NCBI RefSeq assembly: GCF_046119375.1
Contig: NW_027362762.1
Coordinates: 708,040,001 to 708,104,000, forward strand
DNA: 64,000 nucleotides
Direction of reading: 5' to 3'
Source of the DNA: Phyllobates terribilis
Lineage: Eukaryota
Shown here: piece by piece, positions 1 to 64,000 of the stretch
How the letters are laid out: the number at the start of each line of letters is the position of its first letter
Numbering within the stretch: the first letter of the stretch is position 1
Position numbers and translations under genes: made by a program
The notes under the pieces: generated by a model
The model's input: the letters and a program-made list of their open reading frames with translations, nothing else
The model's database searches: none
Told to the model about the DNA's origin: nothing

Positions 1-920
1 GATCATTCAAACACACTGAACCATTAAAGGGATGTCTGCTACATCACACAACATAGACAATAGAATTACATTTACTCCACATAAACCTTGTATTTCTGGT
101 GGGCTGTCAAGTGTTAACATAATCATGTTGATTGAATTACAAATACAACACACTATCCCTGTTGATTCCTGATGATGTTGGATCATTTTCAGTTACAGTA
201 ACTCTTCAGTTTCACAAGAGTATTTCACAATAAAATACATGATGGGAATCCAAAAAGATGATTCTTTAGCTGGTAGATAAATGAATGCATTCATAATGAT
301 AACTAATAATAATAACTAAAAGAAATATCACTATGAATACATTTCTAAATACTTAAAATGAGAAAATCACGCTCATTTTGTCTAGGGAAGTAATCCCTAT
401 AGAATTAAAATGGCCGCAGTCTTGTAACACTGAAAAACCTGTTCTAGAATGTTTAGGACATGGACTGTGGGCATGTGCAGTAGGAAGCTCCACCACTAGA
501 GTTGGTACGAATCAATTTGCAGGACCCGATCCATTGGCCACATCAGTAATCTGTATCCCGGCATTCTCTTACATACCGGCATCCTCGGCTGTTCTTTTGA
601 TTAGCCACACTGGCATGACGTCCTGTCGTACTGCAACATGTGCATCATGCCACAATGATAACGTTGCCCAAGGCCAGCTAATTTAAAGAAGAGCCACAGA
701 TACCAAGTGGTACGAGGAGATTCTCAGGGTTCCCAGCCAGTGACCGCAGGTTACTGATGTGGCCGATGGACCAGGTCCTGTGAATCATTTTGCACCAACT
801 CTATCGACCACTGTGACCTGTAGATAACCTACACCCGACACTATCAAGCTGTCTCCTGTCAGTACTAGGGAAGAAGGACGACACTCCTTTTGTTTCTAGG
901 TGCACTGATAGGGTCCCAAC

Positions 921-1200
921 TAGTGACGAGCGTGCTCATTTAACCCTTTCGCCGAGCACGCTTGGGTGCTTTGCTCGTATATTAAGTTCGTGTCCCTGCA
1001 TCTGCATGATTTATGACTGTTGGTCGGCCTACACATGGGAGGATTCCCTAACAATCAGGCAATGTGTTGAGGCTGACTAACAGCCATAAATCATGCAGAT
1101 GTAGGGACTCAAACTTAATATACGAGCACGTCAAAGATATTCAGAAAGCACCCAAGCGTGCTCGGCGAAAGGGTTAAACGAACACGTTCGCCCATCACTA
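921..1200. mobile_element. MITE (whole element is a ~280-bp foldback)
   Basis: Starts TAGTGACGAGCGTG..TTTAACCCTTTCGCCGAGCACGCTTGGGTGCTTT and ends in the reverse complement ..AAGCACCCAAGCGTGCTCGGCGAAAGGGTTAAA..CATCACTA; inner arms ATCTGCATGATTTATG / CATAAATCATGCAGAT are also complementary; no ORF. Confidence 0.8.
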
Positions 1201-4200
1201 TTCCCAACACGTTACGTATAAAAAGCCCTCTATTTGATAAGTTTATTTACAGCGTGAAGCAGGTGTACACGGTCTGGTTTCCTTAACAATGGAGGACACC
1301 AACATGCAGGCTGCGATAGGCTCAGTTTCTCCAGGCACAAGCTTATGCTTGAAGCAAAAAGTGACAGATACGCATATGCTATGTTTGAATCTCTCTGAAC
1401 CTTTTTGAACTGATGACCGAAACGTTTTGTACACTTGTCTCCTGGTCAGAACAGCCATTCAGCAAGACATGGTGGCCAGTAGAATGAGCAGTTTCTTCTT
1501 ACTTCAGCACTCCTGGTATCTCCAGTATTAGAACAGAAAGACAAGGCGGACAGCAGTGTGTGCAGCCTTTTCTTACCTCAGCATTAGAGATGAGCATATC
1601 AGGCAAAATTCTAATTTTCCTGTTTGCGTGGATTTCACTGGGAACTTCAATTTGCAGAGAAGTTATTCTCCGTAAATGTAATATCCCTTTGCTCTGGGGT
1701 CTCTCCAGATCTCAGAGCATAATAAACATGAGATATAAAAAATAATAAAAATCCTTATGCTTACCTCACCACTCACCTTTCCGGACGCCTCTGCTGCTGC
1801 CTGCCCATTGTTCAGTCCTGCGTGCGTCCATCATGCCACATCTCAGTCCTAATGTTCATTCAATGCCTGTACTTCCGGTGCTGAGCATACGAAGTGAACA
1901 TCGTGTCATGCTCAAGGCCAGTAGCCCCAGCCTAGAATGAACACAGGGCCGGAGATGCAACATGACAGAGGCACAGAAGACCATACATAGGGCAGGGAGC
2001 AGCAGGGGAAGCCAAAAAGCTAATCAGATGACAAAAAGATAAAAAGAAGAAAAAAACTTACTCATCTCGGGCTGTCCTCACTGCTCCCTGGCCACTGTCC
2101 AGTTTTATACATCTTTGTCTTGTCACATCTTCAGCTCGGTGTTTACTCAAGACCGTGTCTTCTGGCTGCTAGCAGATTCGGAGCATGTGTAATAGTGGGG
2201 AAGAGCGCAGCCTTCCTTTGGCACTGAAGTAGTTATAGAAAGTGTTCCTGTAGTTAGACCTATCTGAACTGTTGGTAGGCCAAGCTAAGGGGTTAGCTTC
2301 AGTGGTCCAGTCAGTAGAGTAGAGGGGGAGCTTAGTGCCCTGATCAAGCCTTGAGTGTTATAGAGCTTGTTCCTGGCATAATTACTTGTGGGCTGCAGTA
2401 CCTATAACCAGCCACAAGATGCCACTGTCCTGGGTGCAGATGTCAGGTTGAGTTTGCTAGCAGTGTACAGGCAGTAATGGGGTTAATGCTGTGTGATGGC
2501 AGCCCACAGAGGGTGGGCACGTTAGGAAAATCCCTGCTTAGTTTCCAGAAGCAGGAAGTGATGAGTAGTAAGAGATAGGACAGTGAACCGTACAGGCAGC
2601 CTGACTATATGGTGGCTGCTAGGGTAGACGGGAGCTCCATACCCTCAGACAGTGGGATCACCAGTGTAAAAGTCTCCCTACGCAAGAGTCCTGTTAGCCG
2701 GCCGGAGAAAGTCAACAGAGGTATTGAGGACTCGGGGCACTTCTAGTCTGCAGGAAGCAGAGGAAGATAAATAGGACTCCAGGCTAAGACGTGGGGAGAT
2801 ATTGGATCCGGAACACTGTTGGTATTGCAGAAGAGTCTCTTGGGCTAGAGATTAGAGTCACAGAGATGCTTCACTTAAAGAGGGAACCAGGGCTGAAGAT
2901 GTTGCCAGCACCTGTGAGGGAGATAATAGCCTGTCGGGCCTTATCCATTATATCTGCCTGTAAATATTATACACATTCCTCTTCCCCAAGTAAAGTCCAA
3001 GTTATGGTTAAGAACCTCGTGTCCTCTAAATTTATTGCTGCCCTGGTCCCAGAAGAGAAATGCCTGGAGACAGCCGCGATAGGATGGTTTGAAGTAAGTG
3101 GAGAGCCCCACATACACAGCCACACATCAGAGGGAGAGGGGGCTACAGCTCGCCCATGACTACCTCGCTGGGGCACCTTACACATGCACAGCAAAATTCT
3201 GGGACATGCTGACTGTGGTGGAGAGTTGAGCATTGAGGTATGTTTTGGGGGGGGGGGGTTTTAACCCTTTGCTGGCCCTCTATTGTTCAGCAAGAGAGGA
3301 TGTAGAGCACTGTGGGCAGTCTCTTACTTCAGCACTACTGGTACCTCCAGCAGGTGCGTACCGTCCATAGCGGCAGCCCACGCTGCTGCTATGGGGCCTG
3401 CAAGACAGGTGGGCCTGATGTGCAACACCATCGGACCCCTCTATCTCCCATCACAATTTCAACAGTATCTGCATTCCTAGCTTGCAGATACTGTTGTAAA
3501 CAACCAGGCACGGTCAGAACCACGGGAGGAGGTATTCACCTCTGGCTGCTCTATGTCCGGCGCAGAGTGCAGAAAATGTCTCAATGTTGGCTCTGTTAGA
3601 GCAGGAGAGGAGGCTCCGCCCACCTGTTCTGGCCTCCAGCACAGCAGAGCGGCTGCTTACAACATGGCCCCTGCTCTCCCTACCTCCCTGCTCTGTATGT
3701 TAGTCCTCTGCTCTCCCCTTCTTGCCTTCTGCTCTGTGTTACACGCACGCTGCTAGGATCAGATAGGGGCAAGACAGGTTATATGAATTCTTTGGAATTC
3801 TGGGGGAACCGTTACTCAGGACGACCATAGACCATGTGCTGCAGCTTCTCTCAGGAACACATGGGTATTGACCCTCAGGCACAGACACGTAGGTTGTTTC
3901 ATTTGCTGACCAGACACACTTGACAAGAGTCCTCATAAATGGTAGAACAGTAGCATTTAATAAGAAGCCGCACAGCCAGTGCAAGATAAGTCTTATGAGC
4001 AACAGGCTCCAGAGACAAACGTACAGTTTCCTTAGCAGCACAGCAGTTCACAGTCTTCCCAGTAGCAGAGAAAAGCAAAGTTCTAATGCAAAGGCACATT
4101 AATGAACAAAGCATTCTTTACAGCAAAGTGAGATGGAGGAGGGGGGGGTGTTTGCTGAGGGAGATGATCCCTGTAACACCATTTCTTCCAGTCCTTATCT

Positions 4201-5599
4201 TTTTGCCTGACAATACTCTGCACTGCTAGTTCAGGAACTCTACCTGACCTGTGATTAGCTTCACTCCTGACTTGAATCCTTTTCAATTGCAGGGGCACTT
4301 CTGTGAGATACAGAACACACACCACCTTTCTCTTTGGCTCCAGCCAGACAGTAAACAACTTCCCCACAATCCCCCTGGGGCTCTGCCAAAACACTCCCCT
4401 TCTCCTGTGACTGTGTTAACCCCTCTAGTTGCTGGATGCTTCTGGAGCACAACACTTCCTGTCTCCTGTGCTTGTGTTACTTCTAATAGCTGCTGAATGC
4501 TTTTAAAGCAACAGCACTACTTCTGCATGTCACACTCTGCAACAGCACTACTTCTGCATGTCACATCTGCAATTATAGCAAGAGAGGAGATAGCTCTGCA
4601 GTCGGGCCCCAGGAGGAGGGGAGGCTGCACCACAGAGAAGATAGAAGTACAGGCTACAGGAAGAAGACTCTGCAGTGCAGGGCCGCATGCATCATGTGCA
4701 GTCATCTGTAGAAAGGGTAAGTACATGTGTAATGTTTGTGTGTCTAATATGTTTCTGTGTGTGTCATGTCCATATATGTGTACATATGTGTATGCTGCCC
4801 ATGTATTTAGTACATACATGTATTCACATATGGTCACATGTGGCATTTCAGCTCCATTACAACTTTAAGAAAGTCCCCATATGGTGGGGCTGAAGGGCCA
4901 CATGTCAACATATAGGTGAATAAATAAATTTAAAGTGAACCTGATACATGCTGCCAAAACTGTGGGTTACATGTAGCAGGCACCGGCTGTATGATCCCAG
5001 CCAGGAATGTCTAAGGATATGTGCACACAGTCAGGAGCCTCCTGTGTCCCCGACACTGCAGGATAGCCACGCAGCTTCCACCCTCATTATGCAGATGAGC
5101 GGTGTGATTTTTTTTTTTACACATGCGGACTTTCCCTAACTGTGAAACTGTAGCATTTCAGAGAAAAACACTTTATTAGCAGCCGGGGGCAGAAGCTGTG
5201 CTGTAGACTAGTCTGACAGGCGTGTCCCTGGTCACTTCTCACAACTCCCAGTCAATTTCATAAAGGGATTTTAATGGTTGAAAGCTTTAAAAAGTTACAA
5301 TCAAAGGGATTGTTGTAATAAAGTCGCACAACGCCTTTCTGCTCACAAGAGCCTTCTGCAAGATTTGTGTCACGAGCATAGACTAGCTGGTTTTAATAGT
5401 CATTCCGCGGGGATTTCCATCTTTGCATACAGGAGCGCCTCCAGAATTATTCTTCTCGCGCTGATAGCAGCGAGAGCAGGCGATGCTGATGAGAGTATTC
5501 ACTAGTCTGTATCTGTGCATAGTAATAAAGATGTCAGTGTGACATATAATTAGGGAAGTGCATGTGTAGCTTACTGTACATGTATTTAGCAAATAAATA

Positions 5600-6960
5600 A
5601 ATAAAAGAAAAAAATGGTGTGGGGTCCCTCTTATTTTTAATACCCAGCTGAGGGAAAGCAGACATCTGGGGGTTGTTGTTATTATTTTGGGAAGGGTGCA
5701 ATAAACATGGAGCTTCCCAGGCTATTAATATAAGCTCACAGCTGTTTGCGTAGCCTTTACTGGTTATTAAAAAGGGGAACCCTCCAAAAAATTATGTGGG
5801 GTTCCCCCTGTTTTTAATCACCAGCAAAGGCTAAACAGACAGCTGTGGGCTGATATTAATAGGCTGGGAATGCGCCATGGATATTGTCCCCCTCCCAGAC
5901 AAATAACACAAGCCCACAGCCACCCCAAAAATGGCGCATCAGACATACCCATTACTAACCCCGTAGTCAAAAGTAATAAAGACTCATACAGAAAAAAATC
6001 CTTTAATTGAACAAAACACTCCCCACCAAATCCCCTCTTTTTTTCATTTATTAACATAAAAATAAAAAATCAAAGTAACCCTCACCTGTCCGCAGATAAT
6101 CCATGATAATGAGGTCCAACGATGAACTCCAACTCCACTACATCCAGTGTATGCAACTCCATTCAAAGAACGCAGCTCCATTCACTGGAGCTGCAGCAAC
6201 TGCCAGAAGTTGCGCTGCGCTCCGCGAGACCCAGCTGCTGTTCACTGAGGTGACATCAGTAAGGTTATCTCATTTCACATTGGCCGGTTCTCACGAGGGC
6301 AGCGCCTCTGTTAACTAATATAATCTTACTGTAAGGTCACCTGAGTTTATAGCAGTTGGTTCTCAAGCTGCGCAGCACCAGTGCCGGCCTGATGAACGAC
6401 CGCGAGTCCAGCACTCAACACTCTGGCACCTGATGTCATCGCTCAGCAATGCAACCAGATGTAGCAGAGTTGGGGATTGTCGTGGGACATCATCGTTATG
6501 GATTAACAGCGGACAGGTGAGGATTACTTTGATTTTTTATTCTTAGGTCAATAAATGGGAAAAAGAGGGGATTTGTTTGGGAGTGTTTTGTTCACTTAAA
6601 GGACTTTTTTCTGTGTGTCTTTATTCATTTTCACTATAGGGTTAGAAATGGGGGTGTCTGATAGACGCCTCTCCATTATTAACCCCTGGGCTTGATGTCA
6701 GCTAACATTACCAAGCTGACATCAACCCCAAAATGTTACCTCACTTGCAACACAACAGGGCAAGGGGGAAGAGCTGGGCAAGGCACCAAAATTGGCGCAT
6801 CTAATGGATGCTCCTTTTCTGGGGCTGCAGCTGGCTGCTATTTTTAGGCTGGAGAGGGCCAAACATCCATGGGCCTTCCCTGCCTGAGAATACAAGCACC
6901 CAGCTATCAGCTTTAGCTTGGCTAATTATCAAAAGCGAGGAGGACACGCACTCCGTTTTT
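5600..6960. mobile_element. Non-autonomous DNA element with long degenerate inverted arms
   Basis: About 5935-6145 is the degenerate reverse complement of about 6458-6668, and about 5800-5940 of about 6790-6950; no coding potential; ends approximate. Confidence 0.55.
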
Positions 6961-8965
6961 TTCAATTATACTTGACATGGCTGTAATGGGGCCAGAAATG
7001 CCCACACAGGAAAAACTTGTTGATTGGCTGCGCTGCAGCCTTTCAACAAGCTTTGTTTGGGCTACCGAACCCGAAGAGTAACACGGAGTTACGGGAGAAG
7101 TTCGTGCTCGAGGTCCGGGCACGGACACTAGGTGCCCACATGGTGTCTGGTATGGACCTCGAACTTTACCGTTCGGGTTCGCCTGCCATCACTACTCATA
7201 ACATGTACAAATAGTTCCCTGTAACTATAATATGAATTTTATAGAGTAAAATATCAGACATGATTCAATACTGTATAAGAGTGACAAGTTAAGATTATCC
7301 TGCGATCCTCAGTTTACACAGCAGAACAGACTTTCCTTTTGGCATAAGTTTCAGTTCAACATTTGTTTTTAATTTAAATGTTAGATCCTAGAAAAGTGAA
7401 TGGTTCTGTTAAAGGGGTATAGTATTGAAAACGATACAATGATGAAATTCCATTCCACATTATTCTATTCACTTATTTTAGTTCTATAAGTTATATTGGC
7501 CTCTAATACAATAATTCCTGAAAAGTGATATACAAATATACAATTCCCAAATGCGCTCCATTGTTTTCTATTGTTAAACATTTAAAGACAATACAGGGCG
7601 TGTTTGTCATAGAGGGGCCCACAAGAACCTAATCAAAGCCACAGATAAGGGTCACTATAGTTGGAGCCTAGAATATTTATCCAAGCACTACTGCAAATCA
7701 ATTCTCAGTCCAGCTGGCACCGAAACCAGTTTGGAGATCCCTTTAGGGAATTTATCACCACGTTTATGCTCAATTGGTTGATTTCCTTTGCTTTTCTAAT
7801 TTTTGCATTCAGCCTTCGTGGCTTTTTAGCCATTTAAAATAAAGTAGACTTTGTGCTTTTTATCTGAATATTTGGCTGGATATTCCATCTTTTTGAAATA
7901 CACCATAAGTAGGTGCAGGCGCCACTTTTCCAGCAGCGTGTCACTTACTGAGCTTTCTATAGTTTTCCTAAAATGACATTTTATGTGCTGTAGCTATGCT
8001 GATCTATTAGTGATGAACTCTGTTTAAGCCTAGTAGCACCATTGATTGACAGTTTTCTGCCTAGACTGTGCAGAGGCAGAAAGCTGCCAATCAATGGCAG
8101 GAGCAGAGGTAGTCATAACTAGCAAAGCATGGAGCTTGATAATTTCCATCAGAACCCAAAGACAATTCAGCGGTGATCGAGCATGAGTACCTCTGTTCCA
8201 TTTAAGATGGAGCTCTGCAGAGGTCAGTATTGTGTTTTCCAGGACCCCATTCTCAGAATCTCTGGGGGTTCCAGCAGTCAAATCCCCAGCAATCAATAAG
8301 TTATGCCCTGTCCTATGGCAAGAGGATAATGTAAGTTTTTGTATCCGCGGACACATTGGTGGGGTGGAGCCCCCCTCTTGAGCTGCGGTACTCTAAGGTA
8401 TGGCATTCTTCAATCTGATGGTCATAATGTTACTGTGCCACACTTTATGTACCCTAGCTGCCTATACTCACCTGATATATAACATGTTAACATTGAGGGG
8501 GTATCTTTATTGTTATAGATACATAATATTTAGTACTATCGTACTGTAACCCTACATATTTATTAGCTACTCCACCCCCATGCACCCCATGCACAGGTTG
8601 CACTGCACATATGCACTTTCTTCTCCTCTATCTGTTATTGTAATTTCTATAATAAAATTTGTGATATACCCTGCTCAAAAAAATAAAAGGAACACTTAAA
8701 CAACAGAATATAACTCCAAGTAAATCAAACTTCTGTGAAATCAAACTGTCCACTTAGGAAGCAGCACTGATTGACAATCAATTTCACATGCTGTTGTGCC
8801 AATGGAATAGACAATAGATGGAAATTATTGGCAATTATCAAGACGCACTCAATAAAGGAGTGTTTCTGCAGGTGGGGACTACAGACCACATCTCAGTACC
8901 AATGGTTTCTGGCTGATGTTTTGGTCACTTTTGAATGTTGTAGGTGCTTTCACACTCGTGGTAGC

Positions 8966-10269
8966 ATGAGACGGACTCTACAACCCACAGAAGTTTCTCA
9001 GGTAGTGCAGCTCATCCAGGATGGCACATCAATGCGAGCTGTGGCAAGAAGGTTTGCTGTGTCTGTCAGCGTAGTGTCCAGAGGCTGGAGGCGCTACTAG
9101 GAGACAGGCCAGTACACCAGGAGACGTGGAGGGGGCCGTAGGAGGGCAACAACCCAGCAGCAGGACCGCTACCTCCGCCTTTGTGCAAGGAGGAACAGGA
9201 GGAGCACTGCCAGAGCCCTGCAAAATGACCTCCAGCAGGCTACAAATGTGCATGTGTCTGCACAAACGGTTAGAAACCGACTCCATGAGGGTGGTATGAG
9301 GGCCCGACGTCCATAGATGGGGGTTGTGCTCACAGACCAACACCGTGCAGGACGCTTGGCATTTGCCACAGAACACCAGGATTGGCAAAGTCGCCACTGG
9401 CGCCCTGTGCTCTTCACAGATGAAAGCAGGTTCACACTGAGTATATGTGACAGACGTGACAGAGTCTGGAGACGCCATGGAGAGTGATCTGCTGCCTGCA
9501 ATATCCTTCAGCATGATCGGTTTGGCATTGGGTCAATAATGGTGTGGGGTGGCATTTCTTTAGAAGGCTGCACAGCCCTCCATGTGCTCGCCAGAGGTAG
9601 CCTGACTGTCATTAGGTACCGAGATGAGATCCTCAGACCCCTTGTGAGACCATATGCTGGTGGGGTTGGCCCTGGGTTCCTCCTAATGCAGGACAATGTC
9701 AGACCTCATGTGGCTGGAGTGTGTCAGCAGTTCCTGCAAGATGAAGGCATTGAAGCTATGGACTGGCCCGCCCGTTCCCCAGACCTGAATCCGATTGAGC
9801 ACATCTGGGACATCATTTCTCGCTCCATCCACCAACGTCACCTTGCACCACACAAATTGACAAGAGAGAGAGAAAAATATTCAGCTCACCTGATTGCTGT
9901 AGGCTTTGACTGAAGGGAAGCACGGATACGTGTGGCCTTATTCACACTCTCATGTGATCCAGTTTACTGATCTCATTGGTTGCCACTGGATATAATATCC
10001 TAGTGTGTTATATGCAGGTTAACTTTGACAAAGAGCACAGGTCTGTGTTCGAAACGAGTTGCAACTTTTTTCTATGTGAGATTCCCCGATATAATTTGGA
10101 AATTTTTAAACTGCGTGGATTCATCTCAATAAATTTTGAACTTTTGGAAGCTGGTTTTTCCGTTCTTCTTTACCTTGCACCACAGACTGTCCAGGAGTTG
10201 GTGGAGACTGTCCAGGAGATCCCACAGAAGCATCCACAACCTCATCAGGAGCATGCCCAGGCATTGTAG
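8966..10269 (+). pseudogene. Tc1 DD34E transposase pseudogene
   Basis: [20 protein letters not shown].. HTH region; VLFTDESRF, LLMQDNVRPH and WPARSPDLNPIEHIWD motifs; in-frame stops (e.g. RRY*, RRP*, HGE*) and a 319-bp insertion at 9853-10171. Confidence 0.9.
9853..10171 (+). mobile_element. Short retro-insertion, probably a Penelope-like pLTR fragment, inside the Tc1
   Basis: Flanked by the 13-bp direct repeat ACCTTGCACCACA (9840-9852 and 10172-10184); contains TTGACAAA-GAGCAC-aggtct-GTGTTC-GAAAC (degenerate hammerhead-like core) followed by AATAAA. Family assignment is inference. Confidence 0.6.
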
Positions 10270-11699
10270 GGAGGTCATACTGGCACGTGCAGGCCACACA
10301 CAATACTGAGCCTCATTTTGACTTGTTTAAAGGACATTACATCAAAGTTGGATCAGCCTGTAGTGTGTTTTTCCACTTTAATTTTGGGGGTGACTCCATT
10401 GGTTAATAAATTTGATTTCCATTGATTATTTTTGTGTGATTTTGTTGTCAGCACATTCAACTTTGTACAGAACAAAGTATTCAATGAGAATATTTCATTC
10501 ATTCAGATCTAGGATGTGTTATTGGAGTGTTCCCTTTATTTTTTTGAGCAGTGCATTTTGAAATTTACCTGGACTTCTGACCATCTTTTTGGTTGTTCTA
10601 TTTTCATATTCCAACAATAATTTGTTAGAAATAATTAGAGCCTTTAGTATGTTGTAAAAGTGAATATGCCCATCGAGTTAAAACAATCTAATTATGTCTT
10701 GTATTGTACTACTATTAAGGCTACTGGTATTACAACAGGAGATGACTTACTATTTTGGGAATAAGCCTTTAACTTCCTTACAGGAAATTATTCTTCATTT
10801 GCAGTTGTTAAAAATAATCTGGACATCTGATGAACAGGCTTACTGTTCTTTGCTTATATACAGATGGTTTATGAAATTAAGTAATACCATATGTTTGAAG
10901 AGCTTTGAAGAATAAAGAAGTCTCTCTAATCCCCGAATGATACAGCTACACTGGAGATATTATTTGTAAAAATTATTAATGTAATACAGCAAGACTGTAG
11001 ACCAGGGATGGGAAAAAATGTTTTCTAGAAACCAAGTGAGAGACCGTGACTGTTGAAGAGGGCTCAAGAAATAGGTTGAAATTAATTCTGCTCAATATGA
11101 TGCACTCACAGTCCACCAAATAGTATGCTTCTCCACAGCCCTTTCACACAGTCCTCCCACACGCACAGTATGATGGTCCCCACAGCCCCCTCCGCACACA
11201 GTATAATGCCCACACATCCCCACACACAAATTATGATGATTCCACAGCCACCCCTCCTTACATAGTATTATGGCCTCCACAGTCTAAAGAGTATCTTCCT
11301 CCACAGCTCCCCACACTGTATGATGCCCTTTCAGTCTTCCGCCATAAATACTCACTGACTATGATGGAAAGAAACACAAATACTTCCCACCTTGCCCCAT
11401 TTCTCCGATGTGCTGCTCCAGGCTGTGCTGCTTGCAGACTAAGACTCTATGCATCAGATATAGTCTTGTGCTGAGACTTAGACACACAAGCCGAATGGTG
11501 GAGCCGATGGCTCCCAAGTCCACCATTGTTAAAATCAAGGTGCCAGGTAAGTTACTGGGCTCCTCCAACTTACAGGTGGCATTCTACTGTTTCCAGCCAT
11601 TTGGCTGTCCTGGTCCATGGGCCGGACAGGAACAGACAAAGGGCTGGATGTGACTTTCAGGCCGCAGTTTGATCAGGACTGCTAAACATCTCTAGAGCA

Positions 11700-12500
11700 G
11701 ATATATATTTATGTATCACAATCCAGGAAGAGCAAAGGAAACACCTCGGCACTATCAGCATAATTTAAGTGGAGATGTCAGAAAATGCACGTATAGCATG
11801 GTAAAAGCAAGCCGGTGAAAAACAGTGGTGCTCTGCTGCAGAAAATTCCCACGGTGGGGAAAACAAAATAAGCAAATCCAAAAGAAAAAGCGACACTCAC
11901 CATGTAAAATCACATATTTATTGGAGTCCTTTAAAACATGCGGTCAGGGAGAGAGGGAGAGCAGGAGCAACTGGTCAGACGACTGCTGTTTCGCAATTGG
12001 AGATGCTTCTACGGGTCTGTATGTTGCAGGAAGTGAACCTACCGCCTTATAAATTCACAAAGACTGACATAGATCATTTAACTACACCAAATCATTAGCA
12101 CTGAAAATGAACATTATTCCAAAGAATGCAAGATAAAGGCAAGAATAAAAATAGACATAGGACGAAAACAATGGGTTAGAGGAATACAGACAGATCATTC
12201 TTATCTTTTAACCTCAAAGGTCCCATATCATTGGTATTAATGGTCTATCTGGCTTCTTTTAGGAGCAACAATTTGAGGTGATCCGCTCCCCTATATGGTG
12301 ATTTAACCTCTTTCAGTCCAATGAGACCTTTGGATTAGTTGAATGGACCTCTCGTATATGACTTATCAATTTGGGAGACCCTTTTCATGTCATTGTGGAG
12401 CATAAGTGTTCTCTGAATCTTGCACAGAGGCTTCTGATAGTTTTCCCTATGTAAAAAAATTGGCATGGATAGAAGATTAATTTTAAATGTGTATTTAGTT
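11700..12500 (-). mobile_element. Penelope-like element 3' fragment with GIY-YIG endonuclease remnant
   Basis: Minus strand reads ..YPCQFFYIGKTIRSLCARFREH.. (YIG motif), then a decayed KEAR..LNTMGP-like C-terminus; a tail with GTAGAAGCA-..-TGCGAAAC near 11985-12012; boundaries approximate. Confidence 0.65.
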
Positions 12501-15500
12501 TGCATAAGCGAACGTGTGCTCTGATGTGCATTATTTTTTGGGAGTGTACGCCTACTAGAGATGGACACTCAGATGTAGTAGGCAGCGTCTGAGTGTCCAC
12601 CTCCAATAGGCGCACACGCCCGAAAATGATGCACAACAGAGCACATGTTCACTTTGCCGGCACCATTATAGTCTCTGGCCCCGTCTATGGCTCGAATTGC
12701 GGGTGGTTCGGACGTAAGCCCCAATGGAACCAACAAATGGGTGCCAGAACACAGTGTGAAAGCACCCTTAGCTATACACTATAAAAGATAAAAGCTCTCA
12801 TTGCAGGAGAATGACAGCAGATAGAAAAAGCCAAACCAAAAGTCAATTGCAAACTTTCTTACTTTCATGTTGCCTAACTAATTTTAAAAAAATGAATAAC
12901 TTGAGAATACCCCGTTAATCATTTCACACAATGTTCTCTAACTGCTCACAAGGATTTACATGTACAATCTGTAAAATCTCTTCATTCACCTACTTTTTAA
13001 AAATGTTTGTAATATACTAAAAAGCCTATGCAGCACTGAGATTGTTAGCTCCAGTAATATAAACATAGAAAAAGTGTCCCAGCACATGAAGTATAGAAAG
13101 GGGTTAATCAGCCATCCTTAGTGCTAGGGTGATTAAACACCTTTAGAAAGGGAGGAACTCAGAGGATAAATTCCCAACCTTTTAGAGCATTTGGTGTGGG
13201 AAGGGCCTGAATGCACAAGCTCTGGAGCTGTGGTGCTCATGTTAAGGAAAGCTAAACCTTGGGCTGTGATTTGTTCCTTTGGGCGGACACCCATAGCAAC
13301 AAGGACTGTGCCATACGTTATGTTTTGTTTTTCCTGTTAAGCCGGGAAGGCCGTGTTTGTTTTACTAATGTTGCCGTGGTTTATGCCGTACTCTTAATAA
13401 ACCACAGAAAATTTAAATAGACAGTGTTCCTGTGTCTACCTCTATGTTCAACCAATTGAGCCAATCTACCACAACAGTTACAGTATCTTTCCCCACCGCA
13501 TGGAGTGTATATGTGAATTTCTAAGTAAACAGTATTACATGCCATCTACTAATCTATGATATAAAGAAAAAAGAAGAGCAGTGTCTATGAATTGCTGTTT
13601 TTGGAGGCACAATAATATCAAACTGTAATTTAAAAGGTTAAATAATAAAAGCATAAATGAGTGTGCATAATAGTGGTGCCATCATGAAGTTATTCAGCTA
13701 CACTACAAATGTGCCATACAAAATAGTGCCCAAGGGTATGTATATAGCATAGAGATAGACCATGAGGCTGCTATGAGTTCAGTGGATAGAAGAGGCCCAG
13801 GCATGGTTCCCCAAAAGGTGGCAAGAACATATGCCAGGCTGCCCTACAAAGTTAAGCTGTGGAAAAATTGTTTCTAAGCAGTCAGGGGCTTAGTTTAATG
13901 TTTGTTATGTGGCCCTATCTTTTCTGTGTATGTCTCGCCCCCAGTGGGGCCTTACTGTCTGGGGCAGTATATATGTATATCACGGTGGCTGGCCCAGGGC
14001 GGACAGTGCGCCAAAAAGGGAGTTTAATAAAATGAAAATAAAATTTCTTACCTGTGGATTCTGGTAAGAGGTTACCAGCACTGCGACAGTCCACCGAGGC
14101 CGATGTTAGGGGCAGCGTTGACGGGACGGCTCCCCACAGGTGGAGTAGGCCTCAGGGCAGTGTAGGATGAATGAATGGTGGGTGCGCTGGGCGTTGTGGT
14201 GTGGTGAGGAAAGTTGGCGCCAGTAAAGAAACAGACAGAGGCACTTTGTGCAGTCGTCCAGGGCTTTACTTACAGTTCTTTAAGGCAATCCACATGTGCA
14301 CTTTACAGGTGAAGGCCTCCCTCATCGCGCTGCGTTCACCAGGCAGGGGTTCAGTCCTCCTTAAAGCAGCTTAGGGGTGCTTGGCAGAACCCCACTTTCA
14401 GATGTGCCTAACTTGACCTTCTTCACACTTGGTCCTTCTCACCGTTGCCCTACGCTGCCCACTCTCAGTCCCGCTCGGGTATGCTGAAGTCCTTCTCGTA
14501 CGTCGGATCCGGGACCAACCTGACCCCCTGGGGTTTCGAATGTGGCAAGCACGATCCCACCTGTCTCCTGGCAGGAGCGGGGCGTACGGGTGCCGTCCTG
14601 CACGCGCCGTACCCCCTGGGATCCTTTTTGTAGAATGGAGCCTGTTCCCTGCTCCCCTCCGGGGCCTCTATCCTGGGCTCTAACTTGTGGAGCAGAGCTC
14701 TGACTGAGCCTCTGCTCCCAGACAGTACTGAACTGACTGACTGAATGTATGTTCCTACAGACCTAATATGGCTTCCTATTATATACTTACTTTATATGTG
14801 CTCCATGTATTAACTTCCTCCACCCACACCCACTACTGGTTCCCCCTACCTTTGGGTTCCCCCCTACTCCAGCCAGGGCCAGGGCTCAGCACAAAACTAC
14901 ATTGCGTCTTGCCCCTCCTGCTGGCCTGGAGCGGTGTAGTGTTGGATGTAGGTGGTTGGGGTTCTGTGCAGCACTCCCATCTTACCTGAGATAAGGGAGA
15001 CACCACACCTCGGGGTGAGGTGCAGTATGTCTGTGGCGACTGAACCCTCAGGGGCGCCACATTCCCCCCCGGTAAAACACAGCACGTCCTCGGGCTGGAA
15101 CAAAGCAAACAAAGAATAAACGACATGCAAAATTTTATAAAACATTTCTTCCCTTTATGGGAGGTATACTTCCTTTAAACGTTACATTGTAAAACACTTT
15201 TCTCATAACACATCATAAGAGCACTTTTCAATAAAGTTCCTGCACCAGGGTGCAACAGTAGTAGCATGAGGGACCCGCTCCAAACTCTCAACGTAGGCCC
15301 TGGGTGTGGCTGCTGGGCATGGACGATCCAGATACTGGACCTCGTCTTCTGCCACGCCAACGGGTTTTTGTTCTGAGGTATATTTGTTTCAAATATAAAA
15401 CCAGTAGGGTGCACTTTAAGAAGTGCTAACTATGTACAATGTTAACGTCCGGGTACTCACAGTCCTCAGCCTGTGTACCCTGACGGGTAATGGTAGAGAA

Positions 15501-15596
15501 ACACACTATAGAAAACTTCACACTGTGAAAACATTATTTTAAAGTCATCCTGGCAAACTTAGCAAAAAGAAAACAACACAGCACCCGAATGAGTGA

Positions 15597-17108
15597 CTAT
15601 AAGCAGTTAGTTGTAGTCCCAGTACTAAGCCTAGTACTGGGGACCCGTCCTGGGGTATTCTTGATGCTTCCCTGACCCAGCGGGGTCACGAGGGACTTCC
15701 TGCAGGGGTTATCTTTGGTGATACGGTACACCTGCAGGGCATACCAGCCACGTTCACCATGATGCCGGGTGAACTTGACGTGATCCCCCCCCCAGCGTAG
15801 AGGTTCTGGTCGAGATGGCCTTCTTCCAACTCGGGCTCCACATCCCTCTTGTTCACAAAAATGTCTGTATTAAATTCAGGGTTGCGAATGAAGCCCCATC
15901 CAGCCTGGAGGTTGAATTTTACTATTAGGCCTTCCTCACGGGGGCTGGGGTTGGCTGTCTCCGCCTCATGGGTCTGCGCCTTGGCGGCCTTGTCTCGGGC
16001 CTCCAGGCGCTCACTGCGCGCCGCCCGCGCGCGTCGCTCCCTCTCAAGCTGCCGGAGCTCCCGCCGGCAGAACTCCTTCCTCTGCCGGGCGGCAGACTCG
16101 GTTTCCTGGGAGAACCCCATCAGGTCCCCCCCCGGTTGTCCCAGCATAACTCTTCTCCGCCGGGGCAGGCAACCGGGGGTGCGGGCATTGGTAGAAGTGG
16201 GCAGGGCTGCTGGTCTTCATACCGTGCGGACCAGTCGAAGACCGGCGCACCATAGACCCATGCCAGGGTCAGAGGTGGAGGCGGCGGAAGGGCTTCCAAT
16301 AGTAGGCCCGCAGCTTCTGCGCCCGGGATCAATGGTTCCGGATAGGCGCTGTATATGTCACTTTCCGGTGCAGCACCTGGGAGCGGCAGTTCCGGGATGG
16401 CTTCAGGTGGGTGCCCTTTTGGTTCCGCTCCCGGGGGTGAAAGTTCCGGGCTGCACATTTGTTCCCACCAGGGCACGGCGGTACATGGCGAAGGCGGGGG
16501 TAAGAGGCCCAGGAGCAGGTCGGCGTTGGCAGCGCCCGGGGCTGGGGATTCTCTCCTATCTGCTCCTGGACTCCGCACGGCCTCCTGGTCTTCGGCAAGC
16601 TCCGCCAGGGCTGGTGCGCGGCTGCTGGCATCCGGTCTGGCTTCCGGCCTCACTTTCTGGCGGGCTGCCAGTTTTCTCAGCAGCTCGCTTTTCCACCGGG
16701 CGACCGCTGCCTGCTGGGCTCGCTCGACTTGCTGGCCCAGCTCGAGGATCTCACTCCCGAGGAACTCCACATCCTCTGGGGACATCTTCTCTCCCTCCTG
16801 GGTGAGGGGCGTCGCTTGCTGCAACGGTAGGCCTGAGGCGAAGGTTGGGCTTTTGCGTGGTTCCATCTCAGCTGTCTGACCAGACAGGTGGAGACCACCC
16901 CCTGTCTCCATTCTTTCTCTCCGCCTCCTTTCTTCTTTTGGGGCCGGTCCAATGGCCACTTGCTGTCGGTCACTCCCCGTGACGGCCCCCCCGCTTTGAC
17001 AGACACATCTATGCGGACATTCACTGTTGCAAGGGGCAGGGCCTGCTTTCGGCGCCATTCTGGGACCCGGCCCACGATGGGAGGCTCGATTTTGTTGTCT
17101 TTTGACAT
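15597..17108 (-). pseudogene. Frameshifted ORF homologous to 34791-36833, with C-terminal cold-shock domain
   Basis: Pieces MSKDNKIEPPIVGRVPEW..KWPLDRP, then ..GGDLMGFSQETESAARQRKEFCRRELRQLERERR.., then GLIVKFNLQAGWGFIRNPEFNTDIFVNKRDVE..LYAG[frameshift in G9 run]DHVKFTRHHGERGWYALQVYR; at least 3 frameshifts are needed to join them. Confidence 0.8.
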
Positions 17109-17207
17109 GCAGACAATGGCGCCCGTTCTTCTGGGGTGGGCTCCACATTCAGTGCAGAAAGCACTTCTTCAGGCACACAATACCCGCAGATGGCGGGCTG
17201 GTCACGC

Positions 17208-17225
17208 ATCCTGTTCGTGACGCCA
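17208..17225 (-). promoter_or_regulatory. Primer-binding site, tRNA-Ser(CGA)-type
   Basis: Minus strand TGGCGTCACGAACAGGAT, 9 nt after the LTR end; complementary to the vertebrate tRNA-Ser(CGA) 3' end ATCCTGTTCGTGACG+CCA (tRNA sequence from memory). Confidence 0.8.
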
Positions 17226-19508
17226 AAAGCAAGCTGTCTCGCCCCCAATGGGGCCTTACTGTCTGGGGCAGTATATATATGTATATCACGGTGGCTGGCC
17301 CAGGGCGGACAGTGCGCCAAAAAGAAGGTTTAATAAAATGAAAATAAAAGTGCGTGACGCCACCTGGTAAGAGGTTACCAGCGCTGCGACAGTCCACCGA
17401 GGCCGATGTTAGGGGCACCGTTGATGGGACGGCTCCCCACAGGTGGAGTAGGCCTCAGGGCAGTGTAGGATGAATGAATGGTGGGTGCGCTGGGCATTGT
17501 GGTGCGGTGAGGAAAGTTGGCGCCAGTAAAGAAACAGACAGAAGCACTTCGTGCAGTCGTCCAGGGCTTTACTTACAGTTCTTTAAGGCAATCCACATGT
17601 GCGCTTTACAGGTGAAGGCCTCCCTCGTCGCGCTGCGCTCACCGGGCAGGGGTTCAGTCCTCCTTAAAGCAGCTTAGGGGTGCTTGGCAGAACCCCACTT
17701 TCAGATGTGCCTAACTTGACCTTCTTCACACTTGGTCCTTCTCACCGTTGCCCTACGCTGCCCACTCTCAGTCCCGCTCGGGTATGCTGAAGTTCTTCTT
17801 GTACGTCGGATCCGGGACCAACCTGACCCCCTGGGGTTTCGAATGTGGCAAGCACGATCCCTCCTGTCTCCTGGCAGGAGCGGGGCGTACGGGTGCCGTC
17901 CTGCACGTGCCGTACCCCCTGGGATCCTTTTTGTAGAATGGAGCCTGCTCCCTGCTCCCCTCCGGGGCCTCTATCCTGGGCCCTAACTTGTGGAGCAGAG
18001 CTCTGACTGAGCCTCTGCTCCCAGACAGTACTGAACTGACTGACTGAATGTATGTTCCTACAGACCTAATATGGCTTCCTATTATATACTTACTGTATAT
18101 GTGCTCCATGTATTAACTTCCTCCACCCACACCCACTATTGGTTCCCCCTGCCTTTGGGTTCCCCCCTACTCCAGCTATGGCCAGGGCTCAGCAGAAAAC
18201 TACATTGCGGCTTGCCCCTCCTGCTGGCCTGGAGCGGTGTAGTGTTGGAGGTAGGTGGTTGGGGTTCTGTGCAGCTCTCCCATCTTACCTGAGAGAAAGG
18301 AGACACTACACCTCGGGGTGAGGTGCAGTATCTCTGTGGCGACTGAACCCTCAGGGGCGCCACATGTACATCACCGACAGTGCTGTTACTCATATGCTCA
18401 ATGTCGGACTGGGATGCCAAGGACCCACCAATAACTAACTCTAGGGCCCCACTTTTCAGCTATATGCAAATATGACATTATCCTCAATCACAAATGTATT
18501 TAACAATGAACTGGGTAGATTGTTAAATGAATAAGATGCTGCCTTTGTCTGTATTTAGTGATTCAAGTATATTGTGCTAAGTACTGCTCATATCAGAGGG
18601 TGGTGCCCCACTCTTGCACAGGAGGATTCTCCTGTTCTCCTGTGGGCCAATCTAAGCCTGCATATGTTAACCACATGGCCCGTTTGATCAAACCTGTCAA
18701 GATTAGAATCCAGCAAATTTTTTCAGGGAAATTCAATTTGCATCAAAGTTATACGATACAAATTGAATGTTCCTTTTTGCTCTGTGGTCTCTCCAGACCT
18801 CAGAGCATAATAAAAGTAGAATTTAAACAAAAAAAAATGTATTCCTCACCACTTACCTGTCCTGCAGTGGTCCAGTCCTCCCCCGCTCTTTTTTATTTCG
18901 CCCTTCTCATCGCATGCATCCTCTTCGGGCTTCTTAACCGATTCCCGACCACCCGCTGTACATAAACGTCGGAGCTGCCTGGGCTCTGTGCAGCGCCGAC
19001 GTTTAAAAATGGTGGGTGGTCCCGCAGCGCTCAGGACCCCCAGGGTCCTGCAAGCGCTACGGTACCGGTTCAGAGCGATAGCTCTGACATGTGGCATCAT
19101 GGGGACCTGATTGGATCAGGTCCCCATGATGTTAACCTGTTCCTATCTTCTAGATGCCGCGATCCATAGCGATCGCGGCATTTAAAAGATAGTGACAGCC
19201 GGTGGTCGGCGATCGGGACCCCCCACATACCTTATCAGCGGCGGGGATTCCGGTGCTGTGACCTCTGACATCATCGAGACCTGATTGGCTCAGGTCTCGA
19301 TGATGTCAGCGTCACACCAGCCAATCAGAGAGATCACTAGGGAAGTTTGTTTTAGCAGCAAACTTTCCCGGGCGATCTGGCTGATAAATACATTGTTTCT
19401 CCTCCGATCTCAGTGAGAGAGCAGAGGAGAAACAGTGTGACAAGAGCTGTCAGCCTTGCCACTGTAAAAGTGAAAAAAAAAATCAAAAAAGAAAGTAAGG
19501 TTAGGGTT

Positions 19509-19985
19509 AGTCAGTCCTGTCAGATCAGTCAGTCCTGTCAGTCAGTCAGTCCTGTCAGATCAGTCAGTCCTGTCAGTCAGTCCTGTCAGATCAGTCAGTC
19601 CTGTCAGTCAGTCAGTCCTGTCAGATCAGTCAGTCCTGTCAGTCAGTCCTGTCAGATCAGTCAGTCCTGTCAGTCAGTCAGTCCAGTCAGATCAGTCAGT
19701 CCTGTCAGTCAGTCAGTCCTGTCAGATCAGTCAGTCCTGTCAGTCAGTCAGTCGTGTCAGATCAGTCAGTCCTGTCAGTCAGTCAGTCCTGTCAGATCAG
19801 TCAGTCCTGTCAGTCAGTCAGTCCTGTCAGATCAGTCAGTCCTGTCAGTCAGTCAGTCCTGTCAGATCAGTCAGTCCTGTCAGTCAGTCCGGTCAGTCCA
19901 GTCCGGTCAGTCCAGTCCGGTCAGTCCAGTTCGGTCCCGTCCATTCAGTCCGGTCCGTTCAGTCCGGTCCATTCAGTCCAGTCAA
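19509..19985. repeat. GTCA-rich minisatellite inside the piggyBac 5' region
   Basis: Repeated GTCAGTCCTGTCAGATCA / GTCAGTCAGTCCT modules that drift to CAGTCCGGT units at the 3' end. Confidence 0.95.
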
Positions 19986-20001
19986 AAAATATAAAAATAA
20001 A

Positions 20002-21775
20002 ATGGCTCGTCAGACTTATACCGCAGAGGAGGTGTATGCCCTGCTGTGTTCTGACACTGATGACAGTGCAGTCTCAGATGGAGATGTGGATTTTGAGGGC
20101 TTTAGTAGCGGCGACACTGAGAGCTCAGAAATGAGCAGTGATTCTGCTCCATCCTCAAGCCCAAGGACCAGTACAGCAAATGGGAACACTGCCCAGTACA
20201 AGCGCTGTCCCTGCTACTAGTGAATTGGCGCACGCCAGTGTACAAGGGGCTTTGCCACATGATCTAGCATTTCCCAGATGGGAAGCTTCGGATTCGGCTG
20301 CTCCATTCAGTCCTGATTTCAACGCCATTCCTGGTATAAATGTGGAGGTGGAAGATTTTGGACCAATTCATTTTTTTAATTTGTTTTTTACAGACAGCTT
20401 GCTAGAGCATATTGTCGTGCAAACAAATTTATACGCATCCCAATTCATAAGCCAGAATCCCCGATGTTACTATGCTAGGAGCTTAATTTATGGACACCAA
20501 CTAATGTCCCAGAAATAAAAAAAATTTTAGGACTTACATTTGCCATGGGGCTTGTTAAAAAACCGAGCATTCGATCCTACTGGTCCAAACACCCTGTTCA
20601 AGCCACCCCTGTGTTTACAGTCGTTCTTACTAGGACCCGTTATGAAATGCTCATGCGGTTTTGGCATTTTAACGACAATAGTCAATGCCTGCCCAGAAAT
20701 GCCCCAGAACTTGACAGGTTATATAAAATTAGACCCATCATTGAAAATTTGTCAGAAAAATTCTTACGGCTCTACACCCCAACACAAAATATTTCTATAG
20801 AGTCCCTTGTAAAATTCAAAGGAAGACTGCACCTCAAGCAATTTATCCCATCTAAAAGGGCAAGGTTTGGAATAAAGATCTATAAAATGTGCGAAAGTTC
20901 AACCGGATACACATCCGCTTTTCGCATATATTAGGGGAAAGATAGCCAACTAAACCCACCAGGATGCCCTACTTATCTGGGGACATCTGGAAAAATTGTT
21001 TGGGAGCTGATAAGTCCATTTATTCAAAAAGGCTACAATCTATATGTGGACAATTAATACACCAGCATACCCCTATTTAAAAGTCTGGTTGAACACAACA
21101 TCGGGGCTTGTGGGACCATCCGTAAAAACCGTCAGGGGTTTCCACAACCATTGGTCAACCAAAAGTTTCAAAAGGGGCAGTCAGGGGCTGTACGCAACAG
21201 AGAGCTGCTTGCCCTGAAATATAGGGATAAGAGGGATATTTTTGTCCTCAGCTCGATCCACACAGATGCCACAAGGGCCACTGTAGAACTAGGATCCACC
21301 ACTCCGAAGCAAAAACCAGTGTCAGTAATTGACTACAGCAAACACATGGGGGGTGTGGACCTTGCAGACCAGGTTCTACAGCCATACCAGGTATCAAGAA
21401 AGTCCTATACCTGGTATAAAAAGTTGGTTATTTATTTGTTTCAGGTGGCCACATACAATTCTTTTGTGCTGTACAAAAAAGCAGGAAATTCAGATCATTT
21501 TCTTGATTATCAAGAAAAGGTAATTGAAAATCTTGTTTTTCAAAGTGTTAGCCCCGCTCATCCATTAGGAGGATGTGAAAAGACTCACTGAACGACATTT
21601 TATTGCACTTATTCCAGCAACGGAAACAAGAAGGAACCCCCAGAAAAGATGTCGTGTATGTACTAAGAGAGGAATGAGGCGTGATACCCGCTACTATTGC
21701 CCACAATGTCCATCATTGCCAGCCTTATGCGTCACTGACTGCTTTAAAATCTTCCACACAGAAACACGTTTTTAA
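20002..21775 (+). pseudogene. piggyBac (PGBD4-like) transposase pseudogene
   Basis: MARQTYTAEEVYALL.., FFNLFFTD, RYEMLMRFWHFNDN, KFKGRLHLKQFIPSKRARFGIK, YNLYVDN*YTS, GGVDLADQ and a C-terminal CRVC..RRDTRYYCPQC..LCVTDCFKIFH cysteine-rich domain; several stops and frameshifts. Confidence 0.92.
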
Positions 21776-22189
21776 ACTGTAAAAATGTATCCCAATTTGT
21801 CATTCAAACATTTGGTTCATTTAGTGAATGACACATTCGAGTAGAGCTCACTTAATTTCCAGGGGGGGTTCTCCAGAATCTAAACCTTCCATTGCGTGCT
21901 TGTTTCTGGAAATCATCCATTGAGTTAAAATGGTCACTAAACCCATAGATGAATTCCCAGAGGGGTGTCATTTCCAAAATGGGGTCACTTCAGGGGGGAT
22001 TCTTTAGTTCTGGTACTTAGCGCCTCTGAAAAGTGCCAGAACAGCAGAATCCCCCCTGAAGTGACCCCATATTGGAAATGACACCTCTCTGGGAATTCAT
22101 CTATGGGTTTAGTGACCATTTACCTATCTACTTATTTTCCCACCACTAGATTAATTTATACAGGGGAGTAGATTGTAAAATTCGGTCAC

Positions 22190-22850
22190 TTGTTGGGGGT
22201 TTCCTCTGTTTAGGCACCTCAGGGGCTCTCCAAATGCAACATGGCGTCCGCTATCGATTCCAGTCAAATTTCCATTCCAAAAGTCAAATGGCGCTCCTTA
22301 CCTTCCGAGCCATGCCATGCGCCCAAACAGTGGCTTTGCACCACATATGGGGTATCAGCGTGCTCAGGAGAAATTGTACAACACATTTTGGGGTCCATTT
22401 TTTTCTGGCTGCCCTTGTGAAAATTAAAAATTTGAGGCTAAAATAGCAGTTTTGTGTTAAAAATGTGTTTTTTTATTTTCACACTTCAACATTATAAAAT
22501 TCTGTGAAGCCCCTGGGGGTTCAAGGTGCTCACCACACATCTAGATAAGTTCCTTGAGGGGTCTAGTTTCCAAAATGGGGTCACTTGTTGGGGTTTTCCT
22601 CTGTTTAGGCACCCCAGGGGCTCTCCAAATGCAACATGGCGTCCGCTATCGATTCCAGCCAAATTTCTATTCCAAAAGTCAAATGGAGCTCCTTACCTTC
22701 CGAGCCATGCCGTGCGCCCAAACAGTGGTTTTGCACCACATATGGGGTATCAGCGTGCTCAGGAGAAATTGCACAACACATTTTGGGGTCCATTTTTCCT
22801 GGCTGCCCTTGTGAAAATTAAAAATTTGAGGTTAAAGTAGCAGTTTTGTG
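22190..22850. repeat. Tandem duplication (~370-bp period) in the piggyBac 3' region
   Basis: GGGCTCTCCAAATGCAACATGGCGTCCGCTATCGATTCCAG..GCCCTTGTGAAAATTAAAAATTTGAGG occurs twice (about 22224 and 22618). Confidence 0.85.
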
Positions 22851-24786
22851 AAAAATAGTTAAATGTTCATTGTTTTCTTCCACATTCCAAAAATTCCTGT
22901 GAAGCACCTGAAGGGTTAATAAACTTCTTGAATGTGGTTTTGAGCACCTTGAGGGGTGCAGTTTTTAGAATGGTATCACTTTTGGGTATTTTCTGTCATA
23001 AAGGCCTCTCAAAGTCACTTCAAATAAGATGTGGTCCCTAAAAAAATGTTTTTGTAAATTTTGTTGTAGAAATGAGAAATCACTGGTCAACTTTTAACCC
23101 TTATAACTTCCTAGCAAAAAAAAATTTTGGTTCCAAAATTGTGCTGATGTGAAGTAGACATGTGGGAAATGTTATTTATTAACTATTTTGTGTGACATAT
23201 CTCTCTGATTTAAGGGCATAAAAATTCAAAGTTTGAAAATTGCAAAATTTTCAAAATTTTCGCCAAATTTCTGATTTTTTCACAAATAAACGCAAGTGAT
23301 ATCGAAGAAATTTTACCACTATCATGAAGTACAATATGTCACGAAAAAAACATTCTCAGAATCAGGGGAATCCGTTGAAGCGTTCCAGAGTAATTACCTC
23401 ATAAAGTGACAGTGGTCAGAACTGAAAAAATTGGCCCGGTCACGAAGGCAAAAAAGAGGCTCTGGTGCGAAGTGGTTAACTGTATGCCAGGACTCTTGGT
23501 GCCCACTAGGCACTGCACCATCCCTAGAATCAGTCTAGTCATCGATCGGGCTGCACACTTCGTAACATCGTGACATCAAGACGTGTGCCATGACGGCATG
23601 GCATACATTGATGTCAGAGGCCTAGTTGATACCAGAAGCCATGGTGTAGATTCAAGTAGGCGCACGAGAATGCTCATGACAGGGGAATTTAAAAAGAAAA
23701 GGTGTGAAGGACAAAATGGTAGACTGCGGGAGCAATGGGAAAGGTGGGGTGAGTATTATTTCATTTTTAACCTTTTGCCGGTCTTATACGGATTAGCAAA
23801 ATGGTGGCTGCAGATGGTGGATTGCAAAAAATCCATATTCTGGAGAATATGAATATTTGTAAAATTCAAGGAGAATTCCCTTTCACTCAAATACATTGAC
23901 TCATCTTTCCAAACACTCTCCATTCTTTCCTCCACTAATTACTCCTGCATATCTCTATACTCATCTACTTGAATCTTGCTTGCAAGCAGCCAACCAATTA
24001 AATGTTACTTCTGCTTCCTTCCAGGGAATTAGGACTTCTTGAGGTGAATTCGCATTGGCATATCTGTTGCAGAAATGTGTCCAAATGTCTATATCCTCAC
24101 AGTAGATACAACCGCTTTCACATATACAGTATAGAGCTGATTTTCTGCAAAAAAATGTGCATGTGTCAATTCCCCTTTACTGACTCCTGGACCATTATTT
24201 ATCATGAGTTTGGGGAGTCTGTATTTGCATGAAAGAGGACTGTAAGCCAGCGGTTGGCACTTTGACCTTGCACATAATTTCTGGGTTCAAACCCAACAGG
24301 CTTTTCCAATATATGAAAATAAGAAATCTTTAATGTGGCTTGTTAATAACATGTTATGTATATGCCGCATTTTACAGTATGAAATTGTACTCCACATTGT
24401 GGTGCACTTTTGTATCTTGTGGTGTAGTGGGTTGATTGGCCGCTGTAAATGGCAGTGACAAAATACCCTGTCCTGTGACTGCCAGCAGGGAGTGGTGCTA
24501 GTGTAGGCACAGGGCTAGAAAGAGCCTCAGGATTCACTCACACGAGCATATAAATAATCGGTCCCCTTCTCATCCAGGAGAGTGGGATGATTTTTTCTCA
24601 CTTGTCGTCCGTGTGCTGTCCGTATACAATACATTTTTTTACTCTGCAGCTATTAATCTTTTACAGAACCATTTACAGTTTCCTATGCTACAGAATTGTA
24701 ATGTATGCGTAAAAATCAGATGCCATACTGATGGTCTGAATGGCATGCGATTTTTTTCTCACTCCCATTAGAGTTCGGAGTGAATA

Positions 24787-26100
24787 TGTGACGCCTCTTC
24801 TCGGAAGCCCCTGTTTACCCTGGGAGATGGGGGACTCGGAGTCGGGTCCTGTGATGGAGAGATGGGGGTGCAGCCGTGGCCCGGGCCCGCTCCATGCCCA
24901 GGGCCGTCACATTTAAAAAAGGGTGGTATGGGCTTATCCGGGTTGAGTTGCTGATTACGACTACGCCACCTGTGGTACCTGGTGAAAGGCCACCAGCGCC
25001 GCTGCAGTCCGCTGAGGCATGGTGGTATGGCGGCCGTCATTGTTACTACTCCCCACAGGCGGAGCAAGGCCTCAGGGCAGAGAGACAGGATGGAGGGGGT
25101 AGTAGTAGAGGAGACCGGGTGCTGCGTAATGCGGTGTAGCGCAGAATAAAGAGTCCGGAGGCCATAGAGGTGAACTTCCAAATCTTTACTCACATAAGGG
25201 ATGGCAGTAGGAAGGCGACTCCCTGCTCCTCGCGGAGTTCTGCGGTCAACGGGAACGGGGGTCCGACAACCTCCGAGTAAGTCCAGCGTTAAATCAGGAC
25301 CCCGCACCAGAGTGTTCCTGAACTACAGACCGTATCCTTTCCTGTCTGTGTGGGTAGATAGGCCGGGTCTCCCTCTGAACTCCTCTCAGAAAAAGGGCAC
25401 GGGTGGCAGCTCTGCTCCTTCCGATACCCGGTGGGATCCTCAGGGCATACCGGGCTTTCCCGACCAGGACATAGAGTAGCAAGGTCGGGTGTCGGGGGCC
25501 GGTACCCCTCTTGCAGCCGGACTCCCTCTGAATATATCAGGTGGTGAGGACAGGTGGCGTACACCGCTCTGTCTGCCTCCTCCCTGGGATCCATTTGCTG
25601 TGGAGCTACACTCTTAAGCTCCGGGCCTTCTTGGTCATGGTCCTTGACCGGGTTGAGACCTCCATTATCTACAACCTGCCACTCGACCCAAGGCCAAGGT
25701 ACGAGGGCTGTGTCTCCATCCGCTGCAGGTCCACACAGGATCCATGCTCAGGGAGGGTGATCACAGTACCAAGACAGTCAAAGAACCATCAAAAGGCTAA
25801 ACTAAAAGGGCCAAGAACCAAAATTGCTCTTTATTAAAGATGAATTATTAAGTGTCACTAAAATGTGAATCCTCCACCTTCACCCACTAAATGGTTCCCC
25901 TAACTCTTGGTTCCCCAGTCTCCCTGTAACCAGGAGGGCAGCACATAGTGCATTCTAGCCCCCTCTGGTGGAGAAATGTGGTGTTGGATGTGGAAGTGGA
26001 GTCCTGACCATCACACTGTTCTTACCTCAGAGGAGGAACACTACACTCTATTAAAGAAGTGCAGCATCCCCGTGGCGGTCGAACCCTCAGGGGCGCCACA
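24787..26100 (-). mobile_element. Solo LTR, third lineage related to the CSD-element LTRs
   Basis: Minus-strand start TGTGGCGCCCCTGAGGGTTCGACCGCCACG is nearly identical to the lineage B LTR start; ends GGCGTCACA; 4-bp TSD AATA on both sides; inserted into a MITE. Confidence 0.85.
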
Positions 26101-28205
26101 AATACAGCTGAGAAAAATACTTGAACAGCACTGCCTCAGTGAATAACATTGGTCCGAGTGCAATCCGTTTTTTTATCCCATTTATGCGCCTGTGTGAGTG
26201 AACCCTGATACACAGTATATATGAGTGGTTTGTTACATACTGTATATCGTTACGGTGATTGGAATACATCTATGTACGGTAAATTCACTATGTGAGAATA
26301 CAATGCACTAACACTTTAGATTACATTTTTATTGATTAATTGTAATTAATGATTGTTTGATTCTCATATATTCAATAGGTTATATTTGAGAAAGGCTGTG
26401 TCTCCCAAAGTGTCACACCAGGTGTATTAAAGAAGGTTCTTTTTTTTACTGAAGTGCTGTCTCTCGTCCTTGAATTTTTGACAAGTGGGAATTTTGGAAC
26501 AGGTCCCGTTGGGGCTTGACCAGTACTCTTTGCATTCTCCTTGTGCTGCTTTCTCTCTTCATAATGTAGATGTATGTGTTGGGACCACATGAGGTGCATC
26601 AGAAGCCTAAAGGCCTGAGGATATAGTAGGCCTTTCTTTGTCCATTGCTGGGTGTCTCAGGGAGCTATAAGCAGAAGTTGGAGTGACTTTTGGGAAGAGC
26701 ACAGCATAGTGCTGAAGTAGAGACAGTAGCCCCATGCCCAGAGCAGTACCACACAGCAAAACCAGAGCATTGCCATGACAAGTCAGTGAACTGAGGCTGG
26801 GTTCACATAGTGTTTTTTCCTACATTCAGTGGACTTTGCTTTGGTGCCAGCCTCCAGTAAGCATAAATGGCCAAAAATGGTGCACACTGTGACTCCATCT
26901 GAATCATTATATCTAATGCCACTGAACACAGGAAAAATGTTATGTGAACCCAGACTAACAGTGAGAGTTTTAGAAACTGTGGGAGAATTTACAGCCCTGG
27001 GAGAGTGAGTAAGTAGCAAATATTTTTAGATGGGCAGCCCTGTCGGCTCGGCTGAGAAGTGGCCTATTAGTTTCAGTCCTGTGCACTAATGGACCGGTGG
27101 AATCAAGTTTGAGAGAGAGGGTCCCATGACTTTCAGGGAGTGCTAGGCCTAAACTTTGGTTGGTAAAGGGCTAGCTGTTAGGATTAGGACACCTGCAAGA
27201 CTGGAACCATAAATGTACTGTGCCTTCCTTTGTGATTTGCAACCATCAAGCATGTTGTGCCGCTATTGTAAAAACAAAAAGTTATTGCAATGTTGTAGGA
27301 ATGTGATAGTCCTTGCACACAATAAGACCACAGCAAGTAATACATATAATACTCATATAGAATTGAATCTGTTTATTAATAACTCAATGAAAGCAATCCA
27401 GAGAGAAGCAGAATGAATACTTGGCTTTGAACACATTGTATATTTAGAATGATTTTTTTACGCTCAAGCTGTAAACACACACAAAGGACTGAACTGCAAA
27501 GTTTTCATTTAGCAGCATGACTTCTTTCACACATCACATAAACTGGTACTTCACAGCTTTTATAGGTCACAATAGAAATAAACCTACAATTAGGAGTGAC
27601 GGCAGCAGAGAATAAATCAGCAAAGGTCATCATCAGTGCATATGAGAAAGCGGGAAAAGAAGAGGAGCTTACAAGACGTGGAATGAAGTTAGATTTATCA
27701 GTGTCGAGGTATAGCATATCTTCTATGTTAGATAAATAGATCTCTATACGGTTTTTAGGACAAAGTGTGCTTATACTATCTCAGAAGTACCCAATATTGT
27801 CTTTATATGATAATCTCCTAGTAGAAAATCTGCTGGTAAATGCAATGCAAAACTACCAAGCTCCAAAATAATGTCCTCTAAGTAATCTAAACATGCTCTT
27901 CCATTCCAATGATGACCCTATGTATCAGAGACTGAAGCCTTGTGGTCACCAATGAACGCTATTATATCCATAATCTATATAGACGACTAAATAACATGTG
28001 AATATATTGCATAAAGTATCTTTAGCTGATACCGAGTATAAGACTATATCAGAACCTAGAGCTACATTCACAGTTCGGCAGGTTGCCTTCGGAATTATTT
28101 GTAGAATTATTCATTTTTAGATGTTAATATTATTGCACAGTACTGGAAGTCCTATAATCACAGTTACAGACTGAACAAGCAAGGAAGCTGCTGGATTTCA
28201 GCTTA

Positions 28206-28408
28206 GACCATGGCCCCACGATCAGTATTCGGTCAGTATTTTTTCTCAGGAGTGGGAACCAAAACCAGGAGTGGGTGATAAATACAGAATTGGTGACTTG
28301 TTTCTATTATATCTTTTCTCTGATTGTTCCTCACCTGGTTTTGGCTCCCATTCCTGAGAAAAAATACTGATCGAATACTGACCAAATACTGATAGTGGGG
28401 CTGTGGCC
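28206..28408. mobile_element. Foldback MITE
   Basis: GACCATGGCCCCAC..CAGTATTTTTTCTCAGGAGTGGGA arm with complementary arm ..TCCCATTCCTGAGAAAAAATACTG..GTGGGGCTGTGGCC. Confidence 0.75.
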
Positions 28409-30013
28409 TTTGAAGCCTGCACAACGGTGAATCCCGGTCCCAATGGGTTATAGAACAGACCTTGGCTGGGTTGAGATGGCCGTACTAAAACAGTACATGA
28501 AGCAGATATAACTGGCTCCATGTACAGATCCATGTGTTCATCCGCATAGTGGATGACAATGGGTCAGTTTATGGGTTTATCATTCCGATAAATATACATA
28601 GAATATGTACCCATGATATTCTATGTACAAGTTCACATGTCAATTTTTTTTTTCCTGACTGAATGTCTGCAAAAAAACAAACGAGACATGTTCATTTTTT
28701 ATCCTATTTGAGGATTAAACTTGCCCATTAAAGTGAATGGGTCTATTAAAGAAAACAGATGGCAAGCCGATGCCCTCAGTGTGTCTGCCAATTGCTGTGG
28801 GTCTTTTTTAATGTTTGGAAGCTTGTAAATTATTTTTTTTGCAAAAAAAAAAAAACAGATGCCACACTGATGGTAAAAGTAGACATGTACCAAAAAAAAT
28901 GGATGATCAGGAGGAGCACGGATGAGAAGCAGTCATTATTCTCTAAAACCGAACATTTACATGAGGACTTAGGGTCTGTAGAAGTAAGGCAACATATTTA
29001 CAAAGTTATTTACTATGTACTAGATTAATATAATGCATAAAAAGTAAAGATTAAGCCAGATTTTTAGAGGTTGAATATCTGAAGCCCAAAAATCAATTCT
29101 TATGGTTGATATTTTAGGACAAATTCCCACTGGTGATGCATGAGGTTAGAAGAACATGGCTGCCTTCCTTCAGAAGTAACACCACTTATGTCCAATGACT
29201 CTGTCTAGTGCTTTCTGGTATTAAGCATTTCTGTTTGTTGTTTTTTTTGGGGGGCTTTTATGGCATTTCCTAGGGAGATTGGGGATAGGGCAATTGGACA
29301 TTCAGTATTACAAGATGTGATTGGGCCAGCGCATCCAGGTGTCTCATGTGGGCAATTGTGGCAGCGCAAATGAGCTATCATTCAGGGAGGAAAGGGTGGC
29401 ACAGTTTAGAGAGGAAAAAAATCCTTCCCAAATGCACTTTCAGCCTGATTTGAATATGTTTTTTAAAGGCAATCTGTCTACAGGTTTTTGCTATTTTATC
29501 TGAAAGCAGCATGATGTGGAGGCAGAGAGTCTGATTCCAGGGACATGTCGGCAGCTTGCAATAGTTTGAATACAACTCCTCTATTGCGTTCCAGCATGGA
29601 GTCCATAACACGCTATACCATAAGTCTTTTTGGATTCATGGGGGGGCTGAGCATGTGCGTGATGCGCTAATGCCTATTGCACAGCTGTTTTCTATTTTCA
29701 TGGCAAGGCACTACTCTGACTTATTTAAATGTTGACACGCCCCTTCTAGGATTACCCCTATCCCGGCCACCATCTCTCCCCTTTCTATGTACAAAGAAAC
29801 TTGATTGGACACACTATATTATTTATACACTGGCCCCCTGAATTAAGACACCCCCCCTCCCCCGGAAGAAGCATATTGCGAAACGGCGTAGGGGTTCAGA
29901 GAAGTGAAGCTACACACTTTGGCACATCATGTCCATCATATACTGAAATTTCAGGTAATATACCATTATAGATGATTGCTTGCTTGCATGCTGTTGTGAT
30001 TGAGGCTGAACTA

Positions 30014-31703
30014 CAACCCCTGGCAAAAATTATGGAATCACCGGGCTCGGAGGATGTTCATTCAGTTGTTTAATGTTGTTGAAAAACAGCAGATCACAGA
30101 CATGGCACAAAACTAAAGTCATTTCAAATGGCAACTTTAGGGCTTTAAGAAACACTAAAAGAAATCAAGATAAAAAAATGTGGTACTCAGAAAGGGTAAT
30201 TTTTTTCAGACCAAGCAGAGGGAAAAAATTATGGAATCACTCAATTCTGAGGAAAAAAATATGGAATCATGAAAAACAAACACACAAAAGAACACTCCAA
30301 TACATCAGTAGTATTTTGTTGCACCACCTTTGGCTTTAATAACAGCTTGCAGTCTCTGAGGCATGGACCTAATGAGTGACAAACAGTACTCGTCATCAAT
30401 CTGGCTCCAACTTTCTCTGATTGCTGTTGCCAGATAAGCTTTGCAGGTTGGAGTCTTGTCATGGACCATTTTCTTCAACTTCCACCAAAGATTTTCAGAT
30501 TGAGATCCGGACTGTTTGCAGGCCATGACATTGACCTTATGTGTCTTCTTTCAAGGAATGTTTTCACAGTTTTTGCTCTATGGCAGGATGCATTATCATC
30601 TTGAAAAATGATGCCATCATCCCGAAACATCCTTTCAATTGATGGGATAAGAAAACTGTCGAAAATATCAATGTAAATTTGGGCATTTATTGAAGATGTA
30701 ATGACAGCCATCTCCCCAGTGCCCTTACCTGACATGCAGCCCCATATCATCAATGACTGTGGAAATTTGCATTTCTCTTCATGCAGTCATGTTTATAAAT
30801 CTCATTGGAACGGCACCAAACAAAAGTTCCAGCATCATCACCTTGCCCAATGCATATTTGCGATTCATCACTGAATGTGACTTTCATCCAGTCATCCACA
30901 GTCCATGATTGCTTTTCCTTAGCCCATTGTAACCTTGTTTTTTTCTTTTTAGGTGTTAATGATGGCTTATGTTTAGCTTTTCTGTATGTAAATCCCATTT
31001 TATTTAGGCGGTTTCTTACAGTTCGGTCACAGACATTGACTCCAGTTTCCTCCCATTCGTTCCTCATTTGTTTTGTTGCGCATTTCCTGTTTTGGAGACA
31101 TATTGCTTTAAGTTTCCGGTCTTGACGCTTTGATGTCTTCCTTGGTCTACCAGTATGTTTGCCTTTAACAACCTTCCCATGTTGTTTGTATTTGGTCCAG
31201 ATTTTAGACACAGCTGACTGTGAACAACCAACATCTTTTGCAACATTGTGTGATGATTTACCTTCTTTTAAGAGTTTGATAATCCTCTCCTTTGTTTCAA
31301 TTGATATCTCTCCTGTTAGAGCCATGATTCATGTCAGTCCACTTGGTGCAACAGCTCTCCAAGGTGTGATCACTCCTTTTTAGATGCAGACTAAAGAGCA
31401 GATCTAATTTGATGCAGGTGTTAGTTTTGGAAATGAAAATTTACAGGGTGATTCCATAATTTTTTCCTCAGAATTGAGTGATTCCATATTTTTTTCCCTC
31501 TGCTTGGTCTGAAAAAAATTACCCTTTCTGAGTACCACATTTTTTTTCTTGATTTCTTTTAGTGTTTCTTAAAGCCCTAAAGTTGCCATTTGAAATGACT
31601 TAAGTTTTGTGCCATGTCTGTGATCTGCTTTTTTTAAACAACATTAAACAACTGAATGAACATCCTCCGAGCCTGGTGATTCCATAATTTTTGCCAGGGG
31701 TTG
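30014..31703 (-). mobile_element. Tc1 transposon with long IR/DR-type TIRs, defective
   Basis: TA TSD on both sides; ~255-bp TIRs (30014-30268 / 31450-31703), each holding repeated ATGGAATCA direct repeats. Confidence 0.95.
30305..31325 (-). pseudogene. Tc1 DD34E transposase pseudogene
   Basis: MALTGEISIETKERIIKLL.., GRPRKTS, VTFSDESQI, IFQDDNASCH, WPANSPDLN[fs]ENLWWKLK; split over three ORFs by frameshifts. Confidence 0.92.
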
Positions 31704-32696
31704 TATATGCACCCAATTACCTGGCTGTGGATAGACATGTGCATTCAATTGTATGGTTGCTTGACTATATAGGTACTTGGCACTTTATATCATATGTTTT
31801 ATAGGCTGTTAATAACTAGTAACATACTATATACATAGTAAGTAGTATATAATATATTATATTCGTGTATACGTATATACATATGATATACGTGGTCTAT
31901 TTAAGCACATTGATACTTTTTTTTTGCTCTCTGCACTGTTAAATCATCTAGTTAGATGTAAATTAATTTTCTGGACTAGATATCTTGTTGCTTTGTCCCA
32001 TTTTCATTGTGAATTCCACAGGATGCTTGATGGTGTGAGTGGGCATTGATGTAACCTAGCTTCATATATCATCTCTCTTCATTGGAGGTTTTTCGTCCCA
32101 CCCTGTTTCTTGTATTCCTTTTTAATATTTGCTGTATTTAATAAAACTTACTGTTTTTATCTAGCTAGAGTCTCTGTCATCCTGTAGTATTGATTATGCT
32201 CCGTAAGATTATATGTATATTATAGTTTCAATACAATCAGTTTTTTTTATCAGCAGGAGATTATCACTGCTGGACAAGGCGTCATGTGCAGGCCAGTCAG
32301 GCTAATCTGTCTAACCCCACCCCCAGCGCTGATTGGCAGGTTGTTGACAATGCACAGTGTACATAGAAAGCTGCCAATCAGTAGTGTGGGCGGGGTTATA
32401 CAGGGCTCAGCATTCTGAGCACTGTCACATCTACAGCAGAGAAACCAGGGATTCTATCAAAACTACACCAAGCAGCTCAGTAAGTGACACATAGCTGAAA
32501 TCAGGATCTCAAACCCTACAGCATGCTGCTCTCAAATGGGGTAGCAATAAAACAGAAGACAGATACAATTTCTCATAACTGGATAACGTTTTCTATGATC
32601 CCTGTTTAAATGAATTAGTCACAGAAATCTCTGCCACAAATAACATATGTGGACATACCGGACTTCTAGGATGAAAAACCACATTTGAGGCCTCGG

Positions 32697-33055
32697 TTAA
32701 AGGAGTTATCTCCTTTCAGAAAACTTTCCCTATATGCATTCTTTGTTGTCAAATAACTTACCCTCCCTGGGTCCACCATTGCTCCAGTCTCTGTTTGGCT
32801 GCAGTGGTAATGTCATGTTAATATCACTGCAGCCAATCATTCAGCTTAGTGAATCTGCTAATGTAGATGGAACGAGCCCCTGAACGGATTGGCTGCAGCG
32901 CTGTCAACATGATATCACAGCTACGGCCAAAAAATTAGAGACCAGCCCAGCATCAGAGACACAGCGCTGGACACAGGAGGGTAAATAAAGAACAATTTGT
33001 TTTTTTTTTAACTATGCATATAGGGAAATTTACTGAAAAGAGACAACCCCTTTAA
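32697..33055. mobile_element. TTAA-flanked MITE (T2/Kolobok-like)
   Basis: TTAAAGGAGTTATCTCCTTTCAGAAAACTTTCCCTATATGCAT ... ATGCATATAGGGAAATTTACTGAAAAGAGACAACCCCTTTAA. Confidence 0.8.
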
Positions 33056-34790
33056 TAGTTTATCAGTCACAAATAACTTCACCTAAAACACATACACAGT
33101 ATTACTGTCAGATGAGTTTATGGTAAATATGATTTTCCTATTTACTTTGTAATGAGCAATGTTAAATTCTCCAAAATTAGTCATTGAAAGCTGACTTGGT
33201 ATAGGAGGTAACGCGATCCTGGCCAGCTTCAAAACAGTGCATACAAGCTTATTAGAGAACCGCTTATACACAGTGTGTATGTTCTGCTGTCTAGCAGCAG
33301 TGGTCGGTCTCCAAGGCAACAGGTTGTAAACATGAAAATAGTATTAATAGCTCAAGAATGGCTGAAACTTTTAAAAAGCAGCGAATTGCAACAAAATTGC
33401 TTGTATTTAAAAGCAATGACAGTATTAATTTATGAAGATGGGAATGGTCCTTTACGTATCTCAATTTCTCACAAAACAAATGCAATATAATGTCACGACT
33501 TAGCATGCTGCAATCCACAGCAGAACCACTGGGGGGCCACATATATACTGTAGCAAATACATCACATGTACATATTGCAACCTAAGACCAAAGGTAAGAA
33601 AAGGTGTAGCACCCTGAGGATTCGGCTGCTACAGGGGTATTGCACCTCAACCCAGAGGTGTGATATTCCACTCCCGGGTAAGGATGGAGTGTGGAACTGA
33701 GCTCAGAAAGCTGCATGCACTACACACATCCCATTTCCGAGGAGCAGACCAACGGTACTCCCACTTAGAAATGTGCAGGTACGACCGAGTCTGTTCCTGG
33801 CTGGAGTGGGAGGGGGGTGGTACATCCCAGTAGTGTAGGGGCAGATAGGGGGAGCAGCCTGGGTAAAGTTAGGAGCTCATTGGGTGCTGGTCACCTGAGC
33901 TCACACATAGAGGGAGTATATAAGGTGGGCACCATCTAAGATCAGGGTCAGTCTGTCAGCCTTTTGTCAGAGCAGAGCAGAGGAAGAGAGCAGAGGAGAA
34001 GAGCAGCTCCAAGGCCCAGAGAGAGAGAGGAGAGAAAGAGAGACCCAGAGGGGGAAACAAGAAGGAACTCTGAGAACCCACATACAAACCTAGGGTGAAG
34101 AGTTGGCAATAGGGTACCGGATCCCAAACTGGTGGGGGCTAAAGCACACCTCAGCCAGAGACCGGAGGCCGTGGGCAGGATCTGCCACGGCCACCCACCA
34201 CATCCACCCTGAAGGCAAACCACGTGTAGGGTCAGGGAACCTAAGGCCAAGGGTCTCCCAACAGAAGGCCCGAGGGAGCTGGACCTAGGTGGATCCCTGG
34301 TGGGGACGGCCAGAAGAAAGGACAAGAAGGAGGGCTCAGGGACACGCTCCGGACTTGCTTGGGGGTTGGCTGAATCCAGGACCTGGTGGACGCAGCACGG
34401 CTCGGGTGGTCACTTAAGGCCGGAGTGACCGGAATATCTGCAGTAAGTAAACACCCTGAACTGCACAACCCGACTCTGTCTTTAATTTTCATCTACGCTG
34501 CACCACCACAACCCCCATCCTCTGCACCTGACCCCCTGAGGCCATACCCCTCCCGTTGGGGGTTATACTATCTAAAGCTGCACCAACACCATCAGCCTCA
34601 GCGGACCCTGCTGCAGCGGCGGCCGTAGTGACCGCAATCCAACGGGTGGCGTAGTCGACATAACGAACTTTGTAACATCTGTAGGACTGCCACATACTCT
34701 GAGCTTGACACCCTGGGCACGGACCGGGTCACAGCCACTCGGAGACTACAACCCCCATCTGATCCGGCTCCGGGTATTCCCCTAAAGAAT

Positions 34791-36833
34791 ATGGCCCAGG
34801 GGGCGCGTCAACTTTGGCGTAGTCGGCAGGATTACGTGCCCGCAACACCCGGGTACTGCGTGCCTGAAGAAAAGAACAAGTTTACCTCAAAAAGAAGTCT
34901 CCTGCCGGTTCCGGAGGGTCCCCGCCATCGGACTCCATCACAGGTCGATTCCCGCCGGTTGTCCGCCATTAACAGCTTTTTCCCGCCATCTGCAGAGTTT
35001 CCCGCCACTGGGAGACGATTCCCGCCATTTCCAAAGGTTTCCCGCCTTGGAAGAGCGGACGCCATTATGGGCGTGCCAGAGGATGGCAAGAGGCCGCCTC
35101 CCATCGTGGGCCAGGACCGAAAATGGCGCCAAAAGTGGAAACCGCCCCCACCAACAGAGACTGTGATGCTAGAGGTGTCTGTCAGCGTGAAAGAACTGCC
35201 CCTGGAGCTGACAATCACCAAGTGGCCCCGGGACCGCCCTCGAGGTGGGAGGACTGAGAAGAAGAGAGCAAAGATGGGTGTCGCCTGGAGCAGTCTGGAG
35301 AGAGCGCACCCGGAGACAAGAAGCCTAGAGCTGAGTCCAGAAGAAGCTTACCCGGAGATGGAAGAAGAGCAGAGCAGCACCGGCCCGCTGGCCAGGAGCC
35401 TGCTGGAGACAATGGAAGGAGAGCAGAGCAGCACCGACCCGTTGGTCAGGAGCCTGCTAGAAGCAACGACCCCACTAGGCTTAGTGGAGGTCCTGGCACA
35501 GCTCCCCCGAGATCGGGAGTGTGCACAGACTGCGCTGGAGGGCCTCGCACGGAGGATGGCCCGGGTGCAGCGAGAGACGTTAGCGGAATGGAGCCGAGAG
35601 ATGGCCCAGCAGACAAGAACCCGTCAGCGGAGCACGCCACCCGAGACGAGGAGACAGACCGCCTCTGAGGATGGCGCAGGAGGACTGAAGGCCGGAGACG
35701 GCGCCGAGAAGGGAGCCGAACGAATGGAGGCAGGTAAAGGGGACGTCTCTACCCCAAACCGGGAAACCGCGCACCTGCCCCAGCTCCCCGTCGCAGAGCC
35801 CGAAGTATCCCCTGCCGTGCCCGTCGCTGCAACGTCACCGCCGCAGACTAGGCCTCAAACGGAAGCCGCGACCCCTGTGACGTCACACGCCTCGACCCCG
35901 AGCGTGACCAAGCAGGAAGTACTACCAGCCTGGTCGCAGGGCCTAGTACCCCCGGGCGCCGCAATACCAACAGCGCCCCCTACCTCCGCGGAGCCACCGG
36001 CCTGGTCGCAAGGCCAAGTAGCCCAGGGCGCCGCCGTCCTTACGGTGCCCTTCACTTTCCAGGTGCCCCAGGCCTGGCCGCAAGGCCTGGGCAACCCGGG
36101 CGCCACCACCACCGCGCCCATAAAACCAAGAGTGCCGCATCTGGGAGAAGATCTGTTCGCCCAACATACGTGCCCGGATGGGCAGCCCTTTATATGGCCA
36201 CCGGAGTTTCACCATCCCCGACTCTGGAAAGAGAGACCCTTAGACGAGCCCCTGATTCCGGTTCCAAAGCCCGTAAAAAGGACCTCGCCCCCGCTAGAGG
36301 AGGCACAGTTTGAGTGGGACCCCACCGGAGAAGATCTCATGGGGTTCACTCAGGAGACTCGGGCAGCTGCAGCGGAGCGTGCAGAGTGCTGCCGCCAGCA
36401 GCTCGAGGTCTTTGAGAGGGAGCGGAGAGAGAGGCGGGTCCGAGAACAACAAGCGCAGATAAGGAGCGCGGAGCAGAAGAGCCGGGCCAGGAGGAGTCCC
36501 CGTGCAGCTCATGGTCCCCCTTCCACCGGGACTGTGATCAAGTTCAATATGCAGCACGGGTGGGGTTTCATCCGAGATCACCGCACCCCAGGCGACGTCT
36601 TCGTGACCAGGAGAGACGTTGAGTCCCACCTACCGGAGGGACACAGAGGACGTGACCTGTATGTAGGGGACGAGGTCACCTTCACCCGGCACAAGTGTGC
36701 CAAAGGACCCTACGCCCTCCATGTGCATCGCCTGACGGAGGAGGAGCTGCGGTGTGAGGAGGAGCAAGAGGACCCGGACGGGTCTGAAGCTAAAGGTAAC
36801 CACAAAGAAAGAGCAGGAGGACGCCGTCGTTAA
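34791..36833 (+). CDS. Uncharacterised retroelement protein with C-terminal cold-shock (OB-fold) domain
   Basis: 680-codon open frame; likely start is ATG 35067 (GCCATTATGG), matching the lineage B start. CSD at ~36525-36734: TGTVIKFNMQHGWGFIRDHRTPGDVFVTRRDVE..LYVGDEVTFTRHKCAKGPYALHV, with RNP1-like (GWGFI) and RNP2-like (DVFV) motifs, preceded by an E/R-rich predicted coiled coil. Confidence 0.85.
   Translation: MAQGARQLWRSRQDYVPATPGYCVPEEKNKFTSKRSLLPVPEGPRHRTPSQVDSRRLSAINSFFPPSAEFPATGRRFPPFPKVSRLGRADAIMGVPEDGKRPPPIVGQDRKWRQKWKPPPPTETVMLEVSVSVKELPLELTITKWPRDRPRGGRTEKKRAKMGVAWSSLERAHPETRSLELSPEEAYPEMEEEQSSTGPLARSLLETMEGEQSSTDPLVRSLLEATTPLGLVEVLAQLPRDRECAQTALEGLARRMARVQRETLAEWSREMAQQTRTRQRSTPPETRRQTASEDGAGGLKAGDGAEKGAERMEAGKGDVSTPNRETAHLPQLPVAEPEVSPAVPVAATSPPQTRPQTEAATPVTSHASTPSVTKQEVLPAWSQGLVPPGAAIPTAPPTSAEPPAWSQGQVAQGAAVLTVPFTFQVPQAWPQGLGNPGATTTAPIKPRVPHLGEDLFAQHTCPDGQPFIWPPEFHHPRLWKERPLDEPLIPVPKPVKRTSPPLEEAQFEWDPTGEDLMGFTQETRAAAAERAECCRQQLEVFERERRERRVREQQAQIRSAEQKSRARRSPRAAHGPPSTGTVIKFNMQHGWGFIRDHRTPGDVFVTRRDVESHLPEGHRGRDLYVGDEVTFTRHKCAKGPYALHVHRLTEEELRCEEEQEDPDGSEAKGNHKERAGGRRR
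34815..34833 (+). promoter_or_regulatory. Primer-binding site, tRNA-Ser(AGA/TGA)-type
   Basis: TGGCGTAGTCGGCAGGATT, 4 nt after the LTR end; complementary to the vertebrate tRNA-Ser 3' end AATCCTGCCGACTACG+CCA (from memory). Confidence 0.88.
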
Positions 36834-39098
36834 GTACAGCAGAGTACAAGCTGTATATAGTTGTCCGTCGGGGCACAGTGAACTGTTGCTAATATAGTCC
36901 CCGTTGGGACCAGCGAATTGAACTGTTACCCGTATTTCCCTTAATCCCACTGACCGAGGACTGAGAGCGGTCATCCCTATTCCCATTAGCTGGCCGAGGA
37001 CTGAGAGCGGCCCTACTACCCCTTTGTATATAGTTGCGCTTCCTAAAGCGCCCCCTACCGGTTTTATAGGAAAACCATTTTTCTAAGAGAAACTGTTGCA
37101 CTTTTCCCGGGCACACGTTGCACAGTGTCCGGAGGAGGAACCAGAAACAAGAATGTTAATATGAAAAGTTTTATGATGCTGCTAATATATATGTTTTATA
37201 TGTTTTATTATGTTGTTTATGAAAAAAAAATTGTATGTTTGGATGATGTTTTATATCTTACAGCCCGAGGACGTGCTGTGATTTACCAGGGGGGAATGTA
37301 GCACCCTGAGGATTCGGCTGCTACAGGGGTATTGCACCTCAACCCAGAGGTGTGATATTCCACTCCCGGGTAAGGATGGAGTGTGGAACTGAGCTCAGAA
37401 AGCTGCATGCACTACACACATCCCATTTCCGAGGAGCAGACCAACGGTACTCCCACTTAGAAATGTGCAGGTACGACCGAGTCTGTTCCTGGCTGGAGTG
37501 GGAGGGGGGTGGTACATCCCAGTAGTGTAGGGGCAGATAGGGGGAGCAGCCTGGGTAAAGTTAGGAGCTCGTTGGGTGCTGGTCACCTGAGCTCACACAT
37601 AGAGGGAGTATATAAGGTGGGCACCATCTAAGATCAGGGTCAGTCTGTCAGCCTTTTGTCAGAGCAGAGCAGAGGAAGAGAGCAGAGGAGAAGAGCAGCT
37701 CCAAGGCCCAGAGAGAGAGAGGAGAGAAAGAGAGACCCAGAGGGGGAAACAAGAAGGAACTCTGAGAACCCACATACAAACTTAGGGTGAAGAGTTGGCA
37801 ATAGGGTACCGGATCCCAAACTGGTGGGGGCTAAAGCACACCTCAGCCAGAGACCGGAGGCCGTGGGCAGGAACTGCCACGGCCACCCACCACATCCACC
37901 CTGAAGGCAAACCACGTGTAGGGTCAGGGAACCTAAGGCCAAGGGTCTCCCAACAGAAGGCCCGAGGGAGCTGGACCTAGGTGGATCCCTGGTGGGGACG
38001 GCCAGAAGAAAGGACAAGAAGGAGGGCTCAGGGACACGCTCCGGACTTGCTTGGGGGTTGGCTGAATCCAGGACCTGGTGGACGCAGCACGGCTCGGGTG
38101 GTCACTTAAGGCCGGAGTGACCGGAATATCTGCAGTAAGTAAACACCCTGAACTGCACAACCCGACTCTGTCTTTAATTTTCATCTACGCTGCACCACCA
38201 CAACCCCCATCCTCTGCACCTGACCCCCTGAGGCCATACCCCTCCCGTTGGGGGTTATACTATCTAAAGCTGCACCAACACCATCAGCCTCAGCGGACCC
38301 TGCTGCAGCGGCGGCCATAGTGACCGCAATCCAACGGGTGGCGTAGTCGACATAACGAACTTTGTAACATCTGTAGGACTGCCACATACTCTGAGCTTGA
38401 CACCCTGGGCACGGACCGGGTCACAGCCACTCGGAGACTACAACCCCCATCTGATCCGGCTCCGGGTATTCCCCTAAAGAATATGGCCCAGGGGGCGCGT
38501 CAAAGGTATATCTGTATGTCCCAAATCTAGCGAGATACTCTTTTGTGACCCACAAAGACCTCCTGTATTGAGCCATATGAAAAATGCGTATTTCTTGTGA
38601 TTGCTATAATGTGCTGTGCAATTAACAGTCCCATTTTGTAGCTCATACAGTAATTCAAATATTGCTTTGTTATTTATTTCCAATGGACGATAGTTTAAAA
38701 GTAGCCGAAATTGAAAGCTGAGCTGCAAGATATTGTTTATGTCCCTTTAAATTTACCATTCTTTAACATAAACGTCTACTTTTAACATCACGCCAATTAT
38801 AATTCCAAAATTCAGAACAGATACATTTCTTAAAATATCTTTCTAGTTGTCGGAGCTTCTTTTTCTGATACAGACTTTCAAATCCTACGCACAGACATAC
38901 ATTGAAATGACACCATTCTCTCCACTCCTCTATAGGAGCTAGCTGTTTGCTGGTGATGTCACTGAATATTAGTAAACAATAAACTCATATGCTCCATCTA
39001 GTGGTGGTTAAAGGTAGCGAGCGTCTTATATTTTGTTTCTATGTGAACATAGGGGGGGTTTGAAGCTCCGCTTCAGAAGAACACAGCTTTGACTGCTA

Positions 39099-39675
39099 TT
39101 AACCCCTTCACGACCTTGAGATGTTCTGTTTTTCCTTTTTCATTTTTTGCTCCCATTTTTCGGGTTTTGGGGCTCGATGACAGCTTATTTTTTGTGCGCT
39201 GAGCTGATACCATTTTGGGATAGATACGATGTTTTGATCGCCTGTCATTGCATTTTGTTGAATGTTGCGGCAACCAAAAAAACGTAATTCTGGCATTCTA
39301 AGTTTTTTTCTCATTACTCCATTTACCGATTGGATTAATTCTTTTTTATATTCTGATAGATCGGGCATTTCTGAACGCAGCGATACCAAATATTTGTATT
39401 TTTTTTTCTTTATTATTATTTTATTTTGAATGGAGCAAAGCAGGGGTGATTTGAACTTTTATATTTTTTACGTTTTTTAAACATTTTTTAAACATTTTTT
39501 TACACTTTTTACTTCCTTCAATAGACTCCTAAGGAGACTTGAAGCTGTGGTCTTCTGAAAAATCAGATCAGTTGTCATGTGCCTGAAAAGATGTGGGCTC
39601 AGTTCCAGAGTCCGCATCAAAGGTAGGGAGGCGACCTATGACGTACCTATACGTCATAGGTCGCAAAGGGGTTAA
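39099..39675. mobile_element. Non-autonomous piggyBac-type element
   Basis: TTAACCCCTTCACGACC ... GGTCGCAAAGGGGTTAA termini with TTAA at both ends. Confidence 0.75.
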
Positions 39676-40703
39676 TATAAATTAAGAAATTAAAAATACA
39701 GTTCTAGCAAGGAAACTGTATTTTACCTTGACTCAGATAATAATGGGACATCACTGCTCAAAAAAAAAACAGTGTACTTCAATACCTAACTTGCTATAGG
39801 TCAATGGCTTCTGTTATCAAGATGTTGTGTGGTGAGTCATAATAACCATTTTTACATCTGTATGTGATCATTATCCCTATTTACAACATTTTCCAGAAAG
39901 GATACAGCAGTGAGACTGGAACTAGAGATGAGCGTAACGATCCGCGGTGGATCGACTTTGAATTGAATTTCTTGAAATTGGCAGGTCCCTGCAAATTAGA
40001 AAACTCTGCAATTTGATTTGTGAGTATTGGCCCCCCAAAAAATGGCCCACGCCATTTCATACACTGCTAAAGACTCAGGGAGTGGGCTATTGGCATGCAC
40101 CGTGACCTCGCGGGCTTCCCCATAATGTCCTGCAGTTATCACATCACATGGTCAGGAGGTTATCACAGGCAGTATATAAGATGGGGGCTGGCCAAGCAGA
40201 ACCATTTTATTCTTATAGAATGTAGGGATAGGAGGTCAGAGCGCATGGCTCTTTCCTCCTAGGGATAGAAAAAGGTCTCGTTCTCTATTTAACGCAAATC
40301 AAATTATAGGGGAAAATTTGACAAATTAATTTTTCAAATGATTTACCAAACTCTAACTGGAACTCATTGCACAACAGTCAGACGATACTCAATGGTGACA
40401 TACGGAGCAATCACCACTGATATTGCACACTGGACCTTCATTACATTAAATAAAGCAATTTTTGGATTGAAATATACCTCTATTACACTGAGATAGGTGA
40501 AGTGGTGACATTGATTTCGATTCAGCATGTATGAATATAAATGATATTGTTAGAATAAGCAGGCAAGAAAACAAATGAGACATCAGGAAAAAATTGAACA
40601 TTTTCTCAGTGAGTTGTTGTAATGCCATGTGTGGAGTATTATGTGTAAGACCCAAATTATAATCCTTTAATATGAAAATTGATACATGAAATCACTATCA
40701 ACT

Positions 40704-41491
40704 CTAATACAGTTCATCCCTAGGCTTCATGTTGAGTTTATATAAGATTTGATATCCATCATCCCAAGCATAGATCTGTTTTTCCTTGGGGTTGTATTTC
40801 ATGCTGGAATGAGATCCATAACGTTTGGGAAAGTAAACAATTGGGACATTTTCACTGGATATGGTGCCACTGACATCAAAGACACACTGAATACGAGAGC
40901 GGCTTGGGAGCTTGGTATTATATACTACATATAGAGTGCCGCACACCACAAAAGCACTTTCTGCATTTTCTATTGGGCATGGAGTATCCCATATCTGCTC
41001 AATGCCAAGGTTGCCTGGATCTAGTTTGGCCAAGCAAATGTTCTTTTCATTTTCCTTGGTGGCATAGATGACCCAGAGACCTTCTTCATCGGCCACTATG
41101 TCTATGTAGTTAAATTTGGACAGTCCATATACTGGTACTTGATCTTCAATGGGCAGAACTGCACTGTCAACCACCGTTCTGGCAGTCAGGTTGAATTTTA
41201 TAACCTGGAATTCCTCATCTTGCCGTATATAGTACAAATTGCCTCCATAAACAATGTGTCCTGTACCAATCCATGGATAAGGTAGCTTGATTCGAGGGAC
41301 TTTGCGTGTTGAAGATGTAAGAGTGAATTCCTTCATGCGGGAAAATACAAACACGGTATCATTGCCTGCTCCATCAAAGACATAGACCTTCTCGGAATTT
41401 CCAACTGGGTCCTTTGTCCAGAGGCCAGCGGTGCTTCCAAATCGCTTTAGTATTTTCATGGCATTCACTTGAGAAATAGTGTCACTGCAAT
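40704..41491 (-). CDS. OLFML3: Olfactomedin-like 3 (ONT1), last coding exon (olfactomedin domain)
   Basis: (D)CSDTISQVNAMKILKRFGSTAGLWTKDP..YIDIVADEEGLWVIYAT..WDTPCP..YFPKRYGSHSSMKYNPKEKQIYAWDDGYQILYKL..stop; acceptor cttacatAG at 41493-41492; phase 1 matches the upstream exon. Confidence 0.95.
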
Positions 41492-44030
41492 CTATGTAAG
41501 TAAAGAGGTTACAGGAGTAAAAAAAAATGAAAAAAATTAAGCAAAGCTTATAAAGTAACATTAGTCACCAAGAATTCCTGTAAGACCAGATTACACAGAG
41601 TGGTTGTAGTCTGCAACCATGGAAGCTCACAGATCTGTATTTGAGCTTTGCAAATAAAGCCATAGGATATTTTAGTCAAAGCAAAATGTTGAATTGCTTC
41701 AGTTTTTACATACCGAATGCACCAGAATACGATATATAGAATTAAGAATAAATATTAATTACATTATTGATACTTAAAAAGCACCTGTCATCAGGTGAAA
41801 AGCATTCGGCTTTTTTCTTATTTTATTCTGACTCCTCTCGTGAGTATTTTGATTTTTTTTTAATCTGCTATACAGTCCCAGAGATATCGGCATTTTTCAT
41901 TTAGTGCTATTTTTTTGGTCTTTATAATGGGGAGTGGCTCTAACAATTCCCCGGGGCGTACCGTTAGGCTGCTCTTCATAATTGTACTGTGAGTCGCACC
42001 CTCTTAGCTCTAAGTAAAAAAGCCCATATCCCTGGAACCATCTGGCAGATTTAAAAAAAAGGGAACTGAGTAATCAGGGGAGCAGCAAAAATACAATAAG
42101 AGCAAAAACTGCCCTCTTTAAAGTAATAAGCTGGCAAAAAAGCGCACTGTCAGTGTGAGTTGTCAGAATACGCAGAGTGCAGAGACCAGTGCCGCCCCCA
42201 CAAGTGATGTCACTTACGGGGGCGTCGCTGGTCTCTGCAAGTTAGGTGCTCATCTTACAACATGCACAGACAGTGTGCTCTGCTGCTAGCTTGTTACTAC
42301 TGATTAGAGACAGCGAGAGAGCACAGTGTCATTATGCATATTGCACAGTGTCAGTGCAGGGACTAGTCCAGCCCCTGATATGAAGGTCACTGATGAAGCA
42401 TCATTTCAGGGACAGGAAAGAGGTATCATCAAAAATGAAGTTGCAAAAAAAAAAAGAAAAGTAGTTAGATAGTGTAGTTAGGGAAAGATAAGGGAACTTT
42501 TAATTAAAGTATATAGAAAATAGATCAGATTGGGACTAAGGATGAAAATTAAGTTGTATTTCAGACACCTATTTAAAGATGTGTATTCATTCAGGGAGTT
42601 CTTTAAGAATTTGTAGTACGTGAAGTATTCTTTATTTTTATATAACCTTAGGTGCTGCAGAACCTCTTTTGTTTAAAGGAAATCTGTCATGTTGTAAATG
42701 GTATCTAATCTGCAGGCAGGATGTTATAAAGCAGGAGGAGGTGAATAGATTGATATACAGTATGTTTTTGAGTAAAAAGTTTCATCAAAAGTGAAATCTC
42801 TAGAGATTGTAGCATATGAGTCGATTGGCAGTCCTATTTAGTGATTGACAGTCATCCCTTTATGACTATGCATACAGAGATACAGTAGCTGTCAATCACT
42901 AGTGGGATAACCTACTGGACTCAAAGACATAAAAGCAACAGGGATTTCAGTGAATAAAAGTTATGCTGAATCTTTTCCCACAAACCTATATTTCATTCTG
43001 CTCAGCATGTCCTTCTCTTTACCATGCTGTCCATAGGACAGATGTACAGCAGTACAGAGTTTTTAGTGACTGACAGATCAATCTAGGATGATATTTCTAT
43101 AAATGTCAGATTTTGATGTCAATATATAATATTTACCGACAGGTCAATGGAATTTTCCTATTGCAATGCATATTACTGTGATTGCACATTATTTACATAA
43201 AACCAAAATATTTTAAGCTACACTTTTTCCTATTGAATTTGAAACAAATTTGAAAAGGAAATTTTACAAAAAAAAAAATGAAATGGGGTTAATGGAACCC
43301 ACTTACATGACTTCCGGATGGTGGGAGGACTCTGCATCACATCTGTTTCCACATTCTCTGCAACCTCAGCCTTTGGACAACCTATTATAACATGAGAGGT
43401 AGGTTCCACTAACCCCTGTGAATTTACAGTACACATGCAGTAATAGCCGTAGGTGAATTCATATAAGTGTACTCTTTCTTTTTACCACATCCAAATAGTA
43501 CAGCCAGTAAAGCGCACCGGTCAGCAGGATTGTTTCTCAGTAAACTACATACACTGTCAGGTGGGCGACATTACACTGATTAAAATGATACCTTGGTTGA
43601 TGAAATCCGTCCTGTGGTTCTTGAGTAATATTTACTTTCAGTTTGGAGATAATGATATGCTCATGCTCCGGGGCTGCCTGTGGGGGGCGCTCTATCTGGT
43701 GCTCTGCTTACTTATTCATCTGTATGCTCTTATGACAGCTCACTGTGCCTTCATTGACCTGTCTCCTATTTTACATAATGCATCTAGTAGCATGGGGCTA
43801 GGTAAAATAGGTAAAATTAGGAATTTGGAAATTAGGAGACTGAATTAAGTATGGTTTATTACCTGGTGAGCATGATGACACTCGATGAGACATACGGTAA
43901 CTACTATGGTATCCTTGAAGATCGGGTTACATAATCAGCCTGCAGCTATTGCCACTTATTTCAAGGCCATGGTTTCTATGGTAAATATATACAAGGATTG
44001 TCCCCAAAATTCTGTCAGTAAAACTCTTAC

Positions 44031-44310
44031 CTGTCAGCTTTTCATATTTTTCCTTCTTCTTCTTTTTCTCAAGGTGAAGCTCGGTCAATTTTTCATCTAT
44101 TTCTACACAAGATGGAGCTGGATTTTGAGTCTCCAAGTAGTCTACCTCTCTTTCGAGCCTGTCAACACGTACATTTGTGTTTTCCATCTCATTCCTTACT
44201 GTATCCCTCTCCTTCTCTATGTTCTCTAGCATCTTTAGGACCTGGTTCTTGAAGTCACGGAGTTCTGAGCTGTATCGACTGCTGTGATCATGCCATTGCG
44301 CAATTCTTTC
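44031..44310 (-). CDS. OLFML3: Olfactomedin-like 3, coiled-coil exon
   Basis: ERIAQWHDHSSRYSSELRDFKNQVLKMLENIEKERDTVRNEMENTNVRVDRLEREVDYLETQNPAPSCVEIDEK..EKLT; acceptor ggctttAG and donor G|GTAAGA; RVDRLEREVDYLETQNP is shared with mammalian OLFML3 as I recall it. Confidence 0.95.
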
Positions 44311-44822
44311 CTAAAGCCATACAAATTATTATTTAGAGCAATAAGGGGATTTTAATCAGTATGTAATCAGTAACAGTAGTTAAAATCTTAATCAAGTAAT
44401 AAGCATTCATCGAAATATTCAGAATGGTCCAGACATTTTATTTTAGACCTGAACAAAAAGAATTATAGAACATTACAAAGGAAAGACTAGACCGACACTT
44501 GCTTACTATATTTTGCAATTCTTAGTGCTTTATTCCTATGCATGCTTAGTTGGAGTTTATGTTTATGGTTTTTGTCCTGGGGGAGAGGTGTGGTGCTTCG
44601 AAACGCGTGGACAAAATAAAAACCGCAGAATATTTTAATGTGAATGTAAATCTGAATTGCCTTCATTCACCAGCAGCGCGGATCTTCCACATTTTTTCCT
44701 TCTACATTGTCTAGCTTGATCTCTGGACCCATGAACCTGCTGCAGCGGGGTTTGCATGCTTTTCTGGTGTGTGATCACGGCTTAATCTGGTTAGTGTAGC
44801 CTATATTTTTTTAATTGTTTTT

Positions 44823-47800
44823 TGTTAGAACTCTCCTGTTTTTTCTAGTTTGCTGGTCACATGACCATTTTCGCCTATTTAATCCGGCTCCACCCTCCTG
44901 GCCTTGCTGAACTTCATTGTATTTACTACTCTTGAGCTAGCTTGGTGCTCTGTTACCGTTCTCTGTTAGTTGTGCTAGGTCTTCGGACCTCTATGTTCTT
45001 TGTTGTGTGTTTGTCTTTGACTGCTACAATTTCTGCTAGGAGGTGTCCAACTTTATCCCAGTCCCTAGTTCTTGTAGGGATCCATCCCTTGCATCTATAG
45101 GTCCTCGTACAGACTAGCCGAGGACTTTAGTGGGTCTGATCGCAGGATCAGGTTCCCTGTTACATCGTAGGGATCCAGTTTAGTTCTATTGTAGGGACAG
45201 ATCTCCTGTCTTTCCTTAGTGCTTGTAGCAGATCATAACAGTAAGTCCAGCCCAAAAAATTTCTCTAAGGAAAGACCTCCAGTTTCCATCATGGTCTAGG
45301 TTCAAGATTTGGCCCAACGCTTGCAGGGACTCTCTCTGGAGGTGGCCGAGCTCCAACAACACGTGAGTAGCTGTTCTGGAGCACATTTGGTAGAGCCAAA
45401 GGTACATCTGCCTGATCTATTTTTTGGTGAACAACAAGATTTTTTTTCTTTCAAAAATGCTTGTTTATTGTATTTTCGTTTAAGACCAGGATCCTCTGGT
45501 AATGAATCACAGCGCATAGGGTTCATAATGTCACTTTTGCGCAAGGATCCTCAGGGATGGGCTTTTTCTCTCCAACCTAGTGATCCGTGCTTTAGATCAG
45601 TGGATAGTTTTTTTTCTGCTTTGGGTTTGTTGTATGATGATCCTGATCGTGTCTCATCTGCTGAGTCTGAATTGAGACGTTTGAGGCAGGGATCAGGTAA
45701 TGTGGAAAAGTATTGTTTTCACTTCCGTCGGTGGTCTGCCCAGGTGGGGTGGAACGATTCAGCTTTGAAAAGTTTGTTTCTTGCGGGGCTAGGTGAAAGG
45801 GTTAAAGATTTGCTGATTGCTTATCCCACACCTGGAAACTTGCAGGAGGCTATGCAATTAGCTATACGGGTGGACAGGAGACTGCGTGCAAGGGTTAATG
45901 AGAGCAAATCCTCTGCTATGTCAGCTCCGAGTCTTGAGAGGGTCTGTGCTGACAAAGGAGAGCCGATGGAGATTGGGGCGATGACACCCCGCTCTCAGGA
46001 AAAAGACTGCAGGCTTTCTGAAGGTTTGTGCTTCTATTGTGGAAATTCTGGTCATTTTATTAAGAACTGTGTGCTTCGTATGAACAAAGAAAAAAAAATG
46101 GTCAGTTATGCACGTATAGCCTGTTTAAATACAAAGGGAGTATTCCTATCTGCTACTACCGCTGCTCAGGAAGAATTAATTGAATTTCGGGTATTTGTGG
46201 ATTGTGGTTCTACTCTGAATGTGATTGATGGGGGATTCTTGGAAAAACTTACATTAAAACCTAAACCTTTGTCATCCCCTATTGCTGTGGTTTCTGTTGA
46301 TGGCTCTCCCTTGAAGAGTGTTACTCAAAAGGTCTGTGAGTTTCCCCTCACTATTAATGGTGTTCATCAAGAGAATTTGGATTTGGTAGTATTGAATAAT
46401 TTGCCTTCTCCAGTAATATTGGGGTTGCCCTGGTTAAAATTGCATAATCCTGTACTGGATTGGTCTACCAATGAAATTAAGTCCTGGAGCCCTAAATGTT
46501 ATGTCAAGTGTTGTAACGGACGTATTGCTGCGGTGGAAAAAGGGGAATTACCTGTACCTATTCAGGATTTTTGGAGAGTTTTTTCTGAGGAGGAGTCACA
46601 AATTTTGCCTCCCCATAGAGACTATGATTGTACCATTGAATTTGTCCCTGGAGCGACTCTTCCTAAAAGTCGTTTATTTAATCTTACTATTCCTGAGAGA
46701 AAGGCTTTGGAGGAATACATACAGACAAGCTTGGCCGCCGGTCACATTAGGCCTTCCAAGTCTCCTGTGGCTGTTGGATTTTTTTTTTGTTAAAAAAAAG
46801 AGGGCGGTTTACGTCCTTGTCTGGACTTTCGTGAGATTAATAAAATTACTGTACGCAATCCTTACCCACTGCCATTGATTCCTGATTTGTTTAACCAGTT
46901 AGTGGGGGCCAAGTGGTTCTCTAAAATTCATCTCCGGGGGGCATACAATTTGTTGCGCATGAAGGTGGGTGATGAATGGAAGACTGCTTTTAACACTCCT
47001 GTGGGTCATTTTGAGAATCTGGTTATGCCTTTTGGTCTTACCAATGCTCCAGCATTTTTTCAGAATCTTATTAATGACATCCTTAGACCTTTGATCGGCA
47101 AAAATGTGGTTGTGTATTTGGATGACATTCTGATTTATTCGCCTGATCTGGAGTCTCATTGGCGGAGCGTGCGTGAGGTTTTACAGTTATTAATGGACAA
47201 TTCGCTTTTTGCTAAGCTAGAGAAATGTGAGTTCGCTGTACAGAGAATTAGTTTTTTGGGTTACATTATCTCCAGTGAAGGTTTTGAGATGGACCCGGTT
47301 AAAGTTCAAGCTGTGCAGGAATGGCCTAGGCCTATTGGTTTGAAATCAATACAGAGGTTTTTGGGTTTCGCCAATTATTACAGAAAATTCATAAAAAAAT
47401 TTTCTATTATTGTCAAACCGCTGACCGATCTCACTAGGAAAGGTGCTAATGCGGTTCAGTGGACTTCTGAGGCCATTGAAGCTTTTGTGTTTCTAAAGGA
47501 GAGGTTCACCTCTGCTCCCATCCTTATGCAGCCTGATGTGACTAAGCCGTTTTTGGTTGAGGTTGATGCTTCTTCTGTGGGGGTTGGTGCGGTGTTGTCT
47601 CAGGAAAGCAAGGATGGAGTACATCCCTGTGCCTTTTTTTCAAAAAAATTTTCTGAGACTGAACTTAATTACGATATTGGTAATCGGGAATTACTGGCTA
47701 TTAAACTCGCATTTGAACACTGGCGTCATCTCTTGGAAGGTGCTGAATTTCCCATTCAGGTTTTCACTGATCATAAAAATCTGATCTATCTTGATGCTGC

Positions 47801-49796
47801 CAAGCGCTTGAATGCCTGTCAGGCTAGGTGGGCACTTTTTTTCTCGCGGTTTAATTTTTCCGTTACTTACATCCAGGGTACCAAGAATGTTAAAGCGGAT
47901 GCTTTGTCTCGCAGCTTTTCTCCCATGGTCAGTGCTGAGGAGGAGGAGGAGAGCATTTTACAAGAAGGTGTTGTGATTGCTGCTTTGGACTCCGTTTTGG
48001 AGGATGAGATTCTTAAAGCTCAGGAGAATGCCCCATCTAACACTCCCCATGGGAGGTTGTTTGTGGCTAGGACCTTTAGGAGAGATTTGTTTGTTGAGTG
48101 TCATGAGTCTCGGTTGGCAGGTCATGCAGGAATTTCTGAGACCAAGAGACTTGTGGGTCGCAGTTTTTGGTGGCCTGGATGGCAGAAGGAAGTCATTAAG
48201 TGGGTGTGTCAATGTACTGTGTGTGCTAGATCTAAGTCTTCGCATGCTCCTGCTGCGGGGTTGCTTTGCCCTCTGGAGGTTCCTAGTGCACCTTGGACAC
48301 ATCTGGCTATGGACTTTATTACTGACCTTCCCCCCTCTGAAGGTTTCACGGTCATCTGGGTGGTCGTGGACCGTTTTAGCAAGATGTGTCACTTGGTTCC
48401 CTTCATCAAACTGCCTTGCGCTAAGACACTCGCTAAGGCCTTTGCCAAGGAAATTGTCAGACTACATGGCGTTCCTACTGACTTTGTTTCTGATAGGGGA
48501 CCTCAGTTCGTGGCTCGTTTTTGGCGTGCCTTTTGTGACAGGTTGGGAGTTCATTTGTCGTTTTCATCCGGATATCATCCTGAGTCTAATGGCCAGACAG
48601 AAAGAAAAAACCAGGATGTTGAGCAGTTCTTGCGTTGCTTTGTGGCAGACAATCAAGAGGGGTGGTCTGAGTTTCTGCCACTTGCTGAATTTGCTCTTAA
48701 CAACCATACATCCTCTTCTCCTGGGTGTTCGCCTTTTTTTTGTTGTACTGGGAGACATGCGTCTTTTGGGTCATTCTCCAAATTGGTATCGGCTGTGCCG
48801 GAGGAGGAGAGTTTTTCTGGTGATTTGGAGAGAGTTTGGATGGATGTGCGTGATAATCTTCAGGAGGCTAACAAAAAATCTAAGAGGTACTTTGATAGGA
48901 AACGGCAAGAGGTTTCTTTTGCTATTGGTGACATGGTTTGGTTGTCCTCTAAGAATCTGCGATTGAGGATTCCTTCGAAAAAATTGGGTCCCAAGTTTGT
49001 AGGGCCCTTTAAGGTGCTTCAGATAGTTAACCAATCTGCTGTTAGGTTGGAGGCTCCTACCTCCTGGAAGATTAATCCGGTGTTTCATGTTTCTCTGTTG
49101 AAAAAAGCTGATGTGTCGGTTGGTGACGCCTCTGCCACTGTTCCTCCGGTGGTGGAGGACGGGGAATATGAAATTTCCCGCATCCTAAATTCTAGACGGT
49201 ATAGAGGGAGTTTGCAGTATCTCGTCGCTTGGAAGGGTTTCGGACCCGAGGATAACTCATGGGTGAGGGCGGATGATGTTTCTGCTTCCAGACTTGTCAG
49301 AGCATTTCACAGGAGGTTTCCTGATAAGCCCGGTCCTAGGGGATCCGGAGGATCCTCTTAGAAGAGGGGGTACTGTTAGAACTCTCCTGTTAGGTTTTTT
49401 CTAGTTTGCTGGTCACATGACCATTTTTGCCTATTTAATCCGGCTCCGCCCTCCTGGCCTTGCTGAACTTCATTGTATTTACTACTCTTGAGCTAGCTTG
49501 GTGCTCTGTTACCATTCTCTGTTAGTTGTGCTAGGTCTTCGGACCTCTATGTTCTTTGTTGTGTGTTTGTCTTTGACTGCTACAATTTCTGCTAGGAGGT
49601 GTCCAACTTTATCCCAGTCCCTAGTTCTTGTAGGGATCCCTTCCTTGCATCTATAGGTCCTCGTACAGACTAGCCGAGGACTTTAGCGGGTCTGATCGCA
49701 GGATCAGGTTCCCCGTTACATCGTAGGGATCCAGTTTAGTTCTATTGTAGGGACAGATCTCCTGTCTTTCCTTAGTGCTTGTAGCAGATCATAACA
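44823..49796 (+). mobile_element. Gypsy chromovirus (Tf1/sushi group) LTR retrotransposon, antisense and upstream of OLFML3 exon 2 (presumed intron 1)
   Basis: LTRs 44823-45240 and 49374-49796 (TGTTA..TAACA, ~98% identical by eye); PPT AGAAGAGGGGG before the 3' LTR; T-rich imperfect TSD (TTTTT / ATTTT). Confidence 0.96.
45291..49361 (+). pseudogene. gag-pol polyprotein (Gag, CCHC, PR, RT, RNase H, IN, chromodomain), one frame with two premature stops
   Basis: CFYCGNSGHFIKNC knuckle; VFVDCGST protease; VVVYLDDILIYS RT; VEVDASSVGVGAVL RNase H; MDFITDLP..SDRGPQF..GQTERKN integrase; EYEISRIL..YLVAWKGFGPEDNSWV chromodomain; TAG at 45297 and TAA at 46791. Confidence 0.93.
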
Positions 49797-50755
49797 ATTT
49801 TAAATCGGATGAAGCTCTATTGCGCTTCTATTTACTTCCTTAGCACATTACTATACATTGATGGAGGGTACTGTGGAAGAATTCACTGTGGGGGTATAAT
49901 ACTGTTTCGGGGAAACACTATAGTTGGCAACATACTTTATGGGGGCAATGAAAGGACAATCTAGGGGCTTCAATAGAAGAAAGATGACTTTGTAAGGGCT
50001 GAAAAGCTGTGAGATATGCTCTTCTGTGACCCCACTGAATATTAAGGGTTTTTTTTTTGGGGTGGGGGGGCCCAAATAGAACTTCTGCTATGAAGCCCCA
50101 TGATTTCTATGTATGCCCCTGCTATGTACTGTGGAATGGCTTTGTCTCACCATGTAGAACTGCTTCATTTCATGGCCAGCACATACCACGACTCCTGGCC
50201 AGGGGAGATAACACAAGTCACTTAAAATAAGTGAGTATGCAGACGAAACAGCAAGGGCTCACAGCTGCTGATTCTTGCGGTAACACATTTCCCTGACTCT
50301 TTTATTACAAGAGTGAGTGTTTCTGCATGTCTCCATCCCTCTGAGCTCATCAGAAATCAAGTCAGTAATGTAGGAGCTCCAGCGGCCGCTGAGCATATAT
50401 GTCACTGACTTGATTTATGATGGGCTTATGGGACTGGAGACTCTACAAGAATACTCCTGTGAGAAACAGAGAAATGTGTTACCTGAAAAAGTAGTAGCTG
50501 TCTTCGTCTTCTGTTATATCTGTATACTCACTTATCATAAGTGACTTATGCTTTCCCCTCTGAACAGGAGCTGTGGTATGTGCAACCATGAACTGGAACA
50601 ACTCTACATGGTCGGACACAACCATTACACAGTAAATAGCGAGGCACATTTTTAAGAATATCTTAGCCCAAGAATATTTTGGTAACACATTCAATTCTGA
50701 GTCAAATTCAAATCTTTGGTGTGCAATCCTTATCTATCCTAAATTGAAAGAGTAA

Positions 50756-51133
50756 GGGTGCTTTCACACTGCGTTCTGTGTCCCCGTCAGGGCATACTTC
50801 CTAAAATTCCCCGCAAAACGGGGTCTGGACGTATGCTCTGACAGGGCCATAGACTGCAATGGTGACAGCAGAGCGAACGTGCGCTCTGCCGTACACTTTT
50901 TTCGGGAGTGCACACCTACAGGAGGCAGACACTCAGATGCAGCAGCCCACGTCTGAGTGTCCGCCTCCTGTGGGTGTATACTCCAGAATTTAGTGCACGG
51001 CAGAGCGCACGTTCGCTCTGCTGTCACCATTGTGGTCTATGGCCCTGTCAGACCATACGTCCCAACGCCGTTTTGCGGGGAATTTTAGGACGTATGCCCT
51101 GACGGGGACACAGAAAGCAGTGTGAAAGCATCC
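50756..51133. mobile_element. PIF/Harbinger-type MITE (378-bp foldback)
   Basis: TAA on both flanks; TIR GGGTGCTTTCACACTGC / GCAGTGTGAAAGCATCC; near-complete self-complementarity. A truncated relative lies at ~12500-12777. Confidence 0.85.
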
Positions 51134-51292
51134 TAATTGATCTTTCACAACGTTAGACATATCACAGTGACATTTTTAATCCATGGAGTTTTGGGTACGG
51201 AGAGCTCCAATGATTGCTAAAACTAGGGGGCAGAAGCGTTCAGTTGAGTCTGCTCTCTGAAAATGAAGATGAGTCCACAAACAGCACAGCAG

Positions 51293-51520
51293 CATGGTGG
51301 CTCAGTGGTTAGCACAATAGCCTAGGAATGCTGGTGTCCTCCAAGGAAAGCATCTGCAATGTATTTATATGTTGTTTCCATGTTTGCATGGGTTTCCTCC
51401 ACACTCTAAAGACATACTGATAGGGAATTTAGACTGTGAGCCACAATGGGGACAGTGATGATGATGTCGGTAAAGTACTGAGCAATTAATGGCGCTAAAT
51501 AAGTGAGTAAAATAAATAGA
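51293..51520 (+). mobile_element. tRNA-derived SINE
   Basis: A-box-like TGGCTCAGTGG head; central TTTGCATGGGTTTCCTCC; GGCGCTAAATAA..AAATAAATA tail. Confidence 0.7.
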
Positions 51521-53008
51521 CTTTCTGGTGAGCTTGTCTTTGGGTGGGGCAGTGCTTAAACAAGAACTTTTGTTTCTTCACTTTAGTGGGGGTCTCACAT
51601 GCCAAAAGAATTAGGGACAATGCAGTTACACTTTAAGGAAGCAGAAAAGACTATGAAGAAAAGAAAATGTTTAGATCTTTACAATCTTTTCAATGATACT
51701 CCTATTTTTTGTGATTGTTTGTAATGTTATTTTTTCTCTTTTTTGATTAAAGTTATGCTCATTTTGCATCCAGAGTTGAAGGTGAGTGACAGATGCTTTA
51801 AGAGTTTGTACATGATGATAACCGTAAAACATTTGACTTAGGTTATGTTAACCTAAATACAACTATAATTATGCAGAGAGCTCTTATATATTTGCTTTTC
51901 CAGTTCTTTGCTTCAAGAAGAATTATAAAAATAGAGAGTTCTTTTAAATTATTATGTCTGTAATTACTGAGTCTCTCAGAAATCTCAGTTGTACGATTTC
52001 GCTCCCTAAAGATGAACCGCTGCTGTGTGGACATTAGCTTTTTGAGGCTTTTTTTTGATTAAGAACATACTGATCTTTGATGTGGCTGCACATATATTTG
52101 TTCTTTGAAAATAATTAAAGGGCTTGAAAGGGGAAAAAAAGGTTATTCTCTCAGCCAACAGCAAGAAATACTCAAAGGCACCTATCAAGTATCTCTAAAC
52201 AATTGTACTCATAGTGGAAATGACAAATAAAATGTAAGATTAAAAAAAATAATAATAAAAAAAAATACATTTTAACTAGTTCAGGACATGTTCAGCTCCT
52301 TTAGTGCTTACTATATGCTGTACACACAGCGCTTGTACACCACTATGTATACAGCAATAAGGATGGCAGACACGGTAAAATATCATTCCTGCCTTATATA
52401 TGGGGAGCTCGGCTGTGTTTAAAAGCTTGTTCCCCTTCTCCCGCATATGGACAATTGTGTGCTGCTGCTCTTCAATGCAGTGACATTTTAGAATGTCACT
52501 ACAGAGTAGAACATGGACCGCCCGGATGTTTAAAGTCTATGTGTGATCCGCAAGTAATTAAATAAAAAATAATAATTATAAAGGCAGAATATAGCTTTAT
52601 ATATTTACATTTTCCAGGACTTCAATATCATCGCGATAAAATTGTCAGTATGTGAGGAACAATTATATGTACTAAGCTAAGTGTGTTCCTTGGACTGTAC
52701 ACAATATTTTCTGGATTTCGTCCTTCATTGTACCTTGTAAGAATTTATACAGAAATTAATTGAATATTGTTGAACTACTGTCCATTTCTTCATACTGGCA
52801 TGCATATCAATTTGTATGTAAAATTCACACTCCTAAGTAATTAACTATAGTTACAGAGACCAGTCCCCGGTGATCCGCTTGTAAATACAGTACCTACCCG
52901 CTTGTTAATCAGTCATATAGAAACTCTGTGCTTTGTGATTTAATAGAACATATACTACCCTCTCTGTGTTTTAGTATTTTTAGAAAGGATATAGGTCTAT
53001 AAAAAATG

Positions 53009-53523
53009 TTAAAGAAGTTGTCAACTACTTTATATGAACCTCCAAATGTATCCCCCATGGCCCAGAAGTGTTTTTGTAAATACCTTGCGGAGCCTTTTCT
53101 GCCTCTGAGCGGCGCTATCACTGGCCATTCACGGGCAGCACGTGACCCGTCACTGATGTCACGTCAAGTGAGGCATGACTCAGCGCTGGGGTCCCCGCGG
53201 TGGCTGCTGAGTTGTGGTTTCGGTTATTCCCCTGCGTCACACCCAGCATCCACCGCACGTTTTCCCAGTGAATGAGGACAGGGAGAGCGCGCGGTGGATG
53301 CCGGGTGTGACGTGCTGGGTAACCCCACCCACAACCCAGCGTCCACCGTGTAACGCAGAAGTGAGAACCCCGGCTGCAGCCGGGGGTCACGTGATGCCCG
53401 TGAGCGGCCAGTGATAGCGCCACTCACCGGAAGTAACTGCAACTCAAGGTATTTAGAGAAACACTTATGGGCCCTGGGAGAATGCATTGGGGGATCATAT
53501 AAAGTAGTGGACAACCCCTTTAA
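53009..53523. mobile_element. TTAA-flanked MITE
   Basis: TTAAAGAAGTTGTCAACTACTTTATATGA ... TCATATAAAGTAGTGGACAACCCCTTTAA with complementary inner arms. Confidence 0.8.
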
Positions 53524-54194
53524 CAGAGTAACTGAAAGGAAAAAAAATGGAATAAATGAACCATTTATTATGGGTACAATACTAAAAGCTTCCTATATGC
53601 ACTATTTGAAGAAAGGACAGGACAGTTTTACCAGTCTATTTCCTAAAATAACAGGGAATGTACATGGAAACATAATGATAGGTATACACAGCCGCAACCT
53701 TTGTGTATGGAGGGATATTTTTTTTAACTATGCCTTCTTATATAGTGCCAATATACCCTGCCAAACTGTAAGTGCTCGTTCACACAGCCACATTTTCAGT
53801 CCGAGTGCTGTACGTGAAAAAATGGACGGCATCCAGAGCAATTTTATTCAATGGGGCAGTGCACATGAGCAATGTTTTCCACTGACCGAATCAGCGTGTG
53901 AAAAAAATTGCAGCACGCAATAGTTTCTTCCATAAATCGGATGAGACTCATCCGTTCAAGTCTACAGGTGCGTAAAAAAAATCCACAGTCTATCGTCTGA
54001 TTTTTACTGATACAATTATTGCAATTATGTAACATAGGAAACTCTAAATGGTCCTGTAAATGATTAATAGCTGCTGTAAAAAATAAGATTGCATATGGAC
54101 AGAACACAGATGACACGTGAGAAAAACATCGTCCAACTTTTCTGGATGAAACTCTGAATGATTTTTTATACATCTGTGGGAACCTACCCTAAGG

Positions 54195-54390
54195 GAACTG
54201 TCCCCATTGGGGCTCATAATCTAAATTATCTATTGCAGTGTCGGAAGAAGCCAATGTAACCAGAGGAAACCCATGCAAGCACGGGGAGAACATACAAACT
54301 CTTTACAGATGTGGTCCTTAGGGGGATTTGAACCCAGGACCCCAGAACAGGAAATCAACAGTGTTAACCAACCAAACTACTATGCTGCCC
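54195..54390 (-). mobile_element. tRNA-derived SINE (same family as 51293)
   Basis: Minus strand GGGCAGCATAGTAG..GGTT..GGTTCAAATCCC (B-box-like) ..CTTGCATGGGTTTCCTC.. Confidence 0.7.
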
Positions 54391-57300
54391 CGTACATTAA
54401 ATCATTAGCATTTGTGTACCCTCAAAAAAGGTTCCCATTTTTTCTTCAAGGGATCTTGGTTTATAGTCAAGCCCAGCACATTGGCTGAAATGTGCTGAAT
54501 ATTTTGCCAAGCTTCTCTGAGCAAGTTGAGATCAATTTATAGTCTGTTAAGGGACAGGACAGGTCTGCTGTGTTCTAGGGAACCCTGGATCAGAAAGACT
54601 AATACATACTCAAAATCACCTGTCTTGGGTGAAGATAAGGGCACATTGCCATTTTCTTCAATAAGCCATAATGCATTACTGTACTTGTATATGTTTAACA
54701 TGGTCTAAAAATGATAGTAGCAGAGTCATCATACTAAAGCAAGAAATATATGAAAACATGGTTATTAAGTAACATGCTGCATATATATTACTAAAAGTTA
54801 ATTCCATCCATTTGTTCTCCTTTCAAGACCGTATTGTGCTCTGAATTAAGGATGGATGGTGTGGATTTATTTCATATTCATATCATTAAATCATATTTCC
54901 ATTTACTTGCTGCAGATGAACCCAAAAATCTCACATATAGTGAGAACTTAATCAACTAGAGATGGAATTTAGATGTCGGAAAAGGTTTTTTATTTATTTT
55001 TCTCATTATTATCATAATCACCATAACTGTCCTTATGAACACCATATTAATATATCCTTTTGTTAAAGGGATTGTCCAGGCTTAATGAAAAATCCAAAAT
55101 CATTCTATGTGACTACAGACTGTCAAATTGTGACAGTGTTCGATACGATAATGTCACAATTCCCTTGTACTCCCTGTGTGGGTGGGCGGTCACGTGACCA
55201 AACATATGCAATTTCCATACTTGCAGTCATGTGAAGATTAGACTCATCCAGAATCCCTCAATAGAATAGAATTTAGAGAAATGCAGGAGTCTAGTTGGCA
55301 AGTGACCGCAAGTAGGAAAATCTCATACAAGTGGTCATGTGACTGTCTGCCAGCACAGAAAATACAAGAGGAATACCTGTTCAAGTGGTTGTCCACATCT
55401 AATAAACTTTTAAGCAATGAAACCATAGAGGTGAAAAAAAAATGATACTCACATACCACTTCTCCGAACTGCTGCCGGTGTCTCCGCTAGTCTGTTGGCT
55501 TCCCCTTCTGGCTGTCACTAATTTGCTGCAGTGATTCAGATAGGGACACCAGCAGCAGTATAGAACAGTACTGAGGGTCTGGTAGGTGAGCATATTTTTA
55601 ACTTAAAAAAAAAAAAATTAGCACTGCCATGAGCTTATTTTTAAAAAGTTTAGACGACAGCCCCTTAAAGGTCACCTTTCTGCTATCCCAACCTGCCAGT
55701 TTTACCATAGTAACTTCTTGCATTCCCCAATAAATCTCAATTCTGCAGTATATTTTCCAGTAACTCTGTACTATGACAATCCTCTATTATCCCATCCTAG
55801 ACATGTATGATAAATTCACAAATAGTCATTCACCTTCTCAGTGGGGTGCATTCCTACACAGCACGACGCTGCCAGCACTGATAGGATTTGGAGAATAGGA
55901 ACATTTACTAAAACAGACAGGTCAGAAGATGACAGGTCCTGTTTACCGATAGCATTGTGCTTCAAAGGAGGAAGCTTGCAAAGACAAAAACATAGAGCCA
56001 GCAATCACACTTTGCATACACTGTTTATGGGGCAGCCCTATATCCAGAGCAGCCACCGAAGCTGCATCGCAGCAGGAGATCCTGGGCCAATAAAAAAGGG
56101 CTACTGCTCTGGAATAGTAAGCGTAAGAGCAGTCCAGCAGCCGATAGCAAATCTATCAGAGCAGGAAAGGAGAGGTAGCTGAACAGGACATGCATAGATC
56201 TCCCAATGCTGCAGATCCTGAAAGGGACTTTGTCAGCACAGAATGACTGTTCAAACAAAGCACTGGCGCTCGTTGCACAATAGCGAGGCCAAACATTTAA
56301 GTGCACCTTCCAACTTGCCAGTTTTCCCTCTATCTCCACCTTCCTCTCCCCTCTTTTTAGATTGACAGCTCTGGGTTCATAGAGCCACCAAAGATTAGAG
56401 ATAGATGGAAACCAAGAAGGTGGAAAAGTACACAATGTTTGACCCTGCCTTGATGCACTGAGCTCCTGTACTTGGTTTGGACAGATCCCCTTTAGGAAGC
56501 ATACCACAGAACAGGACAGCAGAGAAGAAAATCAAAGGTGATCAGTGGCTGCAAGACAATTGAAAGTGTGGGAGATGCAATGCAAAGACAACTTTACACC
56601 TGGTATCGAACTTCTTGTGTTGGGACTGGGGCAGGGAGTCATAGACACCAGAGCTCGTCCTTCAGTTCATATATTGGGGCCGGCATATCAGCTAACATGG
56701 GCAACCTAACACTGCTGCATCTCATACAGAAGCGACAAAAGGTCGCCACAACAGTAATGAAGCCCTTACTTTTAAGATATGCAGGACTTCCTGCCTCAAG
56801 CAAGAACATGAGTTCCTGACACAAGCAAACATCTGATTGCATCAAGATGTCCCGTGCAGAACAGTTGGCTTCTTGTAGCCTCCTGAGAAATGTTTGACCC
56901 ATCCCTCAGATTGTCCCAAGGTCAGCCACATCCAGTACTTATCCTCCTGGTTATTTAAGTTCTTGTCCTGGGACAAGAACATTCAGATGTACATGTTTCG
57001 CATATGTGTTCTATCCCATTATAATCGACTCTGCTGTTCACATGTCTGTGTTTTTTTGACATCTGTGTGTCCAATTAAAAATCATGAAGACATGTCCATT
57101 TTTTTCCGGCAGCACAGATGAAAAGTTCAAATACAAGTATATGGGTCAGTGAAAAACATGGACAGCATGTAATGACCGGAGGTCCGAGAGAGATCCAGTG
57201 AGTCACAAACTGAGACAGAGACAGAAATAAACAACACTTTCTTTACTAAAACAGGGATTAGACTAAAATTCAGTATTGCATGAATCAGTCTCGGGTTCTA

Positions 57301-57441
57301 CCTGGGACACTGTCTCTAATAACTACACACAATCAGCAAAATCTGAAATCAATGTGCCAATCTCAAGGTTTCCAGTTTATGTGAATTATACTAAAGATCT
57401 GGAACAATTTTACCTAAACACTGTGTCAATCTAGTGTGAGT

Positions 57442-58251
57442 CAACCTACATATGTGACACATAAACTAAATTGTTTAAAAATACAACATTTATTGAATGA
57501 ATAGATATAGTAAAATATACATAGAAGAATAAAATGGGGAAAGGATAACACAATGAAAAGGTTACTGGGTAGGACAATAATTATAGTATGATTTTTTACA
57601 TTACATGATCAATTTCTATATACCAGGCAAGACATACATATGCAACCTGTGTTTAAATAAAGTCCACAATAAAGTGCATAGTGCTAAAGATGGACTCTGT
57701 AAATAAGAATAAAAGGTGCTACATCATAAGTTAGTGAACGTGGTATACAGAGATGGAAGGTATAATGATAATGATAGGGGGCTTTGACAAGGATATCCTC
57801 GTCAAAGCCCCCTGGCGAAACACGCGTTGGATTTGGCTATCTGGGTCAGTACAAACTTTACTATCATTATACCTTCCATCTCTGTATACCACGTTCACTA
57901 ACTTATGATGTAGCACCTTTTATTCTTATTTACAGAGTCCATCTTTAGCACTATGCACTTTATTGTGGATTTTATTTAAACACAGGTTGCATATGTATGT
58001 CTTGCCTGGTATATAGAAATTGATCATGTAATGTAAAAAATCATACTATAATTATTGTCCTACCCAGTAACCTTTTCATTGTGTTATCCTTTCCCCATTT
58101 TATTCTTCTATGTATATTTTACTATATCTATTTATTCAATAAATGTTGTATTTTTAAACAATTTAGTTTATGTGTCACATATGTAGGTTGTTTCAGATAT
58201 AGACACATTTACACCTGAGTATATTTGAATATAGTCCTTATATATTTGCTT
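57442..58251. mobile_element. 810-bp palindromic insertion (Penelope-like inverted pLTR) in the Gypsy LTR
   Basis: 14-bp TSD AATCTAGTGTGAGT (57428-57441, 58252-58265); arms 57442-57770 and 57862-58190 are near-perfect reverse complements; the spacer has GCC-ccct-GGC-GAAAC-ACGCGT. Confidence 0.8.
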
Positions 58252-59074
58252 AATCTAGTGTGAGTGTTCTATAGGGACCCCTGAGATGGCACACTGAGTA
58301 CAATCCTACCACTATTAACAATAACAATGCATGAAACTATACCAATTGCTCTTATACCCCTAGTATAGGGATACCCGGGTATCTTAAAGCTACGTTACCG
58401 TTAACCTCAGATGTGGTCTATCACAGGCCTGTGTATCGCGGTGGCTGCAGCTAGTCCCGGAAAACTTTGGCGCAAAATAAAAAGCAACGTTTACAAAAAC
58501 AGCAAAGGTTCCTTGTCTTGTCGACCGATGCCGAACCCCCACGCCGGGGACTTTAGTCCTGTAGCCTTAGGTTAAGGTCCGAGAAGAACTCTTCACCAGG
58601 CTTGTCAGTATCCTCTCAATGTTAATGGCACCGGACCCCTTCTCTCCTCTCGCGGTCACCCACTGTTTTCCAGACCACCGACCACGCGCTCCGTCACAAA
58701 GATGATATCCTCAGTCTCTTTCCCTCTCACTCGACACTTGGCTCGTTCAGCACAAAGTCTCTAGTCCACTCAGCATGGACTTCCACAAAACTCCAAAGAG
58801 CCACACAGCTTTCCCCAGCTCAGCACTCGTTCTTAAGCAGGGACACAGCTTCACCAGGGCCAGAAGTTAACAACCCCCGCAGGAAAGCTTGTAGTGAGAG
58901 AGTCTTGTTGCAGTTGAGTCCTCACATTTCTCAGATTCTCCATCCAGCGTCTCACACAGCAGGCACCCTCAGAACACACAGGGTCTCCCAATTTGCCCCT
59001 GCTCTGAGCTCAGCCAGGCAAAACCCACAGGGTCCTAATGCGCTCCTGCTGCTATCACAGTTCACACTCTCACA

Positions 59075-61870
59075 TGCCACCCCACTAGAGGTTGACGTCC
59101 TCGACACACCTCCCCACTCAAAGTCGTCTTGTGCATAGCGCTGTGGGGGTATACTCGCCGTAGCTCGAGTAGTTCTCCTGAGACCCACCCGAACAGACTC
59201 GGTCCCCGAGGGGGCAGAAGTCTCTTCAGTGGTATCATCAGAGGGAGCCAATGAGGCTGCTCCCTCCTGAGGTGTGGCGCCCTGTGCCACATCATCCGGG
59301 TCAGGTAACTGACGTGATTCCCTGTTCTCTGAAGGACATACCACATTCTCAACATTCTCTCCACACGGGGACAGATTGATCTCAGGGGGCAAGTATCAGG
59401 TGCAGAGGGAGACTCACCATCAAATTCAAGAGCATTAGGAATGCCCACCCCTCGGGACACGACCTGTGGCTCCGTGGGAACAGGGACCGCATCTTCAAAC
59501 CAGCACCGTTGTAGCATGTTACGATGAAGATTACAGGTTGGTCCCCCTGTCCCCACCGGCTCGACCTCGTAGACTGGAATCTCAGGGCTCACCCGTTTTT
59601 TTACCAGGTATGGAGTCGCCTCCCATCGTTCACTCAGCTTTCCGGACCGTCGTTTAATTCTCACCAACAATCTATCCCCCGGGGAGAAAGGCTCGACTTG
59701 CACGGGACGCGCGTCCCTATGGGTCACCTGACTGAGTCGATCACCCACCACCTAATGCACCACCCTTAATCGCCGCCGGTGTTCTTGAACCCATTCTGAT
59801 GCGGTCCAAGGGGGATTGGAGGAGGGACCTGGCATGCTCAAATCCTTAATGTCCCGCCCTGGCCTCCCGAACATCAACATGTGTGGTGAGTAGCCAGTAG
59901 TGCTGTGCATTCTATTATTGTAGGCCCACATCAATTCGGGGAGATACTCTGGCCAGCATACCTGCTGTTTACCCTCCAACATCCTCAACATCTGCAACAG
60001 AGTCCAATTAAAGTGCTCACAAGCTCTGTTACCTTGGGGATGGTAAGGTGTCGTTCTCGACATTGCGATACCATACAGCTGGTACAGCTCTTTCATTAAT
60101 GCCTCCTGGACACATACCCCTTGGTCCTAGTGTATTCTTTGCGGACATCCAAACACCTGGATGAAATGTCGACACATGGTCTCAGCCGCTGACTCCGCCG
60201 TCTGATCTCTTGTCGGCACTGCTACAGCATACTTGGTGAAGTGGTCTGTCATTACCACGCAATAGGAATACCCAGTCGTTGAGTTTCCTATCGAGACATA
60301 GTCAATCATGAGCAGCTCTAAGGGAGTGGAAGTCTTAATAGATTGCGTGGGCGCCCGCTGCTCAGGGCTCTTACTGAGCCCACAGACTCGACACTGCCGA
60401 CACGCCTTTGTCACCATCCCTCCCAATTCAGGACAATAGAGGACTCACTGTAGCCACTGGAGTGTCTTTTCACTTCCAAAGTGGGACCCTTTCTCATGCG
60501 CCTCACGAGCAACCACCGGACCCATCCCCATAGGGATTACTAGGTGGTACCGGTGCTGCAGCTCAGATAGCAGGTACACCTTACGGTACAAGAGGCCCTG
60601 TTCCACACACAACTTATCCCACTGTGGCAGTAGTTTCATTCCTTCCGCTGACAGCTGGGCCTTGTCCTTTGCACGTGACCAGACCCTTTTTTGTACCCAA
60701 TTGCGCACTAGTGCAATGTCTGGGCAATCATTCTGGTCTTTCGCCCAATCCGAGGGTGTTTTTTCCAGAACACCCGGCATCCCTGACGCCACCCCACTTG
60801 AATGTACCACACTTCAGAAGATAGGTACCTGCCCCAAGTCAGGGGTTTCAGTGTCCTCAAGCTGGTCATCAACATTTTCCCCCAAGGACCCAAGGGGCAC
60901 CCTTGAGAGTGCATCCGTATTTCCGAGTTCCCGTCCAGAGCGAAACTTAATTCGATAGTTAAACTTAGCAAGGCGAGCGACCTACCGCTGATCCAACGCT
61001 CCCAGTTTTGCGTTTTCTAGTTGAGCCAGAGGGTTATTATCAGTCATGAATAGCATCTCAGCTCCTGTTAAATACTCGGCAAAGCGTTCTGTCATCACCC
61101 ACAACAGGGCCAGTAGCTCTAGGCGAAACGAGCTGTAGTTAGCTGGGTTGCATTCAGTGTCTCTTAAAGACCTGCTGCCATAGGCGATTACTCGCTCCTG
61201 ACCATCCTGCACTTGTGCTAGTACTGCCCCCAGCCCATGCAGACTGCCATCGGTGTATAACAGGAAAGTGGAATCAAACCGGGCATACGCCAACAACGGA
61301 GCGCTCGTTAGGGCGTCCTTCACCTCCTCAAATGCCTTTTCCTGCAGGGGTCCTCATGGGATGGGGCGATTTTGGGGGCCCTGTGCCATCCCTCTTGAAA
61401 GGTCATTCAGGGGACTCACTATTTGTGAAAACTTAGGTACAAATCGCCGATAGTACCCCGCTAAACCCAAGAAGGCCCGAACCTCTCGCAGGGTACGGGG
61501 AGGTGGCCACTCCTGCACGACCATGACCTTACTGGTCGCGGGCAGCACCCCGTTCGGAGTGACCACGTGGCCTAAATACTCAATCTGACTCTGGACGTAC
61601 CATCACCATCCGCCTAGTGTCGCCCTCTAGTGCATTTAATGCCAGCTCTGCTCGTAACGCGGGGGCCAGATTACACATCCGCAGAACACTCAAGACCCTC
61701 TCAGCCCAATCCTGCAATGCCATGTTATGCCCGTCGTATTTCGGAATGTGCTGGAGTAAAGCTCCTACCGGCACATATCCTCCCAAAGTCGCTGCGGCTG
61801 CCAGGGGTTCCGCAACCAGTGAAGGGGCTGCTGGTGCGGCAGAGTCATTTCTTCCCTCGCCTCCGTCCAT
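59075..61870 (-). pseudogene. Truncated gag fused to RT end, RNase H and integrase remnants
   Basis: Gag start MDGGEG..IPKYDGH..QDWAER; junction at ~61595 into QIEYLGHVV..FLGLAGYYRRFV; YTDGSLHGLGAVL and NYSSFRLELLAL RNase H; HFGSEKT..CRQC, MIDYV, DQG, YHPQGNRACEHFN integrase; multiple stops. Confidence 0.9.
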
Positions 61871-63190
61871 GAAAAGCGCTGGATCCTGCCGACTAGTCCA
61901 AAAATGTAATGACCGGAGGTCCGAGAGAGATCCAGTGAGTCACAAACTGAGACAGAGACAAAAATAAACAAAACTTTCTTTACTAAAACAGGGATTAGAC
62001 TAAAATTCAGCATTGCATGAAACAGTCTCAGGTTCTACCTGGGACACTGTCTCTACTAACTACACACAATCAGCAAAAGCTGAAATCAATGTGCCAATCT
62101 CAAGGTTTCCAGTTTATGTGAATTATACTAATGATCTAAAACAATTTTACCTAAACACTGTGTCAGTCTAGTGTGGGTGTTCTATAGGGACCCCTGAGAT
62201 GGCACACTTAGTACAATCCTACCACTATTAACAATAACAATGCATGAAACTATACCAATTGCTCTTATACCCCTAGTATAGAGATACCAGGGTATCTTAA
62301 AGTTACATTACCGTTAACCTCAGATGTGGTCTATCACAGGCCTGTGAATAGCGGTGGCTGCAGCTAGTCCCGGAAAACTTTGGCGCAAAATAAAAAGCAA
62401 CGTTTACAAAAACAGCAAAGGTTCCTCGTCTTTTCGGCCGATGCCGAGCCCACACGCCGGGGACTTTTGTCCTGTAGCCTCAGGTTAAGGTCCGAGAAGA
62501 ACTCTTCAACAGGATTGTCAGTATCCTCTCAATGTGAATGGCACCGGACCCCATCTCTCCTCTCGCAGTCACTCACTGTTTTCCAGACCACCAACCACGC
62601 GCTCCGTCACAGAGATGATATCCTCAGTCTCTTTCCCTCTCACTCGACACTTGGCTCATTCAGCACAAAGTGTCTAGTCCACTCAGCATGGACTTCCACA
62701 AAACTCCAAAGAGCCACACAGCTTTCCCCAGCTCAGCACTCGTTCTTAAGCAGGGACACAGCTTCACCAGGGCCAGAAGTTAACAACCCCCGCAGGAAAG
62801 CTTGTAGAGAGAGTCTTGTTGCAGTTCAGTCCTCACAGTTCTCCTCAGTCTCTCCGTCCAGCGTCTCACACAGCAGACACCCTCAGAACACACAGGGTCT
62901 CCCGATCTGCCCCTGCTCTGAGCTCAGCCAGGCAAAACCCACAGGGTCCTAATGCTCTCCTGCTGCTATCACGGTTCACACTCTCACAAGCACACAGATG
63001 ACATACCTGTACAATCCATGTACTGTATGTGTTTAACATTGCAAAGGATAGGAGAAGCTTGTAATTTATTCATTTATCCATACATGAAAATTGCTGACAA
63101 CAGCAGTACAATGGTTTGTGAACATGAAAAACAAATGTCTGAATGAGGCCTACGCCTATGTATATGCAAAATGCCTCTTTATGCAGAAAT

Positions 63191-64000
63191 ACTTCTGTCT
63201 ATGTGGGAATATGCCTGTGTATGTGGGAATATACCTGTGTATGCAGGAATACGCCTGTGTATGTGGGAATATGCCTCTGTATGTAGGAATATGCCTGTGT
63301 ACAGTATCTGGGAATATGCCTTTGTATGTGGGAATATGCCTTTGTATGTGGGAATGCACCTGTGTATGTGGGAATATGCCTGTGTATGTGGGAATATGCC
63401 TGTGTATGTGGGAATACGCCTGTGTATGTGGGAATATGCCTCTGTATGTGGGAATATGCCTGTGTAAGTGGGAATACACCTGTGTATGTGGGAATACGCC
63501 TGTGTATGTGGGAATATGCCTCTATATGTAGGAATATGCCTGTGTACAGTATGTGGGAATATGCCTCAGTATGTGGGAATATGCCTTTGTATGTGGGTAT
63601 ACGCCTGTGTATGTGGGAATATGCCTGTGTATGTGGGAATATGCCTGTGTATGTGGGAATATGCCTCTGTATGTGGGAATATGCCTGTGTATGTGGGAAT
63701 ACGCCTGTGTATGTGGGAATACGCCTGTGTATGTGGGAATATGCCGGTGTATGTGGGAATATGCCTCTGTATGTGGGAATATGCCTCTCTACGTGGGAAT
63801 ATGTATGTGTATGTGGAATATGTCTCAATATGTGGGAATACACCTGTGTATGTAGTAATATGCCTGTGTGTGTGGGAATATGCCTGTGTGTGTGGAAATT
63901 TGCCTGTGCGTGTGGGAATATGCCTGTGTATGTGGGAATATGCCTCAATACGTGGGAATATTCCTGTGTGGGGGGGTATATTCCTGTGTGTGGGGGGGGA
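63191..64000. repeat. 20-bp tandem satellite
   Basis: Unit GGGAATATGCCTGTGTATGT repeated with variants to the window end. Confidence 0.95.

Follow-up and report, generated by a model that had tools for sequence, protein, structure and literature searches.

A cold-shock domain gene carried by frog LTR retrotransposons that lack replication genes

Non-autonomous LTR retrotransposons are usually viewed as non-coding or as bearing gag/pol remnants. In LARDs and TRIMs the internal region is non-coding; acutely transforming retroviruses and helper-dependent vectors carry a captured cellular gene in place of replication genes, depend on a helper and recombine with it. Among frog LTR elements, Xenopus 1a11/xretpos(L) has many copies, a single ORF and no pol; according to PMC4585706, its product is a 71-kDa Gag-like protein. 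Drosophila telomeric retrotransposons offer a case in which a retroelement family has taken up sequence from host RNA-pathway genes, and there the short captured fragments act through piRNAs (PMC13534243). The literature listings and abstract openings searched yielded no LTR element encoding a cold-shock domain (CSD), and 'cold shock' is absent from the frog transposable-element papers covered.

We analysed a 64-kb stretch of Phyllobates terribilis DNA (the window, always meant at its full length) in which a 4.4-kb LTR element of lineage B occupies 13931–18364 on the minus strand, with the 4-bp target-site duplication (TSD) TACA on either side. Its paired LTRs have TG...CA ends (5′ LTR, TGTGG...GAGACA, 17235–18364; 3′ LTR, 13931–15061; minus strand, as are all features that follow) and are 3.8% diverged, 43 of 1128 aligned positions being mismatched. 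Inward from the 5′ LTR lie a primer-binding site (17208–17225) complementary to a genomic tRNA-Ser(CGA) (locus L286), of a type also found in the autonomous Gypsy element H; a leader or 'PPIVG' block (16945–17155); the first of the long helices predicted for the ORF (approximately 16660–16790); a WD..G.DLMGF motif with a predicted 49-residue helix (approximately 15932–16140); a CSD, likely Y-box-derived (15724–15931); a 3′ UTR (15098–15630); and a conserved CAGCCCGAGGACG motif with the polypurine tract (PPT; 15062–15097). Set against three natural B copies with open frames of 507–511 aa, the window copy has four frame breaks (near 16.87, 16.13, 15.79 and 15.71 kb), in keeping with the three or more shifts of the original prediction, and its CSD is broken by a frame shift. 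The CSD is the sole Pfam match in the A and B ORFs, above cut-off in A and in two natural B copies, and neither lineage's ORF matches gag or pol. With LTRs, primer site and PPT in place, gag and pol absent and many dispersed copies, element B belongs to an abundant frog LTR retrotransposon family without replication genes, within which it is one of the older, broken copies.

A young element of lineage A lies on the plus strand at 33605–38502 (TSD AAGG; LTRs 33605–34810 and 37297–38502). Its LTR pair differs at 4 of 1206 bases (0.33%, versus 3.8% in B), which bears out the placing of B in an older insertion wave. Its 679-aa ORF (34794–36833, plus strand; CSD at ~36522–36740) is open; its first ~90 codons run through U5, the primer site and the leader, a region with homology to non-coding leader sequence in a second autonomous Gypsy, H2. 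The A and B LTRs, predicted to differ, align only at their ends, and the motif immediately before the PPT is common to both. The three protein blocks said to be shared are recovered by tblastn of the A ORF (coil plus CSD, E 5e-31; PPIVG, E 5e-9), together with a fourth, helical block (E 5e-6). For the primer sites, tRNA-Ser(CGA) holds for B; the A site fits Ser(AGA), present at 3 loci, as well as it fits Ser(UGA), present at 2, so 'AGA-type' is corrected to AGA/UGA. The window also holds a solo LTR of lineage C (24787–26100, minus strand, TSD AATA), whose full-length relatives outside the window carry the same coil and CSD, and an apparently solo LTR of a distant CSD-carrying family, F (2188–3182, plus strand; 81% to the L268 LTR).

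Of 30 loci chosen by the pre-PPT motif, 28 have coil plus CSD upstream, and the two pol-bearing elements of the window were matched by none of them. The family is old and comprises several lineages, as had been claimed, with ORFs of about 510–750 aa under purifying selection. 'Deeply diverged' is apt for B only in a relative sense: B is one of about five siblings (A, B, C, D and K; CSD identity 54–68%), and families F and J are far deeper, carrying the same domain at 33–46% identity on unrelated LTRs (33–68% among lineages). Homologous proteins occur in two poison-frog families. Protein searches found relatives in poison frogs only, a restriction weakly supported because gene sets usually mask repeats and two of the searches scored only 8000 candidates.

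This anatomy compares with described systems as follows. Paired LTRs, a short TSD, a primer site, a PPT, the lack of reverse transcriptase and integrase of their own and cis-sequences shared with autonomous elements place the CSD elements among non-autonomous Ty3/Gypsy-type retrotransposons. LARDs and TRIMs have this layout of LTRs, primer site and PPT too, down to the 4-bp TSD, the missing pol and the cis-sequences in common with an autonomous partner; unlike these, the CSD family retains a protein other than Gag, which strong purifying selection has maintained on three or more unrelated LTR types, and an interior with a selected ORF falls outside that class. Assignment to endogenous retroviruses was rejected, as neither A nor B has a retroviral gag-pol or env Pfam match and their partners are Gypsy-type; so was an LTR retrozyme, an Rfam scan of the window at gathering score yielding no hammerhead ribozyme or other RNA family. 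The CSD elements differ from 1a11, as described, in having no Gag match and an ORF that ends in a CSD, and from the Drosophila captures in keeping a whole domain as protein. By analogy they resemble acutely transforming retroviruses, a captured gene apparently standing in for replication genes, with putative helper dependence and helper recombination; they differ in showing no env or sign of infectivity and in a long-persisting, diversified cargo.

The CSD belongs to the cold-shock superfamily by Pfam, predicted model and fold search (a five-stranded barrel with RNP1/RNP2 motifs). The model (pLDDT 92) joins a long helix to the barrel; the whole B protein folded from its single sequence is poor except for two helices (pLDDT 48.5). 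A 36-sequence CSD profile aligns without gaps to YBX1/2 at 49–50 bits, versus at most 38 for bacterial Csp. A single CSD sequence alone scores about equally against Csp and YBX1, the fold search cannot tell Csp, CARHSP1, Unr and YBX apart, and the CSD tree contained no intact Y-box protein. Y-box proteins have a near-invariant CSD (including W65 and H87) followed by a long basic/acidic tail. The element domain shares with YBX1/YBX2 (FRGY2) the barrel, the Y-box loop length, the gapless profile alignment and the equivalents of F74 and F85, which PMC13542982 names as RNA-binding residues. It differs in lying C-terminal, behind helices and a proline-rich linker, in having no long basic/acidic tail and in being intronless and mobile; protein identity to YBX1/2 is ~28%. 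The W65 and H87 equivalents are replaced, so binding may differ or be weaker, and with the tail also missing we do not file it as a Y-box protein. Capture from a Y-box gene is nevertheless probable, and the fold and kept aromatic residues predict binding to single-stranded RNA or DNA.

In A as in B, strong purifying selection acts on the coiled coil and the CSD. For the CSD, dN/dS is 0.07 across 19 copies of A and 0.08 across 29 copies of B, pair counts being non-independent since the copies are related; CpG-free pN/pS is 0.16 and 0.08, compared with 0.84–0.98 in an LTR control, and the family J CSD gives 0.22 (7 copies). The first long helix has pN/pS of 0.31 in B and 0.50 in A. Nucleotide indel lengths are multiples of three in 43% versus 24%, a weak test. 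That the captured gene piece is a neutral passenger, kept by chance or by RNA-level constraint, is extremely improbable overall. CSD variation is high at third codon positions (0.35 and 0.27) and far lower at second positions (0.05 and 0.06); between A and B, pS is 0.78 (saturated) and pN 0.30; and in ten A copies selected for their long open frame, the phase is unbroken between primer site and stop despite eight lengths (591–693 codons). These codon tests refute it for CSD and helices, and it holds for the PPIVG block only. There, differences are flat over codon positions (A, 0.121/0.105/0.111; B, 0.106/0.107/0.139), the pN/pS interval includes 1, A-versus-B pN (0.29) is close to pS (0.32), and three of four lineage-C copies have a stop in the frame. 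The protein-level selection originally proposed for all blocks, and its separation of synonymous from non-synonymous divergence, thus stands for coil and CSD and fails for this block, which is translated in A and B but, lacking a codon-position signal, is conserved as nucleic acid. Its leader contains repeated GGCGCC/ATGGCG motifs and one short invariant hairpin. Across 25 sequences this 7-pair, nearly invariant hairpin, with little covariation, is the only structure, which leaves the leader with no established RNA fold; DNA motifs that bind protein, such as the YY1-like ATGGCG, are an alternative.

Changes common to at least two copies have a dN/dS of 0.07 in both A and B, and single-copy changes 0.40 and 0.61, indicating selection while source lineages replicate and decay after insertion. 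Dispersed copies fall into successive age waves in which lineages replace one another; a stop-free frame of at least 680 aa persists in 133 of the 150 best A matches, but among the 150 best matches to B only 8 keep one of at least 490 aa. Each of these patterns speaks against the frog itself retaining the ORF as a useful germ-line or embryonic RNA-binding protein, which we consider very unlikely, even though homologues occur in two frog families and a three-copy cluster has an intronless CSD ORF with no LTR pair within ~10 kb.

Two Gypsy elements, H and H2, are autonomous: they possess gag-pol but lack a CSD, and their U5, primer site, leader or 3′ UTR recurs in B and A. The Gag of H is of the PNMA type (Pfam 7.7e-6), as in the Gypsy12_DR-related elements of PMC3789554; its gag-pol gives no tblastn match to the CSD element ORF, and downstream of pol neither H nor H2 showed an ORF of env size. 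H shares with B the U5 and primer site (score 76, shuffle maximum 31) and ~480 nt of 3′ UTR (206, shuffle maximum 43); the A leader aligns with that of H2 (257, shuffle maximum 43). The LTR bodies of H and H2 differ from those of the CSD elements, and the A 3′ UTR matches H2 at the PPT only. An H2-like leader is present in 9/9 A copies with LTR divergence of at most 0.8%; older A copies have a B-like leader in 8/9 and a mixed one in 1/9. In a mosaic family, with at least 40 copies, half a CSD is fused to an H-like leader. From their sequences, H and H2 are relatives of helpers, candidates rather than proven helpers. The mosaics make it very likely that CSD elements move by co-packaging into helper particles, with template switching exchanging LTR ends, primer sites and leaders. 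Other helper candidates were set aside: the deleted Gypsy at 57.2–63.0 kb has a Ser-type primer site in common but not the LTR ends, three loci from a variant pre-PPT pattern are apparently A-type by matched sequence, and L096, considered as an autonomous element, contains a LINE insertion. The original prediction had missed the autonomous partners and recombination with them.

On balance, we favour a Gypsy-type LTR family without gag or pol that keeps one gene ending in a likely Y-box-derived CSD, probably borrows Gag-Pol from related autonomous Gypsy elements and probably gains because the protein binds and favours the element's RNA. The protein itself would, with somewhat better than even probability, be an element-level RNP organiser that helps this RNA compete for helper Gag-Pol in the germ line. 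A retained RNA-binding gene would have replaced gag-pol of a Gypsy element, leaving a helper-dependent derivative; its RNA would be packaged with Gag-Pol of a related autonomous Gypsy, and template switching in shared particles would swap LTR ends, primer sites and leaders. The helices could serve self-association or tethering and the CSD could bind single-stranded RNA, so that the protein would protect, store or deliver element RNA and give it an edge over competitors.

Within this Gypsy group, derivatives without the cargo (L314) or with half a CSD (L313 family) have also amplified, so the protein is dispensable in cis for mobility. Such spread fits a trans-acting benefit, as expected if the protein were a counter-defence that, by competing or by blocking, weakens host silencing of the Y-box, piRNA or HUSH type to the benefit of every element in the cell; the domain's likely origin in a host RNA-binding family, and the anti-silencing gene capture that PMC13534243 describes for Drosophila telomeric elements, point the same way. 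Those captures work via piRNAs at 76–95% DNA identity, whereas here the protein is only ~28% identical to YBX1/2 and selection acts on amino acids, and a freely shared benefit is open to free-riding, yet several lineages retained the gene; we regard this reading as unlikely. Less likely still is a protein aimed at the helper, binding shared 3′ UTR or leader motifs of Gypsy RNA, or Gag, and diverting particles to the parasite's RNA. A stem-loop-like GAGGACTG motif recurs in the 3′ UTRs of A (twice), B and H, different lineages follow different candidate helpers and the predicted long helices could tether to Gag, but the motif is absent from H2 and from the one C copy tested.

A broader reading, slightly less probable than not, is an old frog superfamily of satellite-like retroelements with their own Y-box-derived RNA-binding protein, which would make them the retrotransposon equivalent of satellite viruses equipped with a dedicated RNP protein. 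Their cargo would pass from one Gypsy LTR type to another, unrelated one (Ser-CGA, Ser-AGA/UGA and a third primer), and the elements would track the active helper by recombination, outcompete helper RNA and contribute to the giant genomes of poison frogs. A captured host RNA-binding domain held at dN/dS below 0.1 in several lineages with unrelated LTRs implies that a parasite's parasite can gain lastingly from its own protein, and makes the family a natural system for how element RNA competes for helper particles. Annotation based on pol misses such elements, and some of the large 'Unknown' LTR fraction reported for a poison-frog genome (bioRxiv 10.1101/2023.11.06.565769) may consist of them. 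Contigs from four sequencing runs look DNA-like, with highest depth in the LTR and joints near the PPT that track a repeated motif rather than a splice, and speak neither for nor against expression. Gene models P0002, P0155 and P0156 derive from leakage of such elements into annotation.

The element at issue, on the minus strand of the window, is real: its LTRs (17235–18364 and 13931–15061) are bounded by TG...CA, the duplicated target site is TACA, and the element carries a cold-shock domain (CSD). Using the ORF of lineage A (that of the plus-strand element at 33605–38502) as a tblastn query recovers the three protein blocks that the original prediction held to be common to A and this second lineage, B, plus a fourth, helical block. 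Among Pfam families, only the CSD matches A and two B copies with open frames; none of the three yields a gag or pol match. Set beside three natural B copies, the window copy is broken in frame at four points (at least three shifts were predicted). Between its two LTRs, 43 of 1128 bases differ, versus 4 of 1206 for the A element, bearing out its greater age. The primer sites were only partly as predicted: that of B is complementary to genomic tRNA-Ser(CGA), but that of A matches tRNA-Ser(AGA) or Ser(UGA), rather than AGA alone (6 of 30 loci in the primer-site search are Ser tRNA genes, the remainder mostly element primer sites).

In a first look at the window's own 10.6-Gb genome, candidates numbered 41,945 for the A C-terminal block and 38,921 for the B block, totals that are not copy numbers. 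All 150 scored A matches are 99–100% identical, 133 of them within open frames of at least 680 aa; B matches are 79–91% identical besides the self-match, with stop-free frames of at least 490 aa in 8 of 150. The exact motif preceding the polypurine tract (PPT) has 565 genomic matches (control 0), with coil and CSD upstream in 28 of 30 loci read. LTR pairs diverge by 0.1 to 2.7% in A-type elements (17/20 regions) and by 2.4 to 4.8% in B (median 3.4%; 17/20 regions, two from partial LTRs), so B is the older wave. Elements of lineage C, represented in the window by a solo LTR (24787–26100), bear the same coil and CSD, and lineages D and K surfaced in a Pfam search; CSD identity among these five siblings is 54–68%. 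Two deeper families, F and J, resemble none of A, B and C in their DNA, and their CSDs are only 33–46% identical to that of A/B. The LTRs of F measure 1,031 bp and are about 99% identical, and its frames are 819 aa long; in J, paired LTRs are 85–90% identical and the primer site is one that we take to be similar to tRNA-Ile. A short remnant at 3737–4018 (minus) resembles the J LTR (73–82%).

Selection was measured on natural copies in a codon-by-codon alignment. Synonymous and non-synonymous divergence, whose equality had been named as the outcome against selection, are unequal in the CSD (uncorrected pN/pS 0.18 (0.11–0.26) in A and 0.13 (0.08–0.19) in B, the bootstrap intervals spanning codons, not independent lineages, since copies are related). 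CSD dN/dS is 0.07 in A (19 copies; saturated pairs left out) and 0.08 in B (29 copies), which makes neutral carriage of the ORF scarcely credible. The low pN/pS persists after removing CpG codons, LTR DNA treated as codons gives 0.84–0.98, and the J CSD gives 0.22 (0.16–0.31; 7 copies). Changes common to at least two copies have a dN/dS of 0.07 in both lineages (77 synonymous versus 17 non-synonymous in A, 47 versus 11 in B), and those private to one copy 0.40 (A) and 0.61 (B). Because selection hits changes shared among copies and single copies decay, the benefit is probably at the element level; that the ORF is retained for host benefit is highly improbable. Purifying selection, predicted for the shared protein, extends to the DLMGF/coil block (dN/dS 0.11 in A, 0.26 in B) but not to the N-terminal PPIVG block, whose pN/pS intervals include 1 (A 0.83, 0.60–1.14; B 0.74, 0.51–1.08); an identity filter reduces dN in the linker. 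Differences in the PPIVG block are flat across codon positions, A versus B gives pN 0.29 and pS 0.32, and the same stop breaks it in 3 of 4 lineage C copies. By this pattern, the block is a conserved leader that is incidentally read in frame.

Modelling of the whole B protein predicts two long helices and disordered linkers, with low confidence outside the helices. For the C-terminal part, a 36-sequence alignment yields a predicted 49-residue helix and five-stranded barrel (pLDDT 92), the latter resembling cold-shock proteins in a fold search. Neither fold search nor single-sequence search discriminates between cold-shock families; the 36-sequence profile places YBX1 and YBX2 top, gapless, at 49–50 bits, with bacterial Csp at 38 or below and Lin28 and CARHSP1 absent from its 35 matches (ranked last with a narrower profile). 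A 35-row tree, which took in no intact Y-box protein, clusters 26 element and frog CSDs (89/87, unstarred) separately from CSDE1 and bacterial domains. We infer that the element CSD derived from a Y-box protein. It retains the equivalents of YBX1 F74 and F85 but not those of W65 and H87 (W65/F74/F85 are named in PMC13542982). The element protein is not classed as a Y-box protein. The protein may bind, protect or deliver its own element RNA, an account to which we lean, by a little, over four rivals; that it instead serves in counter-silencing seems rather unlikely.

Retrotransposition of the CSD elements would depend on a helper. H, inserted inside a C copy, is a complete 8,471-bp Gypsy element (LTRs 98.3% identical, TSD CAAC) encoding a PNMA-type Gag with zinc knuckle, protease and RT, with a single break in pol; RNase H and integrase were identified by eye, and it has no CSD. 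H and B have in common the U5 end and the Ser(CGA) primer site (score 76, shuffle maximum 31; the primer site is present in 26/30 H-family loci), a 3' UTR that aligns over about 480 nt (score 206, shuffle maximum 43), and the PPT. H2 has gag and a 1,448-aa pol frame, with no CSD in the two copies read (LTRs 98.4 and 99.4% identical). Its U5 end, primer site and leader, the last over roughly its first 250 nt, are shared with A (score 257, shuffle maximum 43). An H2-like leader occurs in 9/9 A copies with LTR divergence of at most 0.8%, older copies having a B-like (8/9) or mixed (1/9) leader; we read this switch as apparent recent recombination with an active helper, then amplification. In a mini-element family of at least 40 copies (L313, L316–L325), an H-like LTR and leader are followed by a 75-aa ORF (pN/pS 0.32, 0.16–0.66; 10 copies) that closes with the second half of a K-type CSD; L314 is an H-related mini-element without cargo. 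The mosaics fit co-packaging and template switching; given the half-CSD copies and cargo-free L314, the full protein is dispensable in cis. Action of the putative protein on helper RNA or Gag, rather than on its own element RNA, is decidedly unlikely.

CSD elements show the testable features of non-autonomous Gypsy-type elements and, by analogy, would work similarly to helper-dependent retroviral derivatives bearing cargo, without env. They differ from LARD and TRIM elements, which are defined by a non-coding interior. Xenopus 1a11/xretpos is set apart by description, its ORF, unlike that of CSD elements, being termed Gag-like in PMC4585706. Literature searches turned up no CSD-encoding LTR element; a repeat library may hold an unpublished entry. 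Homologues occur in Ranitomeya variabilis and R. imitator (Dendrobatidae) and Anomaloglossus baeobatrachus (Aromobatidae); protein searches found no relatives beyond these two families, weak evidence of restriction, and P0001, P0002, P0155 and P0156 were not taken as independent of the window genome. The last three are annotated gene models apparently fused to element-derived CSD pieces, for example an R3H/coiled-coil protein model with an element CSD at its N-terminus.

Elsewhere in the genome, three tandem intronless ORF copies (L233, L239–L242, L259–L261; G000:C4:791.48–791.52 Mb), one open at 299 aa, encode a divergent CSD that retains the V[YF]VH RNP2 motif. Paired LTRs are absent for about 10 kb around the cluster, a candidate domesticated gene or old relic. 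An intronless broken CSD copy (L203–L208, G000:C1:734.44 Mb) and a degenerate CSD (L223) are, judging from sequence features, presumably CSDE1-like and Y-box-like, respectively. A splice-acceptor-like pyrimidine tract plus YAG lies immediately 5' of the pre-PPT motif in 30/30 loci read (window 15098–15125), and a donor-like GGTAAG near the LTR start (+73 to +76) in A, B and C is absent from H and H2.

The window CSD elements lie 3' of an olfactomedin-domain gene (minus-strand exons 40704–41564, Pfam OLF 3e-82, and 43927–44310). A plus-strand Gypsy element (44823–49796; LTRs 97% identical) carries a chromodomain, matched along with gag, protease, RT, RNase H and integrase; a minus-strand Gypsy with internal deletion and Ser-type primer site (57167–62991) has its 3' LTR interrupted by an inverted-repeat insertion (57437–58195). 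Remnants at 20135–21591 (+), 30012–31705 (inverted ends 97%) and 9029–9913 are DNA transposons that we take, by eye, to be piggyBac-like and Tc1-like. Tandem repeat arrays occupy 19459–19924 and 63128–64000, with periods of about 35 bp and 20 bp.

Follow-up and report, generated by a model that had tools for sequence, protein, structure and literature searches.

A pol-less LTR retrotransposon of frogs encoding a predicted Y-box-type cold-shock protein

Structure of the element

A complete LTR retrotransposon is present within the stretch of frog DNA that was analysed (64,000 nt; hereafter, the window), and its features are listed below in order of position, together with related elements found elsewhere in the window.

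33601..33604 (+), 5' target-site duplication (TSD), AAGG
33605..34810 (+), 5' LTR, 1206 bp, with TG...CA ends
33917..33923 (+), TATA box (TATATAA) in U3
33947..34790 (+), AUG-free R-U5 leader, about 844 nt
34443..34451 (+), GTAAGTAAA, probable poly(A) signal (AGTAAA variant) marking the R/U5 boundary
34647..34657 (+), second, partial PBS-like copy inside U5 (TGGCGTAGTCG)
34791..36833 (+), single ORF of 680 codons
34815..34833 (+), primer-binding site (PBS) for tRNA-Ser (AGA/TGA isodecoder)
34922..35047 (+), TTCCCGCCAT repeats with a period of about 20 nt, in the leader / 5' end of the ORF
35514..35630 (+), predicted long helix 1 (residues 242-280)
36360..36494 (+), predicted long Arg/Glu-rich helix 2 (residues 524-568), directly before the cold-shock domain
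36525..36731 (+), cold-shock domain (CSD; residues 579-647), Y-box type
37261..37278 (+), invariant 18-nt block CAGCCCGAGGACGTGCTG
37288..37296 (+), polypurine tract (PPT) AGGGGGGAA, abutting the 3' LTR
37297..38502 (+), 3' LTR, 1206 bp
38503..38506 (+), 3' TSD, AAGG
13931..18364 (-), second, older family member (W2): 5' LTR 17235-18364, PBS 17208-17225 (tRNA-Ser-CGA type), frameshifted CSD ORF pieces 16120-17148 and 15686-16147, 18-nt block 15080-15097, 3' LTR 13931-15061, TSD TACA
24957..26100 (-), third related LTR, solo or truncated
57167..62995 (-), internally deleted Ty3/gypsy-type element (W3), with a tRNA-Ser-like PBS at 61882-61900 (3 mismatches)

The two LTRs are 99.67% identical, differing by four substitutions (at 33879, 34090, 34181 and 34625), and this 0.33% divergence corresponds to an insertion roughly 0.7 My ago at the substitution rate used for a poison-frog genome. 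The PBS is the exact reverse complement (19/19) of the last 19 nt of vertebrate tRNA-Ser-AGA/TGA (PMC10359600), and is unique in the window at zero mismatches, where no match is expected by chance. The TATA box is the only TATA-like motif in the LTR, and the LTR of a copy from Phyllobates (locus L001) has one at the same position, although its promoter function is inferred. The motif GTRAGTAAA is invariant in five family LTRs, and since AGTAAA also sits near the LTR end of pol-bearing elements (W3, and L019 from Pristimantis euphronides) a poly(A) signal is preferred, but a reading of GTAAGT in R as a splice donor, paired with the Y-tract-CAG before the 18-nt block as acceptor, is not excluded. 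The partial PBS-like copy within U5 is present in all family LTRs and co-varies with the PBS type of each element. A tandem repeat search delimited an array of period 20 at 34979-35046, in a region that is 89–93% identical to the Phyllobates copy, compared to 65–85% further 3' in the interior, while the first 300 bp of the LTR are 94% identical to that copy. The 18-nt block upstream of the PPT is 100% identical in five elements whose proteins share only 30–45% identity, with 0.03 matches expected by chance in the window. An exact scan of IMG/VR viral contigs for this 18-mer gave 12 hits, which were taken as chance matches without inspection.

The ORF occupies 82% of the 2.49 kb interior, leaving no room for pol. 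The preliminary description, which had reported near-identical LTRs and a pol-less interior with one intact ORF ending in a CSD, is confirmed, but one correction is needed: the AUG of the ORF lies inside the 5' LTR and the frame reads through the PBS. This is the first AUG of the predicted transcript, and the orthologous Phyllobates ORF (710 codons) starts at the same place. In the leader upstream of it there are no ATG triplets against 8.0 expected, with none of 1000 dinucleotide shuffles reaching so few, and the same depletion is seen in four other family members. An internal start at Met172, where the sequence MGVAWSS may fit a myristoylation pattern, is not favoured, because the AUG-free leader points to the first AUG at 34791.

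The encoded protein and its cold-shock domain

A Pfam search of the ORF (E up to 10) found only the CSD (PF00313), at residues 579-646 and with a score of 34.5 bits against a gathering score of 27. The Phyllobates copy scores 35.9 bits and protein P0006 32.1 bits, while other members score 20–24 bits, below the threshold. The AlphaFold2 (AF2) model gives a confident five-stranded barrel (strands at 577-586, 591-596, 602-606, 628-636 and 639-647, with block-mean pLDDT of about 76–93), and all of the top 50 Foldseek PDB matches are cold-shock domains, with TM scores of 0.87–0.90 and an rmsd of about 2 Å to CspA. A family profile ranks YBX1/2 first (37 bits, E = 2e-8), above bacterial Csps (32 bits), CARHSP1 and LIN28, and aligns to YBX1 across the long beta3-beta4 loop with a single one-residue gap, whereas bacterial Csps need a 5-residue gap. 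RNP1 is kept as GWGFI in all members, while RNP2 is VFV followed by T/N/A instead of H. Of five aromatic or His residues that appear to contact nucleic acid in YB-1, three are kept, but Trp65 is replaced by Lys/Ala/Asp/Ser and His87 by Thr/Asn/Ala.

CSD identity to vertebrate Y-box proteins (YBX1, YBX2/FRGY2) is only about 32–39%, and nothing else in the protein is similar. The CSD is C-terminal, following about 575 unrelated residues, rather than lying between a short Ala/Pro N-terminus and a long C-terminal domain of basic/acidic clusters, and an exhaustive HMMER scan of 1.84 billion representative proteins gave no hits beyond residues 481-680. The rest of the protein is Pro/Arg/Glu-rich and predicted to be mostly disordered apart from two long helices. 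Helix 1 has 10-residue block means of pLDDT of 68–87, and a helical segment aligns at this position in the other family ORFs; helix 2 has pLDDT peaks of 93–96, and holds 13 Arg and 8 Glu in 45 residues.

No sign of a capsid or Gag was detected in the N-terminal 575 residues. There was no Retrotrans_gag or zf-CCHC hit, Foldseek searches against PDB and viral libraries returned CSD/S1-type OB-fold proteins and weak uncharacterised matches, and BLASTP found no similarity to a frog Ty3/gypsy gag. No CCHC or YxDD motif occurs in any of the six frames of the interior, and two DSGS strings in one frame are the only match to the loose D[ST]G[AS] pattern. Rfam matched no family on the element.

Comparison of the window ORF with the Phyllobates copy gave a dN/dS of 0.28 overall (Fisher p = 9e-29) and 0.05 in the CSD (Fisher p = 1e-16), indicating strong purifying selection. 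Codons 1-92 show a dN/dS of about 0.9 with very low dS, so that stretch is constrained as nucleic acid rather than as protein. Deeper pairs are saturated at synonymous sites yet keep the CSD. These values, the AUG-free leader and the retention of the ORF through deep diversification of the family make it very unlikely that the ORF is a passenger, i.e., a host gene fragment carried with no role for the element as in many plant gene captures, even though the CSD is of host (Y-box) type and gene capture by LTR elements and ERVs is documented (PMC4299795, PMC5408684).

Related elements in frogs

The element belongs to a family of non-autonomous LTR retrotransposons of hyloid frogs, seen here in poison-frog relatives and in a toad. 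Members are 4.4–5.1 kb long, with LTRs of 1.1–1.3 kb, a tRNA-Ser PBS and a PPT. Of six other loci checked in four species, four intact or nested elements, together with W2, have the same LTR-ORF(CSD)-LTR layout, while two further loci are rearranged relics; none contains pol, and LTR pairs are 95.6–100% identical. Phyllobates L001 has 100% identical LTRs, and in Anomaloglossus the LTRs of L003 are 99.5% identical and those of L005, which carries a nested Penelope-like insertion, are 99.8% identical. The LTRs of Bufo L018 are 96.8% identical, and Ranitomeya L002 is a rearranged copy that keeps an open 399-codon ORF. W2 has an LTR pair of 95.9% identity, a weak CSD hit and a PBS of the tRNA-Ser-CGA type (tRF-Ser-CGA sequence in PMC9659620). 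The third related LTR matches those of W2 and L003 at 70–86%, and has the TGTGGCGCCCCTGAGG start of the family, GTGAGTAAA and the U5 PBS-like GGTGGCGTAGTCG. TSDs of 4 bp are also found in W2, L001 and L005, and the TSD is apparently 5 bp in L003. Among young copies (LTR identity of 99.5% or more), the window element (W1) and L001 have full-length ORFs, L003 has a shorter ORF of 481 codons, and that of L005 is split only by the nested insertion, whereas the ORFs of the older W2 and L018 are broken by frameshifts.

It is very unlikely that the ORF, or some of its copies, is a host-domesticated gene rather than a TE gene. RefSeq and GenBank gene models exist for several copies, and one Phyllobates model joins a family CSD to an R3H-domain gene; however, the window copy has intact near-identical LTRs, a TSD, a PBS and a PPT, copies sit at unrelated loci next to unrelated genes, and they are multi-copy within a single 64-kb window. 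A syntenic, single-copy, LTR-less orthologue conserved across frog species was not seen.

A further possibility is that the elements are deletion derivatives of an unseen autonomous family whose Gag carries a CSD in place of a zinc-knuckle nucleocapsid, in which case nothing about these copies would be specifically adapted to life without pol. Non-autonomous LTR elements usually arise by internal deletion, as did W3, and TEs are mostly masked before gene annotation, so protein databases under-sample them. Against this, five complete or nested elements in four species (W1, W2, L001, L003 and L005) plus the Bufo element all have the same 2.2–2.6-kb pol-less interior, although their proteins are only 26–48% identical outside the W1/L001 pair, and synonymous sites are saturated. 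The HMMER scan found no relative joined to RT or IN, and the full-length Ty3/gypsy element that shares the PBS (L019) has an ordinary CCHC gag. This alternative is considered unlikely but cannot be ruled out, since the frog assemblies were not searched at the DNA level.

Possible function and helper elements

The favoured explanation, held with moderate confidence, is that the family is a long-lived non-autonomous lineage whose CSD protein serves as a Gag/nucleocapsid surrogate or adaptor. The protein is inferred from sequence alone to bind single-stranded RNA and to act preferentially on the RNA that encodes it, much as LINE-1 ORF1p appears to do, so as to coat, chaperone and deliver the element's RNA to particles and enzymes made by an autonomous helper. 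The CSD was probably taken long ago from a host Y-box-like gene. There is precedent for a CSD protein aiding retroelement RNA, as host YB-1 assembles with MMTV Gag and RNA (PMC4486188) and supports HIV replication (PMC6040738). The preliminary description, which inferred a recently mobile, non-autonomous, Gypsy-like parasite that keeps its own RNA-binding protein, is supported by these results: recent mobility holds, 'Gypsy-like' is plausible but not shown, and the roles it proposed for the protein (nucleocapsid substitute, recruitment into helper particles, masking) remain inference.

The helper is likewise inferred, and is probably a Ty3/gypsy-type lineage priming from the same tRNA-Ser, represented here by W3 and L019. 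W3 has Pfam hits to RNase H and integrase, and shares 68–69% aa identity with the full-length L019. In common with the CSD family, this lineage has TG..CA LTRs (about 1.0–1.1 kb), a 4-bp TSD, the tRNA-Ser-AGA/TGA PBS with a near-identical CAACTT(T)GG junction, an AGTAAA signal in the LTR, and the 9-nt CGAGGACG core about 20 nt before the 3' LTR. It differs in encoding an ordinary gag (CCHC), PR, RT, RNase H and IN, and the LTR bodies and post-PBS leaders are not alike. A chromovirus at 44823-49796 was also considered as helper but was rejected, as its LTRs (about 420 bp) and PBS are unrelated.

Alternatively, the CSD protein may not package RNA but mimic germline Y-box proteins (YBX2/FRGY2-like), storing or masking the transcript in oocytes or interfering with host silencing, and so raising germline transmission. 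The CSD is closest to Y-box proteins, which probably mask maternal mRNA in frog oocytes, and the Bufo member was named 'Y-box-binding protein 2-A-like' by NCBI, but nothing outside the CSD resembles a Y-box protein. This reading is considered unlikely; it also depends on RNA binding, so it overlaps with the favoured explanation and is hard to separate from it by sequence. More speculatively, and with low confidence, the lineage may have replaced Gag altogether with a captured Y-box-type protein and persisted in this way across frog families for tens of millions of years. The protein would then form an ORF1p-like ribonucleoprotein on its own RNA that either enters helper capsids without capsid-nucleocapsid recognition of the usual kind or borrows only the helper's RT and IN, a third solution, besides Gag and ORF1p, to how a retroelement marks its RNA for copying, and possibly one that doubles as germline mRNA masking.

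Non-autonomous LTR elements are usually treated as passive RNAs that borrow everything from a helper, whereas this pol-less lineage has kept one protein under strong selection. If it works as proposed, a parasite of a parasite can invest in its own RNA-marking protein, and a CSD can stand in for a retroviral nucleocapsid. The family is also one active contributor to the very large, repeat-rich genomes of poison frogs, offers a tractable system (two small components, recent activity and several species) for asking how helper particles choose RNAs, and provides a natural experiment bearing on why retroviruses recruit host YB-1.

No LTR element with a CSD was found in full-text literature searches, which did not extend to Repbase or Dfam. 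Among known systems, the TR-GAG elements of plants (PMC4350172) are also short, non-autonomous LTR retrotransposons with a PBS, a PPT and a single conserved ORF, lacking pol and presumed to be mobilised in trans, but the ORF described here is not a recognisable Gag and ends in a CSD, the hosts are vertebrates, and the LTRs are long (1.2 kb). LARDs and other protein-less elements such as VL30 and ETn are likewise pol-less and seem to be mobilised by helpers through shared cis signals, but their interiors are non-coding, whereas here a 2-kb ORF under purifying selection fills the interior. LINE-1 ORF1p is comparable only in its likely mode of action, as an element-encoded protein kept under selection that combines a long helix with a single-stranded nucleic-acid-binding domain and acts as an RNA chaperone with cis preference. 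It belongs to a non-LTR element, uses an RRM plus CTD behind a trimeric coiled coil rather than a CSD and an Arg/Glu-rich helix, and is not homologous.

Structure of the element and its predicted protein

The repeat finder and a global alignment gave two direct repeats of 1206 bp each that differ by four substitutions and no indels, begin with TG and end with CA, and are flanked on both sides by AAGG. The preliminary description of a young pol-less LTR element, with near-identical LTRs, a tRNA-Ser primer-binding site (PBS), a polypurine tract (PPT) and one ORF ending in a cold-shock domain (CSD), was confirmed in every detail. The main components of this element (W1) are:

33605-34810, 5' LTR
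34815-34833, PBS, TGGCGTAGTCGGCAGGATT, four bases after the 5' LTR
34791-36833, single ORF of 680 codons
PPT, AGGGGGGAA, abutting the 3' LTR
37297-38502, 3' LTR

The PBS is the exact reverse complement of the last 19 nt of vertebrate tRNA-Ser-AGA/TGA (PMC10359600), and no match is expected by chance in the window. The interior is 2486 bp, and the ORF fills 82% of it. A Pfam search at E-values up to 10 reported only one family, the cold-shock domain, with 34.5 bits against a curated cut-off of 27 (residues 579-646). No CCHC or YxDD motif occurs in any of the six frames, and the only match to the loose D[ST]G[AS] pattern is two DSGS strings in one frame.

The structure of the protein was predicted with AlphaFold2 using a small family alignment. 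The model is disordered over about 60% of its length, but is confident for a helix at residues 242-280, a 45-residue Arg/Glu-rich helix at 524-568 (pLDDT peaking at 93-96) and a five-stranded barrel at 577-647 (block-mean pLDDT about 76-93). The top 50 Foldseek matches in the PDB are all cold-shock domains, with CspA giving TM 0.87-0.90 at an rmsd of about 2 Å, while the significant matches (E up to 0.001) in the viral library are phage and giant-virus CSD/S1-type OB-fold proteins and one uncharacterised protein. No capsid, matrix or nucleocapsid fold appears in either library. A profile built from seven family members ranks vertebrate YBX1/YBX2 first (37 bits, E = 2e-8), ahead of bacterial Csps (32 bits), CARHSP1 and LIN28, and the alignment crosses the beta3-beta4 loop with a single one-residue gap, whereas bacterial Csps need a five-residue gap. 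The domain is, therefore, of the eukaryotic Y-box type. The RNP1-like GWGFI and the VFV of RNP2 are kept in all members, but the His of RNP2 and the Trp of strand 1 are not.

Family members and their pol-less layout

An exhaustive HMMER scan of 1.84 billion representative proteins found true relatives only in frogs, namely Phyllobates terribilis, Ranitomeya variabilis (two), R. imitator, Anomaloglossus baeobatrachus (two) and Bufo bufo, the last of which is named 'Y-box-binding protein 2-A-like' by NCBI. Of the remaining hits that were looked up, those with a source name were dinoflagellate multi-CSD transcripts or CspA-family proteins, and these match in the CSD only. A Phyllobates terribilis gene model annotated as 'R3H and coiled-coil domain-containing protein 1' (863 aa) carries, in its first ~136 residues, a CSD of this family (48% identical to that of the window) joined to a host R3H-domain gene, and represents either an LTR-driven chimeric transcript, exonisation or an annotation artefact. 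The DNA around six of the relatives was retrieved:

L001, Phyllobates: complete element with 1247-bp LTRs that are 100% identical, and a 710-codon ORF starting at the same AUG inside the LTR
L002, Ranitomeya variabilis: older, rearranged copy
L003, Anomaloglossus: 1284-bp LTRs, 99.5% identical
L004, R. imitator: degenerate fragment
L005, Anomaloglossus: 1150-bp LTRs, 99.8% identical, with the ORF split by a nested Penelope-like insertion carrying RT and GIY-YIG (L005:5367-9983), which is flanked by a 263-bp perfect duplication of the target
L018, Bufo: 1132-bp LTRs, 96.8% identical, with a decayed tRNA-Ser PBS and a CSD ORF now split in two

Two further family units lie in the window itself, and three family LTR units in 64 kb suggest a high copy number:

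13931-18364 (-), second, older member (W2): LTRs 95.9% identical, TSD TACA, PBS of the tRNA-Ser-CGA type, and a frameshifted CSD ORF broken into at least three frames
about 24957-26100 (-), third related LTR, solo or truncated: it has the family's conserved start, GTGAGTAAA, and the U5 PBS-like GGTGGCGTAGTCG

None of these contains pol. Outside the W1/L001 pair their proteins are 26-48% identical in the helix-plus-CSD module, and synonymous sites are saturated (pS 0.7-1.0). Independent deletions from an autonomous parent are therefore unlikely to explain the shared layout, and the pol-less architecture appears ancestral to the sampled lineages, although an autonomous relative with a CSD-Gag plus pol cannot be ruled out.

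At the substitution rate used for a poison-frog genome, W1 inserted about 0.7 My ago, W2 about 8 My ago and the Phyllobates copy less than 0.2 My ago, all far younger than the ~36-My dendrobatid crown age cited in the same paper.

The closest described class is the plant TR-GAG element (PMC4350172), a non-autonomous LTR element with a single ORF, but the feature that defines that class, a recognisable Gag, was looked for in the present element and not found. No LTR element encoding a CSD was found in full-text literature searches, which did not extend to Repbase or Dfam.

Selection, translation and cis elements

Comparison of the window copy with the Phyllobates copy gives a dN/dS of 0.28 over the ORF (Fisher p = 9e-29) and 0.05 in the CSD, where dN is 0.07 and dS 1.4 (p = 1e-16). 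Among young copies (LTR identity 99.5% or more), W1 and L001 have full-length ORFs, L003 has a shorter ORF of 481 codons, and that of L005 is interrupted only by the nested insertion. In the older W2 and L018 the ORF is broken by frameshifts, while the rearranged L002 still carries an open ORF of 399 codons. This mostly fits a protein that is needed at the moment of transposition and decays afterwards.

There is not a single ATG between the TATA box (33917) and the AUG of the ORF, a stretch of 844 nt in which 8.0 are expected, and 0 of 1000 shuffles have so few. The same purge is seen in four other members. This is what selection for cap-dependent scanning to the first AUG would produce, and that AUG has A at -3 and G at +4. 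The AUG lies in U5 and the ORF reads through the PBS. Codons 1-92 have a dN/dS of about 0.9 with a dS of only 0.09, and the region 34655-35254 is 89-93% identical at the nucleotide level, suggesting that this stretch is constrained mainly as nucleic acid. Between the window and L001 ORFs, synonymous divergence rises from 0.09 at the 5' end to about 1.4 in the CSD, while the LTRs are 85% identical, and this points to nucleotide-level constraint on the leader and LTR, or to recombination between lineages.

The alignment of five family LTRs shows a conserved start, TGTGGCGCCCCTGAGG or TGTAGCACCCTGAGG, and an invariant GTRAGTAAA (34443-34451), interpreted here as an AGTAAA poly(A) signal at the R/U5 boundary. 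U5 carries a second, 10-13-nt copy of the 5' part of each element's own PBS (34647-34657 and 38339-38349 in W1, and near 24960 in the third LTR), and this second copy co-varies with the PBS type. W1, L001 and the third LTR have TGGCGTAGTCG, while W2, L003 and L005 have TGGCGTCAC..., matching their tRNA-Ser-CGA-type PBS (tRF-Ser-CGA sequence in PMC9659620). An 18-nt block, CAGCCCGAGGACGTGCTG, lies about 10 nt before the PPT and is identical in five elements (W1, W2, L001, L003 and L005). It is always preceded by a pyrimidine tract (37245-37278 in the window, tract and block together) and begins with CAG, like a 3' splice site. W1 and L001 also carry about six TTCCCGCCAT repeats, spaced at ~20 nt, in the leader.

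Candidate helper, proposed mechanism and neighbouring sequences

Two Ty3/gypsy-type elements in the window were considered as possible sources of pol:

44823-49796 (+), chromovirus carrying gag-CCHC, PR, RT, RNase H, IN and a chromodomain, with ~420-bp LTRs that are 97% identical
57167-62995 (-), internally deleted element (W3), with LTRs of about 1.1 kb, a tRNA-Ser-like PBS, about 38 codons of gag joined to the RT C-terminus, RNase H and IN, and an insertion of about 815 bp in its 3' LTR

The chromovirus does not supply pol, as its LTRs, PBS and cis signals are unrelated to those of the CSD family. W3 was detected by a search for the PBS with mismatches, and relatives of it occur in Pristimantis and Gastrophryne. 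Its closest available full-length relative is in Pristimantis euphronides (L019, 68-69% aa identity), and has LTRs of about 1.0 kb, a 4-bp TSD, gag with CCHC, PR, RT, RNase H and IN. L019 also has exactly the W1-type PBS, with a 24-nt junction that is 96% identical to that of W1. Both W3 and L019 have the CGAGGACG core about 20 nt before the 3' LTR, where it is integrase C-terminal coding sequence. The LTR bodies and leaders are otherwise unrelated to the CSD family, so this lineage is a candidate helper and not an established one, although it makes the 'Gypsy-like' guess of the preliminary description reasonable.

The reading favoured here, with moderate confidence, is that the RNA is transcribed from U3 and polyadenylated at the AGTAAA signal, that the first AUG is used, and that the protein binds single-stranded RNA through the CSD and the adjacent Arg-rich helix. 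It is inferred to act preferentially on its own RNA, which would explain why selection can maintain it in a non-autonomous element, and to deliver that RNA to the particles, RT and IN of the helper, with tRNA-Ser priming. Functionally, the best analogy is LINE-1 ORF1p, with which there is no homology. Host YB-1 is already known to assemble with MMTV Gag and RNA (PMC4486188) and to support HIV replication (PMC6040738), and an element that carries its own Y-box-like CSD would have internalised such a cofactor.

Other sequences in the window include:

40704-41561 (-), 285-codon ORF encoding a complete olfactomedin-like domain (Pfam E = 3e-82), probably the last exon of a host gene about 2 kb from the element
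30750-31325 (-), DNA transposon fragment, a Tc1/mariner-type transposase N-terminus
20138-20518 (+), DNA transposon fragment, a weak piggyBac-like (DDE_Tnp_1_7) match
19413-19994 (+), tandem array with periods of 9, 13 and 22 nt that produces a long spurious Ser/Val/Gln-rich ORF
63151-63996, tandem array, a satellite at the end of the window showing self-matches offset by multiples of about 20 nt
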